Assembly: GCA_902622985.1 (NCBI GenBank)
Contig: CACNSH010000004.1
Span: forward strand, 66 to 64,065
DNA from: an uncultured Pelagibacteraceae bacterium
Lineage (GTDB): Bacteria > Pseudomonadota > Alphaproteobacteria > Pelagibacterales > AG-422-B15
DNA length: 64,000 nt
Direction of reading: 5' to 3'
Below, piece by piece: positions 1-64,000 of this stretch. The notes beneath the pieces were generated by a model, which had not been told where the DNA came from, did no database searches, and was given only the letters and a program-made list of their open reading frames with translations. Every line of letters starts with the position of its first letter. Within the stretch, counting starts at the first letter, position 1. Made by a program: the position numbers and the translations under genes.

Positions 1-1
1 T

Positions 2-349
2 AATCTATTTTATTACTACACAAAAACCATGCGTTTTTTAAAAATTACTCCAAAAGAAGGCAAAGGTATACCTTACCCTGTTCCTGATGGTATTTGTTTA
101 GATGAAAGGATGGGGATCTGGATAGCGTCTCCAACAACCTCAGAGGTAGTTAGATATACGGAAGGTGGAAAAATAACAGATAGAATTGCTACTCCAAATA
201 GAGCATATGCATGTATGTTAGGTGGATCAGACGGCAAAAAATTATTTGTATGTACTGCTGATGCTTCTGAACCCGAAGAGGCTAAAGCCGTGAAATCTGG
301 AAAGATTTATTCAATTAATGTGGAGTATGCCAAAGCTGGGTATCCATAG
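2..349 (+). CDS. SMP-30/gluconolactonase/LRE-like protein, C-terminal fragment (5' end outside the window)
   Basis: The frame is open from nt 2, with no stop before the track's Met at 29, so the gene is cut by the window edge. The propeller-like C-terminal sequence (PDGICLDE, GKIYSINV) is recalled as lactonase/SMP-30 family. The family call is from memory only. Confidence 0.4.
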   Translation, partial: NLFYYYTKTMRFLKITPKEGKGIPYPVPDGICLDERMGIWIASPTTSEVVRYTEGGKITDRIATPNRAYACMLGGSDGKKLFVCTADASEPEEAKAVKSGKIYSINVEYAKAGYP

Positions 350-960
350 TGAAATATAAAATCTTCGGTAAATCAGAATGGGGTTCTGATATAATTGAGT
401 TCCTTTGCCATGAAATATCAATTGAATATGAGTTTGTTGAGATTGGCGATAATTTTAAAAGTGACAAAACCATACTTAATGTTAATCCTCTTGGAAGAGT
501 GCCAATGGTTGAGACGCCAAATGGCGAATATTTAATAGAAAGCATGGCGATTGTTTATCACTTTATTGAAAGAGAGAGCCAATTGATTCCTGATACTAAA
601 AATGGAATAACCGACTTCCATCAAATTATGGCATTTATGTCATCGTCAATTTATCCTGCAATCCTTCTTTATTTTCATCCTGATCATTACGTTTCTACTG
701 AAAATACTGAAGACTTAATGAATAGATCTAAATCAATCTTGGAAACTTATTTAAACTATTTAGAAAATAAAATAGGTGAATATATTGTTGGCAATTCACT
801 GTCTGCTGCAGATTTTTATTTATTCACATTGCTTTTCTGGTTGGAGGAGGATCATTTTCTTGAAAATTATCCAAAAATACAAAATTTCTACAATAAAATG
901 CTACAGAATCAGACAATAATGAAAGTAAGGAAAATACAAAATGAGAGAAAGACAGTTTAA
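349..960 (+). CDS. glutathione S-transferase family protein
   Basis: It has an N-terminal thioredoxin-like GST fold (NVNPLGRVPMVETPNGEYLIESMAIVYH, with cis-Pro VP and an ES G-site) and a helical C-terminal domain. The GTG start overlaps the upstream stop (TAGTG). Confidence 0.7.
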   Translation: MKYKIFGKSEWGSDIIEFLCHEISIEYEFVEIGDNFKSDKTILNVNPLGRVPMVETPNGEYLIESMAIVYHFIERESQLIPDTKNGITDFHQIMAFMSSSIYPAILLYFHPDHYVSTENTEDLMNRSKSILETYLNYLENKIGEYIVGNSLSAADFYLFTLLFWLEEDHFLENYPKIQNFYNKMLQNQTIMKVRKIQNERKTV

Positions 961-1528
961 AAAATTTTTTATTGTTTACGGCCATTACGATGATAATTCA
1001 TTTAATGCAGCCATAAGAGATACCTTTATAGAAAGTGCAAAAAAAGCTGGTCATACAGTTGATATGGTCGATTTATATAAAGATAAATTTGATCCTGTAT
1101 TTGCTGGAGGCAATCCTGGACCAGATGTTCTAGATCACCGAAGGAGGATTGAACAGAGTGATACAATTGTATTAATTGCTCCTATTTGGAATTTTAGAAT
1201 GCCTGCAATTCTGGAAGGCTGGATAGACAAAGTTTTAGCTCCTCCATGGGCATTTACTTTTAAACAACTGGTAGGCAACTATGGCTACCCTCAAGGTAAT
1301 TTAGGCAATAAAAAAGCGATAATATTTTGCACATACGGCTCTCCTCGTTTAGCAATAACTACTTTTTTTCTCAATTTACCAATAAGACGCTTGAAAAGAG
1401 GTGTTTTTCACATATGTGGTATTAAGAGCATACTTTATAAAAGGTATTTTGCTGTACCGTTTGTCGCTGACAAGGTTAGAAAAAAATTTTTAAAGGATGT
1501 TAAAGATACTGCTACTTTATTTCAATAA
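941..1528 (+). CDS. flavodoxin-like-fold NAD(P)H dehydrogenase (quinone) family protein
   Basis: FFIVYGHYDDNSFN and SDTIVLIAPIWNFRMPAILEGWIDKV are typical of Flavodoxin_2 / NQO-KefF-MdaB-type oxidoreductases. It overlaps the GST gene by 20 nt. Confidence 0.65.
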   Translation: MRERQFKKFFIVYGHYDDNSFNAAIRDTFIESAKKAGHTVDMVDLYKDKFDPVFAGGNPGPDVLDHRRRIEQSDTIVLIAPIWNFRMPAILEGWIDKVLAPPWAFTFKQLVGNYGYPQGNLGNKKAIIFCTYGSPRLAITTFFLNLPIRRLKRGVFHICGIKSILYKRYFAVPFVADKVRKKFLKDVKDTATLFQ

Positions 1529-1535
1529 TGACTAA

Positions 1536-1844
1536 GTGAAGAAAATAATAGAGATATTTAAGGGTCTTTGGTCACCTATAATGGACTCAAATGTAAATCC
1601 ATTAAAAAATATAACCAATCTTAAAATTCGTCACATGATAATGCAAATTCTTGCTTTTATGTGGAGCGGTGTATTTTCACTTTATATCGTTGATAGTATT
1701 TTTGTGTTTGGTTTCACTGCAATAGCTCATGCGCTATTAATTGCCGCAATTTTCATAACGATGTTTGTATTTGTCACGGCTGAAAAAAAACCCCAAATTT
1801 ATGATTTAAGATTCTTTAGGGGCAAAGATGGTGAGCACGAATAA
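1536..1844 (+). CDS. hypothetical small membrane protein (2 predicted TM helices)
   Basis: The ORF has two hydrophobic stretches (ILAFMWSGVFSLYIVDSIFVFGF and ALLIAAIFITMFVFV). The start is GTG in the track, with an alternative Met at residue 16. I recognise no family. Confidence 0.35.
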   Translation: MKKIIEIFKGLWSPIMDSNVNPLKNITNLKIRHMIMQILAFMWSGVFSLYIVDSIFVFGFTAIAHALLIAAIFITMFVFVTAEKKPQIYDLRFFRGKDGEHE

Positions 1845-1873
1845 CTTTTCCTATAATGAGTATCCAGAATAAA

Positions 1874-3391
1874 TCATTGATTTTTTGATTCTTCTATCAA
1901 CTTTATGATATTTTCGTGAACCACTGTTGCCGTATCTGGGCCCAAGGACACTACCTCGCCATATGTTTCCTCACTTTCTCCATAGATCCAAGGTGCGTCA
2001 TCATCCCACTCACTTTTTGGGATGATGTAACCGATTGAGTCATTTGCTAAATTCACCATCAAGTTTAGTTTGTCTGGAAATTGACTTCGTAAATTTGGAA
2101 CTTCTTGCGGCGTCATAACATAATCAGCTCCTTTAGGGTTTTCAATGCCGCCAATAGCAATTTCTGGATAAAGCTCTCCAGGAATTCCAGTAATAGATGC
2201 ATCTCCTATTTGTATAAATGCTACCTCACTTAGATAACGTATGAATGGTGGCCTCAGACTGAATTTAGTATCAGCATCAATTATACCGAGCAAAGTGCCG
2301 AATGAGAGCATCAAGTTTTCTATACCCAATTCTATTTCTTGTGATTGGATACTTAGTGATGGTTTAGGAGAAGTCTTAAAATCACCTGCTTGAAAAGCCT
2401 CTATAACACTGTTTGCAAGGCTATAACCATATGCGCGAGCTTTAGAATGACTCGGTTTAGTAATCATTTTTTCCAAAACAGGATCATAAATTGGATCGGT
2501 TGGTCCTGATGTCATCAAGCCTCCTATATTTCCTGTAAGCCATAGCGTGGTTCCGCCAAGACCAGGTTTAATTAACTTGTCATCATAATAAATTCCATGA
2601 CTGATACCTCTTCTTAAGTAGCCAGCAACATCAGAGGTTATGTCTAAGTTTTTATCCCATGCAAGCTCGACATGAATTCCGAAATTGATTAAAGAACCAA
2701 TAATTGAGCCGTCAGGGCGATTGAATAAAATTGCCCTTATATCATCATCTATAACGATAGGTTTTCGTTTATCTTTAATAGGGGTAAGTGGATTAGTCGG
2801 AATTAAAGCCAAACTCATTTCTGCAGCCTCTAAGTTATCGATCGCTATCTTTAATGTGCTTATAAAATCTTTTTTAAGCCGCTTCATATAGGCATCGTTG
2901 ATACCACTTTTTAAAAAACTCGGGCCCCAAAGACCTTGAGTATCTGGGCCTTCATGATTATGTGTTGCATGCACCATAATGTAATCTAAACCCCACTCAG
3001 CAGGAACATCCTCACGGACACTGAGTACAAATTTTCGCATTAACCCTATTGTATCAGCACTTATGATACCTATTCGTGTCTGGCCATCATCTATTACAAC
3101 AGCTACGGACATCAAATCATCTTTAATACCTTGGGCAGCTCGTTTATTTTGAAAACCTGCCATCCACACCGCATCAAATCGACCATTGCCATTTATATCA
3201 GTCCACTTATCAATATCTGCATCAAATTGAGCATCATTATTTATATCTTCCCATTCATCAATTAGATTAGGGGTGATCGGCATCTTAGCAAAGCCAACCT
3301 TAAATTCACTTGCATGAACTTGAGCAGTCATAATTATGCCAAACATCACAAGGGCATATAGAGTATTTTTTATATAACGGCAGTAAATCAT
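1874..3391 (-). CDS. secreted hydrolase with a neutral/alkaline-ceramidase-like N-terminal domain (putative)
   Basis: It has an N-terminal signal-like sequence (MTAQVHA/SE). GFAKMPITP, ISADTIGL and VHATHNHEGPD resemble the ceramidase-like family's GxAxxDITP and THTHSGP motifs, from recall. Confidence 0.4.
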   Translation of the reverse strand: MIYCRYIKNTLYALVMFGIIMTAQVHASEFKVGFAKMPITPNLIDEWEDINNDAQFDADIDKWTDINGNGRFDAVWMAGFQNKRAAQGIKDDLMSVAVVIDDGQTRIGIISADTIGLMRKFVLSVREDVPAEWGLDYIMVHATHNHEGPDTQGLWGPSFLKSGINDAYMKRLKKDFISTLKIAIDNLEAAEMSLALIPTNPLTPIKDKRKPIVIDDDIRAILFNRPDGSIIGSLINFGIHVELAWDKNLDITSDVAGYLRRGISHGIYYDDKLIKPGLGGTTLWLTGNIGGLMTSGPTDPIYDPVLEKMITKPSHSKARAYGYSLANSVIEAFQAGDFKTSPKPSLSIQSQEIELGIENLMLSFGTLLGIIDADTKFSLRPPFIRYLSEVAFIQIGDASITGIPGELYPEIAIGGIENPKGADYVMTPQEVPNLRSQFPDKLNLMVNLANDSIGYIIPKSEWDDDAPWIYGESEETYGEVVSLGPDTATVVHENIIKLIEESKNQ

Positions 3392-3529
3392 TCGTATCTA
3401 TCAACTATAACCGTCATTAGTAGATTTTAATATTTTTAATGAACTTATAAACTATTGTATCCAATAAATTTCTTTAAAACTTGTTGCAAAAGCAAATAAT
3501 TAAATCTTATTTTTTTAAGTGTAATTATG

Positions 3530-3607
3530 TGGCGGGAGTGACGGGACTCGAACCCGCGACCTCCTGCGTGACAGGCAGGCGCTCTAACCAGACTGAGCTA
3601 CACCCCC
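3530..3607 (-). tRNA. tRNA-Asp (anticodon GTC)
   Basis: The reverse complement folds as a cloverleaf. The acceptor is GGGGGTG/CACTCCC, the anticodon stem is CCTGC/GCAGG with loop CTGTCAC, the T arm is GCGGG-TTCGAGT-CCCGT, and CCA is encoded. Confidence 0.85.
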
Positions 3608-3640
3608 ACAGTTAAATTTTTTCCATCTCGTGGGAGGAAA

Positions 3641-3716
3641 TGGTGGGCGATGAGAGGTTCGAACTCCCGACATTCACGGTGTAAACGTGACGCTCTTCCA
3701 GCTGAGCTAATCGCCC
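3641..3716 (-). tRNA. tRNA-Val (anticodon TAC)
   Basis: The reverse complement is GGGCGATTAGCTCAGCTGGAAGAGCGTCACGTTTACACCGTGAATGTCGGGAGTTCGAACCTCTCATCGCCCACCA. The acceptor is GGGCGAT/ATCGCCC, the anticodon stem is TCACG/CGTGA with loop TTTACAC, and CCA is encoded. Confidence 0.85.
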
Positions 3717-3764
3717 GGAAAGACTGTTATATATCTATTTTAGTGAATATTCACAGATATTTAT

Positions 3765-3804
3765 AAAAAAAATCCGACCACGCTTTGTTTAAGAGTGATC
3801 GGAT
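3765..3804 (-). terminator. rho-independent terminator of hup
   Basis: On the minus-strand RNA there is a 10-bp stem (3772-3781 pairing with 3795-3804). The single plus-strand C.A mismatch becomes G.U on the minus strand. A U8 tract follows (A-run 3765-3772 on plus). The element lies 29 nt downstream of the hup stop. Confidence 0.7.
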
Positions 3805-3833
3805 TTTAAATAATTTAGTCAGCAGTTAAGAAA

Positions 3834-4127
3834 CTACATTCCTCCGCCGCCAGCATTATTAACAGCTTCTTTCAAACCTTTACCTGCAGTAAACTTAGGT
3901 CTAGTTGACTCAGGGATTTGAATAACCTCATTGGTACGTGGATTTCGCCCTTGAGATGCTTTTCTAATTGATGTTTTAAATGTGCCAAAGCCCACCAATC
4001 TTACTTCTCCTCTTGCTTTAAGAACATCAGTAATTTGGTCAAAAACTGCATTTACTGCCTTTTCTGAGTCAGATTTTTGCATACCTGTAACATCAGCTAC
4101 TTTTGCTATTAAGTCTTGTTTGTTCAT
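3834..4127 (-). CDS. hup: DNA-binding protein HU
   Basis: This is a canonical HU/IHF fold sequence (MNKQDLIAKVA, RLVGFGTFKTSIRKASQGRNPRTNEVIQIPESTRPKFTAGKGLKEAV). It has a short Gly-rich C-terminal tail. Confidence 0.9.
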   Translation of the reverse strand: MNKQDLIAKVADVTGMQKSDSEKAVNAVFDQITDVLKARGEVRLVGFGTFKTSIRKASQGRNPRTNEVIQIPESTRPKFTAGKGLKEAVNNAGGGGM

Positions 4128-4265
4128 AACCCCCCCCTTTTTTAGGAGTTTTTGATTCGTAATATAACTATGAGACCTGAACTACTATATATAGTCAAGA
4201 AAAAGCCCAAGAAAACTGCTAAAAATTAAAATTTAGGTATCTTCATTTAAGAAAATATAATTAAA

Positions 4266-6674
4266 TCAGTGTGTTATAGGATTATCCACATCTTGATCAG
4301 CATCATCTTCAGATATATCGCTAGAAGACTTAGGTGAATCCTCTTCGTCCCACTCAATAGGCAGGAGAGGCTTTGTCAAAGCTATTTTTAATACCTCATC
4401 AACATTATCGACAAATATAAGTTCCAGTCCTTCTTTTACATTATCTGGTATATCAGCCATGTCTTTTTCATTTTCCTTTGGAATTATAACAGTTTTTGTT
4501 CCGGCTCTGAGAGCGGCTAATAGTTTTTCTTTTAAACCACCAATCCCAAGTGCCTTTCCACGAAGTGTCACTTCACCTGTCATAGCAATATCTTTTCTAA
4601 CCGGTATACCTGTCAACACTGAAACTATGGATGTAACCATACCCAGGCCAGCGGATGGACCATCTTTTGGAATTGCACCTTCTGGTACATGAATATGAAT
4701 ATCACGTATCGGAAAAATAGTTGGTTTTATTCCAAACTCAATACATCTTGAGCGAACATAAGATTTTGCGGCCTGAATAGACTCTTTCATTACATCACCT
4801 AATTTACCAGTAATAGTCATGCGGCCTTTTCCAGGCATTATAACCGACTCTATTGGCAATATATCGCCACCAACTTCTGTCCAAGCAAGTCCTGTAACTA
4901 TCCCAACCTGGTCGTCATTATCAATTTCGCCAAATTTAAATTTTCTAACACCCGCAAACTCATGCAGGTTATCTTCGTTTATTGTTAGTGATCCAATGTC
5001 ACCTGCTACAATTTTTTTAACTGTTTTACGAGCAAGGTTAGCAAGTTCTCTTTCTAAACTCCTTACACCTGCTTCCCTAGTATAATATCTTATTAATCCA
5101 GTTATCGCACTATCGTCCAGTATAAGCTCACCACTCTTTAAGCCATGCTTCTCTAACATCTGTGGTGCTAAATGTTGTTTTACAATTTCTACTTTTTCAT
5201 CTTCAGTGTAGCCTGCAATTCTAATAATTTCCATTCTATCTAAAAGTGCAGGAGGCATTCTTAATGTATTAGCAGTTGTAATAAACATTGTATCAGACAA
5301 GTCATAATCAACTTCTAGATAGTGATCGTTAAATGAATTATTTTGCTCTGGATCAAGAACTTCCAATAAAGCTGACGAAGGATCTCCTCTGTAATCAGCT
5401 CCTAACTTATCAATTTCGTCTAATAGAAATAATGGATTAGATGATCCTGCTTTCTTCATCATCTGAAGAACCTTTCCAGGCAGAGATCCTATATAAGTTC
5501 TTCTGTGCCCTCTAATTTCAGCTTCATCTCTAACTCCTCCAAGTGACATTCTTACAAATTTTCTTCCCGTAGCTCTTGCAATCGACTTACCCAATGAAGT
5601 TTTACCCACACCTGGAGCTCCAACTAAACATAAAATTGGACCCTTCATTTTCTTTATTCTTTGCTGAACAGCCAAATATTCTAGTATTCTCTCTTTAACT
5701 TTTTCAAGACCATAGTGATCTTCGTTAAGAACACTCTCTGCGAATTTGATATCTTTTTTAACTTTTGTCTTTTTACCCCATGGTATTGTTAATATCCAAT
5801 CTAAATAATTTCTTATAACGCTGGATTCAGCAGACATTGGGCTCATTGATTTCAACTTTTTAATTTCTGAATAGCATTTTTCTTTTGCTTCTTTTGAGAG
5901 CTTAGTGTTCTCAATTTTCTCCTCATACTCCTGAATATCATCTTTGCCATCATCGCCTTCTCCAAGCTCCTTTTGGATGGCTTTCATTTGCTCATTTAGA
6001 TAATATTCCCTTTGAGTTTTCTCCATTTGATTTTTTACACGACCTCTAATCTTTTTTTCAACTTGCATAACATCGAGTTCCGCTTGAATAAAATTCATTA
6101 TCTTTTCAAATCTCTCGGTGAGGTCGATTGCTTCCAATATCTCTTGTTTATCAGACAACTTAATTGATAAATGTGATGCAATTGTGTCACTCAACTTAGC
6201 TAAATCATCAATTTCGTTTATTGTCCCAAGTACTTCAGGAGGAATTTTTTTATTTAAATTTACGTATTTATCAAATAGATCCGTTATTGATTTAGATAAT
6301 GCTCTCAATTTTTTATCAGAGCTATCATTGTTCTCATCAATAAGATCAATGTTGGAAACCAGAAAATCCTCATTATCGGTAAACATGTTAATTGAGGCTC
6401 TTTGAAGACCCTCAACAAGTACTTTAACAGTACCGTCAGGTAATTTTAATAATTGTAATACATTTGCTATTGTTCCAAAGTCAAAAAGGTCATCTTTTTT
6501 CGGGTCATCCACTGAAGCACTTTTTTGAGTGATCAGCATAATGCGTTTATCGCCAGCCATGACTTTCTCAAGCGCCTTTACTGATTTGTCTCTACCAACA
6601 AACAATGGGACTACCATATGAGGGAAGACAACTATATCTCTTAGTGGCAAGACCGGGATACTATTTTCAATCAT
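4266..6674 (-). CDS. lon: ATP-dependent Lon protease
   Basis: It has a LON N-domain (PVLPLRDIVVFPHMVVPLFVGR), Walker A GAPGVGKTS, a catalytic Ser in PKDGPSAG, and the Lys region GLKEKLLAA. The C-terminal tail is acidic. Confidence 0.95.
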   Translation of the reverse strand: MIENSIPVLPLRDIVVFPHMVVPLFVGRDKSVKALEKVMAGDKRIMLITQKSASVDDPKKDDLFDFGTIANVLQLLKLPDGTVKVLVEGLQRASINMFTDNEDFLVSNIDLIDENNDSSDKKLRALSKSITDLFDKYVNLNKKIPPEVLGTINEIDDLAKLSDTIASHLSIKLSDKQEILEAIDLTERFEKIMNFIQAELDVMQVEKKIRGRVKNQMEKTQREYYLNEQMKAIQKELGEGDDGKDDIQEYEEKIENTKLSKEAKEKCYSEIKKLKSMSPMSAESSVIRNYLDWILTIPWGKKTKVKKDIKFAESVLNEDHYGLEKVKERILEYLAVQQRIKKMKGPILCLVGAPGVGKTSLGKSIARATGRKFVRMSLGGVRDEAEIRGHRRTYIGSLPGKVLQMMKKAGSSNPLFLLDEIDKLGADYRGDPSSALLEVLDPEQNNSFNDHYLEVDYDLSDTMFITTANTLRMPPALLDRMEIIRIAGYTEDEKVEIVKQHLAPQMLEKHGLKSGELILDDSAITGLIRYYTREAGVRSLERELANLARKTVKKIVAGDIGSLTINEDNLHEFAGVRKFKFGEIDNDDQVGIVTGLAWTEVGGDILPIESVIMPGKGRMTITGKLGDVMKESIQAAKSYVRSRCIEFGIKPTIFPIRDIHIHVPEGAIPKDGPSAGLGMVTSIVSVLTGIPVRKDIAMTGEVTLRGKALGIGGLKEKLLAALRAGTKTVIIPKENEKDMADIPDNVKEGLELIFVDNVDEVLKIALTKPLLPIEWDEEDSPKSSSDISEDDADQDVDNPITH

Positions 6675-6752
6675 ATTCGACTCGTTAAAACCTTTAATAA
6701 TAAGAAGATCATTACTATAACTAGTAAAGTCATTTATTTTTTATCTACTATT

Positions 6753-6781
6753 TAAATGTGCATAAATTCCTAATTTTCAAG
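6753..6781 (-). promoter_or_regulatory. candidate sigma-32 (heat-shock) promoter upstream of lon
   Basis: The minus strand reads CTTGAAA, 13 nt, GCACATTTA. This compares with the E. coli-type consensus CTTGAAA-N13-15-CCCCATNT. It lies about 70-105 nt upstream of the lon ATG. The call rests on motif similarity only. Confidence 0.35.
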
Positions 6782-6799
6782 GAATAAAAGAATTAGATG

Positions 6800-8068
6800 C
6801 TAAGCGCTTGTTTCTGAAGCTTTTTTGCCATCTGTATAAGTGTAGAGCGGACGAGCACGGCCTTCCGCGACTTCGGCATTAATTACAACCTCTTCAACGC
6901 CCTCAAGGGATGGTAATTCAAACATTGTATCGAGCAAGATACTCTCGAGTATTGACCTAAGTCCTCTTGCGCCAGTTTTTCTCTCAATTGCTTTTTTTGC
7001 TATAACGCTAAGAGCTTCATTTGAAAGTATTAGTTTAACATCTTCCATGTTAAATAGTGTTTGATATTGCTTCACAAGTGCATTTTTAGGTTCTTGAAGA
7101 ATTTTTACTAATGACTCCTCGTCTAAGTCTGTAAGAGTTGTCACAATAGGTAGTCTTCCTACAAATTCTGGAATTAGCCCATAACTTAACAAATCTTCAG
7201 GCTCCAAAAGTTTTAAACTATTACCTCCAGATTTCTCTTCATAGCTTTTCACATTTGCTTGAAATCCAATACCTGAACCTTTTGATCTTTTATTGATTAT
7301 TTTATCTAAGCCAGAAAAAGCCCCACCACAAATAAATAAAATATTTGTTGTATCTACTTGTAAAAATTCTTGCTGTGGGTGCTTTCTTCCTCCTTGTGGT
7401 GGCACACTTGCAACAGTGCCTTCCATTATCTTAAGAAGTGCTTGTTGTACACCCTCGCCAGATACATCTCTCGTAATTGATGGATTTTCTGATTTTCTAC
7501 TAACTTTATCAATTTCATCAATGTACACAATGCCTCTCTGTGCCCTTTCCACATTGTAATCTGAGGCCTGTAATAATTTCAAAATAATATTCTCTACATC
7601 TTCGCCAACGTACCCGGCTTCAGTAAGAGTTGTTGCATCAGCCATAGTAAATGGTACGTCTAAAATGCGTGCTAAAGTTTGAGCCAATAGAGTTTTACCG
7701 CAACCAGTAGGTCCAATTAAAAGAATGTTAGATTTTGAAAGCTCTACATCTGACTTAAAGTTAGCATGCTCAATTCTCTTGTAATGGTTATGAACTGCGA
7801 CGGATAAATTATACTTTGCATCTTTCTGTCCTATAACAAAATCGTCTAAAGTTGCACAGATTTCTTTAGGAGTTGGAATTCTACTTGATGATTTTGCCTT
7901 AGTCTCCTTATTCTCTTCTTGAATAATATCGTTACATAACTCAACGCACTCATCACAAATGAATACAGTTGGCCCTGCAATCAACTTCTTCACTTCATGC
8001 TGACTCTTACCACAAAAAGAGCAATAGAGCGTATTCTTGCTTTTACTATCGTTATTATTTTCACTCAT
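6800..8068 (-). CDS. clpX: ATP-dependent Clp protease ATP-binding subunit ClpX
   Basis: It has an N-terminal zinc ribbon (CSFCGK...CDEC), Walker A GPTGCGKT, and IVYIDEIDK. Length and order next to clpP fit. Confidence 0.95.
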
Positions 8069-8189
8069 AATTCAATTTTTTAACAATCTGCGAATCAATA
8101 ATTATTAAGAAAAACATTTATGTAGAAAAAAAACAATTAATTTTAAAAAAAAGTGTTTATAAACAGTGGATTAAATTGACTATTTGAGG

Positions 8190-8813
8190 CTATTTCTCAG
8201 TTTTTGGCTCAACTCTTTTTTCCTGAATACTATCAATTATACCAAATTTCTGAGCCTCTTCCGGTGACATAAAGTTATCTCTTTCAAGCGCCTCCTCGAT
8301 TGCTTCAACGGGTTGGCCTGTATGTTTTGCGTATATTTTGTTTAAATTTGCTTTCATTGCCAAGACCTCTTTTGCATGAATTTCTATATCAGTTGCTTGA
8401 CCTTGAAAGCCAGCAGATGGCTGGTGCACCATTATGCGGCTATTAGGTAAAGCATATCTTTTTCCTTTTTCACCTGCTGCAAGTAAGAATGAGCCCATTG
8501 AAGCAGCCTGTCCAAAACAAAGAGTTGAGACTGGAGACTGTATAAATTGCATTGTGTCGTAAATTGCCAATCCATCACTTACAACTCCTCCAGGTGAATT
8601 TATATATAATGATATCTCTTTTTCGGGATTTTCAGATTCAAGAAACAAAAGTTGAGCTGAAACTAAAGAGGCCATGTGATCGTTAACTGGCCCGACTAAA
8701 AATATTATTCTTTCCTTTAATAATCTTGAATAAATATCAAAAGCACGTTCTCCTCTTCCCGTCTGTTCAACGACCATTGGAACCAATTGATCAAAAATTT
8801 TATTATCAATCAT
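8190..8813 (-). CDS. clpP: ATP-dependent Clp protease proteolytic subunit ClpP
   Basis: The catalytic Ser context is GQAASMGS, the His is in MVHQPS, and the Asp is in ERDNFMSP. It sits between tig and clpX. Confidence 0.95.
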
Positions 8814-8815
8814 TA

Positions 8816-10231
8816 TTATTTCTTAGTTTTTTTCTTAACTGTCTTTTTCTTTGCCGTTTTTTTCTTCACTTCATTCTTTTCAACTGAATTGACGTTATTA
8901 TACATTTTGATAAACGAATCAACATCAACATCCTTCTTTTTCAATTTAACCTTCGAAAGTATAAAGTCTACAATTTTATTTTCATATAAAGGAGCTTGAA
9001 GTTGCATCGCTGCATCCTGATTATTTCTATAGTAATCAATCACTTTTTGTTCTTGTCCTTTAAAATTGCTTGCATATTCAAAAAGGGCTTTATTCATCTC
9101 TTCTGGCGTCACTGAGATTTCATTTACTTTCCCAACCTCTTGAAGAATTAAGCCCAGTTCAATTCTATTTTTTGCATCTTCCTTAAATTTAGCCTCATTA
9201 TCAGAAGTCAATTTTTTATCTTTGATTTCCTTTTGATGATCAATTGATGATGGACTTTGTGAATTTAAATAATTTGCAGACAAGTTTTGAAATTCAACAT
9301 TTATAAGATCTTCAGGTAACTCAAATTTGTGCGCTGACTGGAGCTTTTCAAAAAGTACTTTTTTATCAAGATTTTTTGTTAGATCTGAGTACTCACTTTG
9401 CATTTGATTTTCGACCTTACTTTTTAGATCCTTTAAATCAGTTGCACCCATTGATTTTGCCAATTCATTATCTACTTTTGACTCAACGGGTGAACTTATT
9501 TTTTTAATATTGCAATCGAACACAGCATCAGCATTTTGTAACTCTTTTGCTGAATAATCTGCAGGAAACTTTACGTTTATCTTTTTGCTTTCTCCACTCT
9601 TTAGACCCACAAGGCCATCTTCTAAATCCTTTATGTATCGTCCAGAGCCAATTACAATTGTCTGACTTTCTGCCTTACCTCCGTCAAAATTCTTACCATC
9701 GATGGTTCCTTCATAATCTAATAAGACAGAGTCCTCTTTCTTAGCTTTATAATCACTGCCTTGCTCTTTATATGTTCTTTGAGATTTAGCAATTAAGTCT
9801 ATTCGTTTATCAATTTCTTTTTTATCAAGCTTTACCGAAGTTGACTCGATTTCGATTTTAGTAAAGTCGGCTAATTTTATTTCTGGAAAAACTTCAAACT
9901 CAATTTTAAACGTTTTATCAACATCTTTTTTTTCTTGTTCTTTATCTTTGTAATCAACCTTCGGTTGAGAAACGGGACGAAGCTTTCCTTCTTGTATTAT
10001 TTTTGAGACATTTTCATTTATTACAGCATTCAAAACTTCATTGTTAATCGCATCACCATGTTTTTGCATAATGATATTATTTGGAACTTTACCTGGTCTA
10101 AAGCCGTCAATTTTTACTGATTTTTTTACTTCCTCAATTTTTGACTCTAGCTTTGTGTTAAAATCTGCAGATGCAATAGTGAACTCATAAGCTCTTTTCA
10201 GACCTTTATTTAATACTTCTTTATAACTCAT
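8816..10231 (-). CDS. tig: trigger factor with a Lys-rich C-terminal tail
   Basis: It carries the ribosome-binding signature GFRPGKVP and a central FKBP-like region, and it occupies the tig-clpP-clpX position. The C-terminus ends [16 protein letters not shown]. Confidence 0.9.
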
Positions 10232-10252
10232 ATTATCTTCTTACTAACAAAT

Positions 10253-10337
10253 TGGTGCGGATAGAGGGACTCGAACCCCCATGAGTTGCCTCACTGGTAC
10301 CTAAAACCAGCGTGTCTACCAATTCCACCATATCCGC
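10253..10337 (-). tRNA. tRNA-Leu (anticodon TAG), class II with a long variable arm
   Basis: The reverse complement is GCGGATATGGTGGAATTGGTAGACACGCTGGTTTTAGGTACCAGTGAGGCAACTCATGGGGGTTCGAGTCCCTCTATCCGCACCA. The anticodon stem is CTGGT/ACCAG with loop TTTAGGT. CCA is encoded. Confidence 0.9.
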
Positions 10338-10387
10338 GATTAATAGAAAATGCAAAATAGACTATTTTTTAGATGTTTACAGTAAAA
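10312..10387. repeat. island direct repeat, left copy (tRNA-Leu nt 1-26 plus 50 bp of upstream flank)
   Basis: It is identical over 76 nt to 19546-19621, compared base by base. Identity breaks at 10311/19545 and at 10388/19622. Confidence 0.9.
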
Positions 10388-10479
10388 ATTTAATCTAGCT
10401 AAGGTTTTGGATTAAGGGGATTTTTGATGAATAATGTCAATATAGTGACAATGAAGTGAGCTTACTTTGAAGTTAGAAA

Positions 10480-11208
10480 TCACTCCGCATTTTCAATTAT
10501 TTGTTTAGTTAGTTCGTCATAATTATTTAAAATTAAGGATAAATTTCTTATAACTACACTTGTTTCATCGTTTGGATTTTCAGTGCTTCCGGAATTCGAA
10601 AGCCAATTAAAACTTCCCACTACGTAGTATTCTTTGTCACACATCAAAACTTTTGAATGATTTGGAATTTGAGCAATATACATTTTTCCATAAGCTCTAT
10701 TTTTGTTTGAATGTTCTTGTAAACTTCTAAGTATTTCTAATCCTTTAATATCAGAAATACGCATAGAATTGCTTTTTGAATATTCATATCCAAAACAAAT
10801 ATAAATATTTACTCCCCTATTAATTGCAGCCCTGATTGATTTTATTAATTTTTCATCTAACGCAAAACTCGTTGCCCAGCCAGATAATATAATCAAATCA
10901 TGCTTAGCTTTTCTAATAGTTTTCATTAAAAATTCTCTATGTTTTGCAGGACCTTTTACTTGTGTAAAGCCCAATTTACTATTTATAAACTTTCCTATTA
11001 CATTTGAATTGGATGTAGATAAGTATCCAATTATTGAAGAAACAATTAAAGTTGTGAGTTGAAGTTGTTGAAGAGACCCGTAAAGAGCAACATAAGTCAG
11101 AACAAGCCATAGTCCTGTTGCAATATAGCCAATTTTATCTGAAGTTCGCCAGGCAATAAAAACTGTAACAAAAATTGTAATTTGAAATAATAAAACAGCT
11201 ATACTCAT
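10480..11208 (-). CDS. membrane-anchored single-HKD phospholipase D superfamily protein (Nuc-like nuclease or phospholipase)
   Basis: It has a complete HxK(x)4D(x)6GSxN motif: H184-S-K186-VLMC-D191-KEYYVV-G198-S-F-N201. Three N-terminal hydrophobic segments lie at about residues 3-20, 26-44 and 51-66, followed by a K/R-rich linker. Confidence 0.7.
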   Translation of the reverse strand: MSIAVLLFQITIFVTVFIAWRTSDKIGYIATGLWLVLTYVALYGSLQQLQLTTLIVSSIIGYLSTSNSNVIGKFINSKLGFTQVKGPAKHREFLMKTIRKAKHDLIILSGWATSFALDEKLIKSIRAAINRGVNIYICFGYEYSKSNSMRISDIKGLEILRSLQEHSNKNRAYGKMYIAQIPNHSKVLMCDKEYYVVGSFNWLSNSGSTENPNDETSVVIRNLSLILNNYDELTKQIIENAE

Positions 11209-11237
11209 TTAATTATTTTCATATGTAAGTAATCAAT

Positions 11238-11579
11238 TTATTTTTTATCAATTAGATTATCTAACTTAGATCTAAGCTTTTCTTTTTTTCTAAACTTATC
11301 AAATCCATCATTTAATTCACTATCTGTTTCAAAAGTTGTAGGTCTTTTTAAGTAGAATACAAAAAATATTATCGCAAGTAATACTAAAATATTTTTTATA
11401 ATAAAAGAAATACCAAGATAATCTAAATTATTAGATTTTTCAGCCCACGTTAGATATTCATTGTGTAAATAAATAACTATTCCTACAAATATAAAAAAAT
11501 AAAAAATTCTTCTTATTCTTGGCTTAATCCAAATAAAGATTTTTGTTGCAGCTACAATTTTAATGAATTGATAAAACAC
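11238..11579 (-). CDS. hypothetical small membrane protein (2-3 TM helices with a charged C-terminal tail; holin-like topology)
   Basis: The hydrophobic segments are FYFFIFVGIVIYL and ISFIIKNILVLLAIIFFVFYL. The C-terminus is DKFRKKEKLRSKLDNLIDKK. It lies 2 nt downstream of the preceding ORF and 29 nt upstream of the PLD gene. I recognise no family. Confidence 0.45.
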   Translation of the reverse strand: MFYQFIKIVAATKIFIWIKPRIRRIFYFFIFVGIVIYLHNEYLTWAEKSNNLDYLGISFIIKNILVLLAIIFFVFYLKRPTTFETDSELNDGFDKFRKKEKLRSKLDNLIDKK

Positions 11580-11581
11580 GC

Positions 11582-11851
11582 CTAGTTAATGAACCATCCC
11601 AATCCCAAAGGAAGAAGGGCAAGTTTTAATCCAGTCATTTTATGCTTGCTTCTCACTTCTTTTTCTTTTTCAGCAATTATCTCTTCAATTTCACTATCAC
11701 TGTAATCAGACCATTTTTTTTGTCTGATCCTAAGCTCATTCTTTGTTTCTTTAATGGCTTTATCTCTATAATATTTATTTACACGATCTAATGATTTCTT
11801 TGATAGTGAGCCAATTTTATCAAAGACATCTTTTTTATTAATATCTTTCAT
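11582..11851 (-). CDS. hypothetical small protein: charged helical N-terminal part with a C-terminal hydrophobic anchor
   Basis: It is 89 aa, highly charged (KETKNELRIRQKKWSDYSDSEIEEIIAEKEKEVRSKHK), and ends in LKLALLPLGLGWFIN. It is the first gene of the three-gene cassette. I recognise no family. Confidence 0.4.
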   Translation of the reverse strand: MKDINKKDVFDKIGSLSKKSLDRVNKYYRDKAIKETKNELRIRQKKWSDYSDSEIEEIIAEKEKEVRSKHKMTGLKLALLPLGLGWFIN

Positions 11852-11937
11852 AGCTTGATAATAGCTTATTCGGGTAACTATTATAATGATAAAGTGTCAA
11901 TATAGTGTCAATGCACTTCGCATAACTTATTAAGAAA

Positions 11938-12660
11938 TCAAGAAGGTCGTGCCCATGTAGCATAGGAAAGCGGTGATTCATTGAGCTTTTGCCTTATGCT
12001 TTTCCACTTTGGCAAAACACCGTCAAGTAACTTATAAAACTTTTTGTTATGTCTAGTCTCAATAAAGTGAATTAGCTCGTGTACAATAACAAACTCTAGC
12101 GCATCTCTATCTTTGTGCACTAACTCGGTGTTGAGCCTAATAGATTTAGATGATGGAGAACAACTTCCCCATTTGGTTTTCATTCGTTGAATATAGATCT
12201 TCTGGACACTTAGATTAAACTGACACTCCCACTGTGCTATAATCTTAGTTGCTTTATGCCGCAACTGATCTCGATACCAACGCTCTAATATTTGTTTCTT
12301 TACCTGGGTGCTTGCATTGTCACACGCCCGCAGGATTAAATGCTTCCCTTTTAGTTCAACATGATCACCTCCACCAGAATTTTTAATTTTTAGAAGATAC
12401 CGCTGACCCCAAACATTGATGCTTTCCCTATTTATCAACTCTCGCTGCGACTCGCGTGCTTGATTAGCCAGCCGATGATGATGACGCTTTATCCATTCAA
12501 GTTTTGTCAGAGCAAATGCTTTAACAGTTTGTATGTCGACATCTAAGGGTGCAGAGACTTTCACCATGCCTACTGGCGGGTGAACAGTTAGGTGAATATT
12601 TTTAATATCTTTTTTAGTGACCTCAACATCAAAGCCACCAATTGTATGACGCTCAGCCAT
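11938..12660 (-). CDS. YgjP/DUF45-type (M48-like) zinc metallopeptidase associated with type I R-M
   Basis: WGSCSPSSKSIRLNTELV and VIVHELIHFIETRHNKKFYKLL (HExxH) match the DUF45/COG1451 signature. Its ATG overlaps the hsdR stop by 1 nt (TAATG). Confidence 0.75.
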   Translation of the reverse strand: MAERHTIGGFDVEVTKKDIKNIHLTVHPPVGMVKVSAPLDVDIQTVKAFALTKLEWIKRHHHRLANQARESQRELINRESINVWGQRYLLKIKNSGGGDHVELKGKHLILRACDNASTQVKKQILERWYRDQLRHKATKIIAQWECQFNLSVQKIYIQRMKTKWGSCSPSSKSIRLNTELVHKDRDALEFVIVHELIHFIETRHNKKFYKLLDGVLPKWKSIRQKLNESPLSYATWARPS

Positions 12661-15600
12661 TAATATCCTACCTGCTGTTCAATAATAGCAAACAATCTTT
12701 CAACTTCAGCCTTATTTTCTACAATTGCATAAATGGCTTGCTTAACACGTTGTTCTTTAGGTCCATTCCCACGCCAGCCATCTGGAATATTTTCAAGTAG
12801 ATGTTCATGAAGGGCAATCACCTTCTCTTCATTTTCACCCATATTATTGTAAAGAGCACGAAGCTCAGGCGTGTTGATTGATGCAGGCATTTCTTCACCT
12901 CTGCCGTCTTGTACCTGTTTGGCTAACTCAGCAATCTGTGCAAGATAAGCCTCATAGTCTAACGCTTGAGACTTTCTTTGTTGGATGATTTGGTCAAGCA
13001 AGTTAGACATCTTATCAAAAAAGGCAGGGTCATTTAACTGACTCTTTAAAAGCACGCTACGTACATTATTTTCGATTATTTCTGATATACCTTCTTTTGA
13101 TTTCACCGACTTCGCTAAGCGTTCGTTGATTGCATTAGCAGCGCCACTTTTCACAATCAGTTCAACTAGTGACATATTGTCAAAGTCGGAGATAGGTCTT
13201 GGTTCATCAGCTTCAATATATGTGTCTATCAAACGCCTCATATCAGCTTCATAGGCTTTAAGATCAAGATATTCACCGCTTGCATTTTTCACAATATCCG
13301 AAGCATCTTTGAAATGTTCAATGCGAGACTTGATGTGCCGCCTCTGATGATCATTATAGCCTGCCGCTTCCATATCATTGGCAATATTCGCATAAGCACG
13401 AACAAGAGCGGCAGTTAGCTGATACAATGCTTGACGCTTTTGCGCAGTGGTTTCCAAATCGTCCGTGACTTCTGAATTGCCACAGAAATATCGAATATAG
13501 TTAAGTGTTTCTTTTGGTGGCTCAACAAGCTCACACAGCTCTTCAATAGCTTCTATTGCAATATCTAATCGGTTGCGACAAAGTTCTAACCTGTCATTAA
13601 CTGTAATCTCTGGGCGAGGTTGCCCATCCTCATGGTCAAGCTCTTCAGTGTAAACCGCCATAGCGTTCTCAACCTTTCTAAACAGGTCTTTATAATCAAC
13701 GATATAACCGTAATCTTTATCTTCACCATCTAACCTGTTGGTTCGGCAGATAGCCTGAAACAACCCATGATCCTGCATCTTCTTATCGATATATAGATAT
13801 GTACAGCTTGGTGCATCAAAGCCTGTCAGCAATTTATCAACTACAATCAAAAGCTTCATGTTCCAGGGTTCTTTAATAAAAAGCCGCTTTGCTTCATCCT
13901 CATAAGTTTCTGTCTTGGTCTTGCCCGGCTTGGTATATACATCTTTGAGCATTTCTTCATAGATACGAAAAATAGTTTCCTTGTCTGTTTCAGATGTCGC
14001 TCCTGTATCTTCAAGCGAGATGTCACTGCCATGAGGATTATAAGATGTTACAACTGCACATCTATTATTCAACTCTGTCTGATTGAAAAGCTGGTAATAG
14101 CTACAAGCCTCATAAATTGAACCTGCAACAAGAATTGCATTTCCTCTATTTGTGGAAAGACGTGGTTTTGTATTGAAGTCAAAGATGATATCATCAATCA
14201 CCCTACCCATTCGTGACTTTGAGCTTAGAACGGTTTGCATAGTGCCCCATTGTTTTTTAAGAGCTGCCTTTTGCCAATCATTTAGGCCTCTAGTCTTTGC
14301 CTCAAACCACGCATCAATCTTATCCTGGGAGCCAAGTGTTTGGTCTACATCACGCGCTTCATAAGACAGGTCAAGCACCACCCCGTCATCAACAGCCTCG
14401 GCAAAGAGATAACGATGAATATAGCCCCCAAAGACTTGCTTCGTTGTTTCCTTATCAGCCTTCAACAGCGGTGTACCTGTGAAGCCAATGAAGGTCGCTT
14501 CAGGTAATTGAGCTTTCATCAAACGGTGTAACTTACCTGATTGAGTGCGGTGGCACTCATCAACAAGAACAAAGATGTCACCATATACAGAAACATTATA
14601 TTCTCTCAACTGTTTGATATAGGACTCAAAATCTTCAACACCATGCTTGCCAAATTTATGAATAAGAGAGCACATCAAGCGTGGGCTTGTCTGACTCAGT
14701 TTAGATAAGAGATCACGGCCACTTATTGCACGTTCGATCTGCTCACCGGCAGCTGCGAAGATACCTTCAATTTGTTTATCGAGTTCATCTCTATCTGTAA
14801 TAATAGCTACACGCGCATCGGGAATATTTTCCAAAATCCATTTTGCAAGTAGCACCATAACGATGGATTTGCCACTGCCTTGGGCATGCCAGATAATACC
14901 ACTCTCATGTCGTCTTATGTATGCCTGTGCTGCCTTCATGCCAAAATATTGATGTACTCTTGGTAGCTTTTTTCTGCCACCATCAAACAACACAAAGTCA
15001 TATAGTATTTCAAGCAGACGTGATTTCTCAAACATCTTACAGAGATATTTATCCAGTTTAAAGCCTTCATCCTGCTCCTCATCTTCTTTCCAAGTCAGGA
15101 AGAAAGGCTCAGGCGTACCAATTGTGCCATAGCGCAAACCCTCTGCATCACTGCCAGCCATCACTAACTGAACCGTTGGATAAAACCATTCATTAAAACG
15201 GGGTTGTTGATTAGAAATGCTCTGACGGATACCTTCAGTGATTGCAATTTTACTGCGCTTTAACTCTAGAACTCCGATTGCAATACCGTTGATATAGAAA
15301 ATAACATCAGGTCTGCGTTCCAAATTACCGCGAAGTGTAACTTCTTCTGCAAGTGCAAACTGATTTAAGTCAGAGTTTTGCCAGTCAATAAGGTGTATAG
15401 TTTCAGTTGACTTGCTGGCATCAACTTTTACCTGCACACCGTAGCGGAGCAAATTATAGGTGTCCTGATTTCGCTCATAGAGAGTCTTGCTGTTGTCTGC
15501 TGCGGCACGCTTTAACAGGTCAATTGCTCTGGATATTTGCGCATGGCTATAGCCACGTGAGACCAGGTTCTTAGTGAGTAACCCCTCTTCAATATTACTA

Positions 15601-15710
15601 TTATTCTCACGGTCACGCCAATCTCCCAGATAGTCGTAACTCATCTGACTTCTAAACAGATCAATCAGCCTTTCCTGAGTCACGATTTCCGGTTCTGATA
15701 AGCGGCTCAT
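12660..15710 (-). CDS. hsdR: type I restriction endonuclease subunit R
   Basis: It has a PD-(D/E)xK nuclease motif (RPDVIFY...GVLELK), helicase motif I AQGSGKS and motif II VLVDECHRTQSG. It is 1016 aa with a long helical C-terminal domain. It overlaps hsdS by 4 nt. Confidence 0.9.
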   Translation of the reverse strand: MSRLSEPEIVTQERLIDLFRSQMSYDYLGDWRDRENNSNIEEGLLTKNLVSRGYSHAQISRAIDLLKRAAADNSKTLYERNQDTYNLLRYGVQVKVDASKSTETIHLIDWQNSDLNQFALAEEVTLRGNLERRPDVIFYINGIAIGVLELKRSKIAITEGIRQSISNQQPRFNEWFYPTVQLVMAGSDAEGLRYGTIGTPEPFFLTWKEDEEQDEGFKLDKYLCKMFEKSRLLEILYDFVLFDGGRKKLPRVHQYFGMKAAQAYIRRHESGIIWHAQGSGKSIVMVLLAKWILENIPDARVAIITDRDELDKQIEGIFAAAGEQIERAISGRDLLSKLSQTSPRLMCSLIHKFGKHGVEDFESYIKQLREYNVSVYGDIFVLVDECHRTQSGKLHRLMKAQLPEATFIGFTGTPLLKADKETTKQVFGGYIHRYLFAEAVDDGVVLDLSYEARDVDQTLGSQDKIDAWFEAKTRGLNDWQKAALKKQWGTMQTVLSSKSRMGRVIDDIIFDFNTKPRLSTNRGNAILVAGSIYEACSYYQLFNQTELNNRCAVVTSYNPHGSDISLEDTGATSETDKETIFRIYEEMLKDVYTKPGKTKTETYEDEAKRLFIKEPWNMKLLIVVDKLLTGFDAPSCTYLYIDKKMQDHGLFQAICRTNRLDGEDKDYGYIVDYKDLFRKVENAMAVYTEELDHEDGQPRPEITVNDRLELCRNRLDIAIEAIEELCELVEPPKETLNYIRYFCGNSEVTDDLETTAQKRQALYQLTAALVRAYANIANDMEAAGYNDHQRRHIKSRIEHFKDASDIVKNASGEYLDLKAYEADMRRLIDTYIEADEPRPISDFDNMSLVELIVKSGAANAINERLAKSVKSKEGISEIIENNVRSVLLKSQLNDPAFFDKMSNLLDQIIQQRKSQALDYEAYLAQIAELAKQVQDGRGEEMPASINTPELRALYNNMGENEEKVIALHEHLLENIPDGWRGNGPKEQRVKQAIYAIVENKAEVERLFAIIEQQVGY

Positions 15711-16879
15711 ATCAAGCGCGTCCTCCCTGTCAGCAACTCCTGCATCATACCCGCTTTAACTTTTTTGGCTTTGTTGAGCTGTAAGTTAAGCAATGTTATT
15801 TCAGATTCAGCATCATCTAATTTGGAAACAATCTCTTTTTGTTCAGACACGCTTGGGATTGGTAGGGTCAAATCAGCAATCATTTCACGTCGAACAGAGT
15901 CAACTGAAGACTTAGCTGTCATGGACATAATCCGTTCGTAGAATCTAGATTTAAATTGCCAATAAAAATATCGGCCAACTACATCACTCCTAAAATCAGA
16001 TAATATATAAACTCGCTGATGAGCGTCGAATTTTCCATTCATGTAGTGGAAAATTTTACCTGTTCCTACGCCGTCACCTGCAGTCAAGACGGCTTCTTTA
16101 TCGTAAGCAAAGGAGTCAATTTTCTCAATTTTTTGAGACCTAACAAAAAATGGGTAAGCACCATCTGGCTTATTGTCTTGCGTATTTCTCCCCCCAGTTT
16201 CAATTGAAACAAGTTCATCAATTCTGGTGAATCTATCATTATTTTCAGAGCTTATAAGTAGCGTATTTGCCAATGAGTTTTGAACTTTTAATTTCTTCTC
16301 AATCAATTTTTCTAACGAGGTAATCAGCGCATCAACATCACTCAACGCCTCAGCAATCGCTTGCTGTTCTTGTTTTGAGATTGGATATAGAAGTTCTATA
16401 CTTTTGAGGTTTGAGCTATTTACATGAACAATAGCGTCTCCCTGTGCAGCTTTTTCTTTCTGCTTTCTAACCATTTCAGAGTTAAGAGCATATCCCAAAA
16501 AGATTGGGTCTATATCTTTAGGAGAGAAAATAACTATGTCACCACCTGCATAAGCTTCAAATTTATCAACAAAAGCTGCTGACTTACCAATTTCCTCTTT
16601 CTTTTCCCCTGAACCTGCAAATAGTTGATCTCCAAACTTCAAAAGAACTGAGTCTTTTGAAATATCCGAAGATATAAATGATTTATAATATTGAATAATA
16701 TTATGATGGTCTGTGTAAAGTTCACCGTATCTTACACATGGAATCTCTCCAGAATTCGCTATAGATTTAGTAATACCTTTTCCCTTGCTGAACCTACCAA
16801 GTTTTTCTAAGGTTGATATAGTCCATTTACGCGGTACTTTATAATTTTTATCAAGGTCAAATAATAAAGTAACTACCAT
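15707..16879 (-). CDS. hsdS: type I restriction-modification specificity subunit S (two dissimilar target-recognition domains)
   Basis: Two variable domains are separated by conserved helical spacers (EQQAIAEALSDVDALITSLEKLIEKK and EQKEIVSKLDDAESEITLLNLQLNKAKKVKAGMMQELLTGR). It sits between hsdM and hsdR and overlaps both. Confidence 0.85.
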   Translation of the reverse strand: MVVTLLFDLDKNYKVPRKWTISTLEKLGRFSKGKGITKSIANSGEIPCVRYGELYTDHHNIIQYYKSFISSDISKDSVLLKFGDQLFAGSGEKKEEIGKSAAFVDKFEAYAGGDIVIFSPKDIDPIFLGYALNSEMVRKQKEKAAQGDAIVHVNSSNLKSIELLYPISKQEQQAIAEALSDVDALITSLEKLIEKKLKVQNSLANTLLISSENNDRFTRIDELVSIETGGRNTQDNKPDGAYPFFVRSQKIEKIDSFAYDKEAVLTAGDGVGTGKIFHYMNGKFDAHQRVYILSDFRSDVVGRYFYWQFKSRFYERIMSMTAKSSVDSVRREMIADLTLPIPSVSEQKEIVSKLDDAESEITLLNLQLNKAKKVKAGMMQELLTGRTRLI

Positions 16880-19281
16880 GAGAACCTCATGGCTTTAAGA
16901 TGTTGTTCCACTTTATCAGAAAGTTCTGCTATCTGCTTTTGAATTTGAGGTAGCGGTGAATCGTAACGTTCTGCCAACTCCTTTAATCGTCTAGTAAGTT
17001 TTTGCAATATTGATTGATTAGCCTCATTAATCATAACCTCTAGGCTTGCCATCCATTTATTGTTAACAACAATCTCTTTGACTTCTTCTTCTGTCAGGTT
17101 TGGATAATGTTCTAATACTGCCTTGTCCAGTGCTTCGTCCTGTTCTTTCACCTGCTTCTTAATGGCTGCAATTGCTTTGGTTTTATTTGCCCATTCATCT
17201 AAGACTGACAGCTCATCTGCAAATTCAACATTGCCTTTAATTTCTTTGATGCGAGCATTTACTTCCTTTTTATTCACCTTATCAAAATCAGCAAAGACCC
17301 CATCATCACCTGACTGCTCTTCAACCATTTCTGCAAGCGTTGCCTCAGCTGATTCAAGCTCAGCCAGCTGAGTGTCAAGTACGGTTTGTTTATCGGCAAA
17401 GGCATAAGCAACTAGAAGGGATTTTGGCAATAGATCACAGGCCCAGCCGGCATCCTTCTCTTGTCCTTTTTTCTTGCCTTGTTTGATAGTTTCAATCACA
17501 CGGTAAGGCTCTGCCTTCCATCCCTCTACAGCGATATGATAGAAATCATCCGATAATACTTCTTCCCAATAATTCATCATCAATTGGTAAATATCATAAG
17601 GGTCAATCAGCGGCTGTTTGCTGTAATGGTCAAGCAATCCCTTTGCAAGTTGAGCAATTTCTTGCTTTGGCTTAATGCCAATCTGTAACGCCATTAGGTA
17701 ATCAACCACTTCAGTTTGCCACGCCTGATAATGCGAAGCTGCCTTTGCTTCAAAGGCTTTATAATCAGCATGATTCGAAATCGTTTCGCTTATCGCATTC
17801 GTAGCAACATTAAAGGATAAATATCCTTCTCGCATTGGCGACAGCAGCACCTTGCGAAGTTTGGTAAACTCATGCCAATAGTCACTCAGTGCGTCAATAT
17901 CTGCTTGCGGTATTCCGCCATTGAGATGGGCATCAATATCCTGAATATCCTCACTCTTATTTATAGAAATATAGCGCGGTAAATTAAGATTGTGATCTTG
18001 CTCAAGAATTTCAGTCATTGGCACAAAACGCGCATAGCCAATCATATCTATGCCTTGCTTATATGTGTCCACAATGCGATGCACATCCATTTCACGCAGG
18101 CGGTTCTTTGGTCCATCTTTCATAAAGCCATCGCTTGCATTGATCATAAAAATTCCATCACGTGTGGCTGCCTCTGACTTATCCAGCACAATGATACAGG
18201 CAGGAATACCCGTTCCGTAAAAAAGGTTAGCTGGTAGGCCTATAATTGCCTTTATATAGCCACGCTTTAAGATATTTTTTCGGATTGTCTCTTCTGAATT
18301 TCCACGAAACAGTACACCATGAGGTAAAATGACTGCAGCTTTACCATTCGATTTCAGTGAGCGGATGATATGCAGCATGTACGCATAGTCACCCTGTTTG
18401 TTTGGCGGTATACCATAATGTTGAAATCGCTCATGGACATCTTGGTCAGGTGTAAGTCCATTGCTCCAACGCTTGTCACTAAATGGTGGGTTGGCGACCA
18501 CATAATCAAATGTTTTAAGACTGCCATGTTCAATAAATTTTGGATCAGATAACGTATTGCCTTGCATGATTTGTGAGGTCGGATTGTCATGCAGAATCAT
18601 ATTCATCTGCGCCAAGGAAGCTGTGGCACTTTCTTGCTCTTGTCCATAAAGGGTAACATTACCAGTTGCTTCATCACTTACTTTCAACAACAAAGAGCCA
18701 GACCCGCAAGTTGGGTCATAGACGGTCGTGCTGCTAGAGGTCTCATCCTGACCAATTCCAAGGACTAATGCCATGATGCGGCTAACTTCAGATGGAGTAT
18801 AGAACTGTCCTTTGCTCTTACCGCTCTCAGAAGCAAAGTGGCGCATTAAATATTCATACGCATCACCAAGAATATCATCTCCATCTGCGCGGTTGTGGGA
18901 GAAATCTAACTCTTTCTTTTCAAATACAGCAATTAGATTGGTCAATCTGTCCTGCATTTCTTTTCCTGAACCAAGTTTCTGGCTGTCATTAAAATCAGGG
19001 AGGTTACCTAAATCATTGGCATCTTGAAGGGGGCCCACAATGCGCTTATTAATTTGGTCTCCAATATCAGAGGTTCCTTTTAGTTTTACCAAATCAGCAA
19101 AACTTGCTCCCTCTGGTACAGTTATTTCCGCATAAGGCTGACCAGCATATTTATCAGAGACATATTTAATAAAGAGTAGGACAAGCACATAATCCTTATA
19201 CGCAGCAGGTTCGATGCCTCCGCGCAGCTCATCACACGCTTTCCAAATAGATGAATATAGTTCTGATTTCTTAATTGCCAT
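16873..19281 (-). CDS. hsdM: type I restriction-modification DNA methyltransferase subunit M (long 802-aa form)
   Basis: The N-terminus reads SELYSSIWKACDELRGG...YKDYVLVLLFIKYVSDKY. The SAM motif is VYDPTCGSGSLL and the catalytic motif is NPPF (VVANPPFSDKRW). There is a helical/coiled-coil C-terminal extension of about 300 aa. Confidence 0.9.
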   Translation of the reverse strand: MAIKKSELYSSIWKACDELRGGIEPAAYKDYVLVLLFIKYVSDKYAGQPYAEITVPEGASFADLVKLKGTSDIGDQINKRIVGPLQDANDLGNLPDFNDSQKLGSGKEMQDRLTNLIAVFEKKELDFSHNRADGDDILGDAYEYLMRHFASESGKSKGQFYTPSEVSRIMALVLGIGQDETSSSTTVYDPTCGSGSLLLKVSDEATGNVTLYGQEQESATASLAQMNMILHDNPTSQIMQGNTLSDPKFIEHGSLKTFDYVVANPPFSDKRWSNGLTPDQDVHERFQHYGIPPNKQGDYAYMLHIIRSLKSNGKAAVILPHGVLFRGNSEETIRKNILKRGYIKAIIGLPANLFYGTGIPACIIVLDKSEAATRDGIFMINASDGFMKDGPKNRLREMDVHRIVDTYKQGIDMIGYARFVPMTEILEQDHNLNLPRYISINKSEDIQDIDAHLNGGIPQADIDALSDYWHEFTKLRKVLLSPMREGYLSFNVATNAISETISNHADYKAFEAKAASHYQAWQTEVVDYLMALQIGIKPKQEIAQLAKGLLDHYSKQPLIDPYDIYQLMMNYWEEVLSDDFYHIAVEGWKAEPYRVIETIKQGKKKGQEKDAGWACDLLPKSLLVAYAFADKQTVLDTQLAELESAEATLAEMVEEQSGDDGVFADFDKVNKKEVNARIKEIKGNVEFADELSVLDEWANKTKAIAAIKKQVKEQDEALDKAVLEHYPNLTEEEVKEIVVNNKWMASLEVMINEANQSILQKLTRRLKELAERYDSPLPQIQKQIAELSDKVEQHLKAMRFSW

Positions 19282-19545
19282 TATTTATATTTTCTAACTT
19301 ATTTGATATCGTAGCAACTAAGATCGTAAAAAAATACCTCAACTGTTACTCAACTTTTCATAAGCACACTGTAAACTAAGATCTAAATGTATATCAATTC
19401 AACATGTAAACTATTGGAGTTAATTAAAGGCAATTTGCCTCATGATGTGTAGTAGTATTAAGTATTTCCTAATATTTTATCGTAGAAAATTAAAGACAGA
19501 ACATTTTATTTTTGGCTGTTTTACTGAGGTTGAAATGAAAACTCG

Positions 19546-19571
19546 GTGTCTACCAATTCCACCATATCCGC
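19546..19571 (-). pseudogene. orphan 5' fragment (nt 1-26) of tRNA-Leu(TAG)
   Basis: These 26 nt are identical to the acceptor-5' strand plus D arm of the intact tRNA at 10312-10337. No anticodon, T arm or 3' acceptor strand follows. Confidence 0.85.
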
Positions 19572-19621
19572 GATTAATAGAAAATGCAAAATAGACTATT
19601 TTTTAGATGTTTACAGTAAAA
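19546..19621. repeat. island direct repeat, right copy
   Basis: It is identical to 10312-10387. It is followed by core sequence leading into the 2-hydroxyacid dehydrogenase gene. Confidence 0.9.
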
Positions 19622-19657
19622 TATTACAATTTGATGCTATAATTTTGACCGTTAATT

Positions 19658-20599
19658 ATGACAAAAAATATTGTATTTTTAGATAGGTCCACTTTTCCTT
19701 CTAATATTATATTTCCAAAACTTGATTTTAATCACAAATGGAAAAACCATAGTTTTACAAAGGTGAGGGAAGTTAAAAAAAGGATTGAGAAAGCACATAT
19801 AGTTGTTACCAACAAAATTGAACTGAATAGAAATAATTTATCTAATGCGAACAATTTAGAACTAATTGCGATAACTGCAACGGGAACGAATATAATAGAC
19901 TTAGAGTATTGCAGAAAACACAATATCTCTATATGCAATCTAAGAGACTATGCTTCCATATCGGTTGCTGAACACGTTTTAACTCTTATGCTTGCACTTT
20001 CTAAAAATATTAAAGGTCTTGAGAAAGATATAGACAAGAAACTTTGGCAAAAAAGAAAGGTGTTTGCATTACTTAGCAGAGAAATAAATGACTTACATGG
20101 CAAAACATTGGGCATAATTGGAAAAGGTTCAATCGGCATGAAAGTTGGCAGAATAGCTAAAGCATTTGGAATGAATATTAATTATTTTTCGGTTAGAAAT
20201 TATAAAAAAACACAATTTTTACAATTCTTATCATCTCTTGATTATTTATCTGTTCATTGCCCCTTGAATGAGAAAACAAAAGACCTGATAACAATTAAAG
20301 AATTAAAAATAATGAAAAAAAATATGATCTTAATTAATACTGCCAGGGGCGGCATAGTTAATGAAAATGATCTGACAAAAGCATTAAAACAAAAAATCAT
20401 TGCAGGAGCTGGAATTGATGTCACAACTAGTGAACCTCCAAAAAAATCTCACGCTTATTATAGCATATTAAATGAAGCAAATTTCATTTGGACACCTCAT
20501 ACTGCATGGGCATCAAATGAAACCTTGCAAGAAGCAATCAATCAATTAATAAAAAATATAAATTCTTTTTATAAAGGCAGAAAAAGAAATATCGTTTAA
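19658..20599 (+). CDS. D-isomer-specific 2-hydroxyacid dehydrogenase (glycerate dehydrogenase / hydroxypyruvate reductase-like)
   Basis: It has an NAD-binding motif GIIGKGSIGMKVG, the catalytic region NTARGGIVNENDL, and TPHTAWAS. Confidence 0.8.
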   Translation: MTKNIVFLDRSTFPSNIIFPKLDFNHKWKNHSFTKVREVKKRIEKAHIVVTNKIELNRNNLSNANNLELIAITATGTNIIDLEYCRKHNISICNLRDYASISVAEHVLTLMLALSKNIKGLEKDIDKKLWQKRKVFALLSREINDLHGKTLGIIGKGSIGMKVGRIAKAFGMNINYFSVRNYKKTQFLQFLSSLDYLSVHCPLNEKTKDLITIKELKIMKKNMILINTARGGIVNENDLTKALKQKIIAGAGIDVTTSEPPKKSHAYYSILNEANFIWTPHTAWASNETLQEAINQLIKNINSFYKGRKRNIV

Positions 20600-20730
20600 G
20601 CCTTTTTTATTCCAGCACACTTTTTTGAACAGTATATTACCCTGTCCCAGTTCAATCTCCATTTTTTTCTCCAGTTAAAAGGGCGATTACAAACCGGGCA
20701 TATTTTAGATGGCAAGTTTTCTTTTTTCAT
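20596..20730 (-). CDS. small zinc-ribbon protein, DUF2256-like (44 aa; absent from the supplied ORF track)
   Basis: My translation is MKKENLPSKICPVCNRPFNWRKKWRLNWDRVIYCSKKCAGIKKA. The pattern CPxCxRPFxWRKKW...W..V.YCSxxC matches my recollection of DUF2256. Its stop shares the tetranucleotide TTAA with the convergent dehydrogenase stop. Confidence 0.6.
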   Translation of the reverse strand: MKKENLPSKICPVCNRPFNWRKKWRLNWDRVIYCSKKCAGIKKA

Positions 20731-20749
20731 GATCTAATTATTAAATAAT

Positions 20750-20968
20750 ATGAAATTGTTTCAAGTCCATACAGGTTTTTATGATCCTAATATTTCAGAT
20801 GGCTTTTACGAAGGGCACACCAATATCTTTGTCTGCGCGAAAGATGAAAAAGAAGCTCGAGAAAAAGTGAAAGAAAAAAAAGAATATAAGAAATTTAAGA
20901 TGCACATTGATGGTATTCAGGAAATAACTATCGTTGATGACTATAAAGTTGAGCTAAATAAAATCTAG
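20750..20968 (+). CDS. hypothetical small protein (possibly DUF1543-like)
   Basis: It is a 72-aa ORF (LFQVHTGFYD...GHTNIFVCAKDEKEAREKV...HIDGIQEI). My recollection of DUF1543-type proteins is weak. The coding call rests on ORF length and tight packing. Confidence 0.35.
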   Translation: MKLFQVHTGFYDPNISDGFYEGHTNIFVCAKDEKEAREKVKEKKEYKKFKMHIDGIQEITIVDDYKVELNKI

Positions 20969-22809
20969 GCTCTAGTGCACTTACCGCTCATAAAGGTTTT
21001 GTAAATTTCATCCACTTCCTCGTCAGTAAGAGTTGTTCTATTAAACATTTTATCAATTATATTGCACTTTTGATCAACAGTTATGCTCTCACTAGATATT
21101 CCTTGAAGAATTGAATTTGCCGATAAAGTATTATTAAACATTGCAATGCCCTTATCGTTAACAGAATCAAATACGATAAACCTCTCATTGTTATTTAATT
21201 TATCCCATGGTTTCCAATCAGTAGACATATCATAAGGGGCGCTATTTGGATTACCATCATAAGCAAAGTTTACCCAATACTGTCCCATTTTTGTAGAGAG
21301 CTCTAAATCAGTGGACCTGTTATTTTCATTATACATTATATCATTTATCGCATCAGAGCTCTCGCCTAATAAACCATCTGATTTAAAAATAAACGCTAAC
21401 TCCATTCCATGTGCAGCGCCTAGAAGATTGGGGAGATCAACACCTAAATAGACATTTTGTTCATCCCAATCAAATCTATAAGCATATACATTTGATTTTT
21501 TGTAATTTGATGTAAAGTCTGAAGGTAGATCTACTGCACCATATTTCCATGACTCTGCCATGTATTTAGCATAGATATCATAATACTTTGGATCTTTGGG
21601 TTTTACATATAAATCAAGATATTCTGAGATTGGACTTAAAAAAGATAATGGCCTATTCACATATTCATTGTTCATAAACATAAACAGTTTATCTTCATCT
21701 CGTGTCGAACCAAATATCATAGGTTTGTCATACATATCACCATCTCTATAAGCTCCATAAATTCCCTTATTTGGAATTACTACTCCATCAGGTATTACAT
21801 TTGGAACATCAATTAATCCAGCTGCATCAGGTCTTGGCCTATAATATGATATAATATCGTTTGCATCTGCAGTTCTTAAAAGGTCAACAGAAAGCATCTG
21901 ATTGCTCATGAAATTTGAAATCTCCTCATCAGATATTGATGTGTTCTTTGATTTGATTAAGTGTCTTAATAAACTCTTAGAACCTGCTCTTTCATTATTT
22001 TCTGCATACTCTAGAGAGTCTGAGCCGAGATAACCGCTCTGAGAAATTCCTCTTTGAAATAAGTCTTCACTTAAAGGTGAGGTCATAAGTGAAATTACAT
22101 TTCTTGCTCCAGCAGACTCACCAAAAATGGTAATGTTATTTGGGTCACCATTAAAATCTGAAATATTTTCATTAACCCACTCAAGTGATTTTATAATATC
22201 GAGAGTTCCAAAATTTGCACTTTGATCAAGTTCATTATCTGAGTCTTCATTTAAATCGCTGAAGGCAAACCATCCAAAAGGACCTAATCTATAGTTAGTT
22301 GTGACTAAAATTACATCATGTTCCATTATGAAATCGCCTGAAGTATACAAGTTTGAAGCTGAATAACCCCACGTATTTCCACCTCCGTGTATCCAAAACA
22401 TGACTGGTAATTTCTTTTTACTGTTGTATGCCTTTTCTGAAAGATAAATATTTAAATAAAGACAGTCCTCAGATCCAATTATTGAACCTCCCTCAATGCC
22501 ATCCATTGAGTCATAAAAATTACTAACTTGCATGCACCTATTAGGTAATGTTGTGGCTTCAAATGTATCGGGCAGCTGCTCCATTTCTCTGGGAGCTTTC
22601 CATCTTAATTCATCAACTGGTGGCTTTGCAAAGGGAATACCGACAAAAGAAATAGTTTTTAAACCATCTTTTTCTTTTGCTACTGATCCAATGAAATCAG
22701 TGTTTTTGGATTTAAATGTATATATCTGTTCTTCTGCATAACTTATATTCAAACTAAGTGTAAGAAAAAGTATTAGAAGTAATGATATTTTATTAATTTT
22801 CCTCAACAT
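20965..22809 (-). CDS. secreted type-B carboxylesterase/lipase family protein
   Basis: It has a signal peptide (SLLLILFLTLSLNISYA/EE), the oxyanion-hole motif FWIHGGGNTWG, and the nucleophile elbow FGESAGA. Confidence 0.85.
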   Translation of the reverse strand: MLRKINKISLLLILFLTLSLNISYAEEQIYTFKSKNTDFIGSVAKEKDGLKTISFVGIPFAKPPVDELRWKAPREMEQLPDTFEATTLPNRCMQVSNFYDSMDGIEGGSIIGSEDCLYLNIYLSEKAYNSKKKLPVMFWIHGGGNTWGYSASNLYTSGDFIMEHDVILVTTNYRLGPFGWFAFSDLNEDSDNELDQSANFGTLDIIKSLEWVNENISDFNGDPNNITIFGESAGARNVISLMTSPLSEDLFQRGISQSGYLGSDSLEYAENNERAGSKSLLRHLIKSKNTSISDEEISNFMSNQMLSVDLLRTADANDIISYYRPRPDAAGLIDVPNVIPDGVVIPNKGIYGAYRDGDMYDKPMIFGSTRDEDKLFMFMNNEYVNRPLSFLSPISEYLDLYVKPKDPKYYDIYAKYMAESWKYGAVDLPSDFTSNYKKSNVYAYRFDWDEQNVYLGVDLPNLLGAAHGMELAFIFKSDGLLGESSDAINDIMYNENNRSTDLELSTKMGQYWVNFAYDGNPNSAPYDMSTDWKPWDKLNNNERFIVFDSVNDKGIAMFNNTLSANSILQGISSESITVDQKCNIIDKMFNRTTLTDEEVDEIYKTFMSGKCTRA

Positions 22810-24277
22810 ACGAATGCAGCTTTTTAATCATCAGGGGGATGTTGTCAATAAGATCCTCTGCAATTAGCCCGGGACCTATCATTTCTCCAAGTTTTGAGTG
22901 AATATATGCTCCAGCACAAGTCGCATCAAAAGCATTCATCTTATTATCTCCAACAAGTGAAGCGATGATTCCAGCAAGAACATCGCCTGATCCTGCGGTT
23001 GCTAGATATGGAGCTTCGCTTGCATTTATTACAACATTGCCTTCAGGGTCAGCAATAACTGTATCAGCGCCTTTGAGTAAAACTATACTTCCTGCTAATT
23101 TGGCTGCCTCAACACACTTGAGTACTTTATCTTCCATTAACGCAATACCTTCACCAAATAATCTTTTAAATTCACCTTCATGAGGTGTAAGTATTGTATG
23201 CGGATAAGTATCTATAAATAATTCTTCTGGATTATTTTCAAAACATGTAATTGCGTCTGCATCAATTACACAATGATCCACAAAAGCCAGTGCCATTAAA
23301 GTTCTTGCTTTTGTTTCATCATTTACTCCATTTCCAGGACCTATTAGGACACTTGAAACTCTATTGTCTTTTAAAAGTTTTTGAAAATCGTTTTTTTCTT
23401 TTATCACTGATATTAATTCAACTGAGATTTGTGGTTCTAATATTTTTGCTGTTTCTTCATCGCAGACCATAGTTACTGCTCCTGCCCCAACGCGCATAGC
23501 TGATCGACCAGCTAATCGAGCTGCTCCAGTTTGAAATTGAGGACCGGTATTAATTACAAGCATTCCTCTTGAATATTTATGATCACTTGAAACTGGAAAT
23601 GGAAAATTCTTAATCCATAATGATGGATCATTTTTTTTTATATTCGGCATAATTTTATCTAATACGTTTTTTTTAATTCCAATATTCTCAACTACTATTT
23701 CTCCACAATATTTTTTTCCAGGGTACAAATAATGACATTTTTTTTTATTAAAAAAAGTAATTGTTTTTGAAGCTTTAAAAGCTTCTCCAAGAACAGCAGA
23801 TGTATCGCCATTAATGCCAGATGGAATATCTACGGAGAAAACATCTAATTTAGATTGATTAATTTTGCTAACCAAAGAACTTAAATCATCTGACATTGTC
23901 CTTGATAACCCTGTACCAAACAAAGCGTCAACTACATAACAATAATTTGATAAACTTCTAATTTTGGAAACAAATAATGATTTATTAAGTTTTTGTTTAT
24001 AATGTAAATTGTCATTACTTTCCTTGGCTTTACTAATAGGGCAATAAATATCAATTTCCATACCTTGCTTTAAAATAAGGTCAGCTGCAACATAGCCATC
24101 GCCACCGTTATTTCCCGGACCACAAATAAAGAGCGCCCTTTTACCTCTTTGAACAGGAAGATTGTTGAAAACTTTCTTTCCTGCGTTAAACATCAGATCC
24201 AAACTAGAAATACCAGATTCAATAGTTAAAAGGTCGGCCTTTGCCATTTCTTTATTACTAAGGATGTATTGAGTCAT
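22793..24277 (-). CDS. nnr: bifunctional NAD(P)H-hydrate repair enzyme Nnr (epimerase/dehydratase)
   Basis: The N-terminal YjeF_N domain has GPGNNGGDGYV. The C-terminal carbohydrate-kinase-like domain has GSGDVLAG. Its 3' end overlaps the esterase start by 17 nt. Confidence 0.85.
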   Translation of the reverse strand: MTQYILSNKEMAKADLLTIESGISSLDLMFNAGKKVFNNLPVQRGKRALFICGPGNNGGDGYVAADLILKQGMEIDIYCPISKAKESNDNLHYKQKLNKSLFVSKIRSLSNYCYVVDALFGTGLSRTMSDDLSSLVSKINQSKLDVFSVDIPSGINGDTSAVLGEAFKASKTITFFNKKKCHYLYPGKKYCGEIVVENIGIKKNVLDKIMPNIKKNDPSLWIKNFPFPVSSDHKYSRGMLVINTGPQFQTGAARLAGRSAMRVGAGAVTMVCDEETAKILEPQISVELISVIKEKNDFQKLLKDNRVSSVLIGPGNGVNDETKARTLMALAFVDHCVIDADAITCFENNPEELFIDTYPHTILTPHEGEFKRLFGEGIALMEDKVLKCVEAAKLAGSIVLLKGADTVIADPEGNVVINASEAPYLATAGSGDVLAGIIASLVGDNKMNAFDATCAGAYIHSKLGEMIGPGLIAEDLIDNIPLMIKKLHSYVEEN

Positions 24278-24449
24278 TTGTTAGAAATCGCCTATAAGTG
24301 CATGTTTTGAATAAAGATATGTAAAATTTACCTCTACTTATAATTAAATCTATATGTCAATTTGGCATAAAAACATTATATATACATTCTATCATTAATT
24401 TTAACTTCTTTCAGAAAATTAATGTATAAAACTTAAGAGTTAATTCATA

Positions 24450-24785
24450 ATGAAAAAAATCGAAGCTGTCATAAAGCCATTTAAGATAGATGATGTAAAA
24501 GAAGCACTTGAAAAAGTTGGGGTGCGTGGGATCACTATATCTGAAGCCAAAGGCTTAGGTAGACAAAGAGGTTTTACTGAAGTTAACACTGGTGTTGAAT
24601 ATGGTGATTTTCTTCCGAAAATTAGATTAGAAATAATCTTACAAGATGATCTTGTCGATACGGCCGTCGAGGCGATTAGGGCTTCAGCAAACACAAATCG
24701 TATTGGTGATGGTAAAATATTTGTTTCTAACATTGAAACAGTTATGAGAATTCGTACAGGCGAGACTGGTTCGGACGCATTATAA
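24450..24785 (+). CDS. glnB: nitrogen regulatory protein P-II
   Basis: MKKIEAVIKPFKIDDVKEAL, the T-loop GRQRGFTEVNTGVEY and IGDGKIFV...RIRTGE are all present. Tyr51 is conserved. The loop is one residue shorter after Tyr51 than in E. coli GlnB as I recall it. Confidence 0.9.
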   Translation: MKKIEAVIKPFKIDDVKEALEKVGVRGITISEAKGLGRQRGFTEVNTGVEYGDFLPKIRLEIILQDDLVDTAVEAIRASANTNRIGDGKIFVSNIETVMRIRTGETGSDAL

Positions 24786-24806
24786 ACTTAATTCAGGGAG
24801 AAATTA

Positions 24807-25787
24807 ATGTCAGATATGAAAACTTATGAATACATATGGCTCGATGGTTATACACCAGAGCCTTTTATGAGAAGTAAAGTAAAAGCAACCGAAGAAAAAT
24901 CAGCACCGGACTGGTCATTTGATGGTTCATCTACTCAACAAGCAGAGGGAGGAAGCTCAGACTGTCTTCTTCTTCCCGTTCAAACTTATTCTAATCCAAA
25001 TGGACACGATATAGTAATGACACAGGTACAGGCTGCAGACCATACAACTCATCCATCAAACTTTAGAGCTGCGGCAGCGGAAGTTGTTTCCGACGAATGG
25101 TGGTTTGGTTTTGAACAAGAATTCTTTTTAACTGACGCTAAAACCGGTGAACCACTTGGCTGGGAAGATGGCACGCCAAGAGAGCAAGGTGAATTTTATT
25201 GTGGCGTTGGAGCGGGCAATGTTGTTGGTAGAGCGATATCAGATGCACATCTAAAAGCTTGTATAGATCTTGGGATTACACTTACTGGAACTAATGCAGA
25301 AGTTGCACTAGGCCAATGGGAATATCAATGCTTTGGAAAAGGTATTAAAGCAGCTGATGATTTATGGGTAAGCCGATATTTACTCATGAAAACTGCTGAG
25401 GAACATGGCGTTGGAGTGAACTTTCACCCGAAACCAAAAACTGGTGATTGGAACGGTTCTGGTATGCACACTAATTTTTCTAATGAACAAATGAGATCTT
25501 CTGGATCGGAAGAATTATTTACATCAATGTGCGACAAACTTGGAAAGGTTCATGAAGAAGGTATTGCGGCTTATGGATCTGACAATAATATGAGGCTTAC
25601 TGGACTTCACGAGACACAAAGTATCGATAAATTTTCATATGGTGTAAGTGATAGAGGTGCTAGTATACGTATTCCAGTTTATACTGTTGAACATAATTGG
25701 AATGGGTATCTTGAAGATAGAAGGCCAGCATCGAATGCTGATCCATACAAAATTGTATCACATATAGTTGGGACTTTGACTAAATAA
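24807..25787 (+). CDS. glnII: glutamine synthetase type II (eukaryote-like)
   Basis: It is 326 aa with an N-terminal YEYIWLDGYTP and the motif GSGMHTNFS. Length and motifs fit GSII rather than GSI. Confidence 0.8.
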   Translation: MSDMKTYEYIWLDGYTPEPFMRSKVKATEEKSAPDWSFDGSSTQQAEGGSSDCLLLPVQTYSNPNGHDIVMTQVQAADHTTHPSNFRAAAAEVVSDEWWFGFEQEFFLTDAKTGEPLGWEDGTPREQGEFYCGVGAGNVVGRAISDAHLKACIDLGITLTGTNAEVALGQWEYQCFGKGIKAADDLWVSRYLLMKTAEEHGVGVNFHPKPKTGDWNGSGMHTNFSNEQMRSSGSEELFTSMCDKLGKVHEEGIAAYGSDNNMRLTGLHETQSIDKFSYGVSDRGASIRIPVYTVEHNWNGYLEDRRPASNADPYKIVSHIVGTLTK

Positions 25788-25808
25788 ATTCCATAATTAG
25801 GGGATCAT

Positions 25809-27218
25809 ATGGGTACTGCAACCGAAGTACTAAAAAAATTTAAAAATGGTGAAGTCAAGTATCTCGATATGAGATTTACTGATCCAAAAGGTAAACTTCA
25901 ACATTTAACGATGGACGGTACAGCAGTAGACGATGATCTCCTAAACAGCGGAGTCTTCTTTGATGGATCCTCTATATCTGGCTGGAAAGCTATAAATGAG
26001 TCAGACATGGTTCTCAAACCGGACTTAACCACAACAGTAATGGATCCTTTTACAGCCCAGCCAACATTAATTGTATTTTGCGATGTTCTCGATGCAGTGT
26101 CAAAGGAACCATATGAGAGAGATCCAAGAGGAACTGCAAGAAAAGCAGAAGAGTATGTCAAATCAAGTGGAATTGGCGATACTATATATATGGGTCCAGA
26201 AGCAGAGTTTTTTATATTTGATGATGTAAAATTTCAAGTTGATATGAACAAATCAATGTTTGAAATTGATAGTACTGAAGGTCCATATAATTCTGGACGC
26301 TCTTATGAAAGTGGCAACTTAGCACACAGGCCAGGTGTTAAAGGAGGATATTTTCCTGTACCGCCCGTTGATAGCGCTCAAGATATAAGAACAGAATTTC
26401 TTGAAGAATTAAAAAATTTAGGACTTAAGATGGAAAAACATCATCATGAAGTTGCTCCAAGTCAACATGAATTAGGACTGAAGTTTGATACTTTACTTAA
26501 ACAGGGCGATGCTATGCAGCTTTATAAGTATGGCGTACACATGGTCGCTAATGCATTTGGTAAAACTGCTACATTCATGCCTAAACCAGTTAAAGGTGAT
26601 AATGGAACTGGAATGCATACACACCAATCCATATGGAAAAATGGCAAACCTCTATTTGCAGGAGATAAATATGCAGGCTTATCCGAGATGGCATTGCACT
26701 ACATTGGTGGTATCATAAAACATGGAAGGGCACTTAACGCGTTTACGAATGCTAGCACAAACAGTTATAAGAGACTGATACCAGGGTTTGAGGCCCCTGT
26801 AATACTCGTATACTCAGCAAGAAACAGATCCGCCTCATGTCGCATACCTGTTTCAGATAATCCGAAAGGAAAAAGAGTTGAAGTAAGGTTTCCAGATCCT
26901 TCGGCAAATCCTTATTTAGCATTTTCAGCAATGCTTATGGCTGGGATGGACGGTATTAAAAACAAAATTGATCCAGGAAATGCTGCCGATGAAGATCTTT
27001 ATGAATTGCCAGAGGCAGAAGTTAAAAAATTGCCAACTGTTTGTGGCTCTCTTAGAGAGGCACTTGAGGCGGTTGACGAAGATAGAGCTTTTTTAACTGA
27101 GGGTGGAGTTTTTACTGATGACCAAATTGATGCATATATAGACCTGAAAATGGAAGATGTATATGATCTGGAACATTCTCCTCATCCTATTGAATACAAA
27201 AACTATTTTAGTGTGTGA
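25809..27218 (+). CDS. glnA: glutamine synthetase type I
   Basis: It is 469 aa with KYLDMRFTDPKGK, GTGMHTHQS and NSYKRLIPGFEAP. An adenylylation-loop-like DLYELP is present. Confidence 0.95.
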   Translation: MGTATEVLKKFKNGEVKYLDMRFTDPKGKLQHLTMDGTAVDDDLLNSGVFFDGSSISGWKAINESDMVLKPDLTTTVMDPFTAQPTLIVFCDVLDAVSKEPYERDPRGTARKAEEYVKSSGIGDTIYMGPEAEFFIFDDVKFQVDMNKSMFEIDSTEGPYNSGRSYESGNLAHRPGVKGGYFPVPPVDSAQDIRTEFLEELKNLGLKMEKHHHEVAPSQHELGLKFDTLLKQGDAMQLYKYGVHMVANAFGKTATFMPKPVKGDNGTGMHTHQSIWKNGKPLFAGDKYAGLSEMALHYIGGIIKHGRALNAFTNASTNSYKRLIPGFEAPVILVYSARNRSASCRIPVSDNPKGKRVEVRFPDPSANPYLAFSAMLMAGMDGIKNKIDPGNAADEDLYELPEAEVKKLPTVCGSLREALEAVDEDRAFLTEGGVFTDDQIDAYIDLKMEDVYDLEHSPHPIEYKNYFSV

Positions 27219-27274
27219 CAATTAGTTGAATTCTAAAGGGTGACCTTTGCAAATAAAATGCTATATATATTAAA

Positions 27275-28450
27275 ATGGAATTAACAACAGAACACGAAGA
27301 ATTAAAGAGATCAGCTCTTAAATTCGTTGATGATGAAATTAACCCTTATGTTGACGAGTGGGAAGAAAATGAAATTTTTCCAGCTCATGAGCTATTCAAA
27401 AAATTAGGTGATCAAGGATTTCTTGGAGTAACTAAACCTGAAAAGTACGGTGGATCTGGATTAGACTATTCATACGGAGCAGTTCTTAATGAGGCATTGG
27501 CACATATTAAATGTGGCGGTGTTCCAATGGCTATTGGTGTACAGACAGATATGTCAACTCCGGCATTGGCGCGCTTCGGCAGTGAAGAGATATGCAATGA
27601 ATTTTTAAAACCATCCATTACTGGAGATCTTGTTTCTTGTCTTGGTGTTTCTGAACCAAGTGCTGGTTCTGATGTGGCTGCTATTAAGACTCATGCAGTT
27701 AAGGATGGTGATGATTACCTAATCAATGGTTCAAAAATGTGGATTACAAATGGCACTCAAGCAGACTGGATGTGTATGCTTGCAAACACTGAAACAGACC
27801 ATAAGAATAAACATTTAAACAAATCTCTCATATGTGTACCTCTTAAGGAAAATGGCAAAAGAGCAAAAGGTGTTACGATCAATCGTAAATTAAAAAAAAT
27901 GGGCATGCATTCGTCTGATACTGCTGAAATATTTTTTGATGATGTAAGAGTTCCACAAAAAAATTTAGTCGGAGAAGAAGGCAAAGGCTTTATTTATCAA
28001 ATGATGCAATTTCAAGAGGAAAGACTTTATGCAGCTATCGCTGGCTATACTGGCTGTGAATTAGCTATTAATGAAACTATTAATTATACAAGACAAAGAA
28101 AAACATTTGGCAAGCCAATTCTAGATAATCAGATTGTTCATTATAAACTTTCAGAACTTATGACGGAAGTTGAAGCTTTAAAGGCTCTTACATGGAAAGG
28201 AATTGAGATACATGTAAATGGTGGTGATTGTACAAAGCTAGCTTCAATGTCAAAGTTAAAGGCGACAAGACTCTCTAGAAAAGTTAATGATGAGTGCTTA
28301 CAATATTGGGGTGGAATGGGTTATATGGATGAGTCACCTATTTCAAGAGCGTATAGAGATGGACGATTAGGTTCAATAGGCGGTGGATCAGATGAAGTAA
28401 TGCTTGGCATTATCTCAAAATATCTCGATATTCTTCCAGGAAAAAATTAA
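27275..28450 (+). CDS. acyl-CoA dehydrogenase (isovaleryl-/short-branched-chain-like)
   Basis: The ACAD motifs are CLGVSEPSAGSDVAA, KMWITNG and GGGSDEVM. Substrate class is not resolvable from sequence alone. Confidence 0.8.
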   Translation: MELTTEHEELKRSALKFVDDEINPYVDEWEENEIFPAHELFKKLGDQGFLGVTKPEKYGGSGLDYSYGAVLNEALAHIKCGGVPMAIGVQTDMSTPALARFGSEEICNEFLKPSITGDLVSCLGVSEPSAGSDVAAIKTHAVKDGDDYLINGSKMWITNGTQADWMCMLANTETDHKNKHLNKSLICVPLKENGKRAKGVTINRKLKKMGMHSSDTAEIFFDDVRVPQKNLVGEEGKGFIYQMMQFQEERLYAAIAGYTGCELAINETINYTRQRKTFGKPILDNQIVHYKLSELMTEVEALKALTWKGIEIHVNGGDCTKLASMSKLKATRLSRKVNDECLQYWGGMGYMDESPISRAYRDGRLGSIGGGSDEVMLGIISKYLDILPGKN

Positions 28451-30088
28451 TTACATTCTTGCAACGCCAAAAGTATTTGGCTTTAACTCTCTTTTATCGC
28501 CATCACTGATGATGTTTAAGCATTCACCTAAAATCTTTCTTGTATCTTTTGGATCAATTATTCCATCATCCCATAATCTTGCTGAGCAAAATATTGCTTC
28601 ACCTTCCTCACGGTACTGATCAATTATTTTCTGCTTCATACCTTCAAGCATTTCAAGGTTCTCTCCGTATATTTTTTTGGGGTCTTGACCTTTTCGTTCG
28701 GCACCTTCAAGAGCCACTTGAGCCATTGTTCTAGCGGCCTGTTCCCCTCCCATTACACTCATTTTTGCATTTGGCCATGAGAATAAAAATCTAGGATCAT
28801 AAGATCTTCCTGCCATTCCATATTCTCCCGCACCAAAAGAGGCCCCAATCCTAAGTGTTATTTTAGGAACAGTGCAATTAGTAACCGCTTGTATCATCTT
28901 TGATCCGTGTCGTATCATTCCTTTTGCTTCCTCTTTTGTACCCACCATAAAGCCAGTTATGTTTTGAAGGAAAATTAGTGGTGTATTGGATTGAGAGCAA
29001 ATTTGTATGAATTGTGTAGCTTTATTGGCACTTTCAGAAAATATTGGTCCATTGTTTCCTAAAATACCAACCTTATATCCTTGAATAGTTGCATGTCCTG
29101 TTATGAGGGTTTTGCCCCAGCCTTCTTTAAACTCTAAGAAATCAGAACCATCAACAATTCTTGCAATCACTTCCCGGCAATCGTAGGGGGTCTTATAATC
29201 AACAGGTACAACCCCTGTTAACTCATCAGGTGAATAAACAGGTTCTTCATACTCAGACTTTTGGGTAGAAATGAAATCATTATTCCATCCAATATTCTTC
29301 ATTACATCTCTTGCAATCTCGATTGCATGCGCATCATCGTTTGCCATATACTCTGCAAGTCCAGAAACAGCAAAATGTAAATCTGCTCCACCAATTTCCT
29401 CATCGGTTGCAATTTCACCAAGAGAAGCTTTCAATAAAGGAGGTCCTGCTAAAAATATTTTTGATCTTTCCTTAACTACAATGATGTAGTCAGATAAACC
29501 TGTCTGATAAGCACCGCCTGCGGTTGATGAGCCATGAACTACACCAATAGTTGGAATTCCCTTAGCTGACATTTTTGATAGATTAGCAAAGCTTCTACCT
29601 CCTTTTATAAACATATCGGTTTGTCTGAGCAAGTTTGCCCCAGCGCTTTCTATTAGTTGTATAAAAGGTAATTTATTTTCAAAAATTATTTGTGCCCCTC
29701 TTAATGCTTTTTCGGTACCCATCGCAGAAGCACTTCCGCCTTTAATGCCAGCATCTGAAACGCCAACCATGCAACGAACCCCAGCTACGTAACCAATACC
29801 ACTAATAGAATTTCCCCATCCAATATTTTTATCTCCATCATCATCTCCAATTTTGTATCCAGCAAGAGTTGATAATGGAAGCCAAAAACTACCAGGGTCT
29901 AATAGTCTTTTTAGTCGTTCACGAGGCAACAACTGTCCTCTTTTATCAAATTTTTCTTTAGACCTCGAGGAGTTGTCTGCTATTTTTTGTTCTAAACTTC
30001 TGATTTCATCAATAAGTTTTTGATGGTCCTCTTGATTTTTTTTGAAGGACTTTGAATTGATCATTATTTTTGACTCAATAACTGGCAT
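28451..30088 (-). CDS. acyl-CoA carboxylase carboxyltransferase (beta) subunit, methylcrotonyl-/geranyl-CoA carboxylase-like
   Basis: It is 545 aa with tandem carboxyltransferase domains. The N-terminal RGQLLPRERLKRLLDPGS and GGSASAMG...GSSTAGGAY are typical of MccB/PccB-family proteins. Confidence 0.8.
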   Translation of the reverse strand: MPVIESKIMINSKSFKKNQEDHQKLIDEIRSLEQKIADNSSRSKEKFDKRGQLLPRERLKRLLDPGSFWLPLSTLAGYKIGDDDGDKNIGWGNSISGIGYVAGVRCMVGVSDAGIKGGSASAMGTEKALRGAQIIFENKLPFIQLIESAGANLLRQTDMFIKGGRSFANLSKMSAKGIPTIGVVHGSSTAGGAYQTGLSDYIIVVKERSKIFLAGPPLLKASLGEIATDEEIGGADLHFAVSGLAEYMANDDAHAIEIARDVMKNIGWNNDFISTQKSEYEEPVYSPDELTGVVPVDYKTPYDCREVIARIVDGSDFLEFKEGWGKTLITGHATIQGYKVGILGNNGPIFSESANKATQFIQICSQSNTPLIFLQNITGFMVGTKEEAKGMIRHGSKMIQAVTNCTVPKITLRIGASFGAGEYGMAGRSYDPRFLFSWPNAKMSVMGGEQAARTMAQVALEGAERKGQDPKKIYGENLEMLEGMKQKIIDQYREEGEAIFCSARLWDDGIIDPKDTRKILGECLNIISDGDKRELKPNTFGVARM

Positions 30089-30172
30089 GCTAAAATCCTA
30101 ATAAATTCATGCCGTTAGAGTAAATAAATATTACACAAAGTAAAGAATCTATTATTAGTTGTATTGTTTGTT

Positions 30173-32170
30173 ATGAGAAAAAAATCAAAGAAAAATAAAT
30201 CAATTAAAAAGAAGAGTTCATCGAAAAAAACAATAAAAAATTCAAACTCATCTTACACCGCAAAAGATATTGAAGTCCTTGAAGGCTTAGAACCAGTCAG
30301 AAAGAGACCTGGAATGTACATTGGGGGCACAGATATTATGGCGATGCATCATCTTGTAAGCGAGGTTCTTGATAATTCAATGGATGAAGTTGTTGCTGGT
30401 TTTGCCAACAAAGTAGAAATTAAGCTTGTTTCTCAGGATACGATTGAAATCTCTGATAATGGGAGAGGTATTCCTGTTGATAAGCATCCAAAATTCAAAA
30501 TACCTGCAGCTGAAGTCATTATGACAACACTACATTCCGGGGGCAAGTTTTCAAAAAATAATTACAAAACTTCTGGCGGTTTGCATGGTGTTGGAATTTC
30601 TGTTGTGAACGCGCTATCTAAAAAACTTACACTTGAAATTGCAAGAGATAAAAAATATTTTGTTCAAACTTATAGTCAAGGTTCTCCTAAAAATAAATTA
30701 AAAGCATCCGCAAAAGGTCCTCTTAAAAAGGGAACGAAAATAGTATTTTCACCTGACCCAGAAATTTTTGGCAAAGAAATAGAATTTGATGCTTCAATTA
30801 TATATAATATGGCAAAAGCTAAAGCCTACCTGATACCAGATGTTGAAATTCATTGGTCATGCAGTAAGGCAACCGCCAAAAAAAATATTCCTTTATCAGA
30901 TAAACTACATTACTCCGATGGAATTAAAGACTATTTAAATAATCTTTGCACGCCAAATGACCCTATTTTTGAAGATCCATTTTATTTCAACACAAATATA
31001 GATGATGATAGTGGTAAAATTGAAGGAATTATTAATTGGTTCGATTCGATGGAACCTATAAATGAGTCTTTTTGTAACACAATTAAAACCCCATTGGGGG
31101 GCACTCATGAAAGCGGTTTCAAGTCAGGAATTTATAAGGCATTTAAAGATTTTTCAAAAATTAAATACGAAAAGAAATCATCTCAAATTAACCAAGAAGA
31201 TCTCTTTGGTTCATCTGGATCAATCTTATCTGCTTTTATTGAAAACCCTGAGTTTCAAGGTCAGACAAAAGAAAAATTATCAAGTATAGAGCCTGGTCGT
31301 AAAATTGAAATGAAAGCACGACAACTATTTGAACAATGGCTTACAAAAAAAACTAGGTCGGCAGATGAATTATTTCAATACGCATTTAATCGATCACAGT
31401 TAAGACTGCAAAGCAAATCAAATCAAATCATAGAAAAAAATATAAAAAGAAAAAAAACAACTTTACCAGGTAAACTTGCTGATTGTTCAATTGATGGTAA
31501 TAAAGGAACTGAAATTTTTCTTGTTGAAGGAGACTCTGCTGGTGGATCAGCAAAACAAGCTAGAGATCGCCAAACACAGGCCATATTACCTTTAAGGGGT
31601 AAGATTTTAAATGTGATCAGTGCTGGAAGAGATAAAATAAATGCAAACCAAGAAATTACTGATTTGATGCAAGCTATTGGATGTAAGCGAGGAGATAAAT
31701 TTAATAGCAAAGATATTAGATACGAAAAAATTATAATTATGACAGATGCTGATGTTGATGGTGCTCATATATCTACCTTATTAATGGCATTCTTCTATAA
31801 AGAATTTCCAAAACTAATTGATGAAGGACATCTGTACTTATCCGTGCCTCCTTTATACAAAATATCTAAAGGAGCTAAAACGTATTATGCTGTAAATGAT
31901 AAGCATAAAGATGAAATAATAAAAAAAGAATTTAAAAATTCAGATGTTACCATTAATAGATTTAAAGGATTAGGTGAGATGATGCCTGCTCAATTGAAAG
32001 AGACAACTATGTCGCAGGAAAATAGAACCTTATTAAAAGTTCAAATTGCATCAAAAGACAAAAAGAAAACTCATAAATCTGTAGATTCTTTAATGGGCAA
32101 AAAACCTGAGTTGAGATTTAAGTTTATTGTCGAAAACTCAAAAAAAATAGCAGCTGAGAGTATTCTCTAA
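30173..32170 (+). CDS. parE: DNA topoisomerase IV subunit B with a Lys/Ser-rich N-terminal extension
   Basis: It has a GHKL ATPase domain (EVLEGLEPVRKRPGMYIGG; HHLVSEVLDNSMDE), a Toprim domain (FLVEGDSAGGSAKQ; IMTDADVDGAHI) and RFKGLGEM. At about 665 aa it lacks the roughly 170-aa GyrB insertion, so I call it ParE. I prefer the ATG at 30173 to the track's TTG at 30164. Confidence 0.75.
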   Translation: MRKKSKKNKSIKKKSSSKKTIKNSNSSYTAKDIEVLEGLEPVRKRPGMYIGGTDIMAMHHLVSEVLDNSMDEVVAGFANKVEIKLVSQDTIEISDNGRGIPVDKHPKFKIPAAEVIMTTLHSGGKFSKNNYKTSGGLHGVGISVVNALSKKLTLEIARDKKYFVQTYSQGSPKNKLKASAKGPLKKGTKIVFSPDPEIFGKEIEFDASIIYNMAKAKAYLIPDVEIHWSCSKATAKKNIPLSDKLHYSDGIKDYLNNLCTPNDPIFEDPFYFNTNIDDDSGKIEGIINWFDSMEPINESFCNTIKTPLGGTHESGFKSGIYKAFKDFSKIKYEKKSSQINQEDLFGSSGSILSAFIENPEFQGQTKEKLSSIEPGRKIEMKARQLFEQWLTKKTRSADELFQYAFNRSQLRLQSKSNQIIEKNIKRKKTTLPGKLADCSIDGNKGTEIFLVEGDSAGGSAKQARDRQTQAILPLRGKILNVISAGRDKINANQEITDLMQAIGCKRGDKFNSKDIRYEKIIIMTDADVDGAHISTLLMAFFYKEFPKLIDEGHLYLSVPPLYKISKGAKTYYAVNDKHKDEIIKKEFKNSDVTINRFKGLGEMMPAQLKETTMSQENRTLLKVQIASKDKKKTHKSVDSLMGKKPELRFKFIVENSKKIAAESIL

Positions 32171-33624
32171 GATAACCTTTTTATATTTTTTTCCGTAGAT
32201 TCAGTAAATGGAGCTGTAATCATCTTACCCGCATCTAAGATATTTTGACCCTTCAGAACTGATCTCTTATGACTAAAGTTCTTAAAGCCATCGTAACCAT
32301 GATAAGAGCCCATTCCACTAGGACCAACTCCTCCAAAAGGTAGATCATGCATAGAAAATTGGAATAAGACATCGTTTATAACCGCTTGACCAGATGAAGT
32401 ATTGTTTAACACAGTATCAATTTCTTTTTTGTCATCGCCAAAATAATATATTGCAAGCGCTTTAGGGTTCTTATTTATGAACTCTATTGTTTCACTAAAG
32501 CTTTTGTATGTTTTTACTGGCAATAAAGGTCCAAATATTTCTTCTTGCATAATCTTCATATCATCCGTTGGATTTAAAACTAAAGTAGGTAATATTTTAT
32601 GGTGCTCTTGTTGCGAAAGGTCTTCGTTTGCAGGGTTTATTTCTACAATAGTAGCTCCCTTTGACTCAGCATCTTTTACTAATTCACGAAGTCTCTCGTA
32701 GTGATTCAAATGAATTATGGATGTATAATCTGGATTATTTTTTATCGTTGGATAATTTTCACTAACATGGGATTTTGCATGATCAACAAATTCATCTGTT
32801 TGCCCCTCAGGAACCATTACATAATCAGGTGATATGCAAATTTGCCCTCCATTTAAGAGCTTTCCCATCATTATCTTATCAACACTTTTTTTCATTTTGG
32901 CATTTGGACCAACTATTACTGGTGACTTGCCACCCAATTCAAGAGTAAGCGGTACTAAATTTGATGCTGCCTCAGATGCAACTTTTTTAGCTACATTTGT
33001 TGATCCAGTGAAAAGCAGATGATCAAAAGGTAATCCTGCAAAATCTTGTGAGGTTTGAGGACCTCCATTTACTATAACAACTTCTTCATCACTAAAAAAT
33101 TTATTAATAAGTTCTTCGGTTAATTCAGAGGTTGCTGGAACGAACTCTGAGAGCTTCATCATTGCATTATTTCCAGCCGCAAATATTTCTATTAAAGGCG
33201 CAATACTCAGAGTTAGTGGGAAGTTCCAAGGAGAAATAACACCAACTACTCCATAAGGCTGGAATTGAACATAAGCTTTTGCGCCAAGTAATCCTAATGG
33301 GAAGTTAGGTTTTCGCTTATCAGGCTTAACCCATCTTTTAATATTTTTTAAGGCGTCTTTTGCATTATTAATAACAGGCATTGTGTCAGCCATTAGGCTT
33401 AACTGCTCATGTCGTGTGCCAAAATCAGATCTTAACGCGTCATGAAAAGCATCTATATTTTCCTCAACTAAAGTTTGTATTCTTTTTATACGATCAATAC
33501 GTACATTTAAATCTGGGTTGAAGTTTTTTAAAAATGGTTGTTTTAATTTATTTAATTTTGAGAGCATTTCGTCTCTACTTACCTCAGGATAAGTGCTCCC
33601 TATAGATACGTTTCCTAATCCCAT
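32167..33624 (-). CDS. NAD(P)-dependent aldehyde dehydrogenase (class-3 / coniferyl-aldehyde-dehydrogenase-like)
   Basis: It has ELGGKSP, the catalytic Cys region GQICISPDY, and EEIFGP. The start is uncertain (Met1 or Met20). Confidence 0.8.
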   Translation of the reverse strand: MGLGNVSIGSTYPEVSRDEMLSKLNKLKQPFLKNFNPDLNVRIDRIKRIQTLVEENIDAFHDALRSDFGTRHEQLSLMADTMPVINNAKDALKNIKRWVKPDKRKPNFPLGLLGAKAYVQFQPYGVVGVISPWNFPLTLSIAPLIEIFAAGNNAMMKLSEFVPATSELTEELINKFFSDEEVVIVNGGPQTSQDFAGLPFDHLLFTGSTNVAKKVASEAASNLVPLTLELGGKSPVIVGPNAKMKKSVDKIMMGKLLNGGQICISPDYVMVPEGQTDEFVDHAKSHVSENYPTIKNNPDYTSIIHLNHYERLRELVKDAESKGATIVEINPANEDLSQQEHHKILPTLVLNPTDDMKIMQEEIFGPLLPVKTYKSFSETIEFINKNPKALAIYYFGDDKKEIDTVLNNTSSGQAVINDVLFQFSMHDLPFGGVGPSGMGSYHGYDGFKNFSHKRSVLKGQNILDAGKMITAPFTESTEKNIKRLS

Positions 33625-33718
33625 ATTTTATCCTTTATTAAACAAGTTTTATAAACTAATCCAAAATAACAAAAAAATATACTTTTTTGTTTTCTCATAT
33701 ACATGTAATACTTAATAA

Positions 33719-34504
33719 ATGACCAATGTTTTAAAAACTGAAATCGTTGATGATATAGCTATTTTAACGCTGAATGACCCTGAAAGGCTAAACGCACTTT
33801 CTATGGACATGATTTCAGAGCTTCATAAGCAGGTAAAATCTATAAATAGTGGAGAATTAAAAGTTCGATGTGCCGTCCTAACAGGAGCTGGAAGAGGTTT
33901 TTGTGCGGGCGCAAACCTCGTTGAAGGAGCAAGCTTAGGTGATAATATAGATCCGGGAGAAACCTTAGAAAAAGTTTACCATCCTTTTTTAATAGATTTA
34001 AAAAATCTAAATGTTCCATTGATTACGGCTGTTAATGGCGTGGCTGCTGGCGCAGGTTGTTCATTGGGTGTATTTGGAGATTTAGTTTATGCCTCTAAAT
34101 CTGCATACTTTTATCAAGCGTTTAAATTTATAGGTCTTGTACCAGATGCTAGCTCTACGTACGTTATTCCTCGAAAAATAGGTATGGCAAGAGCAATGGA
34201 ATTTTCATTAATTGGTGAAAAAGTTTTAGCTGATAAAGCTCTTGAATGGGGTCTTGTAAATCATGTTGTTGAAGATGACAAACTAATGGAAGAAGTAATG
34301 AATACAGCAAGAACATTAGCTTCAGGACCTACTGTAGCTTTAAAATTAATTAAACAATTATATTGGGATAGTTTTTCGAATAACTTTGAAGGTCAGCTTG
34401 CTGCGGAAAGCTCAGCACAAACAATTGCTGGCAAAACTGAGGATAGCAAAATTGGAGTAATGTCGTTCATTCAAAAGAAAAAAGCTGAATTCAAAGGTAA
34501 GTAA
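33719..34504 (+). CDS. enoyl-CoA hydratase/isomerase family protein
   Basis: It has the crotonase fold, with oxyanion motif LTGAGRGFCAGANL and AVNGVAAGAGCSL. Confidence 0.85.
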   Translation: MTNVLKTEIVDDIAILTLNDPERLNALSMDMISELHKQVKSINSGELKVRCAVLTGAGRGFCAGANLVEGASLGDNIDPGETLEKVYHPFLIDLKNLNVPLITAVNGVAAGAGCSLGVFGDLVYASKSAYFYQAFKFIGLVPDASSTYVIPRKIGMARAMEFSLIGEKVLADKALEWGLVNHVVEDDKLMEEVMNTARTLASGPTVALKLIKQLYWDSFSNNFEGQLAAESSAQTIAGKTEDSKIGVMSFIQKKKAEFKGK

Positions 34505-36627
<2,123 letters not shown>

Positions 36628-36632
36628 GAAAA

Positions 36633-37184
36633 CTATAGATCTGAAATGACCCTTACAGTTATCATTTCATCTGGGTCATCTACACTTCCAGAGCCTGGCT
36701 CTCCTCGTTTAATCTTGTCAACAAACTCCATCCCTTCTACGACTTGACCAAAAACAGTATACTGCCCGTCTAGATGTGGAGCCTCGGCAAAACATATAAA
36801 AAATTGACTATTAGCTGAGTCCGGGTTTGCTGTTCTTGCCATTGATACTGTTCCACGAAGATGAGGTGTATCACCAAATTCATTTTTCAAATCAGGTTTG
36901 GTTGATCCGCCTGTTCCATTTCTATTTTCGCCATCACCAGTTTGAGCCATAAAGCCCTCTATAACACGGTGAAAGGGTACTCCATCATAAAAGCCTTCTC
37001 TTGCAAGTTCTTTAATTCTATTTACGTGATTTGGAGCAATATCAGGTAGTAATTCTATTATTACATTACCATCTTTCAGCTCTATTTGGATTGAATTTTC
37101 TGGATCATTTGCCATGACAACTCCTTCTGCGATTAACGCTATAAAAAATGAAAATACAAAGATTAAAGTTCTTATTAATTTCAT
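36633..37184 (-). CDS. periplasmic cyclophilin-type peptidyl-prolyl cis-trans isomerase
   Basis: It has a signal peptide and the cyclophilin motifs FHRVIEGFMAQTGD and SANSQFFI. Confidence 0.9.
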   Translation of the reverse strand: MKLIRTLIFVFSFFIALIAEGVVMANDPENSIQIELKDGNVIIELLPDIAPNHVNRIKELAREGFYDGVPFHRVIEGFMAQTGDGENRNGTGGSTKPDLKNEFGDTPHLRGTVSMARTANPDSANSQFFICFAEAPHLDGQYTVFGQVVEGMEFVDKIKRGEPGSGSVDDPDEMITVRVISDL

Positions 37185-37189
37185 TTTAT

Positions 37190-37669
37190 TTATTTGAATT
37201 TATCTTTTAATTTTTGCTCAACAAACTTATTTGTAAAATTACTGATATTTCCTCCCAAACGTGCAATTTCTTTTACAAAATTAGAGGAAATTGATTGCCG
37301 TTGAGCGTCTGCCATCAAGAATACTGTTTCAATATTATTATCTAATTGTCTATTCATACCCAACATCTGAAACTCATATTCAAAATCAGAAACAACACGA
37401 AGACCTCTTATGAGTATCTTTGCATCTAGCGAATTAGCTAAATCAATCAATAAATTATCAAATGCAATTACTTCGATTTTATCATTAGATGAAAACTCAT
37501 TTTCTATCATTTCTTTTCTTTCATCTAAATCAAATAAAGGTGATTTATGCGGGCTGTCAGCAACTGCGATATATAATTTATCAACAAGTTTTGTAGCCCT
37601 ATTGATAATATCAATGTGCCCTTTATGAATGGGATCGAAGCTTCCAGGATATATGCCAGTTCTACTCAT
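37190..37669 (-). CDS. coaD: phosphopantetheine adenylyltransferase
   Basis: It has the nucleotidyltransferase motif YPGSFDPIHKGHIDI, then LIRGLR and ISSNFVKEIA. It is 159 aa. Confidence 0.9.
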   Translation of the reverse strand: MSRTGIYPGSFDPIHKGHIDIINRATKLVDKLYIAVADSPHKSPLFDLDERKEMIENEFSSNDKIEVIAFDNLLIDLANSLDAKILIRGLRVVSDFEYEFQMLGMNRQLDNNIETVFLMADAQRQSISSNFVKEIARLGGNISNFTNKFVEQKLKDKFK

Positions 37670-37712
37670 GTTTGGAATATATAATGATTATTTAAAGACC
37701 TCTAGTAATTTA

Positions 37713-40418
37713 TTAACTATCTAGCTCAACTCTGCCTGCAGAAACAACTTTTTCTTCTTTTGTTGTTTTAAATATACTTACTCCCTGCGTATTTCTACCA
37801 GCTACGCGAACATCTTTTACCGGGCAGCGAATTAATTGACCTGTTTTAGTTATCAGCATTATATCATCATCATTATTGACTGGAAAAGAAGCTAGAACAT
37901 CGCCATTTCTATCTGATGTTGCAATACACATTATGCCCGATCCTCCGCGATTAGAAACTCTAAACTGGTAAGAAGAGGATCTTTTGCCAAAGCCATTCTC
38001 AGTAACGGTTAAAATGAATTGTTCTCTCGCTTTTAATTCATCATATCGATCCTTAGATATTTCAATGTCAGAAACAGAGTTATCAGTATCATTATCATCA
38101 CTCTCAGTTTCTTCTTGCATTCCTTTTTCCTTTGAAATCATTTTTAAGTAAGCTTTTGCTTCTGCTGACGATACATCAGTATGAGAAATGATAGAAATTG
38201 AAATAATTTTATCATCTTTTGTTAGCCTGATGCCCCTTACACCTACCGAACTTCTACTCTTAGTTGTTCTCAGTTTTGAAACAGGAGTTCGAATACACTT
38301 TCCATGTTTAGTTGATAGTAAAATATCGTCTTCATCACTACAAAGTTTTACACCTACGATTGCATTATTATTATCTAATTTCATTGCAATTTTACCATTT
38401 GCTTGAATCCTTTTGAAATCTTCTAAACTATTTTTTCTGATGCTTCCGTCTGATGTAGCAAATATTAAATACTCATTTCCATTTGATTGTTTATTTTCTG
38501 GCAACACAAGGATACTTGATAGACTTTCAGTGTCTTTTAGATTTAAGAGATTTATTATTGCTTTGCCCTTAGCTTGGGGTGATGACTCAGGAATCTTCCA
38601 TGTCTTAAGTTTGTAAGCTATTCCTCCAGACGAGAAAAACAACATATTGTCATGAGTACTTGATGTAAAAACTTGAGTTACAAAATCTTCTTCATTGGTT
38701 TTCATTCCCGCTCTTCCTTTGCCACCTCTTTTCTGTGCTCTGTACATATTTAAAGGAACCCTTTTTATATAACCTGAGTTTGTTACACTTACGACCATAT
38801 CACTTCTTTGAACAAGGTCTTCTTGATGAATATCTGTAGCCTCTCCCTCATTAATTTCTGTTCTTCTTGGTATTGCAAATTGCTTTTTAATTTCATTTAG
38901 CTCAACATTTATTACATCATTCAATACTTCAGTATCCCTTAATATTGAGAGGAATTTGTTTATTTGATTGGAAAGATCTGATAACTCTGACTTGATCTCA
39001 TCTTTACCAAGAGCTGTCAAACGTTGCAACCTTAACTCTAATATCGCTTTGGCCTGCTCGTCTGTTAAATAAATTTCTTTTTCATTTTTAATTTGCCTTG
39101 GGTCATCAACTAACTTTAACAAATCATCAATATCCTTGCTTAGCCACTTAGTTTTAAGAAGCGAGGTTCTTGCCTCATTAGGATCTTTGGAGCTTTTAAT
39201 TATTTCTATTATATGATCAACATTAGCAACAGCAACTGCTAGGCCAATCAATACATGGGCCCTATCTCTTGCTTTGCCGAGATCATGACGAGTCCTGTTT
39301 CTGATAATTTCTTTTCTGAATTCTATAAAATGGTGAATGAATTCTTTTATATTCATTAATTTTGGTTTTCCGTTTACCAACGCCAATGAATTAACACCGT
39401 AAGAACTTTGTAGTGCAGTAAATTTATATAATTTATTTAATACAACTTGTGATATTACCCCTTTTTTTAATTCAACAACAACCCTTACTCCTTGGCGGTC
39501 AGACTCATCTCTTAAATCACTTATACCATCAATTTTTTTATCTCTGACAAGTTCAGCTATTTTCTCAAGCAAAGATGATTTGTTAACTTGGTAAGGTACT
39601 TCGGTAAATACGATTGCCTCTCGATCTGTTTTAAATTCCTCTATGTTTGATTTTGCCTGAACAATGATTGAGCCTCTTCCTGATGACTGAGAGTCTTTTA
39701 TGCCTTTTATGCCAATAATTGTTCCACCCGTAGGAAAGTCTGGGCCTTTTATAATTTGATTTATTTCCTCAAAAGTTACATCGGTATTTTTAAGGTAAGC
39801 AATACTAGCATCAATGACCTCTCCTAAATTATGAGGTAAAATGTTAGTCGCCATACCAACTGCTATACCACCTGCACCGTTGACAAGTAGGTTTGGATAT
39901 TTTGCAGGAAGAACAGATGGCTCACTTTCAGTTTCATCATAATTAGGTCTAAAGTCGACCGTTTCTTTTTCTATATCTTCAAGAAGGAAACTAGCAATTT
40001 TTGCCATTCTAACTTCCGTATATCTCATTGCAGCAGCCCTATCACCGTCCATTGATCCAAAATTACCTTGACCATCTAATAGTGGCACGCTCATTGAGAA
40101 GTCTTGGGCAAGTCTGACCAACGCATCATAAACAGCTTGATCTCCATGCGGATGATATTTACCAATAACATCACCGACAACTCGAGCACTCTTTCTATGT
40201 TGTTTATTCCACTCATAGCCTGACTCATGCATTGCATATAAAATCCGTCTATGAACTGGTTTTAGTCCGTCTCTAACATCGGGCAATGCCCTGCTAACGA
40301 TTACGCTCATAGCGTAATCGAGGTAAGAATTTTGCATTTCTGTATCGATTAATATGGGGATTACAGATTGCTCTTTACCTGTTTTAAGATCTTCATTTTG
40401 ATCCTTGGAATCAGTCAA
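37713..40418 (-). CDS. gyrA: DNA gyrase subunit A
   Basis: It has [27 protein letters not shown], the active-site Tyr in AAMRYTE, and the GyrA-box [10 protein letters not shown]. There is an acidic insertion in the C-terminal domain. Confidence 0.95.
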
Positions 40419-40514
40419 TTCTTTTACCTATTGAAGCGCTAAAAATCCCTAAAAAATAGGAAAAATAAGCACGATTTTGTTATAAAAATTAAGTATATTA
40501 TATCAGAAATTTGC

Positions 40515-40538
40515 CTACTTTTCGATTGAAAAAAGTAG
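40515..40538 (-). terminator. AU-rich hairpin immediately after the ssb stop (possible weak terminator)
   Basis: There is a perfect 8-bp stem, CTACTTTT (40515-40522) pairing with AAAAGTAG (40531-40538), with an 8-nt loop. It starts 2 nt downstream of the ssb stop. The downstream U-tract is only partial. Confidence 0.3.
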
Positions 40539-40540
40539 AC

Positions 40541-40999
40541 TTAAAAGGGTATTTCGTCGTCTATATCAAGGTCAGGTGGAGCACTGTCTCCCATGTCTTG
40601 ATTTATTTCTGAACCCATATCTGGAATTGAATCGCCGCCTCCTGCGTTCCTTGAGTCAAGCATGGTAAGTGTGCCATTATAGTTTCCAAGAACTATTTCC
40701 GTCGTATATTTTTCAACTCCGCTCTGATCTGTAAATTTCCTAGTTTGTAATTGGCCTTCAATGTAAATTTTTGAACCTTTTTTAAGGTAACTCTCAACAA
40801 CACCCGCTAAACCATCGTTAAATATGACTATTCTGTGCCAACTGGTTTTTTCTTTTTTCTCGCCTGTAGCCTTGTCTTTCCATGACTCGGATGTAGCTAA
40901 GCTAAGTTGGGCAAGCCTTTTTCCATCTTGAGTCTGACGAATTACGGGATCTGCTCCAAGATTACCTATTAGCATTACTTTATTTAAACTAGCAGCCAT
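40541..40999 (-). CDS. ssb: single-stranded DNA-binding protein
   Basis: It has an OB fold (LNKVMLIGNLGADP...) and the acidic tail DDEIPF. I prefer the start at MAASLNKV (40999) to the track's upstream Met at 41029. Confidence 0.9.
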   Translation of the reverse strand: MAASLNKVMLIGNLGADPVIRQTQDGKRLAQLSLATSESWKDKATGEKKEKTSWHRIVIFNDGLAGVVESYLKKGSKIYIEGQLQTRKFTDQSGVEKYTTEIVLGNYNGTLTMLDSRNAGGGDSIPDMGSEINQDMGDSAPPDLDIDDEIPF

Positions 41000-41054
41000 A
41001 TACTGTAATTTATCCAGATATTGATGCACTGTACATACAAAAATCCCTATTTTG

Positions 41055-41068
41055 CTGTTTATGCACAG
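41055..41068. promoter_or_regulatory. perfect palindrome CTGT-N6-ACAG in the divergent ssb/uvrA control region (candidate operator)
   Basis: The sequence is CTGTTTATGCACAG, 41 nt upstream of the uvrA ATG. It resembles a LexA-type CTGT...ACAG half-site pair but with a 6-nt rather than 8-nt spacer. Confidence 0.25.
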
Positions 41069-41108
41069 GTTATCTTTAAATCAGGAGTGTTAAGATTAAT
41101 TAATTCTT

Positions 41109-43937
41109 ATGAGTAAGACAATTTCAGTACAAGGAGCCCGTGAACATAATTTAAAAAATGTTAACGTCAAAATACCCCGTGAGAAGCTAACAATAATAAC
41201 TGGTTTGTCTGGCTCAGGTAAATCTTCCCTTGCATTTGATACTATTTATGCTGAAGGCCAAAGAAGATACGTTGAGAGCTTATCAGCTTATGCAAGACAG
41301 TTTTTGCAAATGATGCAAAAACCAAATGTTGATTTAATAGAAGGGTTAAGTCCCGCAATTTCCATCGAACAAAAAACAACATCAAAAAATCCTAGGTCAA
41401 CAGTTGGTACTGTTACTGAGGTGTATGATTATCTTCGTCTTCTTTTTGCGAGAGTTGGAATACCCTATTCTCCTGCAACAGGGTTACCAATTAAAAGTCA
41501 GACAGTGACCCAAATAGTTGATCGAATAAAAGAAAGAGAAATAGGTTCAAAGTTTCTAATATTGTCTCCAATTATCAGAGGAAGAAAAGGTGAGTACAAA
41601 AAGGAATTACAAGAATTGCACAAGAAGGGTTTTCAAAGAGTAAAGATTGATGGGGAATTATACGAATTCGACTCTTTACCTGAAATTGATAAAAAAAAGA
41701 AACATGACATCGAGGTTGTAGTAGATCGTATCGTACTAAACGATGAAATAGGTAACAGGTTGGCGGATAGTGTTGAAACTGCCCTCAATTTAAGTGATGG
41801 ATTGGTGATCGTTGAAAACTTCGAGATGAAAAATGGTAAAGTAGATAATGAACTATTTTCATCAAAATTTGCTTGTCCAGTATCTGGTTTCACAATTGAT
41901 GAAATTGAACCAAGGTTGTTTTCTTTTAATAATCCTTATGGAGCGTGTGAAGAATGTGATGGAATTGGTACCGATTTATCAATTGATCCTAATTTAGTTG
42001 TTCCAAATAAAAACCTTTCAATAAATGAGGATGCACTTGCTCCTTGGCCAGTCTCGAGATACGGGTATTTTAGAAATATTTTAAAGGTTGTAGCTAGAAA
42101 ATATAAATTTTCACTTGATACACCCTGGAAATCACTAGGAAAAAAAATTCAAAACATTGTTCTTTATGGCTCTGGTGAAACAGAATTAAAGTTTACTTAT
42201 GATGACGGTTATGAGTATGAAAGGCCTTTCGAAGGAGTAATCAATAATCTTGAGCGCAGATATCTAGAGACAGAAAGTGATTGGATGCGTGGAAGAATTG
42301 AGAGATATCAGAGTGAAGTAAGATGTCATGCATGCAATGGTTTTAGGCTAAAAGAGACTGCATTGGCTGTAAAGATAGACAAGCTGCACATAGGTGAAGT
42401 ATGCGACAAATCTATAAAAGAACTTGTTATTTGGTTTCAGAAACTTGAAAAAAAATTAACTAAAAAAGAAAAAGAAATTGCATTTAGAATTCTTAAGGAA
42501 CTCAATGAAAGGATACTTTTTTTAAATAATGTAGGTCTTGAATATCTAACTCTTTCAAGAGGTTCGGGTAGTTTATCAGGCGGTGAGTCACAACGTATTC
42601 GTCTTGCATCACAAATTGGATCAGGTTTGACAGGAGTTCTCTATGTGCTAGACGAACCCTCGATTGGCTTGCATCAGCGTGATAATGAAAGATTGTTAAA
42701 AACTCTTAAAAGATTAAGAGACCTTGGAAATACAGTTATTGTCGTTGAGCATGATGAAGAGGCAATCACGACAGCTGATCATGTAGTTGACTTGGGACCG
42801 GCTGCTGGCGTTAATGGTGGAAGAGTAGTTGCTGAGGGTAATGTTACTAAAATTAAAAAAAATCAAAATAGCATAACTGGTCAATACTTATCTGGTAAAC
42901 TAAAAATTGAAATACCTAGCAATAGAAGAAAAGCGCTAAATAATAAATATATAGAAATTATAAAAGCTGAGGGCAATAATCTTAAAAATGTCGACTGCGA
43001 AATTCCTCTTGGAACACTTACTTGTATTACCGGAGTTTCTGGTAGCGGTAAATCAACTTTAACAATTAATACGCTTTTTAAGTCAGTCGCACAAACGTTG
43101 AACGGGTCAAGGTATACACCTGCAAAGCATAAAGAAATAAAGGGTCTTCAAGAACTTGATAAAGTTATAGATATTGATCAATCTCCAATTGGAAGGACCC
43201 CAAGATCAAATCCCGCGACTTATACCGGAGCCTTCACTTTTATAAGAGACTGGTTTACCGGTTTGCCAGAATCAAAAGCCAGAGGTTATAAAGCTGGAAG
43301 ATTTTCATTTAATGTTAAGGGCGGTAGATGTGAAGCCTGTGAAGGTGATGGTGTAATTAAGATAGAGATGCACTTTCTTCCTGATGTATATGTCACTTGC
43401 GATGAATGTGAGGGCAAAAGATACAACAGAGAAACGCTTGAAATTAAGTACAAAGATAAGAGTATTGCAGATATTTTAGATATGACAGTTGAAGAAGGAT
43501 GTTCTTTTTTTGAAGCAATCCCAATGATTAAAAAGAAACTTGATACACTTCAAAATGTAGGGCTTGGCTATATAAAAATTGGTCAGCAAGCTACTACTTT
43601 ATCAGGTGGTGAAGCGCAAAGAATTAAACTTTCAAAAGAACTTTCAAAAAGAGCCACAGGCAAAACCTTGTACATACTTGATGAGCCAACTACGGGACTT
43701 CATGTCCATGACATTAAGAAACTACTCGAGGTACTCCAAATTTTAGTAGATCAAGGTAACACTGTTGTTGTGATAGAGCATAATTTAGACGTCATAAAAA
43801 CAGCTGATTGGATCATTGACTTGGGCCCAGAAGGAGGTGACGGTGGCGGTGAAATAATAGGAAGCGGTTCACCAGAAGATATTGCAAAACTCAAAAAAAG
43901 TTATACAGGACAGTATTTAAATAAAATTCTCAAATAG
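41109..43937 (+). CDS. uvrA: excinuclease ABC subunit A
   Basis: It has two ABC ATPase modules (GLSGSGKSS; GVSGSGKST; [16 protein letters not shown]) and a C-terminal zinc finger CEACEGDG...CDECEGKRY. It is 942 aa. Confidence 0.95.
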
Positions 43938-43985
43938 TCACATAAATATTTTACACACACGCATAAAACATGCTATGAATCGTTA

Positions 43986-44594
43986 ATGGCATCAATATTA
44001 CAATCATTGCAAAGAACAGTCATTCTTGGAACTTTGTTAGCAATTCTTTTGCTCATTATGGTTACAGGCCACTATGGTGGCTTTGACCAACTATATTGGG
44101 CCTCACTCTCGAGATTTCTTCACGTCATATCTGGAGTCATGTGGATTGGCCTCCTCTATTACTTTAATTTTGTACAGATTCCTAATATGCCAAATATTCC
44201 TGATGAGCAAAAACCAGCGATAGGAAAAGTTATTGCCCCTGCGGCTCTTTTCTGGTTCAGATGGGCTGCTTTGGCAACATTAATTACAGGTCTTACAACT
44301 CTAGCTCTTTATTATGGACATGAGGGATCAGTCAATGCTCTTACATTTACATTGGCTTATGGATTTAATGGTAAAGAACTTACAATAGGAATTGGTATGT
44401 GGCTTGCTATCATAATGGCTTACAATGTATGGATGGTTATTTGGCCAAATCAAAAGAAAGCATTGGGAATTGTTGAAGTTGATGCAGATACAAAAGCAAA
44501 ATCAGCAAGAACAGCGATGCTATTCTCAAGAACAAACACCGTGCTTTCTATTCCCATGCTGTTAGCAATGGTAGTTGCACAAAATCTTTACTAA
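43986..44594 (+). CDS. integral membrane protein of unknown function
   Basis: It has about 5 hydrophobic helices. The conserved-looking HVISGVMWIGLLYYFNFVQIP reminds me of the membrane domain seen at the N-terminus of PuuD-type urate hydroxylases. That link is an unverified recollection. Confidence 0.4.
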   Translation: MASILQSLQRTVILGTLLAILLLIMVTGHYGGFDQLYWASLSRFLHVISGVMWIGLLYYFNFVQIPNMPNIPDEQKPAIGKVIAPAALFWFRWAALATLITGLTTLALYYGHEGSVNALTFTLAYGFNGKELTIGIGMWLAIIMAYNVWMVIWPNQKKALGIVEVDADTKAKSARTAMLFSRTNTVLSIPMLLAMVVAQNLY

Positions 44595-44595
44595 A

Positions 44596-45522
44596 TTATC
44601 TAGTTGAGTCTACTGCTGATGTCGTATTCCACTCACGTTTTACATCAAGGTATCTCAGTAATGGCGCTGCTACAAAAATTGATGAATATGTTCCAACTAT
44701 AACTCCCCAAATCATTGCAAACGTAAACCCTTTAATCACTTCACCTCCAAAAATGAATAACGATAACAAAGCTAAAAGCGTAGTCACAGAAGTTACGATT
44801 GTTCTTGATAAAGTATCGTTAATTGACAAATTTAATAAATCTGTAATTTCCTTTGAACGGTACTTACGTAAGTTTTCTCTGACCCTATCGTACACAACAA
44901 CTGTATCGTTCATAGAGTATCCAACAATAGTAAGTATTGCAGCAATGATGGGTAAATTGAACTCTAATTGAGTTATACAAAAAACACCTATGGTTAATAT
45001 GACGTCATGAACAAGTGCGAGAACTGCTCCAAGTGAAAACTGCCATTCAAACCTAAACCAAATGTAAACAAGCATTGCAAATACAGCGACAAAAATTGCT
45101 ATAGCACCAGATTGTATTAATTCTCCACTAACCTTAGGCCCTACAACCTCAGTTCTTCTAAAATTAATATCGGTTGAAAGATAAGACCCTAAGCTATCTT
45201 TTACTATTTGAACAACATCTTGTTGAACTTGATCTCCACCTAGTTGTTGCTCTACTCTAATTAGTAAATTTTTACTTGATCCAAATTCTTGAACTTGAAC
45301 ATCCCCTAATTCAAGAGTATTTAAGTTATCTCTTAAACCAGAAATTTCTATTTCTTGAGATGTTTCGATTTCAATAAGTGTACCACCCTTAAAATCAATT
45401 CCAAAATTCAATCCATTTACAAAAAAAGCCCCTATTGAAAGAAATATCAATATTGCAGAAAGAATAAAGGTAATTACCCTTACTTTTAAAAAATTAATTT
45501 GTGTTCCAGATATATTAAGCAT
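44596..45522 (-). CDS. secF: protein translocase subunit SecF
   Basis: It has a 6-TM SecF pattern (GIDFKGGT, YSMNDTVVVYDRVREN) and overlaps secD by 8 nt. Confidence 0.9.
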   Translation of the reverse strand: MLNISGTQINFLKVRVITFILSAILIFLSIGAFFVNGLNFGIDFKGGTLIEIETSQEIEISGLRDNLNTLELGDVQVQEFGSSKNLLIRVEQQLGGDQVQQDVVQIVKDSLGSYLSTDINFRRTEVVGPKVSGELIQSGAIAIFVAVFAMLVYIWFRFEWQFSLGAVLALVHDVILTIGVFCITQLEFNLPIIAAILTIVGYSMNDTVVVYDRVRENLRKYRSKEITDLLNLSINDTLSRTIVTSVTTLLALLSLFIFGGEVIKGFTFAMIWGVIVGTYSSIFVAAPLLRYLDVKREWNTTSAVDSTR

Positions 45523-47125
45523 TTTTACTTAGACCTACAAAATTTGGTTTTAATCTTTTAGCGTTGAGTGAAATTAGTAACCTTGTGAAAGTAAAGGCAG
45601 TGAAAACTGATGTAAAGATTCCTATAGCCAATGTAATAGAGAAACCTCTCACTGGCCCCGAAGCCATAAAAAATAATATTATTGCAGCAATCAATGTTGT
45701 TATATTTGCATCTAATATAGTTGATAAAGCTCTTTTATACCCGTTTTCAACAGCATTAATCATATTCGATCCATTTCTAATTTCTTCTTTTACTCTCTCA
45801 AAAATTAGAACATTTGCATCCACAGCCATTCCAATTGTTAATATTATTCCAGCGATACCAGGTAATGTTAGAGTTGCTTGAAACAAAGATAAAACGCCAA
45901 GGACCATAAATAAGTTTATAATTAATGCTATATCTGCAAGCAGGCCAAAATATCTATAGACAAATATCATAAAAATAATGACAGCAATAAAACCAATTAT
46001 TGCTGCAAATTGACCCGCTTCAATTGAGTCAGCGCCAAGATCAGGTCCAACCGACCTTTCTTCTAAAATAATTAGTGGGGCTGGTAAAGCACCAGCTCGC
46101 AAAAGAATAGCAAGATCATTTGCTTCTTCTGAGTCAAAACCTCCAGAAATCTGACCAGAACCACCCAAAATAGCTTCCCTTATTACTGGCGCACTTATTA
46201 CTTTATTATCAAGTACAATCGCAAAAGGTTTGCCCACATTTTGCTGTGTAACCCTTCCAAACTTTGTTGCACCTATACGATCAAACCTAAAAGATACAAT
46301 CGGTTCATTTGTTTGAGGATCAAAACCAGGTTGTGCATCGATAAGATTTTCACCTCCAACCATAATTCGCTTTTTTACAATGTATTTAAATTCTTCATCC
46401 GCATCAGATGCCAAAATTTCTGAACCAATTGGTGCCTTCGAGGGATTAAAAGGGTCGAAATTCACAGAAGTATCAACTAATTGAAAAGTAAGTTTAGCCG
46501 TTTGGCCCAGTAAAGACTTAATACGGTCTGGGTCATCAATGCCTGGTAATTGAATTATTATCCTGGATGATCCTTGTCTTTGTATTGATGGCTCTCTTGT
46601 GCCGAGTTCATCTATTCTCCTTCGAACAATTTCTAACGATTGGGCAACTGCATTCGAAACAGATTGTTTTATAAATTCTTCAGTAAAATTTATCTGAACA
46701 GTATTTTCTTCTTGGGTAATAATTAGATTAGTTTGATCTCCCATTGCTAGAATATTTTGAGAGTTACTCATGGATAGCTCGGAAATTTCTTTTTGAATTT
46801 CGCTATTAAAACCCTCTACAATGAATTTTAGGGATTCGTTTGAAACCTTGAAATTACTATAATTAAGATTGTTTTTCTTTAAGACTCTTCGAACGTCTGC
46901 GTTAAGGTTTTCTACTCTCTCCTTTATAATTTCTTCGGTATCAACCTCTAACAATAAGTGTGAGCCTCCTTGAAGGTCCAAGCCGAGGTTTACTTGTTGC
47001 TTAGGAAAAAAATTTGGAAATGTTTCTAATTGATCTTTCCCAAAAAAATTGGGAACAGCAAAAAGTAAAGTAATTATGATTACAGCCAATACTGAAAATA
47101 TTTTTAAATTTGAAAAGTACAGCAT
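45515..47125 (-). CDS. secD: protein translocase subunit SecD
   Basis: It has LGLDLQGGSHLLLEV, a periplasmic domain, and a C-terminal 6-TM bundle with GMAVDANVLIFERVKEE. Confidence 0.9.
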   Translation of the reverse strand: MLYFSNLKIFSVLAVIIITLLFAVPNFFGKDQLETFPNFFPKQQVNLGLDLQGGSHLLLEVDTEEIIKERVENLNADVRRVLKKNNLNYSNFKVSNESLKFIVEGFNSEIQKEISELSMSNSQNILAMGDQTNLIITQEENTVQINFTEEFIKQSVSNAVAQSLEIVRRRIDELGTREPSIQRQGSSRIIIQLPGIDDPDRIKSLLGQTAKLTFQLVDTSVNFDPFNPSKAPIGSEILASDADEEFKYIVKKRIMVGGENLIDAQPGFDPQTNEPIVSFRFDRIGATKFGRVTQQNVGKPFAIVLDNKVISAPVIREAILGGSGQISGGFDSEEANDLAILLRAGALPAPLIILEERSVGPDLGADSIEAGQFAAIIGFIAVIIFMIFVYRYFGLLADIALIINLFMVLGVLSLFQATLTLPGIAGIILTIGMAVDANVLIFERVKEEIRNGSNMINAVENGYKRALSTILDANITTLIAAIILFFMASGPVRGFSITLAIGIFTSVFTAFTFTRLLISLNAKRLKPNFVGLSKNA

Positions 47126-47131
47126 GAAAAT

Positions 47132-47410
47132 TTATTGTGATGTATTTACTTTCTCTACTTCGGCAATTGTTGATTTAATCATTACAACATTGACTCCTGA
47201 GGATATTTCAACCTCCACATCAGTATCTCCGATTACTTTGACTACTTTTCCCCTGACTCCTCCTGAGCTGACGATCTTGTCACCTCGCTGAACAGCGGCA
47301 ACCATCTCTCTATGTTCTTTTGCTCTTCTTTGCTGAGGTCTTATCAATAAAAAATAAAAAATCGCAAAAATTAAGAATAATGGCATTAGTTGAATGAGCA
47401 TTTGTTCCAT
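47132..47410 (-). CDS. yajC: preprotein translocase subunit YajC
   Basis: It is 92 aa with one TM followed by FYFLLIRPQQRRAKEHREM...GDKIVSSGGVRGKV. Confidence 0.9.
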   Translation of the reverse strand: MEQMLIQLMPLFLIFAIFYFLLIRPQQRRAKEHREMVAAVQRGDKIVSSGGVRGKVVKVIGDTDVEVEISSGVNVVMIKSTIAEVEKVNTSQ

Positions 47411-47474
47411 GAAATTCTCCTTTAAAATAACTTAGGCAATATACATACTTAGGTAATATTTTTGAACTAAATAA

Positions 47475-48299
47475 TTAATTTAGATCAGTTTTTAAACCTT
47501 TTTTTAAATCACTTAGACTTTTGTGATGCGTAAGATCTAAATGAAGAGGTGTTATTGATATGTGATGATCTGCCAGTGCCTCTACATCACTCATATATCC
47601 CTCAACTGTTTCATTTAGTGGAGGAATACTTAGATTAACATTTTCTTCAAGCCGCCTTCGTAAACCGAATCTGAATTTTGACTTTTGAACTTCATTAATT
47701 ATCAAGTCGTCAGTTTCCCTGTTTCCTTGTGTTGTTATCTGTATACTTTTAACTAAATCAGCTTTGCAATATGGAAAATTAATATTCATGAATACATTAT
47801 TTGGCCAGCCAAGAATTGTAAGTTCAAGTAAAATATTTTTTAAAAATTTTTTTGAAGCATCCCAAACAATTTGATTTTTTTTGCCGGCCTCATAATTTTG
47901 ACTGATTGCAATTGATGGAATGCGTCTAATTAAACCTTCCATTGCTGCAGCAATTGTGCCTGAATATGTAACATCCTCTCCAACATTGCAGCCACTATTG
48001 ATACCTGACAAAATTAGATCTGGTCTTTTATCTTTTAAAACATTACTTATACCAATTGCAACACAATCACTAGGAGTACCATTAACTGAAAATGTCTTCT
48101 CTTCGTACTTTTTAAGTGTTAATTCGTTTTGAAAAGACAAAGCATGTGATGCACCACTTTTTTCATGTTCAGGTGCAACGACCCAGACATCATTTGAAAA
48201 TTCATTAGCAATAGCTCTTAGTATTTTAATACCCTCTGCAGATATTCCATCATCATTTGTAATTAATATCCTCGCTTCATTAAGATTAATAACTGACAT
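47475..48299 (-). CDS. surE: 5'/3'-nucleotidase SurE
   Basis: It has the N-terminal ILITNDDGISAEGI, then SGINSGCNVGEDVTYSGT. Confidence 0.9.
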   Translation of the reverse strand: MSVINLNEARILITNDDGISAEGIKILRAIANEFSNDVWVVAPEHEKSGASHALSFQNELTLKKYEEKTFSVNGTPSDCVAIGISNVLKDKRPDLILSGINSGCNVGEDVTYSGTIAAAMEGLIRRIPSIAISQNYEAGKKNQIVWDASKKFLKNILLELTILGWPNNVFMNINFPYCKADLVKSIQITTQGNRETDDLIINEVQKSKFRFGLRRRLEENVNLSIPPLNETVEGYMSDVEALADHHISITPLHLDLTHHKSLSDLKKGLKTDLN

Positions 48300-48308
48300 A
48301 TAGATGAA

Positions 48309-49577
48309 TTAATTTGAAATTTGATTTATTCCACCCATATATGGAATAAGAGCATCTGGCACCTGAATAGTCCCATCTTCATTTTGATAATTTTCAAGAA
48401 TAGATATTAAGGTTCGTCCTACGGCTAAGCCTGATCCATTTAATGTATGCAAAAATTTAGTTTCTTTACCTTCTTTATAACGAGAGTTCATTCTTCTTGC
48501 TTGAAAATCTCCGCAATTAGAGCAACTAGATATTTCTCTGTAAGCTTTTTGACCAGGCAACCATACTTCAATATCATATGTTTTTTGTGCAGCAAAACCC
48601 ATATCCTCAGAAGACAATATGACAACTCTATAATGAAGATTTAATCTTTTTAAAACTTCCTCTGCACAACTTAACATTCTTTCATGTTCATCCTTAGATT
48701 GACTTTCTGATGTTAAACTAACAAGCTCAACTTTATAAAATTGATGTTGTCTCATAATACCTCTTGTATCTTTCCCTGCTGCACCAGCTTCAGATCTGAA
48801 ACATGGCGTATGAGATACATATCGTTTAGGTAAATCTAAAATATCAATAATTGACTCTCTAGTCATATTACTAAGAGGAACCTCGGCCGTTGGTATAAGC
48901 CAATAGTCATCGGTTGTTTTAAATAAATCATCTTTAAACTTAGGAAGCTGTCCCACACCATAAACTGATTGATCTTTAACAAGTATAGGAACATTCATCT
49001 CTGTGTATCCAAATTCATTTGTATGAAGATCTAACATAAAATTAGATATTGCTCTTTCCATTCTAGCAATCAAGCCACTTTGTACAACAAACCTTGATCC
49101 AGAGATTTTTGCAGCTTGCTCAAAACTCATCATGTTGAGGTTTTCGCCTAATTCATCGTGTTCTTTTGGAGTAAAAGAAAATTCTTTTTTAGTACCTTCC
49201 AACTTAATCTCTTTATTTAAACTTTCATCACCAACTGGCACATCATCTGCTGGATTATTTGGCAAAGAAGATAAAACAGTATTAAGTTCTTCTTGTTTTT
49301 CTCTTTGACTATTCTCTAAATCCTGCATTTTATCTTTTAAGCTTGCAACTTCCGCCTTTAACTTAGCGGCTTCATCATTTTTTCCATTAGCTGCATATTC
49401 TCCTATGAGCTTTGACTTGGTGTTTCTCTCTTCTTGAATAACTTGAAGCTCACCAATAATTTTCCTGTTCTTTTCATCTAATTCAATTATTTGATTTGAA
49501 ACTGGCGGATGTTTTCTTTTGGCTAATAACTCATCTAAATCTGAGGGATTCTCTCTTATTTTCTTAATGTCATGCAT
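48309..49577 (-). CDS. serS: seryl-tRNA synthetase
   Basis: It has an N-terminal coiled-coil arm and class II motifs ([21 protein letters not shown]; [10 protein letters not shown]). Confidence 0.95.
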
Positions 49578-49580
49578 GTC

Positions 49581-50357
49581 TTACTCGGATTTAGGTTTTT
49601 TCCCTTCGATAAATTTTACAGCAAATATTGAAATTTCATACAGCAATAATATAGGTATTCCAAGCCCTATTTGGGAGATCGGGTCAGGTGGTGTTAAAAT
49701 AGCCGCTACTGCAAAAACTCCTACAATCACATACTTTCTATTTTTTCTTAATCCTTCAGAACTGACAAAACCTACTCTTGCTAATAATGTCAAAAGAACT
49801 GGTAGTTGAAAACTGATACCAAATGCAAATATCAGACGCATAATTAAGCTTAAATACTCATTTACCTTAGCTTCTAATTGGATTGGTAATGTTCCTTGGC
49901 CACCAATCGATTCGAAAGATAGAAAGAATTTGATGGCAAGTGGCATAATAAAATAATAAACCAATGCCGCTCCTAATAAGAATAATATTGGCGTTGCAAT
50001 TAAATATGGAATAACAACAGTTTTCTCATTGCGATAAAGACCAGGTGCAACAAAAATCCAAATTTGTATCAGTATAAATGGAAGAGAAACAAAAATAGAG
50101 GCAAATAGTGCTACTTTTAAATAAGTAAAAAAGGTTTCGTGTAAAGCAGTAAATATAAGCCTTCTGCCAGATTCACCTTGTACAGCATCAGCATATGGTT
50201 GAACTAAAAAGTTATAAATTGTGTCTGCAAAGATATATGCAACAACAAACATAACAGTAATCAAAATTAGTGACTTAATAAGTCTGCTTCTAAGTTCTAC
50301 AAGATGTTGAATTAAAGGTTGCTTTCCTTCATCAAGTGTTTCATTTGTATCACTCAT
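49581..50357 (-). CDS. tatC: twin-arginine translocase subunit TatC
   Basis: It has a 6-TM TatC pattern (LIQHLVELRSRL, FVAPGLY, PPDPISQ). Confidence 0.9.
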   Translation of the reverse strand: MSDTNETLDEGKQPLIQHLVELRSRLIKSLILITVMFVVAYIFADTIYNFLVQPYADAVQGESGRRLIFTALHETFFTYLKVALFASIFVSLPFILIQIWIFVAPGLYRNEKTVVIPYLIATPILFLLGAALVYYFIMPLAIKFFLSFESIGGQGTLPIQLEAKVNEYLSLIMRLIFAFGISFQLPVLLTLLARVGFVSSEGLRKNRKYVIVGVFAVAAILTPPDPISQIGLGIPILLLYEISIFAVKFIEGKKPKSE

Positions 50358-50646
50358 TTTCTTTTTTCTGCTTTTCTGACTGAATGATATTTTTATTTAT
50401 CGAGTCACGCATCTCGTCTGTAAAGTTTTTGGGATTTGTATTTTCAACTTTAGACTTAATATCATCTACGCCTGTTTCTTTTGCTAGCTCATTGATACTA
50501 GATCTAAATTCTCTTGAAAAGTTTCTAATTTTACCCCACCACCTGCCAAAAGTTCTTAATACTGTTGGCAAATCTTTCGGTCCAACAAAAATGATAATTA
50601 ATGCTGCAATGACAAGATACTCTACTCCTCCGATACCAGGTAACAT
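50350..50646 (-). CDS. tatB: twin-arginine translocase subunit TatB
   Basis: It has an N-terminal TM and amphipathic helix (LVIAALIIIFVGPKDLP) and sits between tatA and tatC. Confidence 0.8.
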   Translation of the reverse strand: MLPGIGGVEYLVIAALIIIFVGPKDLPTVLRTFGRWWGKIRNFSREFRSSINELAKETGVDDIKSKVENTNPKNFTDEMRDSINKNIIQSEKQKKENE

Positions 50647-50661
50647 AACAATTACTTAAGG

Positions 50662-50844
50662 TTAATCTTTGGAGTCTTCGTCTGATTTATTTATTGACTT
50701 TGGTTCATCATCGTCGTTGATGCCTTTTTTAAAACTTTTTACACCTTTGGCTACGTCACCCATTAATTCAGATATTTTTCCTCTACCGAAAAGTATAACA
50801 AGAAGCGCTACAACGATTAATATTTGCCAAAAACTAATACCCAT
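50662..50844 (-). CDS. tatA: twin-arginine translocase subunit TatA
   Basis: It is 60 aa, with [36 protein letters not shown]. Confidence 0.85.
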
Positions 50845-50927
50845 TTATTCCTCAATTATTTCTAATAATATATATATATTAATACCTTATTAGTAAAAGT
50901 TAAAAATTACCATCAAATAAAAGGTAA

Positions 50928-51641
50928 TTAAATAAGGTTTTTTTGAGATGCGGTTGAACTTATAGAGATGACATCTTCAGGTTTGCCATTTTGAATAAAA
51001 TTACCATCTTTCATGATTAAAACTCTATCAGACATTGCTAGCGCGTCTTCAGTATCGTGAGAAACAATGATAGTTGTAGTGAGGTTATCACGAAGAATTT
51101 TATTTGTTTCAGATCTCAATCTTACTTTTAATTCCTTATCCAAAGCTCCAAAAGGTTCATCCATTAACAAAATTTTTGGATTTGGCGCCATAGCTCTTGC
51201 CAATGCAACCCTTTGTTGTTCACCGCTTGATATTTCATGAGGATAGTTTTTTGCATATCTCTCAACACTAAATAACTTTAATAAACTCATAGCCCTCTCA
51301 GTATTATTTTTATTCGTACCTTTTATTCCAAATTTTACATTATTCACAATCGAGAGGTGTGGAAACAATGCTCTTTCCTGAACAACCAATCCAATATTTC
51401 GTTCCTCAGTATTTACATGATTTAAATGCCCTGAAACAATTTCATTATCTATCGATACTGTTCCTGCTGATTGTTCTTCTAGACCTGCAATAATTCTTAG
51501 CAAAGTAGTTTTGCCGCATCCAGAGGGTCCTAAGATTGTAATTATCTCTCCTCGATTTACTTGTAGAGAAACATCTTTTAAAACTTCATTATCTCTTGTG
51601 AAGCTGTGTTTTATATTTTTTAGTTCAAGAATTATATCCAT
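50928..51641 (-). CDS. fbpC: Fe3+-type ABC transporter ATP-binding protein (short form without a C-terminal regulatory domain)
   Basis: It has Walker A GPSGCGKTT, the signature ISSGEQQRVALARA, and Walker B ILLMDEPF. It is only 237 aa. Confidence 0.8.
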   Translation of the reverse strand: MDIILELKNIKHSFTRDNEVLKDVSLQVNRGEIITILGPSGCGKTTLLRIIAGLEEQSAGTVSIDNEIVSGHLNHVNTEERNIGLVVQERALFPHLSIVNNVKFGIKGTNKNNTERAMSLLKLFSVERYAKNYPHEISSGEQQRVALARAMAPNPKILLMDEPFGALDKELKVRLRSETNKILRDNLTTTIIVSHDTEDALAMSDRVLIMKDGNFIQNGKPEDVISISSTASQKNLI

Positions 51642-51643
51642 TT

Positions 51644-53257
51644 TTAATCTCTTGATGCAGGTCTAGAACTTCTGATCATTCTAGTCAATATTATTATTGG
51701 AATAAGCCCTACCATAACTATTGCAATAGAAGGTGCAGCAGCATCGTACATTCTTTCTTCTGCTGCATATATATAAGTATATACAGCTAATGTATCAAAA
51801 TTAAATGGTCTCAAAATAAGCGTTGCGGGAAGTTCTTTTATGACTTCTGAAACTACCAATAACATGCTTGTTAGAAAACTAGTTTTTAATAATGGCAAAT
51901 GAACTGAAGATAAAAGAGACCAGCCTGATGTTTTAAGTGTTTTTGCTACATCATCAATTCTCATATTTATACGCTGATATCCAGCTTCAATCGTAGAACT
52001 TGAGAGCGCATAGGATTTTATTATGTAAGCTAAAACTAATCCAACTAGACTACCTGTAAGCACAAAATCAAAATAATAATCTCCAATGCTTCTGTCTAAA
52101 AATGTAAGTAGCTGCATAACGCCAATTGCAAGTATTAAACCTGGCACCGCATAACCAACAGTCAAAAAGGAACTCATAAACTTCAGATAATTATTTTTTT
52201 TATATCTAATTGAAAAATTTATAAGCACAGCTAATAGACTGCATAAGAAAGCTGCTATTATTGCTAAGTAAAATGTATTCCATGCAGTCGTAAGAAACTT
52301 ATCATTAAAAAAATCTAACTTGTAATTAAATGCCCAGTACCCAAGTTCCATCACAGGCAATAAAAAACCGACAAAGATTGGAACGAAACAAATTAATATT
52401 GCTAAAATATTTGAACTACCTTTCAGTCTAGTTAAATAAAGCGGCTTAAAGACTGAGCTGGCATTTGAATATCTAGCATTTTTTCTGGAGTAACGTTCAG
52501 ATATAATTAATAGAATTGCAAATATGAGTAACAATGAAGCTAACTGCTTTGCGGTTTCAATATCATACATGCCGTACCATGTTCTAAATATTCCAGTTGT
52601 AAAAGTTGAAATGGCAAAGTGATCAACTGCTCCGAAATCAGATAAAGTTTCCATGATTACGAGCATGAGACCCCCAATAATTGCTGGTCTAATCATTGGA
52701 ACAGCTAATTTATAAAATACTTCTAGTTTACCAAGTCCAAGAGTTCTACCCGCTTCAAGAATTGATCTAGATTGATTTATAAAGGCCATTCTGCTCACAA
52801 GATATACATATGGATACAGAGTGAAGGAAAATACTACAATCGCTCCAGGAACATTTCTTACTTTAGGAAAAAAAATAAAATCTGCACCGAGCCCAAAAAG
52901 ATCCCTTATTAAATTATTCGCTGTACCAAAGGTATCGAATAAACCAGTGAAAGTGTAAGCAAGTATATATGGTGGTACAGCAAGTGGTAAAATTAGTGCC
53001 CATTCAAAAATATTTTTTCCTGTAAAATTATAGTTGGTGACTAACCAGGCAGTGCCGACACCAATTATGGTAACCATAATTGAGACGCCAATAACTAAGT
53101 AAAATGAGTTTTCTATATATCCAATCAGCACGTAATTGTACAAGTGTGTCCAGTTGTCAGAGTAATCACCAGCTAAACTGAAAAGCACAATAAGTACTGG
53201 GGCAATAAAAATTGCAAATGTTGCAACTGGTGTAACTTGCCAAAGATCTAACTTCAT
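51644..53257 (-). CDS. fbpB: Fe3+ ABC transporter permease (fused double permease)
   Basis: It is 537 aa and about 12 TM, a duplicated binding-protein-dependent permease architecture. It sits between the binding-protein and ATPase genes. Confidence 0.8.
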   Translation of the reverse strand: MKLDLWQVTPVATFAIFIAPVLIVLFSLAGDYSDNWTHLYNYVLIGYIENSFYLVIGVSIMVTIIGVGTAWLVTNYNFTGKNIFEWALILPLAVPPYILAYTFTGLFDTFGTANNLIRDLFGLGADFIFFPKVRNVPGAIVVFSFTLYPYVYLVSRMAFINQSRSILEAGRTLGLGKLEVFYKLAVPMIRPAIIGGLMLVIMETLSDFGAVDHFAISTFTTGIFRTWYGMYDIETAKQLASLLLIFAILLIISERYSRKNARYSNASSVFKPLYLTRLKGSSNILAILICFVPIFVGFLLPVMELGYWAFNYKLDFFNDKFLTTAWNTFYLAIIAAFLCSLLAVLINFSIRYKKNNYLKFMSSFLTVGYAVPGLILAIGVMQLLTFLDRSIGDYYFDFVLTGSLVGLVLAYIIKSYALSSSTIEAGYQRINMRIDDVAKTLKTSGWSLLSSVHLPLLKTSFLTSMLLVVSEVIKELPATLILRPFNFDTLAVYTYIYAAEERMYDAAAPSIAIVMVGLIPIIILTRMIRSSRPASRD

Positions 53258-53316
53258 AAATAATTGCTGTTTCCTATACTATTTATCCAATAAACTCTAA
53301 TATAACCTTAATTTTT

Positions 53317-53378
53317 GTTGAGGCAATTTGACCTTGGATACTAATGAGAAGAAAAGACGGTGACCAAATTACCTCAAC
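53317..53378 (-). promoter_or_regulatory. intercistronic stem-loop between fbpA and fbpB
   Basis: The arms are 53317-53330 and 53365-53378, giving 14 bp. The one plus-strand C.A mismatch is a G.U pair on the sense (minus) transcript. Three more pairs follow a 3-nt bulge. No U-tract follows the stem. Confidence 0.5.
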
Positions 53379-53393
53379 CTGGTTGACATTAAA

Positions 53394-54425
53394 TTATTGC
53401 CAACCAACTCTATCCATCAACTTAACAGCTTCAGGATTGAATTCGCCATAGCTTGCAACTGAAGTCTGATCTTCTTTGAAACCAGAACCAAATTGAGCTA
53501 TTAAATCACTAGGTGCAACACCTTCAAGCATTGGAAACTCATAAGTGTTATTCACTATGTGACTTTGAGCTTCTTCACTAAGCAGGAACTCGATAAACTT
53601 AACAGCATTATTTGCATTTGGAGCATTTTTCATAAGACCAGCTCCACTCACATTAATATGAGCACCTCGTCCATCTTGGCCGGGAAAATGAAGTTCAACT
53701 TTTCTTGCTGCAGCTTGCTGTTCTTCACCTTTTTTTCCAGATAACATTAAACCAATGTAATAACTATTTGCTACAGCAACATCTGCTTCGCCATTTGCAA
53801 CTGCCATAATCTGCGCTCTGTCATTACCTTCAGGTTTTCTTGCAAAGTTGCCTACAAATCTATGCGCCCACTTTTCAGTAGCATCAATACCATTATTGGC
53901 AATCAGTGAAGCAACTAAAGACTGATTATACATATTACCAGAACTTCTTATTGCAACTCTACCTTTCCATTTTGGATCTGAAAGATCTTCATACGTAAGC
54001 CCTTCCATATCCTCTGCGGAAACATTTACTGGATTATAATAAATTACTCTAGAACGTTTAGCTATTCCAACCCACTCGTTATTTGGACCTCTTAAATTTT
54101 CAGGTACAATTGAATTGATAGTATCTGAGCTGATACTTTGAAACATTCCATCTTTTTGAACTTTCCATAGATTACCAGCATCTACGGTAATGAAGACATC
54201 AGCAGGAGAATTTACTCCTTCTGAAGCAAGTCTTTCCATTAATGCTTTTCCTTTACCTGAAATAACGTTTACTTTGATGCCAGTATCGTTCGTAAACTTT
54301 TGATATAATGCATCATCTGAGTCGTAATGCCTTGACGTATACAAATTAACTTCATTAGCGAATGAACTGCCAACTGTTACAAAAGTAATTACAGCTATTG
54401 CTAAGAATCTTAATGCTGAATTCAT
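53394..54425 (-). CDS. fbpA: Fe3+ ABC transporter periplasmic substrate-binding protein
   Basis: It has a signal peptide, then VNLYTSRHYDSDDALYQKFTNDTGIKVN, which is typical of FbpA/AfuA/IdiA-type ferric binding proteins. Confidence 0.8.
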   Translation of the reverse strand: MNSALRFLAIAVITFVTVGSSFANEVNLYTSRHYDSDDALYQKFTNDTGIKVNVISGKGKALMERLASEGVNSPADVFITVDAGNLWKVQKDGMFQSISSDTINSIVPENLRGPNNEWVGIAKRSRVIYYNPVNVSAEDMEGLTYEDLSDPKWKGRVAIRSSGNMYNQSLVASLIANNGIDATEKWAHRFVGNFARKPEGNDRAQIMAVANGEADVAVANSYYIGLMLSGKKGEEQQAAARKVELHFPGQDGRGAHINVSGAGLMKNAPNANNAVKFIEFLLSEEAQSHIVNNTYEFPMLEGVAPSDLIAQFGSGFKEDQTSVASYGEFNPEAVKLMDRVGWQ

Positions 54426-54441
54426 AAAATTTCCCCTTCTT

Positions 54442-54466
54442 TAGAATGATACTAAGTTTCATTCTA
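54442..54466. promoter_or_regulatory. perfect 8-bp inverted repeat TAGAATGA-N9-TCATTCTA in the fbpA leader
   Basis: It lies 17-41 nt upstream of the fbpA ATG, just distal to the AAGGGG Shine-Dalgarno. It contains GAATGA Fur-hexamer-like half sites. Confidence 0.4.
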
Positions 54467-54477
54467 TATAACTTATT

Positions 54478-54496
54478 GAGAATGATTATCAATAGC
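54478..54496. promoter_or_regulatory. Fur-box-like site upstream of fbpA
   Basis: GAGAATGATTATCAATAGC matches the 19-bp consensus GATAATGATAATCATTATC at 15 of 19 positions, counted by hand. Confidence 0.45.
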
Positions 54497-54525
54497 AAAT
54501 TGTGACGCACTTTGATAATTTGTGT

Positions 54526-55926
54526 CTATAATGAATTTATAAAGCTAATTAATTGATTTACTTGATTTTTATCTAAAGATTTGAACTCTTCTAACACTCT
54601 AGAGGCTTCCCCGCCATGCCATAATATAGCCTCCTCAATTGTTCGAGCCCTTCCATCATGTAAAAATCCATATTCTGCAGATACCACTGATGTCAACCCT
54701 ATTCCCCACAAAGGCGGCGTTCTCCATTCAGAGCCACTGGCATTGAATTCGTTAACACCATCAGACAACTGTTCACCCATATCATGCAGCAAAAAATCTG
54801 AATAAGGGTATATGATTTGATTGGCTAAATTTTGATGTGTACTCTCATTTTTTGTAACAAATCTCTCAGTATGACAAGAATTGCAGCCAATTTTAAAAAA
54901 TATTTCTTTACCTTTAACCACGTTAATATCTCTCACGTTTCTTCTTACTGGCACACCAAGTTGCGATGAATAAAAAACTACTAGATCCAATTGATCATTA
55001 GAAACTTCATAGCCATCATAGCTTTCGCTATTTCCACTGACTGCATTTTGACAGCTTAATTGCACATCAGTACAGTTAAATGGATTTTCAAAAAGTTTAT
55101 TTGATAAACCCATGTCATGAAAAAAGGCATCAGCAGTTTGTTGGTAAACCGTAGGTTGAGATGCTTTCCAGCCAAACCGACCAAGGGAATAATCATTTTT
55201 TTGATTATGCCAAACAATATTTGCTTTTCCAGATATTCCATCACCGTTTATGTCCTTCACATCTGCATTTATCAAAATATCCGTTTCACTAATATTTTCA
55301 ATTAAACCTAGACCAATCATTGGTTGTGCGATTCTTGCTGAAAAGTTTGTATCTTGATTGATATCTCCGTAATTAAAATTTCTAATTTTAATTACAGGCT
55401 TTCTTAATTCGACTATACGACCATCATTGTAAGATATTGGAACATATTCATAATTAATAACAATGTCCGCTTCTCTTGGAATACTTTCAACCGAGAATTC
55501 ACTAATTTGATTTCCGTAAATGGGATCTGGTAGATTTTTAATACCATCTGAAATTGAGTCCTGATTTTTTGAAATTTGAATAACAACAGATACAGCGTCA
55601 TCAGATTCATCTATAGGCAAATGTCCTCGTCCATCAGAAATATGACATGCTTCGCACGAACGAGCACTGAAAAAAGGCCCTAAACCATCTCTTGCAATAT
55701 TTTCTGAGAACTTTGCATCTTCCCAAATTCTCTCAAATAAAGCATTTCCTACAAGAAAATTGATTTTTAAATTATCTCCTAAATTTCTTGCAACCAGTGA
55801 AAAACTATTTTTATTTTCAACCTCATTTGAGGTTTTGCCACCTGGCAGTAACGGGTCTGAAGATATTGAAGTACAAATATAAAAAAAAATGTTTGCAAAC
55901 AGGATTGCTTTAAATAGACGTTTCAC
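54526..55926 (-). CDS. di-haem cytochrome c oxidoreductase/peroxidase-like protein (DUF1111 family)
   Basis: It has a signal peptide and two CxxCH motifs (CEACH, CNSCH). The signature LLHDMG and FLHDGRARTIEEAILWHGGEA is typical of DUF1111. The start is GTG. Confidence 0.75.
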   Translation of the reverse strand: MKRLFKAILFANIFFYICTSISSDPLLPGGKTSNEVENKNSFSLVARNLGDNLKINFLVGNALFERIWEDAKFSENIARDGLGPFFSARSCEACHISDGRGHLPIDESDDAVSVVIQISKNQDSISDGIKNLPDPIYGNQISEFSVESIPREADIVINYEYVPISYNDGRIVELRKPVIKIRNFNYGDINQDTNFSARIAQPMIGLGLIENISETDILINADVKDINGDGISGKANIVWHNQKNDYSLGRFGWKASQPTVYQQTADAFFHDMGLSNKLFENPFNCTDVQLSCQNAVSGNSESYDGYEVSNDQLDLVVFYSSQLGVPVRRNVRDINVVKGKEIFFKIGCNSCHTERFVTKNESTHQNLANQIIYPYSDFLLHDMGEQLSDGVNEFNASGSEWRTPPLWGIGLTSVVSAEYGFLHDGRARTIEEAILWHGGEASRVLEEFKSLDKNQVNQLISFINSL

Positions 55927-55942
55927 AATTTAAGGCTAATTT

Positions 55943-56626
55943 CTATTCTGCCTCATGTCCACTTTGAATCAGATCATCTATATTTTCATCTTCTCCGAAT
56001 GGTTCTATCTGGCTGTGATCAATTTCTTTTGGTTCTCTAATGTCTAAATTTGGAGGCAGGCGGCTTTCTAAAAGACCAGCCGCTTTTAATTCTTCAAGTC
56101 CAGGTAAATCTGTGACTTGTTCTAACTGGAAGTACTCTAAGAACCTCTCAGTTGTACCATAAATAATGGGCCTTCCTGGTACCTTCTTTCTACCGATTGG
56201 CCTCACCCAGTTTAACTCCATAAGAACATCAAGAGTTCCAGGACTAAAATGAACTCCTCTTATGTCTTCAACTTCAGCTCTTGTAACAGGTTGATGATAG
56301 GCGATTATTGCCAAAGTCTCAGTAGCAGCCTTTGATAGTTTTCTTTGAACTATTTTTTCTTTTTTCATCATTGGTGCAAGATCGGTGGCAGTTTTAAAGC
56401 TCCATTTATTGCCAGTTTTGACCAGATTAACTCCCCTATTTTTATATTGAGCTTCAATTAAATTTAGTAATTTGTTTAAATTTGTACCCTTCGGCAATCT
56501 TGCCTTTAAACTCTCTGCATCAAGGGGTTCATTTGCTGCAAATAGAAGAGCCTCGAGAATTCTAAGATTGTCCATATCCTCAGATGGAAAATTCATGACA
56601 TTATTTTTTTCTACTTCATCAGACAT
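55943..56626 (-). CDS. scpB: segregation and condensation protein B
   Basis: It has ILEALLFAANEPL, ETLAIIAYHQPVTRAEVEDIRGV and PGRPIIYGTT. Confidence 0.9.
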   Translation of the reverse strand: MSDEVEKNNVMNFPSEDMDNLRILEALLFAANEPLDAESLKARLPKGTNLNKLLNLIEAQYKNRGVNLVKTGNKWSFKTATDLAPMMKKEKIVQRKLSKAATETLAIIAYHQPVTRAEVEDIRGVHFSPGTLDVLMELNWVRPIGRKKVPGRPIIYGTTERFLEYFQLEQVTDLPGLEELKAAGLLESRLPPNLDIREPKEIDHSQIEPFGEDENIDDLIQSGHEAE

Positions 56627-56633
56627 AATTTAT

Positions 56634-57431
56634 TTAATTAATGAATTCATCGTCCTTTTTATTTTTTAAAAATACTGGTCCAAAAGGAACCAGCTGCTGT
56701 ACTTCAAGTACCCCTTCTCTTACAAGTTCCATTGCTGCAGCCAGGGTTCCTGCAACACCTGATCTAGCGCTTTTACCATTTGAAAATTCATGTGGTAAAA
56801 ATTTCTCAAGCCGAGTCCATTCTGGTACATCACCTATCATTCTTTGAAGTCTAACAAGCGCATCTTCCATTGCAAAAACAGGCGGTCTTTCAATAGTCAT
56901 CGATGAATAGGCAGTTCTGTACCTTTGATCTGCATATGATTTTAAAAGATCGTATAAATCCAGATAATATTCAGGCGTTCGTATCAACCTTATGCCTTCA
57001 GGCATACCTCTATTAAAAAAATCTGTACCAAGTTTTGGTAAATTCATTAATTTTTGAGAAACTTGTCGGATCGCTTCAAGTTTCTTGAGTTGAAATTTCA
57101 ATCTTTCTGCCATTTCTTCAGCACTCAATTCTTCACCTGACTCTTCTCTTGGTATTAACAAATTGGATTTTAAGTAAGCCATCCAAGCTGCCATAACAAG
57201 ATAGTCAGCCGCCAACTCTAAATTGCGATTACGAACTTTTTCTATAAACTCCAAGTATTGCTCAGTGAGTTGGAGAATGGAAATTTTCATTAAATCTACT
57301 TTTTGAGATTTAGCTAATGTTAACAGCAGATCTAGGGGACCTTCGAATTCTCCCAAGTTTACAATCAAATCATCTGGGCTAGTTTGATTAGATGCTTCCT
57401 GTTCAGTATAAGTACTTGAAATATCTTCCAT
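56634..57431 (-). CDS. scpA: segregation and condensation protein A
   Basis: It has FEGPLDLLLTLAKSQKVDLMKISILQLTEQYLEF and sits upstream of scpB. Confidence 0.9.
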   Translation of the reverse strand: MEDISSTYTEQEASNQTSPDDLIVNLGEFEGPLDLLLTLAKSQKVDLMKISILQLTEQYLEFIEKVRNRNLELAADYLVMAAWMAYLKSNLLIPREESGEELSAEEMAERLKFQLKKLEAIRQVSQKLMNLPKLGTDFFNRGMPEGIRLIRTPEYYLDLYDLLKSYADQRYRTAYSSMTIERPPVFAMEDALVRLQRMIGDVPEWTRLEKFLPHEFSNGKSARSGVAGTLAAAMELVREGVLEVQQLVPFGPVFLKNKKDDEFIN

Positions 57432-57491
57432 TTTTCAATTTTTTGATTCTTTTATTATATAACAGATGATGTTTATATACGATAAAATACA

Positions 57492-58502
57492 TCAAAGCTG
57501 CTTGGTTAGATATTCGTAGGCTTTTATGTTTTCTTCATGTACGAAATCAGATTTTGTCTGATAGATATTGATAAGATCGTCAGGTATTAAAATAGGCTCA
57601 GCTTCATTCTTAATTCTTTCAGCTATCTTATTAATTTCATTGATGTTTCCATTACAATGAAGAACAAGGTCACAGCCGGCACTAAGTGATTTTAAAGCAG
57701 CTATATCAACATCATCTGAAATAGCTTTCATTGAAATATCATCGGTCATCAGTAGCCCTTTAAAGCCAATTTTATTTCTTATTATTGTTTCAATAATTTT
57801 TTTTGAAAAAGTAGCAATATTTTGATCGTCTAAAGACTTAAATAAAATATGTGCCGTCATACCTAATAATGCGTCGGAGTTGTTCTGAAAAGGCTTAAAA
57901 TCAGTACTTAAAAGTTCGTCTTCAATTTCATCTACTTCAGGCATTTCAAAATGACTGTCAACTCTTGCTCGGCCATGCCCAGGTAAATGTTTAATCACAG
58001 AAGCTATGCCGCATTTATTATTTGTTTCAATTACTATCTTACCTGCTTTAGAGACGGTCCTTTCATTTATCGAAAAAGCTCGATCTCCAATTACACCACT
58101 TTCATTTGCTGCTGGTAAATCTAAAACTGGCGCTGTGTTTGTGTTAATTCCCAATTCTTTTAGGGTATGAGCTAGAATTTCAGTATTAAGTCTTAATAAT
58201 TCAAACCCTAAGTCTGCATCCTTCTCAATAATTTTCCCAAAAAAAAGATTTGATTTAAATTTATTAACACCCTTAAAATTTAGTCTTGAAATTCTTCCAC
58301 CTTCCTGGTCTATCAATATTGGAATATTTTGATGATTAATTTCTTTGAGTTCTTTTGTTAAATTTTTTAAATTGTCCTTATTAATACAGTTTCTTTCAAA
58401 TAAAATTATTCCCCAAGGTTTGTGGTCTCTAAAAAATTTTATTTCTTCGGTTGTTAATTTTTCTCCGGAAATACCACAAATTAAAGGTAGGTATTTTTTC
58501 AT
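57492..58502 (-). CDS. nagZ: beta-N-acetylhexosaminidase
   Basis: The GH3 motifs are IDQEGGRISRL, KHLPGHGRARVDSH and LLMTDDISM. Confidence 0.85.
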   Translation of the reverse strand: MKKYLPLICGISGEKLTTEEIKFFRDHKPWGIILFERNCINKDNLKNLTKELKEINHQNIPILIDQEGGRISRLNFKGVNKFKSNLFFGKIIEKDADLGFELLRLNTEILAHTLKELGINTNTAPVLDLPAANESGVIGDRAFSINERTVSKAGKIVIETNNKCGIASVIKHLPGHGRARVDSHFEMPEVDEIEDELLSTDFKPFQNNSDALLGMTAHILFKSLDDQNIATFSKKIIETIIRNKIGFKGLLMTDDISMKAISDDVDIAALKSLSAGCDLVLHCNGNINEINKIAERIKNEAEPILIPDDLINIYQTKSDFVHEENIKAYEYLTKQL

Positions 58503-58511
58503 TTTATTAAA

Positions 58512-58694
58512 TTAATCTCCAAGATCGTATATATTTAAATCAGGAGTATCAACGCCTCCCTTGTCTTTCGGTATTATTCTATAATCATTTAAATTGGTTT
58601 TTATTTCGATAATCTCTTCTTCTTCTTTTTTAGTATAAAAATAAATGGCAGTAATAAAAATTGCTAAAATTAAAGAGAAAATTATGAACCTCAT
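58512..58694 (-). CDS. small membrane protein; apparent SPOR-less remnant of the argS-nagZ intergenic SPOR-domain gene
   Basis: It has one N-terminal TM, then IIPKDKGGVDTPDLNIYDL. This resembles the P..K..P...GG..VP.qd..iYd.l motif I recall near the N-terminus of alphaproteobacterial SPOR proteins encoded at this position. It is only 60 aa. Confidence 0.45.
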   Translation of the reverse strand: MRFIIFSLILAIFITAIYFYTKKEEEEIIEIKTNLNDYRIIPKDKGGVDTPDLNIYDLGD

Positions 58695-58697
58695 TTT

Positions 58698-60437
58698 TTA
58701 TTTCATTTCATCTGGCGAGGAAACTCCAAGAATATCAAGTCCAGATTTTATTGTTCTCTGAGTAGCAATCAGTAGTGCCATTCGAGCATAAGTCCTTGGT
58801 ATATTATCTGCATCTATAAATTTCTTACTGTTATCTACTTTTCCCTGACTCCATAAAGAGTGAAATTCTGATGCTAATTCATACAGGTAATATGCAATTC
58901 GATGTGGCTCAAATAGAGAAACTGACGTATTAATGATATTACTATAATCCAGGATTTTTTTTAAAAGAGATATTTCAGAAAGATCATTTAGTTCAGAAAA
59001 ATTGCATTCATTAAAATTCTTTAAATTTAATTTAATATTTTGAGATTGAAGATTGTTTAATACAGACGAAATTCTTGCATGAGCATACTGTACATAAAAA
59101 ACTGGATTTTCTTTAGACTGTTCAGTTACTTTTTTAAAATCAAACTCTAATGGTGCTTCATTTTTTCTGTACATCATCATAAATCTTATACTATCACTGC
59201 CAACTTCTTTCACTAAATCACTTAAGGTAATGAAGTCACCAGATCTTTTTGACATTTTTAATTCCTTGCCATCACTGATAAGTTTTACCATTTGACATAA
59301 CTTTGCTGTAAATCTTGCTTTATTATTAGTTAGGGCCTGTATCGAAGCGCTCATTCTCTTGACATATCCGCCATGATCAGCGCCTAATATGTCGATTAAA
59401 TGTGTCGATCCTCTTAAGTATTTATCATAATGATAGGCAATATCGTTTGCAAAATAAGTCCACTCACCATCTGATTTTTGTAATGGTCTATCGATTTCAT
59501 CTCCATATTCAGATGATTTAAATAATAATTGCTTTCTTGGTTCCCAGTCTTCAATTTGTTTACCTTTAGGCTTATCTAAAATGCCCTCATAGATTAAATT
59601 CATATTTTTGAGTTCATCTATGGTTTTGTCGATTTTACCTTGGGTTATTAATTCTTTTTCTGAAACAAAAATATCCTGATTAATAGATAGTTTACTTAAG
59701 TCTTCTTTTATGTTTTCTAATAGTAAATTTACACACTCACCTTTTATTGTTGAAAAGTGATTGTCGTTTTCAAGAATAGATGTACCGTGTTTGTCTATTA
59801 TTTTTTTAGCAACATCGATTAGATATTCACCAGGATAAAAATCATCTGGATAATCTTCTAAGCTTTTGCTATTGATGATTTCTTTTATTCTAATAATTGT
59901 AGAGTTTGCAAGGGTATCAATTTGAGTACCTGCATCATTTATGTAATATTCTTTTGTTACGTTGTGACCTGTAACTTTAAGTAGATTTGATAGTACATCA
60001 CCAAAAACCGCTCCTCTACAATGACCGATATGTAAGGGGCCTGTAGGATTCGCTGAAACATATTCGACATTTATGTTTTTATTTAGACCAATTTCTTCAT
60101 TAAAGAGCAAGTTCGTTTCTAGTAACTGACTTAAAAATCTAAACCAAGTATCTTTAGAAATATTAAAATTTAAAAAACCTGGACCTGCAACTTCCAACAT
60201 CTCAAAGTCCTCAATTTTCTCTAGTGATTTAATGAGAGTTTTCGCTGCCTCTACTGGATTTGCCGATATCTCTTTTGCAAGAACCATACAAATATTTGTA
60301 CTTAGCTCACCATCAGATTTGTTTTTTGGGTACTCAACTACAAATGAACTATTATCTATAGTTTCATTCGAAACATTGAATATTTTTGAAAATTCTGCTC
60401 CGATTATATTCTTTAAATAACCATTTATGTTTCTCAT
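58698..60437 (-). CDS. argS: arginyl-tRNA synthetase
   Basis: It has the class I HIGH motif (PTGPLHIGHCRG) and a KMSKS-like LKMSKRSG. It is 579 aa. Confidence 0.95.
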   Translation of the reverse strand: MRNINGYLKNIIGAEFSKIFNVSNETIDNSSFVVEYPKNKSDGELSTNICMVLAKEISANPVEAAKTLIKSLEKIEDFEMLEVAGPGFLNFNISKDTWFRFLSQLLETNLLFNEEIGLNKNINVEYVSANPTGPLHIGHCRGAVFGDVLSNLLKVTGHNVTKEYYINDAGTQIDTLANSTIIRIKEIINSKSLEDYPDDFYPGEYLIDVAKKIIDKHGTSILENDNHFSTIKGECVNLLLENIKEDLSKLSINQDIFVSEKELITQGKIDKTIDELKNMNLIYEGILDKPKGKQIEDWEPRKQLLFKSSEYGDEIDRPLQKSDGEWTYFANDIAYHYDKYLRGSTHLIDILGADHGGYVKRMSASIQALTNNKARFTAKLCQMVKLISDGKELKMSKRSGDFITLSDLVKEVGSDSIRFMMMYRKNEAPLEFDFKKVTEQSKENPVFYVQYAHARISSVLNNLQSQNIKLNLKNFNECNFSELNDLSEISLLKKILDYSNIINTSVSLFEPHRIAYYLYELASEFHSLWSQGKVDNSKKFIDADNIPRTYARMALLIATQRTIKSGLDILGVSSPDEMK

Positions 60438-60440
60438 AAG

Positions 60441-61577
60441 CTAATTAAATTTATTATAAAAATTCTGAGCATAATTATCAGTCATTCCAGCTATGAAGTC
60501 GCATACTGCTCTTGGTTTATCCTTATCAGAAATAATTTTTTTCATATGTTCTTTTATGAATTTTTCATCTTGTTCTATAAATAGTTTGAATAGTGATGAT
60601 ATTATTTGATGGGCGTTACTGGTCATTGCTTTTACTTTATCATGATTATACATTTTCATTGATAGGAAAGATCTAATATACTTTACTTCTTCTTTTGTTT
60701 TATCTGAAAAGTCAGCAATTTTTTCATTATTAAGCCTGACATCTTCATTGCATCTTACTTTTGATTTTTTAACTTTCTCACTAATTGTATTAATTACATC
60801 AGTAATCATAATTGAAGTTGATTTTCTTGTAATTTCATTATTTATGCGCTGCATATCATAAGAGTTATAATTTTTTGGAAAATTTTTTATAATTTCACCA
60901 ATCATTGGCAATTCAGCCAGATCATCATATGAAAAAAAACCTGCTCTTAGTCCATCATCTAAATCATGATTGTTGTATGCAATGTCATCTGCTATTGAAG
61001 CTATTTGTGCTTCAATTGAAGAAAACTCATTCAACTTTAAGTCAAACTCTTTATCGAGAGCTTCTATAGTTTTTGGAACATCTTTTGTCATCGGCCCATT
61101 ATGCTTTACGAGTCCTTCAAGTGTTTCCCACGTTAAGTTTAAGCCTTCGAAATCAAAATACTTTTTTTCTAACAAATGTACAATTCTAATTGCCTGATCA
61201 TTATGGTCAAAACCCTCATGGGAAACCATGCATTCTGAAAGAGCATCTTCTCCAGCATGTCCAAATGGTGGGTGACCAATATCATGACTTAAGGATAATG
61301 TTTCAGTTAAATCTTCATTGAGATTGAATATTTTACTTATTGACCTAGCAATTTGTGACACTTCTAGCGAATGTGTTAATCTTGTCCTGTAGTGATCTCC
61401 TTCATTTGAAACAAATACCTGTGTCTTGTGTTTAAGCCGCCTAAAGGCAGCAGAATGAAGAATTCGATCACGATCTCGCTGGAACTCTGATCTAGTTTGA
61501 CTGTAATTCTCTTTATACAGCCTACCCTTCGAAGTTTCTTGATTGGTTGAAATAAAAGATAAATCTTCAGAAATCAT
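60441..61577 (-). CDS. dgt: dGTP triphosphohydrolase-like HD-domain protein
   Basis: It has RSEFQRDRDRILHSAAFRRLKHKTQV and the HD motif THSLEVSQIA...SHDIGHPPFGH. I prefer the start at MISEDLSF (61577). The track's upstream Met at 61697 would overlap the xthA start. Confidence 0.85.
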   Translation of the reverse strand: MISEDLSFISTNQETSKGRLYKENYSQTRSEFQRDRDRILHSAAFRRLKHKTQVFVSNEGDHYRTRLTHSLEVSQIARSISKIFNLNEDLTETLSLSHDIGHPPFGHAGEDALSECMVSHEGFDHNDQAIRIVHLLEKKYFDFEGLNLTWETLEGLVKHNGPMTKDVPKTIEALDKEFDLKLNEFSSIEAQIASIADDIAYNNHDLDDGLRAGFFSYDDLAELPMIGEIIKNFPKNYNSYDMQRINNEITRKSTSIMITDVINTISEKVKKSKVRCNEDVRLNNEKIADFSDKTKEEVKYIRSFLSMKMYNHDKVKAMTSNAHQIISSLFKLFIEQDEKFIKEHMKKIISDKDKPRAVCDFIAGMTDNYAQNFYNKFN

Positions 61578-61663
61578 CACTAAATAGAATTGGTAACATA
61601 AATTTTTATTGTACAATAAACTCATTACTTTAAGAATCTTAAAATAACAATAAAAGAATACGG

Positions 61664-62443
61664 ATGGTAAAAATAGTAAGTTGGAATGTAAATTCAATAA
61701 GGGTTCGTTTACCTCATTTAATTGAATTAGATAAAACAGTTAAACCAGATATAGTCATGCTTCAGGAAACTAAATCAACTGATGAAAACTTTCCAGAAGA
61801 AGAGATTTCTTCACTTGGGTACCAAATAATTAAAAAGGGTCAAAAATCATATAATGGAGTCGCTATTTTATCAAAAGCCCCAATAAAAAAAATTACAGAT
61901 ATCTTACCAGGAAACAAAGAAGATGCTCAAGCAAGATTTATTGATGCACAGGTACAAGTCGAAAATCCTTTTAATATTGTCTCTTTGTATCTCCCTAATG
62001 GCAATCCTATTGATACTGACAAATTTCCTTACAAATTAGATTGGATGAAGAGATTTAAAAAATATGCTCAAAATAAAATAGAAAACCATGAAACAGTTAT
62101 ATTTGGAGGGGATTACAATATTATACCAGGTTCTGATGACGCGGTTGATATTAATAAGTGGAAAAATGACGCTTTGCATCATCCAGACTCTATAAAAATT
62201 TACAGAGAAATCATAAATTTAGGTCTGTCTGATGTGCTAAGAATTTATAATTCTAAACCCTATGAGTTCACATACTGGGACTATTCAAGGGGGTCATGGG
62301 AAAAAGACAACGGTCTTCGAATTGATCATTTTCTTGCAACACCAAGTGCTGTTGATCGAATAACTGACTGTCAAATAGAAAAACAATTTAGAGGTCTTGA
62401 AAGACCTTCTGATCATGTTCCAATCTGGTTTGAAATTAAATAG
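61664..62443 (+). CDS. xthA: exodeoxyribonuclease III
   Basis: It has VSWNVNSIRVR, MLQETK and a C-terminal RIDHFL...SDHVPI. Confidence 0.9.
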   Translation: MVKIVSWNVNSIRVRLPHLIELDKTVKPDIVMLQETKSTDENFPEEEISSLGYQIIKKGQKSYNGVAILSKAPIKKITDILPGNKEDAQARFIDAQVQVENPFNIVSLYLPNGNPIDTDKFPYKLDWMKRFKKYAQNKIENHETVIFGGDYNIIPGSDDAVDINKWKNDALHHPDSIKIYREIINLGLSDVLRIYNSKPYEFTYWDYSRGSWEKDNGLRIDHFLATPSAVDRITDCQIEKQFRGLERPSDHVPIWFEIK

Positions 62444-62444
62444 A

Positions 62445-63404
62445 TTACTTTGGGTTTCTTGCAATAATATTTATTAGCTCATAAACAATTGTTGCTGCAG
62501 CGGTTGACGTAAGTTCTGCATGATCATAGGCTGGAGCGACTTCGACAACGTCTGCTGAAACAAGCTGCGAACCTGCCAATCCTCTTAATACATTTAAAAT
62601 TTCTCTTGTGGTCATTCCCGCAACTTCTGGAGTTCCAGTTCCAGGAGCATGAGCTGGATCTAAAACATCAATATCTATGGATATATATAATGGATTATTG
62701 CCGATTCTATCTTTTATTCTTTTAACAATTTGATCAATTGTGTTTGTTTGGAATTCATCGCAGTGAATTGTTTTAAAGCCTAATTCACGATCATTTTTTA
62801 AATCATTTGTACTGTAAAGAGGGCCACGAATTCCAATATGCATTGATGCATCATCCAAAAATAACTTTTCTTCTCTTGCTCTTCTGAATGGTGTACCGTG
62901 CGTATAAGGAGCTCCGAAGTAGGTGTCCCAAGTATCCAAGTGAGCGTCAAAGTGGACTAAGGCAACCGGACCACCAACCTTTTTATTAATTGATCTGAGT
63001 AATGGCAATGCAATTGTGTGGTCACCGCCAATAGTTACAATACTTCCAACTTTTTGGAGCAGCTCAGTAGATCCTTTTTCAATTTGCTTAATTGCTTCGT
63101 CAATATCAAAGGGATTACAGGCTATGTCCCCAGCATCAGCTACCTGTTGAACTTTGAAAGGTTCAACATCATAATTTGGATGATAATTCGTTCTTAATTG
63201 TCGAGAGGCTTGTCTTACACTTTGAGGACCAAATCTAGCCCCAGGACGATAACTCGTACCCGCATCAAATGGTACGCCTATAATTGCTACATCACAATCT
63301 TCAACATCTCTCAGCTCGGGAAGACGTGCAAATGTAGATGGGCCAGCATACCTAGGAACAACTGTTCCGCTTACTGGTTGAATTGGTTTTTTTTTATCGC
63401 TCAT
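62445..63404 (-). CDS. speB: agmatinase (ureohydrolase family)
   Basis: The Mn-ligand motifs are GGDHTIALPLL, HFDAHLD and SIDIDVLDPAHAPGTGTPE. Confidence 0.85.
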   Translation of the reverse strand: MSDKKKPIQPVSGTVVPRYAGPSTFARLPELRDVEDCDVAIIGVPFDAGTSYRPGARFGPQSVRQASRQLRTNYHPNYDVEPFKVQQVADAGDIACNPFDIDEAIKQIEKGSTELLQKVGSIVTIGGDHTIALPLLRSINKKVGGPVALVHFDAHLDTWDTYFGAPYTHGTPFRRAREEKLFLDDASMHIGIRGPLYSTNDLKNDRELGFKTIHCDEFQTNTIDQIVKRIKDRIGNNPLYISIDIDVLDPAHAPGTGTPEVAGMTTREILNVLRGLAGSQLVSADVVEVAPAYDHAELTSTAAATIVYELINIIARNPK

Positions 63405-63410
63405 AATCTA

Positions 63411-64000
63411 TTAATCAAATCCTCCAAAATCTTGGAATAATGATGGGTCTCCAAATATATCTCCGTAATCCTGATTGCCACCTAAGGACCCTCCAGAAAG
63501 CTCTTCGTCAGTAAGTTCATTAGACTCTAAAGTTTGCAATTGTTCAAGAAATTTGGATTTTTTCTTCTTATCAGCAGTATCAATACATGATTGTCCGTAT
63601 AGATCATTTTTCACTATTTGGGTAGCTCCATAGGTAGCAAAGACCACTATTAACAATATAGCGGTAATTCCCTTTGGAATTCTAAAACCAGCTTTATATT
63701 TTTTATTAATTCTATTGTCTGCTGCTTTTTCTTTTACAAACTTTTCCTCTGATTCAGCATATCGTTTTTCTGCTCTTCTTCGTAAAACCTCATAGGTAAC
63801 TGCAGCTATAATAGTTAATGCTATTATTGTTAAAGCTAATGCACTCAATGCAGGACTTATTCCCAGCCTTACTTTTGATGCAATTACAGTTGTTAATGTT
63901 TGGTCCGATAAAATGCTAAATACAGTCGTGTTATAATTTTCAAATGAAAATAAAAAAGCAATTACTGCAGCCGATGCTATTGCGGGACTTAAGTAAGGAA
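63411..64000 (-). CDS. polyamine-type ABC transporter permease (PotC/PotB-like), 5'-truncated by the window, with a roughly 110-aa C-terminal extension
   Basis: I checked the frame codon by codon and it stays open from 63848 to the window edge. The extra N-terminal sequence LSPAIASAAVIAFLFSFENYNTTVFSILSDQTLTTVIASKVRLGISPALSALALTIIALTII aligns with the PotC C-terminal region as I recall it (LPAIVAGALLAFTLSLDD...MVKVGVSPEVNALATILLVLSL). The track's start at 63848 is TTG. Confidence 0.6.
   Translation of the reverse strand, partial: PYLSPAIASAAVIAFLFSFENYNTTVFSILSDQTLTTVIASKVRLGISPALSALALTIIALTIIAAVTYEVLRRRAEKRYAESEEKFVKEKAADNRINKKYKAGFRIPKGITAILLIVVFATYGATQIVKNDLYGQSCIDTADKKKKSKFLEQLQTLESNELTDEELSGGSLGGNQDYGDIFGDPSLFQDFGGFD

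What the first reader, a model, noticed from the sequence alone, without database searches (positions are those of the whole stretch)
10312..19621. Integrase-less 9.2-kb island bracketed by a perfect 76-bp repeat that duplicates the 5' (not 3') part of tRNA-Leu plus its upstream flank
**Seen in sequence.**
- 10312-10387 and 19546-19621 are identical over 76 nt, and identity breaks on both sides.
- The left copy is nt 1-26 (acceptor 5' strand plus D arm) of the intact tRNA-Leu(TAG), plus 50 nt upstream.
- The right copy is an orphan fragment followed by core genes.
- The repeat ends exactly at the start of the anticodon stem.
- None of the seven enclosed ORFs resembles an integrase, excisionase, transposase or relaxase. 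The 264-bp right arm has no ORF either.

**Established knowledge.** tRNA-targeting islands normally duplicate the 3' portion of the tRNA and carry a tyrosine integrase next to it.

**Inference.** Three explanations fit:
- the island is a decayed or trans-mobilised element whose attachment site covers the tRNA 5' half and promoter;
- the cargo was swapped in by homologous recombination between conserved flanks, as proposed for hypervariable regions of streamlined marine genomes;
- the 76-bp duplication is a target duplication of an unusual mechanism.
Basis: partly seen in the sequence, partly recalled or inferred. Interest (0 to 1): 0.65.

Follow-up and report, generated by a model that had tools for sequence, protein, structure and literature searches.

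The report
Integrase-less defence island at SAR11 tRNA-Leu
A 9.2-kb horizontally acquired restriction-modification island sits in a known phage-attachment hot spot inside the tRNA-Leu gene of a SAR11 marine bacterium; it carries no recombinase of its own, and similar recombinase-less islands with tRNA-fragment repeats have already been noted in SAR11.

Summary
A perfect 76-nt direct repeat (10312-10387 / 19546-19621) consists of nt 1-26 of an intact tRNA-Leu(TAG) plus its 50-nt upstream flank. It brackets a complete Type I R-M operon, a YgjP-like peptidase, a PLD-like protein and two small ORFs, with no recombinase. The host is SAR11 (Pelagibacteraceae).

- **Site occupancy:** 26 of 38 related genomes or contigs have the empty site (tig, tRNA-Leu, one repeat copy, 2-hydroxyacid dehydrogenase). 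Others carry different cargo there, including two islands in tandem.
- **Island ends:** Islands with different cargo share conserved non-coding ends. These hold tandem 7-mers that co-vary between the two ends of an island, as the two halves of a phage-type attP would.
- **5'-half duplication:** This is not anomalous here. HTVC019P-type pelagiphages are documented to integrate in this tRNA with this geometry.
- **Prior description:** SAR11 islands with partial tRNA repeats and no integrase were reported in 2025.

Best reading (confidence 0.55): an integrase-less integrative island, either mobilised in trans or decayed. It was inserted by site-specific recombination at a pelagiphage-type attB. 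Homologous (Campbell-type) integration is the main rival. I rate it a new member of a known kind, of moderate interest.

The parts
8816..10231 (-). tig (trigger factor), the conserved left flank
   Evidence: Pfam Trigger_N/FKBP_C/Trigger_C. It lies next to tRNA-Leu in all relatives.
10253..10337 (-). Intact tRNA-Leu(TAG). Its nt 1-26 lie inside the left repeat copy.
   Evidence: ARAGORN and Rfam RF00005 at 57 bits. It is identical to the tRNA of empty-site relatives.
10312..10387 (.). Left copy of the 76-nt repeat (attR-type block): tRNA nt 1-26 plus 50 nt upstream
10388..10455 (.). Left non-coding arm. It includes the tandem 7-mer pair TGTCAAT-ATAG-TGACAAT at 10435-10453.
   Evidence: Shared with L012 and L140-146, which carry other cargo (alignment A5).
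10480..11208 (-). 242-aa membrane-anchored PLD-family protein (accessory module)
   Evidence: Pfam PLDc_2 at 1.7e-12. PADLOC hits to MkoC, MkoB and DrmC PLD domains.
11238..11579 (-). 113-aa hydrophobic ORF with no family assignment
11582..11851 (-). 89-aa ORF with no family assignment
11895..11913 (.). Second tandem 7-mer pair (TGTCAAT-ATAG-TGTCAAT). It lies at the exact left boundary of the R-M module shared with L009.
   Evidence: (D5)
11938..12660 (-). YgjP-like (SprT/WLM-type) zinc metallopeptidase, the last gene of the R-M operon
   Evidence: Pfam PF01863 at 3e-53
12660..15710 (-). hsdR, Type I restriction subunit (1016 aa, full length)
   Evidence: Pfam. PADLOC REase_I at 1335 bits, covering residues 5-1012.
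15707..16879 (-). hsdS, specificity subunit. Its target-recognition domains differ from those of L009.
   Evidence: Identity to L009 is only 50-72% over 15493-17092.
16873..19281 (-). hsdM, Type I methyltransferase (802 aa, full length)
   Evidence: Pfam N6_Mtase at 7e-101. PADLOC MTase_I at 1163 bits.
19425..19545 (.). Right non-coding arm (GGCAATTTGCC ... GAAAACTCG), joined to tRNA nt 26. The window's copy is degraded.
   Evidence: Homologous arms flank three different cargos in L009, L116 and L117 (alignment A1). The window's copy is 69% identical to those arms and has an 11-nt deletion.
19546..19621 (.). Right copy of the 76-nt repeat (attL-type orphan): upstream flank plus tRNA nt 1-26 only
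19658..20599 (+). D-2-hydroxyacid (glycerate) dehydrogenase, the conserved right flank
   Evidence: Pfam. It is adjacent to tRNA-Leu in empty-site relatives.

Best explanation
**What it is.** The segment 10388-19545 is a horizontally acquired defence island in a SAR11 (Pelagibacteraceae) chromosome. It carries a complete Type I restriction-modification operon (hsdM-hsdS-hsdR plus a YgjP-like peptidase) and a small accessory module (a PLD-like protein and two small ORFs).

**Where it sits.** It occupies an attachment site inside the 5' part of tRNA-Leu(TAG), next to tig.

**What the repeat is.** The 76-bp repeat is the attL/attR identity block.
- The incoming DNA brought its own copy of the tRNA upstream flank (presumably the promoter) plus tRNA nt 1-26. 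That copy now heads the intact gene.
- The displaced chromosomal 5' fragment is left as an orphan next to the dehydrogenase gene.

**How it got there (inferred).** Insertion was by a tyrosine integrase supplied in trans, from a pelagiphage or another element. Alternatively, the island had an integrase module that it has since lost. In either case it resembles integrase-less, att-flanked 'cis-mobilisable' elements.

**What happened since (inferred).** The locus is a hot spot where such islands stack in tandem and exchange cargo. Loss by recombination between the repeats would regenerate a scar-free empty site.

**Shown:** the anatomy, the empty sites, the alternative cargo, the tandem array, the conserved and co-varying ends, and the absence of an integrase.

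**Inferred:** the recombinase, the direction of transfer and the role of the promoter.
For: **The insertion is real and polymorphic.**
- The empty site (tig, tRNA-Leu, one 76-mer, dehydrogenase) is seen in 15 of 17 SAR11 single-cell genomes.
- It is also seen in 8 of 10 long-read genomes and in L139, L148 and L149.
- The window's nearest relatives are all empty (98-99% identity in tig and the dehydrogenase gene).
- hsd GC is about 41% against about 34% for the rest of the window.

**The same junctions carry different cargo.**
- The nt-26 orphan plus a conserved right arm of about 135 nt flanks three cargos. These are Type I R-M (window, L009), a Ser/Thr kinase, PP2C-like and DUF805 membrane-protein island (L117), and a C5-methyltransferase with a partner gene (L116).
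- A second junction class, with the orphan reaching nt 49, flanks MORN-repeat genes (L012) and a trypsin-like protease island (L009 island C).

**Islands stack in tandem.**
- L009/L154 has two islands separated by an orphan. The newer one lies next to the intact tRNA.

**The element brings its own promoter and 5' half.**
- In L012 and L009 the intact tRNA has a diverged upstream allele. The orphans keep the host allele.

**The ends look like attP.**
- Together the two arms and the identity block span about 260-275 nt.
- They carry tandem 7-mers with a period of 10-11 nt.
- The 7-mers are TGTCAAT-type at both ends of L009 island C and GTAC-type at both ends of L012, while the surrounding arm sequence stays homologous. 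Shared 7-mers between the two ends of one island number 8 (L009 island C) and 3 (L012); none of these motif 7-mers is shared between the two islands.
- HTVC011P's attP region, read by eye, has the same layout of tandem GTTGCA sites and inverted TGCAAC sites.

**There is precedent at this site.**
- Pelagiphage integrases target this tRNA and complement its 5' part.

**The same cargo rides a classical element elsewhere.**
- The same R-M operon (81-83% nt identity) sits on a classical element in a 44%-GC bacterium. That element has an integrase, AlpA and AAA_25, and lies next to a tRNA-Arg 3' fragment.
Against: - **No recombinase in any island.** None was found in the window, L009 (both islands), L012, L116, L117, L143, L152, or L027/L032.
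- **No recombinase among the window ORFs tested.** None was found among 10 further integrase-sized ORFs of the window.
- **No circular or attP form was found.**
- **The arms are absent from phage collections.** They are missing from 50,697 phage genomes and from IMG/VR.
- **No match to HTVC011P-like phages.** The arms share nothing with them beyond the tRNA itself.
- **The left arm may be native.** It lies contiguous with the tRNA in lineages that have cargo but no orphan (L140-146, L027, L032). It could therefore be native sequence.
- **The 7-mer pair also occurs inside islands** (window 11895; L143 2416).
- **The repeat copies match each other in each genome.** The two copies are identical in both the window and L009 and share each host's allele at -33. 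This also fits homologous recombination or gene conversion.
- **The co-variation rests on only two islands.**
Confidence: 0.55

Rival explanations
1. **Homologous recombination only.** A circular DNA that carried a copy of the tRNA 5' part and its upstream flank integrated by a single RecA-mediated (Campbell-type) crossover. That event duplicated the 76-nt homology. Spread, cargo exchange and loss are then all by homologous recombination. No site-specific recombinase is involved.
For: - No integrase was found in any island or near the locus.
- The two repeat copies are identical within each genome and share the host allele at -33. It is T in the window and A in L009.
- The left arm is contiguous with the tRNA in lineages without an orphan. 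A circle could therefore have arisen from such a chromosome.
- hsdS and the accessory module are swapped between carriers.
- SAR11 is known for very high recombination rates (established knowledge).
Against: - It does not explain why two discrete junction classes (nt 26 and nt 49) recur with unrelated cargo.
- It does not explain why about 135 nt and about 65 nt of non-coding ends are conserved across cargos.
- It does not explain why the tandem 7-mers change together at both ends of an island.
- 76 nt is a short substrate.
- A first circle containing a broken tRNA still needs an unexplained origin.
Confidence: 0.25
2. **Decayed pelagiphage prophage.** An HTVC011P- or HTVC025P-like phage integrated at this tRNA. 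All of its phage genes were later deleted or replaced by defence genes, leaving only attL and attR.
For: - The tRNA, the geometry and the neighbour (tig) are the same as for documented pelagiphage integration. Environmental hybrid reads confirm that integration.
Against: - No phage gene remnant is present in any island.
- The island arms share nothing with HTVC011P-like attP flanks in 22 phage loci beyond the tRNA.
- They also find no match in the phage collection.
- HTVC011P-type phages carry a complete tRNA-Leu of their own, and the islands do not.
- An independent and complete replacement would be needed in each of more than five cargo types.
Confidence: 0.08
3. **Ancestral segment.** The region was present in the common ancestor and was deleted in most relatives. 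It was never an insertion.
For: - The R-M divergence between the two carriers (90-96.5% nt) is similar to that of the flanking core genes (93.5-95.3%).
Against: - hsd GC (about 41%; GC3 about 0.37) is far above the host's (GC3 about 0.24-0.26).
- All of the window's closest relatives are empty.
- The same operon occurs in a 44%-GC bacterium on an integrase-bearing element.
- It also occurs at another locus in a SAR11-like contig (L260).
- The orphan tRNA fragment is the signature of an insertion.
Confidence: 0.04
4. **Long target-site duplication.** The 76 bp is a duplication made by an unknown transposition-like mechanism.
For: - Both copies carry the host allele in the two genomes where both are visible.
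- The two junction classes have identity blocks of nearly the same length, 76 and about 77 nt.
Against: - No transposase or casposase is present.
- No terminal inverted repeats of the transposon type were seen.
- No known mechanism makes duplications of this size.
- In the nt-49 class the sequence beyond the block is a diverged homologue of the host upstream region, not unrelated DNA.
Confidence: 0.03

Closest known systems
Integration of HTVC019P-type pelagiphages (HTVC011P, HTVC025P) at SAR11 tRNA-Leu(TAG) (Zhao et al., bioRxiv 10.1101/410191)
   Same: - Same host clade and same tRNA next to trigger factor.
- Same geometry: attP supplies the 5' part of the tRNA, and the host 5' fragment is left as an orphan on the upstream side.
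- Same attP layout of tandem sites on both sides of the core (read by eye).
   Different: - The islands encode no integrase, no phage genes and no complete tRNA of their own.
- Their identity block is longer than the phages' 11-46-bp cores. It is 76 nt and includes 50 nt upstream.
- Their arms show no sequence similarity to HTVC011P-like phages.
SAR11 flexible genomic islands with partial tRNA repeats (Microbiome 2025, PMC11796062)
   Same: The paper reports that SAR11 islands lack canonical mobile elements. [quoted passage not shown] This is the same phenomenon.
   Different: In the text I could read, the paper does not describe which half of the tRNA is repeated, the conserved arms, the co-varying 7-mers or the tandem order. 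I could not confirm that this tRNA-Leu island is one of its four cases, because no supplements are held.
Tycheposons of Prochlorococcus (bioRxiv 10.1101/2020.12.28.424599)
   Same: - Cargo and defence islands at tRNA genes in a streamlined marine bacterium.
- Partial tRNA copies flank the elements.
- Tandem stacking, with the newest element next to the tRNA.
- Degenerate remnants.
   Different: - Tycheposons are defined by their own tyrosine recombinase and replication genes. None is present here.
- No SAR11 case is mentioned in that text.
Cis-mobilisable elements (CIMEs) of Streptococcus ICESt1/ICESt3, and other att-flanked integrase-less islands (own knowledge, not checked here)
   Same: Elements bounded by functional-looking att sites. 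They lack recombination genes and are thought to move when a related element supplies the integrase, often after tandem accretion.
   Different: CIMEs sit at the 3' end of a protein-coding gene, and their helper ICE is known. Here the helper is unknown and the site is the 5' half of a tRNA.
Classical tRNA-linked genomic island with a tyrosine integrase (for example the L257/L258 element carrying the homologous R-M operon)
   Same: Same cargo operon at 81-83% nt identity, and also tRNA-associated.
   Different: The classical element has an integrase, an AlpA-type excisionase and AAA_25. It lies next to a 3' tRNA-Arg fragment. The window island has none of these genes and duplicates the 5' part.

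Membership tests
Type I restriction-modification system (cargo) | HsdM methyltransferase, HsdS specificity subunit and HsdR helicase-nuclease subunit encoded together and full length | tested here: met
   Pfam N6_Mtase/HsdM_N, Methylase_S (two stretches) and HSDR_N/SWI2_SNF2/T1R_D3. PADLOC matches are end-to-end at 1163, 175 and 1335 bits.
Classical tRNA-integrating genomic island or prophage | Encodes its own tyrosine (or serine) integrase next to the tRNA | tested here: not met
   No Phage_integrase or recombinase domain in any of the seven ORFs, nor in related islands.
Classical tRNA-integrating genomic island or prophage | Direct repeat is the 3' portion of the tRNA | tested here: not met
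   The repeat is nt 1-26 plus the upstream flank.
Classical tRNA-integrating genomic island or prophage | Polymorphic presence with a scar-free empty site in relatives | tested here: met
   26 of 38 related loci are empty.
HTVC019P-type pelagiphage prophage | attB in a SAR11 tRNA, with the element supplying the 5' part of the tRNA | tested here: met
   Geometry compared with the description.
HTVC019P-type pelagiphage prophage | Integrase, RNA polymerase and other T7-like phage genes between attL and attR | tested here: not met
   No tblastn or blastn link to 22 HTVC011P-like loci apart from the tRNA.
Tycheposon | Deep-branching tyrosine recombinase plus replication hallmark genes | tested here: not met
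   None present.
Tycheposon | tRNA-linked, flanked by partial tRNA copies, stacked in tandem within islands | tested here: met
Integrase-less att-flanked (CIME-like, trans-mobilised) element | Both ends carry att sites recognisable by a recombinase encoded elsewhere | tested here: inconclusive
   The arms are conserved, and the tandem 7-mers co-vary between the two ends. No cognate integrase was identified, and binding was not tested.
Integrase-less att-flanked (CIME-like, trans-mobilised) element | Excision or transfer demonstrated when a helper is present | not testable with these tools
   Needs read-level data or an experiment.
Integron gene cassette | IntI integrase, attI, and attC sites with R''-L''/L'-R' structure after each ORF | tested here: not met
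   No IntI is present. The repeated motif is a tandem direct 7-mer, not an attC-type imperfect palindrome. Rfam finds only the tRNA.

The most novel reading that the evidence does not exclude
SAR11 is usually described as lacking mobile elements. Under this reading it hosts a family of gene-free 'att-arm' backbones. Each backbone has about 270 bp of split attP, with arm-type 7-mers that define specificity classes. The backbones carry interchangeable defence and surface cargo, have no recombinase, and are inserted, stacked and excised at tRNA-Leu by pelagiphage-type integrases acting in trans. That would make them phage hitch-hikers that deliver anti-phage systems. The duplicated tRNA upstream region might serve as the promoter for the cargo, since in all five islands with an orphan the genes next to it run in the same direction as the tRNA.
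Probability: 0.3. Interest if true: 0.75.

Novelty: new member of a known kind. Interest (0 to 1): 0.45.

Why it matters
SAR11 is the most abundant bacterial clade in the ocean. How its streamlined genomes, which are poor in mobile elements, acquire defence and surface genes is still debated. This locus gives a concrete, testable case:
- a defined attB in tRNA-Leu;
- reconstructable attP halves;
- at least two specificity classes;
- several cargos.

If a phage integrase is shown to act on these arms, it would link lysogenic pelagiphages directly to the spread of anti-phage systems among their hosts. It would also give SAR11 a counterpart to the tycheposons of Prochlorococcus. If the process turns out to be homologous recombination only, the locus is simply one more documented flexible island.

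Tried and rejected
- **Phage or viral origin of the repeat and arms.** Exact-pattern scans of IMG/VR found nothing for the tRNA/upstream junction, the nt-49 right end, the left arm or the right arm. BLAST of both arms against 50,697 phage genomes gave only tRNA hits or nothing.
- **tRNA 35-mer in IMG/VR.** The 81 hits are complete tRNA-Leu genes of 40-46%-GC phages and are unrelated.
- **Triple TGTCAAT sites in IMG/VR.** None of the 102 hits lies near a tRNA-Leu fragment, and many come from giant-virus repeats.
- **HTVC011P-like integrase loci.** The 21 loci are all free phage with their own tRNA-Leu and no similarity to the arms. Homologues of that integrase occur only on phage-sized contigs.
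- **Exact-protein look-ups.** The window's PLD and tig proteins are not on record.
- **Structured RNA from the orphan promoter into the right arm.** z-scores are inconsistent (-2.9, -0.8, -2.2, +0.6). The alignment fold shows almost no covariation. Rfam finds only the tRNA. Rejected.
- **Sigma-70 consensus in the 50-nt upstream block on the tRNA strand.** None was found by the simple scan. The promoter role therefore remains an inference.
- **Transfer of the island together with long flanks.** I first read the window-versus-L009 identity profile as evidence for this. It was rejected after comparison with 24 loci. The low clpX/clpP identity is a separate import in L009, and tig and the dehydrogenase gene are at ordinary between-clade divergence.
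- **L258 as a circular element.** Its ends overlap at only 89.5% identity. They are two related tandem copies, not a circle.
- **Integron-cassette reading of the repeated motif.** Rejected.
- **Williams 2002 (tRNA sublocation rules).** The paper could not be read. That rule is cited from my own knowledge.

Full report
**1. Observation**

The repeat is real. Coordinates 10312-10387 and 19546-19621 are identical over 76 nt, or 81 nt with two mismatches. These are the only copies in the window even when 3 mismatches are allowed, and none is expected by chance.

tRNA-Leu(tag) lies on the minus strand at 10253-10337 (Rfam at 57 bits). The left copy is therefore tRNA nt 1-26 plus 50 nt upstream. The right copy is an orphan 36 nt from the start of a 2-hydroxyacid dehydrogenase gene.

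All seven enclosed ORFs are on the tRNA strand:
- a membrane-anchored PLD-family protein;
- two small hydrophobic ORFs;
- a YgjP-like metallopeptidase;
- full-length HsdR, HsdS and HsdM.

None has a recombinase, transposase or relaxase domain. The hsd genes have about 41% GC (GC3 about 0.37). The flanking core genes have 30-37% GC (GC3 about 0.25).

**2. Host and site occupancy**

A scan of one genome per species with the dehydrogenase protein returned 17 Pelagibacteraceae (SAR11) single-cell genomes.
- Fifteen have the empty site: tig, intact tRNA-Leu, one 76-mer, dehydrogenase.
- Eight of ten near-complete long-read SAR11 genomes are empty too.
- So are L139, L148 and L149.
- The window's closest relatives (98-99% identity in tig and the dehydrogenase gene) are all empty.

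The segment is therefore an insertion that is polymorphic within a close population. The 76-mer is not a dispersed repeat.

**3. Alternative cargo at the same site**

| Locus | Content |
|---|---|
| L012 | 2.5 kb of MORN-repeat genes between the intact tRNA and a decaying orphan (4 mismatches) that reaches tRNA nt 49 |
| L009/L154 | Two islands in tandem: dehydrogenase, nt-26 orphan, HsdM-S-R-YgjP plus two unrelated ORFs, nt-49 orphan, 124-aa ORF, 72-aa ORF, trypsin-like protease, intact tRNA, tig |
| L117 | nt-26 orphan; Ser/Thr kinase, PP2C-like protein and DUF805-type membrane proteins |
| L116 | nt-26 orphan; C5 DNA methyltransferase with a partner gene |
| L140-146 | Three SHOCT-tailed ORFs, no tRNA orphan |
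| L152 | CsgG-like island, no tRNA orphan |
| L027, L032 | PhyH-like gene and a 102-aa ORF, no tRNA orphan |

The R-M operon of L009 is 90-96% identical to the window's. Its hsdS recognition domains and accessory module differ. L116 and L117 came from a metagenome scan with a pattern specific for the nt-26 orphan. No island encodes an integrase.

**4. The ends**

- **Right arm.** Islands with the nt-26 junction share a conserved non-coding right arm of about 135 nt (GGCAATTTGCC ... GAAAACTCG), whatever the cargo (alignment A1). The window's copy is only 69% identical to the others and has an 11-nt deletion. The others are 87-91% alike. The window's arm therefore looks degraded.
- **Left arm.** The first 40-65 nt inside the repeat (... 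TCTAGCTAAGGTTTTGG ...) are shared by the window, L012, L009 island C and L140-146.
- **Tandem 7-mers in the arms.** Both arms contain tandem 7-mers with a period of 10-11 nt. TGTCAAT-type pairs or triplets occur at window 10435 and 11895, at L009 84 and 2171, in L154 next to the tRNA, and in L143. An inverted TGTCTGT-ATT-TGTCTAC occurs in the nt-26 right arm.
- **Co-variation between the two ends of one island.** Both ends are visible for the two nt-49 islands, and there the 7-mers change together. They are TGTCAAT at both ends of L009 island C and GTACTA/GGTAC at both ends of L012. The flanking arm sequence stays homologous. The two ends of one island share 8 (L009 island C) and 3 (L012) 7-mers, and none of these motif 7-mers is shared between the two islands.
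- **Element-borne promoter region.** In both nt-49 genomes the intact tRNA has a diverged upstream allele and the orphans keep the host allele. The incoming DNA therefore brought its own promoter region and tRNA 5' half.
- **Size and layout.** Together the arms and the identity block span about 260-275 nt. That is the size and layout of the attP of an arm-binding tyrosine integrase (established knowledge for lambda-type sites). The HTVC011P attP region, read by eye, shows the same layout with GTTGCA and TGCAAC sites.

**5. What is known**

- **Zhao et al. (bioRxiv 10.1101/410191).** HTVC019P-type pelagiphages integrate into SAR11 tRNA genes. HTVC011P and HTVC025P use tRNA-Leu(TAG). The phage attP carries the 5' end of the tRNA. 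Environmental hybrid reads show an orphan 5' fragment on one side and integrase, intact tRNA-Leu and trigger factor on the other. Duplication of the 5' half is therefore the documented geometry at this site and not an anomaly.
- **A 2025 SAR11 pangenome study (PMC11796062).** SAR11 islands lack canonical mobile elements. Seven are tRNA-linked, and four contain a partial repeat of the tRNA.
- **Tycheposons of Prochlorococcus.** They show the same tandem stacking with partial tRNAs, but they encode their own recombinase.

**6. Origin of the cargo**

- The same operon (81-83% nt identity) occurs in a 44%-GC bacterium on a classical element. That element has AAA_25, AlpA and a tyrosine integrase, and lies next to a 3' fragment of tRNA-Arg(CCG).
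- An 88%-identical copy sits at another locus in a SAR11-like contig (L260).
- The R-M operon is therefore travelling cargo. In SAR11 it rides without a recombination module.

**7. Mechanism**

I favour site-specific insertion by an integrase supplied in trans or since lost (confidence 0.55). Later events would be stacking, cargo exchange and scar-free loss between the repeats.

The main rival is Campbell-type homologous integration of a circle carrying the 76-nt block (0.25). Three observations support it:
- no integrase is present;
- the two repeat copies are identical within each genome and share the host allele;
- the left arm is contiguous with the tRNA in lineages that have no orphan.

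Three observations are left unexplained by the rival:
- the recurrent junction classes;
- the conserved arms;
- the co-varying 7-mers.

I give low probability to three further readings:
- A decayed pelagiphage prophage (0.08). No phage genes remain, and the arms do not match phage attP flanks.
- An ancestral segment lost elsewhere (0.04).
- A 76-bp target duplication (0.03).

**8. Limits**

- No helper integrase, circular form or excision junction was found.
- The co-variation rests on two islands.
- The promoter role of the 50-nt block is inferred, since the simple scan found no consensus promoter.
- Only 64 kb of the host genome could be searched for recombinases. Ten integrase-sized ORFs outside the island are housekeeping genes.
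- The genome-collection and metagenome scans were each limited to one.

**9. Verdict**

- This is a new, well-resolved member of a kind already noted in SAR11. What it adds is that the islands share att-like ends with co-varying sites.

Noticed in passing
window 15493-17092 (hsdS and the 3' end of hsdM) compared with L009 6000-7500: The specificity subunit is only 50-72% identical between two otherwise 94-98% identical R-M operons (390 aa against 408 aa). This suggests that target-recognition domains were swapped within a shared operon backbone.
   Followed up: partly
window 20965-22809 (carboxylesterase-like gene): Among close SAR11 relatives this gene falls into two deeply divergent alleles, about 91-96% or about 76% identical to the window. 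Its neighbours stay at 92-99%. It appears to be a hypervariable or replaced core gene two genes away from the island.
   Followed up: no
window 6800-8068 (clpX): The window's clpX is about 90% identical to every close relative, while lon, clpP and tig are 93-99%. In L009's genome clpX and clpP are 79% and 88%. These look like separate recombination imports in the left flank.
   Followed up: partly
L009 9825-9845; L117 6105-6125; L116 215-235; window about 19470-19490: The nt-26 right arm contains an inverted near-copy of the tRNA D-arm sequence (TTTGTCTACCATAT against the tRNA's ATATGG...GGTAGACA). It gives a 9-bp helix with the orphan fragment in 3 of 4 arms and is degraded in the window. There is no consistent RNA-folding signal.
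   Followed up: partly
L117 2709-5959: Six consecutive small membrane proteins, one of them DUF805, all end in the same C-terminal motif (D/S)xGFKVV(K/R)K(S/V)K(E/D). They lie next to a Ser/Thr kinase and a PP2C-like protein. This may be a paralogous family and a candidate phosphorylation-linked or defence module.
   Followed up: no
L143 1497-4097 (same island in L140-146, seven metagenomes): Three secreted or membrane ORFs (288, 363 and 185 aa) share a SHOCT-like C-terminal tail (LKELKxLLDEGLISxEQYDEKSSKILDxF). They are fixed between tRNA-Leu and the dehydrogenase gene in one lineage. Only a 15-20-nt remnant of the upstream block survives at the far end.
   Followed up: partly
L258 1-11896 and L257 3351-13502: In a 44%-GC marine bacterium, two related Type I R-M elements lie in tandem (hsdM 5' ends 89.5% identical). 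One carries AAA_25, AlpA and a tyrosine integrase next to a 3' fragment of tRNA-Arg(CCG).
   Followed up: partly
all loci: 50 nt upstream of tRNA-Leu (window 10387/10388): At least four unrelated sequences are joined to the tRNA upstream region at the same point, after CAGTAAAA (window/L143, L009, L152, empty sites). This may reflect selection to keep the promoter block and not a recombination site.
   Followed up: partly
window 19602-19630 (+ strand): A sigma-70-like promoter match for the dehydrogenase gene (TTTAGA, 17-nt spacer, TACAAT) starts inside the right repeat copy. The 76-mer may therefore contain divergent promoter elements.
   Followed up: no

Follow-up and report, generated by a model that had tools for sequence, protein, structure and literature searches.

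What does a compact three-gene membrane cassette do in the genome of a marine bacterium, when only one of its proteins has a recognisable domain? The window, i.e. the whole 64,000-nt stretch of DNA analysed here, contains such a cassette: two genes for small membrane proteins, A and B, and a gene, C, for a membrane-anchored protein with a single-HKD PLD domain. The cassette looks like an undescribed variant of anti-phage defence, judging from its sequence and context. Our preferred reading, to which we give a probability of about 45%, is that, within a flexible island linked to a tRNA gene, it encodes a nuclease effector like that of Shield, tethered to the membrane and with accessory partners that can be exchanged. 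The question is of interest because of the host group. SAR11 is the most abundant clade of ocean bacteria and is under heavy phage pressure. To our knowledge, few defence systems have been recognised in it.

All three genes lie on the minus strand: gene A at 11582..11851 (89 aa), gene B at 11238..11579 (113 aa, with a GTG start) and gene C at 10480..11208 (242 aa). The ORFs are co-oriented and separated by 2 nt (A/B) and 29 nt (B/C), so the tight packing described in an earlier note on this DNA holds to the nucleotide. All have homologues, and dN/dS values span 0.04-0.47 overall (A 0.04-0.16; B 0.22-0.47; C 0.10-0.21); A, B and C are real genes under purifying selection. A sigma-70-type promoter for the three-gene operon is predicted on the minus strand at 11883..11911 (TTGACA, 17-nt spacer, CATTAT; 10/12 consensus matches), a consensus match only, in a scanned region where promoter-like sites are not above the shuffle mean. 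No terminator-like site was found between A, B and C. The cassette is bracketed by a 17-nt box repeat, which forms part of two flanking direct repeats of family D2, the left at 11895..11924 (core box TTGACACTATATTGACA) and the right at 10435..10464 (TTGTCACTATATTGACA). The −35 hexamer of the predicted promoter is the first half of the left box. The TTGACACTATATTGACA box precedes gene A in every window-type locus (L018, L021-L031); in locus L003, it stands before the first gene of the cassette, an HNH/WYL gene. A simple promoter would account for the left copy only, as the right copy has no −10 element. Thus, the trio occupies a discrete accessory cassette of ~1.7 kb with its own predicted promoter, bounded by the 17-nt box and by duplicated 5′ pieces of tRNA-Leu.

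What kind of enzyme is C? The complete HKD motif that had been noticed earlier is present (H184-x-K186-(x)4-D191-(x)6-G198-S199-x-N201); H184, K186, D191, S199 and N201 do not vary among 16 homologues, at least 90% of which also keep G198. The three N-terminal hydrophobic segments correspond to three helices in an AlphaFold2 model (residues 3-22, 24-41 and 44-63; pLDDT 87.8), which places a PLD fold after them. An N-out/C-in topology is supported because K and R residues cluster in loop 1 and in the linker after TM3. The catalytic domain is probably on the cytoplasmic side, and here the predicted topology agrees with the orientation suggested in the earlier note. Motif, fold and Pfam score (PF13091 PLDc_2, E 1.7e-12, 47.7 bits vs a cut-off of 27) place C in the PLD superfamily. 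The PADLOC profiles MkoC (E 4.2e-25, profile positions 984-1121 of 1136) and MkoB (E 2.7e-23) score 81-86 bits, far better than ClsB (E 1e-3, 18 bits vs a cut-off of 281) or the NCBIfam profiles NucT (24 bits vs 297) and DrmC (28 bits vs 133). PADLOC also matches DrmC, more weakly than MkoC and MkoB. In Foldseek, the best matches are Nuc (1byr; E 2.7e-9, target TM-score 0.73), NucT (6ehi; target TM-score 0.69) and Zucchini/PLD6 (4ggj; E 1.2e-7); a profile of the PLD family gave weak motif-level matches only against PDB sequences (E of at least 0.007). Scores and folds both point to a PLD of the nuclease/defence type, in keeping with the candidate defence effector of the earlier note.

The PLD fold alone cannot tell nucleases from lipid enzymes, and membrane tethering would suit a lipid substrate too. 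C could be a homodimeric, membrane-bound cardiolipin-synthase-like enzyme or phospholipase, with A and B as its small membrane partners, and could remodel the phospholipids in the inner membrane of a cell adapted to oligotrophic water. ClsA combines N-terminal TM helices with a cytoplasmic catalytic domain, a layout that C fits, and a dimer of single-HKD subunits would mimic a two-HKD enzyme. MitoPLD/Zucchini is deposited as a cardiolipin hydrolase, and the Foldseek matches include PLD1/2, bacterial PLDs and E. coli PssA (query TM-scores 0.45-0.49). However, with one HKD motif and a ClsB score this far below its cut-off, C falls outside the Cls/PssA group of cardiolipin and phosphatidylserine synthases. 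Short single-HKD proteins are mostly nucleases. Moreover, the PLD gene is not a housekeeping gene but an accessory one, with a patchy distribution and a place on a mobile cassette, and the partners of its relatives are HNH and HNH-WYL nucleases. A lipid enzyme is quite unlikely.

If C is a nuclease of the defence type, does the cassette belong to a named system? Searches with PADLOC, Pfam, NCBIfam and PHROGs matched none, as the earlier note had anticipated. The closest sequence relative is the MkoB-type PLD domain of Mokosh, a likeness at domain level only and to a PLD whose own substrate is not established. Mokosh pairs the MkoA helicase with the MkoB PLD, fused in type II as MkoC, whereas the cassette has no SF1 helicase, fused or adjacent: MkoA, an SF1 (Upf1-like) helicase, was found neither in the cassette (A, B and the PLD only) nor among its neighbours (a YgjP-like peptidase and HsdR/S/M). 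The three-TM anchor of C also replaces the N-terminal region of MkoB, the match covering the last ~140 profile positions. A MkoA/MkoC-like helicase beside an A-B relative was seen only at an unrelated locus, L019 (E 1.6e-66). DISARM, in which a DrmC PLD goes with the DrmA helicase, DrmB (DUF1998) and a methylase, is not represented either, since drmA and drmB were not found in the island and the DrmC score of C is below the cut-off.

Three other single-HKD proteins, Zucchini/PLD6, Nuc and NucT, resemble C in fold. Zucchini/PLD6 (MitoPLD) has an N-terminal TM anchor and is a membrane-tethered dimeric nuclease. It shares with C the single-HKD PLD domain (structural match 4ggj), but it is eukaryotic, resides in the mitochondrial outer membrane, has one TM helix rather than three and is about 17% identical; its partner is the MOV10L1 helicase, and its pathway is piRNA biogenesis. 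Nuc (pKM101) and NucT (H. pylori), the best fold matches, are secreted or periplasmic nucleases of about 155-180 aa that have no TM bundle. C, in contrast, has a three-TM N-terminus and a domain predicted to be cytoplasmic, and its NucT score puts it outside that family. The Mokosh PLD has itself been related to TM-anchored PLD6/Zucchini (bioRxiv 10.1101/2022.12.12.520048).

The named system that the cassette resembles in architecture is Shield. Its core protein, ShdA, is a cytoplasmic nuclease with a TM anchor; it suffices by itself, and its partners vary (PMC10270631). Like the cassette, Shield has a core effector anchored by N-terminal TM segments with a nuclease domain in the cytoplasm; likewise, the effector may stand alone or be joined by small accessory genes, which vary and by which subtypes are defined, and it lies in defence/R-M neighbourhoods (PMC10270631). 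The resemblance is architectural only. Shield uses an RmuC nuclease fold, not PLD, there is no sequence relationship, and an RmuC domain was not matched in Pfam or PADLOC; Shield has been reported only in Pseudomonas, and its accessory proteins are unrelated to A and B (PMC10270631).

Do A, B and C work as one system? The earlier note had proposed that they form a single sensor/pore/effector system. In its strict form, this would be an obligate three-component abortive-infection system, with A and B as a membrane sensor and holin-like pore and the PLD as an effector released or activated on infection. Tight packing, one predicted promoter common to all and a cassette of exactly three genes speak for it. 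So does locus L003, in which the trio is kept at 54-71% identity through a change of gene order (HNH/WYL-PLD-A-B). However, apart from this permuted variant, the intact trio occurs only in the near-identical lineage of the window. A and B are always paired, but at about 25 other loci they are found without the PLD; in about 20 of these, the arrangement is A-B-A′, where A′ is an A-like third gene. At L062, B is 70% identical and has a different third gene. The TM-PLD, for its part, is not accompanied by A-B at any of the Pelagibacteraceae genome loci examined. A-B is also lacking beside the PLD relatives at 58-74% identity and beside all of those at about 30%; the close relatives are paired instead with a small acidic protein, HNH nucleases or nothing. 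Thus, the trio is a loose partnership and not an obligate system. The association of A-B with the PLD traces to essentially one ancestral cassette, i.e. one event rather than repeated independent association. The genes occurring independently is the outcome that the earlier note had named as counting against its own proposal; this is largely what is seen, and the trio as a conserved unit is not upheld.

What of the small proteins themselves? A is, as described before, a charged helical protein with a C-terminal hydrophobic anchor, which is short. B had been described as having 2-3 TM helices, a basic/charged tail and a holin-like topology. Two TM helices and the charged C-tail are borne out, together with an amphipathic basic N-terminus and a predicted N-in/C-in orientation. 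This arrangement is like that of class II holins and speaks for the strict form; “holin-like” describes a resemblance of topology only. B matched no holin family in Pfam, NCBIfam or PHROGs, its model had no PDB match with E<1 in Foldseek, and no endolysin was found in the island. Conserved features of B are a periplasmic loop (Y37, H39, E41, W45) and a cytoplasmic tail motif (DGFDKFRxKxKL). Searches of Pfam, NCBIfam, PADLOC and PHROGs returned sub-threshold noise only for A, B, A′ and the small acidic protein D found elsewhere in the family, so any role given to A and B is a guess, because they have no recognisable domains. One further observation favours an obligate trio, namely that D connects PLD and A-B neighbourhoods: it follows the PLD at L059/L060/L061, and at L019 it is duplicated in a TM protein just before A-B. 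On balance, an obligate abortive-infection trio is rather unlikely.

By sequence, C is one of a large, as yet unnamed family of single-HKD PLDs with TM anchors, with 3,014 cluster representatives at E<=1e-3 (clusters at 50% identity). Among the best 147 representatives, 120 have a hydrophobic N-terminal segment, 130 have the full HKD motif and 5 have two HKD motifs. Nearly all family members adjoin tRNA genes. Their neighbours include the type I R-M operon (in the window), a C5 DNA methylase gene (L004), an HNH gene directly downstream of the PLD (L007/L008), an HNH+WYL gene directly upstream of it (L003) and transposases (near P0014 and P0016). In plasmids, the only matches are distant PLD and Mokosh-II-like ones, at 26-34% identity.

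Small partners that vary from locus to locus could also have another meaning. C may be a genotoxic nuclease restrained by its anchor and by small partners (A-B here, D elsewhere), in an addiction or toxin-immunity module that stabilises the cassette in the island rather than defending against phage. For example, small acidic proteins are encoded directly downstream of the PLD gene or overlap it in L059 and L061. The cassettes have no integrase and have long flanking direct repeats, and would therefore be easily lost by recombination. Removal of the membrane anchor of Shield also appears to be toxic (PMC10270631). Against such a module, L001 has a PLD without any small partner, the many A-B-A′ operons have no candidate toxin enzyme, and no TA family was matched; we consider it improbable.

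How might a Shield-like effector of this kind work? First, C is a single-HKD PLD enzyme with a membrane anchor, of the type of Nuc, Zucchini and Mokosh MkoB. As in Nuc and Zucchini, two copies would be expected to pair and form one active site, which the three N-terminal TM helices would fix at the cytoplasmic face of the inner membrane. There, the enzyme may cut nucleic acid, most plausibly foreign DNA or RNA that is entering or replicating at the membrane. Second, A-B is an independent, widespread pair of small inner-membrane proteins with a variable third partner. In the lineage of the window, both modules are co-inherited and predicted to be co-transcribed; the PLD would be the effector and A-B at most an optional membrane partner or regulator. 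Sister lineages have protein D, an HNH nuclease or nothing in place of A-B. This would be the logic of Shield, by analogy: a TM-anchored nuclease core with exchangeable accessory genes.

A bolder proposal is that A-B, with A′, D or the TM-PLD as an interchangeable third partner, is a new modular membrane defence family of SAR11-type bacteria, always located at the tRNA- or tmRNA-proximal edge of integrase-free arrays. In the version found in the window, the small proteins would sense perturbation of the envelope by an infecting phage and allow a membrane-tethered PLD, Zucchini-like and of MkoB type, to cut nucleic acid as it enters. Bacteria would then have, in this PLD, a stand-alone equivalent of PLD6 with its TM anchor. 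We regard this as unlikely.

What are the implications of the Shield-like reading? If it is true, single-HKD PLD nucleases anchored in the membrane, a large family that has no name so far (about 3,000 clusters), would extend the defence principle of Shield to a different nuclease fold. The family would also give prokaryotic cases of the Zucchini/PLD6 layout with its TM anchor. Handles on integrase-free cassette stacking beside tRNA genes in streamlined genomes would come from the A-B(-A′) module and the junctions between box and tRNA piece. If it is wrong, the PLD would be an accessory lipid enzyme of minor importance, and A and B would remain orphan membrane proteins.

The location of the cassette bears on these readings in several ways. 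Its variable island had been described as flanked by tRNA genes; there is an intact tRNA-Leu(UAG) on the right edge (10253..10337, minus strand), but only a partial copy on the other side. An 81-nt repeat (family D1, minus strand) marks both edges: the right copy (10312-10392) consists of the 5′ part of tRNA-Leu and its upstream region, and the left copy (19546..19626), the outer edge of the 9.2-kb island, of the 26 nt at the 5′ end of tRNA-Leu and the 55 nt upstream of them. The island is tRNA-linked and does hold the R-M system that was reported with it. Directly upstream of the trio lies a type I R-M operon, hsdM-hsdS-hsdR, with a gene for a YgjP-like metallopeptidase (11938..19281, minus strand; 40-42% GC), inserted into a tRNA′ copy. 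In L021-L029, the trio is present at the same site without any of these genes; the R-M operon is a separate, higher-GC insertion and no part of the trio. Neighbourhood evidence for defence is also confounded by location, because tRNA-linked islands of SAR11 commonly carry defence genes.

A cassette adjoining a tRNA gene, with partial tRNA repeats on its flanks, could also stem from a prophage or satellite that decayed and left behind, at its tRNA attachment site, a cassette for lysis or superinfection exclusion. The small membrane proteins are of holin- or spanin-like size. The A-B-A′ loci, too, start just after tRNA or tmRNA pieces, mostly as read from sequence; of the pieces that precede A-B-A′, Rfam confirmed just two, a truncated tRNA and a tmRNA piece, and the other tRNA fragments were read by eye. 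In L038, what might be the C-terminus of an integrase upstream of A-B-A′ found no confirmation in Pfam. This reading is ranked low because phage searches gave nothing specific: B and the PLD have no relatives in profile scans of IMG/VR, the PLD has no tblastn match in GenBank phages, and BFVD returned only generic PLD folds. In addition, PHROGs gave nothing significant, there is no endolysin or structural gene nearby, and all three genes are under purifying selection in the host. A phage remnant is highly improbable.

The host, a SAR11-like marine alphaproteobacterium, has an array of cassettes in this island, and their insertion site is the 5′ half of tRNA-Leu(UAG). It is called SAR11-like because relatives of the PLD are found in Pelagibacteraceae genomes, and the nearest match to the window is an uncultured marine single-cell genome (GCA_902574445.1). 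No recombinase gene was found among all ORFs of at least 80 aa between 10253 and 19660. Islands of SAR11 that are linked to tRNA genes and have partial tRNA repeats and no integrase have been documented (PMC11796062). By comparison with those islands, the repeats here consist of the 5′ part of the tRNA, its promoter and the upstream box, and measure 81 to about 165 nt, and the cassettes are stacked in tandem.

The cassette comprises three minus-strand genes, gene A (11582-11851, 89 aa), gene B (11238-11579, 113 aa, GTG start) and gene C (10480-11208, 242 aa), separated by intergenic gaps of 2 nt and 29 nt. Their positions, sizes and gaps confirm the earlier note's description of three such ORFs. 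Because homologues were found for A, B and C alike, and because dN/dS values of 0.04-0.47 (against relatives of 98% down to 45% identity) indicate purifying selection on each, we consider them genuine genes, not ORFs that arose by chance. A consensus-matching promoter, TTGACA-17-CATTAT, is predicted at 11911-11883, and no terminator-like site was found between the trio genes; the trio is likely to be one operon. A single-cell genome (L018) is near-identical to the window apart from gene B, which differs from its counterpart at L018 9540-9881 by ~5 amino-acid changes and 0 synonymous changes, numbers too small to interpret.

What kind of protein is C? Its motif reads N183-H184-S-K186-x4-D191-x6-G198-S199-F-N201; all 16 aligned homologues share H184, K186, D191, S199 and N201, and at least 90% keep G198. 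C matches Pfam PLDc_2 (E 1.7e-12) and, in PADLOC, Mokosh MkoC (E 4.2e-25) and MkoB (E 2.7e-23) over their C-terminal PLD region, with a far weaker match to DISARM DrmC (E 2.6e-7). NCBIfam scores for NucT (24 bits) and ClsB (18 bits) each fall far under the cut-off. The AlphaFold2 model (pLDDT 87.8) has N-terminal helices at 3-22, 24-41 and 44-63, then a PLD fold. In Foldseek, Nuc (1byr, E 2.7e-9, target TM-score 0.73) and NucT, both nucleases, rank close to the top; poxvirus F13 is placed among them, and Zucchini/PLD6, PLD1/2 and PssA come lower. A rival reading, that C is a lipid-active PLD, would draw on the last two of these and has to face the low ClsB score. Lysine and arginine are concentrated in loop 1 and the post-TM3 linker, here and in relatives alike, which argues for an N-out/C-in topology with the catalytic domain predicted to face the cytoplasm. 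The earlier note had proposed both a cytoplasmic HKD domain and a defence-type PLD; the former is supported by this predicted topology, and the latter by the MkoC/MkoB matches together with the low ClsB score. PADLOC recognised no system at the trio. Mokosh (MkoA helicase plus MkoB PLD, fused as MkoC in type II) is ruled out because the cassette has no helicase, and DISARM, Cls/Pss and Nuc/NucT because their defining features were not found.

The best-supported reading is that C would be a nuclease of the Nuc/Zucchini/MkoB type, tethered to the inner membrane and acting on its cytoplasmic face. Single-HKD enzymes form homodimers, and by analogy C would do the same. PLD6 is itself TM-anchored, so C would be a bacterial version of the PLD6 layout. 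The PLD of Mokosh has been linked to PLD6/Zucchini (bioRxiv 10.1101/2022.12.12.520048). The role of C would lie in conflict with phages or other mobile DNA, its accessory partners being optional. Such a logic has been shown by experiment for the anti-phage system Shield, where ShdA is a TM-anchored cytoplasmic nuclease that is sufficient alone and has variable modulating partners (PMC10270631). What would be new, judging from sequence, is an effector nuclease with a PLD domain that is anchored in the membrane, stands alone and comes with novel small partners.

Those partners are themselves membrane proteins. A consists of a charged helix and a short anchor at the C-terminus; B combines an amphipathic, basic N-terminus with two TM helices, a conserved periplasmic loop and a conserved cytoplasmic tail with the motif DGFDKFRxKxKL. 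Neither matched Pfam, NCBIfam, PADLOC or PHROGs, and a Foldseek search of the B model against the PDB returned no fold match. The resemblance of B to holins suggested earlier holds for topology and goes no further. That the trio is a phage remnant is the weakest of the alternatives; the PHROGs search, which gave nothing significant, speaks against it.

Is the trio a unit? A cassette with exactly A, B and C occurs in about a dozen contigs and one single-cell genome, and these nearly identical copies represent one lineage. Locus L003 keeps the trio in the permuted order HNH/WYL-PLD-A-B with unchanged cassette ends (PLD 71%, A 65% and B 54% identical to the window). Elsewhere, the gene after the PLD relative at L059 and L060 (74%) and at L061 (63%) encodes D, a small acidic protein, and A-B is absent; the L001 PLD (58% identity) stands alone beside tRNA-Lys. 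Relatives at ~30% adjoin tRNA genes and have other partners (an HNH gene at L007/L008, a 282-aa membrane protein at L009/L010, a C5 DNA methylase at L004); A-B is absent from these eight Pelagibacteraceae or unclassified Alphaproteobacteria genome loci. A and B occur together on every contig long enough to show both, and ~25 loci have A-B without the PLD. In about 20 of them the order is A-B-A', with A' (140 aa) resembling A in its C-terminal half; at L062 (B 70% identity) the third gene encodes a different TM protein, and at L019 A-B lies downstream of a TM protein of two D domains and an MkoA/MkoC-like helicase. On this pattern, the TM-PLD and the A-B pair are modules that can be separated and that one lineage has joined. 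These distributions do not support an obligate three-part abortive-infection system, the rival reading that follows the earlier note's sensor/pore/effector proposal. The PLD-D, D-A-B and A-B-PLD links hint at a shared functional neighbourhood, although they do not prove coupling.

What is most worth following? First, the wider TM-PLD family. Searching 1.84 billion cluster representatives with a profile yielded 3,014 relatives, 167 of them at E<=1e-30. Among the 147 best (median length 274 aa), one or more hydrophobic segments precede the PLD domain in 120, the HKD motif is complete in 130 and just 5 carry two such motifs. They make up a large, unnamed family of membrane-anchored single-HKD PLDs. 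Distant TM-PLD genes have tightly coupled partners, namely an HNH endonuclease (L007 10840-11367, L008 10837-11361) or a conserved 282-aa membrane protein (L009 8893-9741, L010 3267-4115), and at L003 1183-2031 an HNH+WYL protein is tightly coupled to the TM-PLD gene; each pairing may represent a further "subtype" of a TM-PLD system. The D family (58-66 aa, acidic) directly follows the PLD gene at L059 1195-1395, L060 736-936 and L061 792-968, and its domain is present twice in a 166-aa TM protein encoded immediately before A-B (L019 5578-6078, BLAST E 6e-20). D may be an inhibitor or a partner; an inhibitor would suit the rival reading of an addiction module, for which the lone L001 PLD is awkward. 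The 1,106-aa L019 helicase (2213-5533) adjoins the D-D, A and B genes and matches MkoC (E 1.6e-66) and MkoA (E 1.2e-56), with a DUF559/MTES_1575 nuclease domain in place of the Mokosh PLD.

Second, A-B(-A') at tRNA-proximal island edges. The A-B-A' operon, three small membrane proteins and no PLD, is widespread and is found in metagenome loci L035, L037-L046, L049-L051 and L053-L055, often starting 50-150 nt past the 3' end of tRNA-Met, other tRNA pieces or a tmRNA piece. R-M-like or T5orf172 genes often follow, as at L038 with its Eco57I-type methylase and T5orf172/ResIII protein. An ORF ending just upstream of A-B-A' (L038 1-105) had no Pfam match as a 34-aa fragment; it contains AGHSDPRMLLRIY, which resembles a tyrosine recombinase C-terminal motif.

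Third, the integrase-free cassette array. An 81-nt direct repeat (98% identical; 10312-10392 and 19546-19626), consisting of the first 26 nt of tRNA-Leu(UAG) and 55 nt upstream, bounds a 9.2-kb island in which no recombinase gene was found. Published SAR11 islands share these traits: linkage to tRNA genes, a partial tRNA repeat and the lack of an integrase (PMC11796062). Repeats of 81 to ~165 nt would permit Campbell-type insertion, and excision, via homologous recombination. In related contigs, the site lies between a 2-hydroxyacid dehydrogenase gene and tRNA-Leu-tig-clpP-clpX-lon, and each cassette, read in gene direction, runs from a partial tRNA-Leu (tRNA') through a ~68 nt spacer, a box, cargo genes, a second box and a ~50 nt spacer to a tRNA promoter and the next tRNA-Leu copy. 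At L021 and L024 there are two cassettes in tandem, the trio and then five genes (L021 10856-13977: two unknown proteins, a trypsin-like protease, a 107-aa protein and an SNase-like nuclease) bounded by their own CTGACA-type boxes. For the trio, the junction falls at tRNA nucleotide 49. The window also holds a type I R-M operon (hsdM, hsdS and hsdR) with an overlapping YgjP-like metallopeptidase gene (11938-19281), absent from sister contigs L021-L029. Because this element has its own junction (nucleotide 26 in the window and L018, abutting the left box of the trio) and a GC content of 40-42%, versus 28-30% for the trio (~33% in the surrounding genome), it is a separate insertion into a tRNA' copy, probably later than that of the trio.

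The boxes flank exactly the trio genes (core TTGACAcTATAtTGACA; 11895-11924 and 10435-10464), and the left copy provides the -35 hexamer of the predicted promoter. Each box is two hexamers 11 nt apart, present at both cassette flanks, and the half-sites co-vary by cassette (TTGACA/TTGACA, CTGACA/CTGACA, GTGACA/GTGACA, TTGATA/TTGATA). Further boxes lie at L021 10814-10830 and 13983-13999, L003 887-903 and L001 4332-4348. Other A-B lineages have different hexamer-N5-hexamer repeats, then TATAAT, upstream of gene A.
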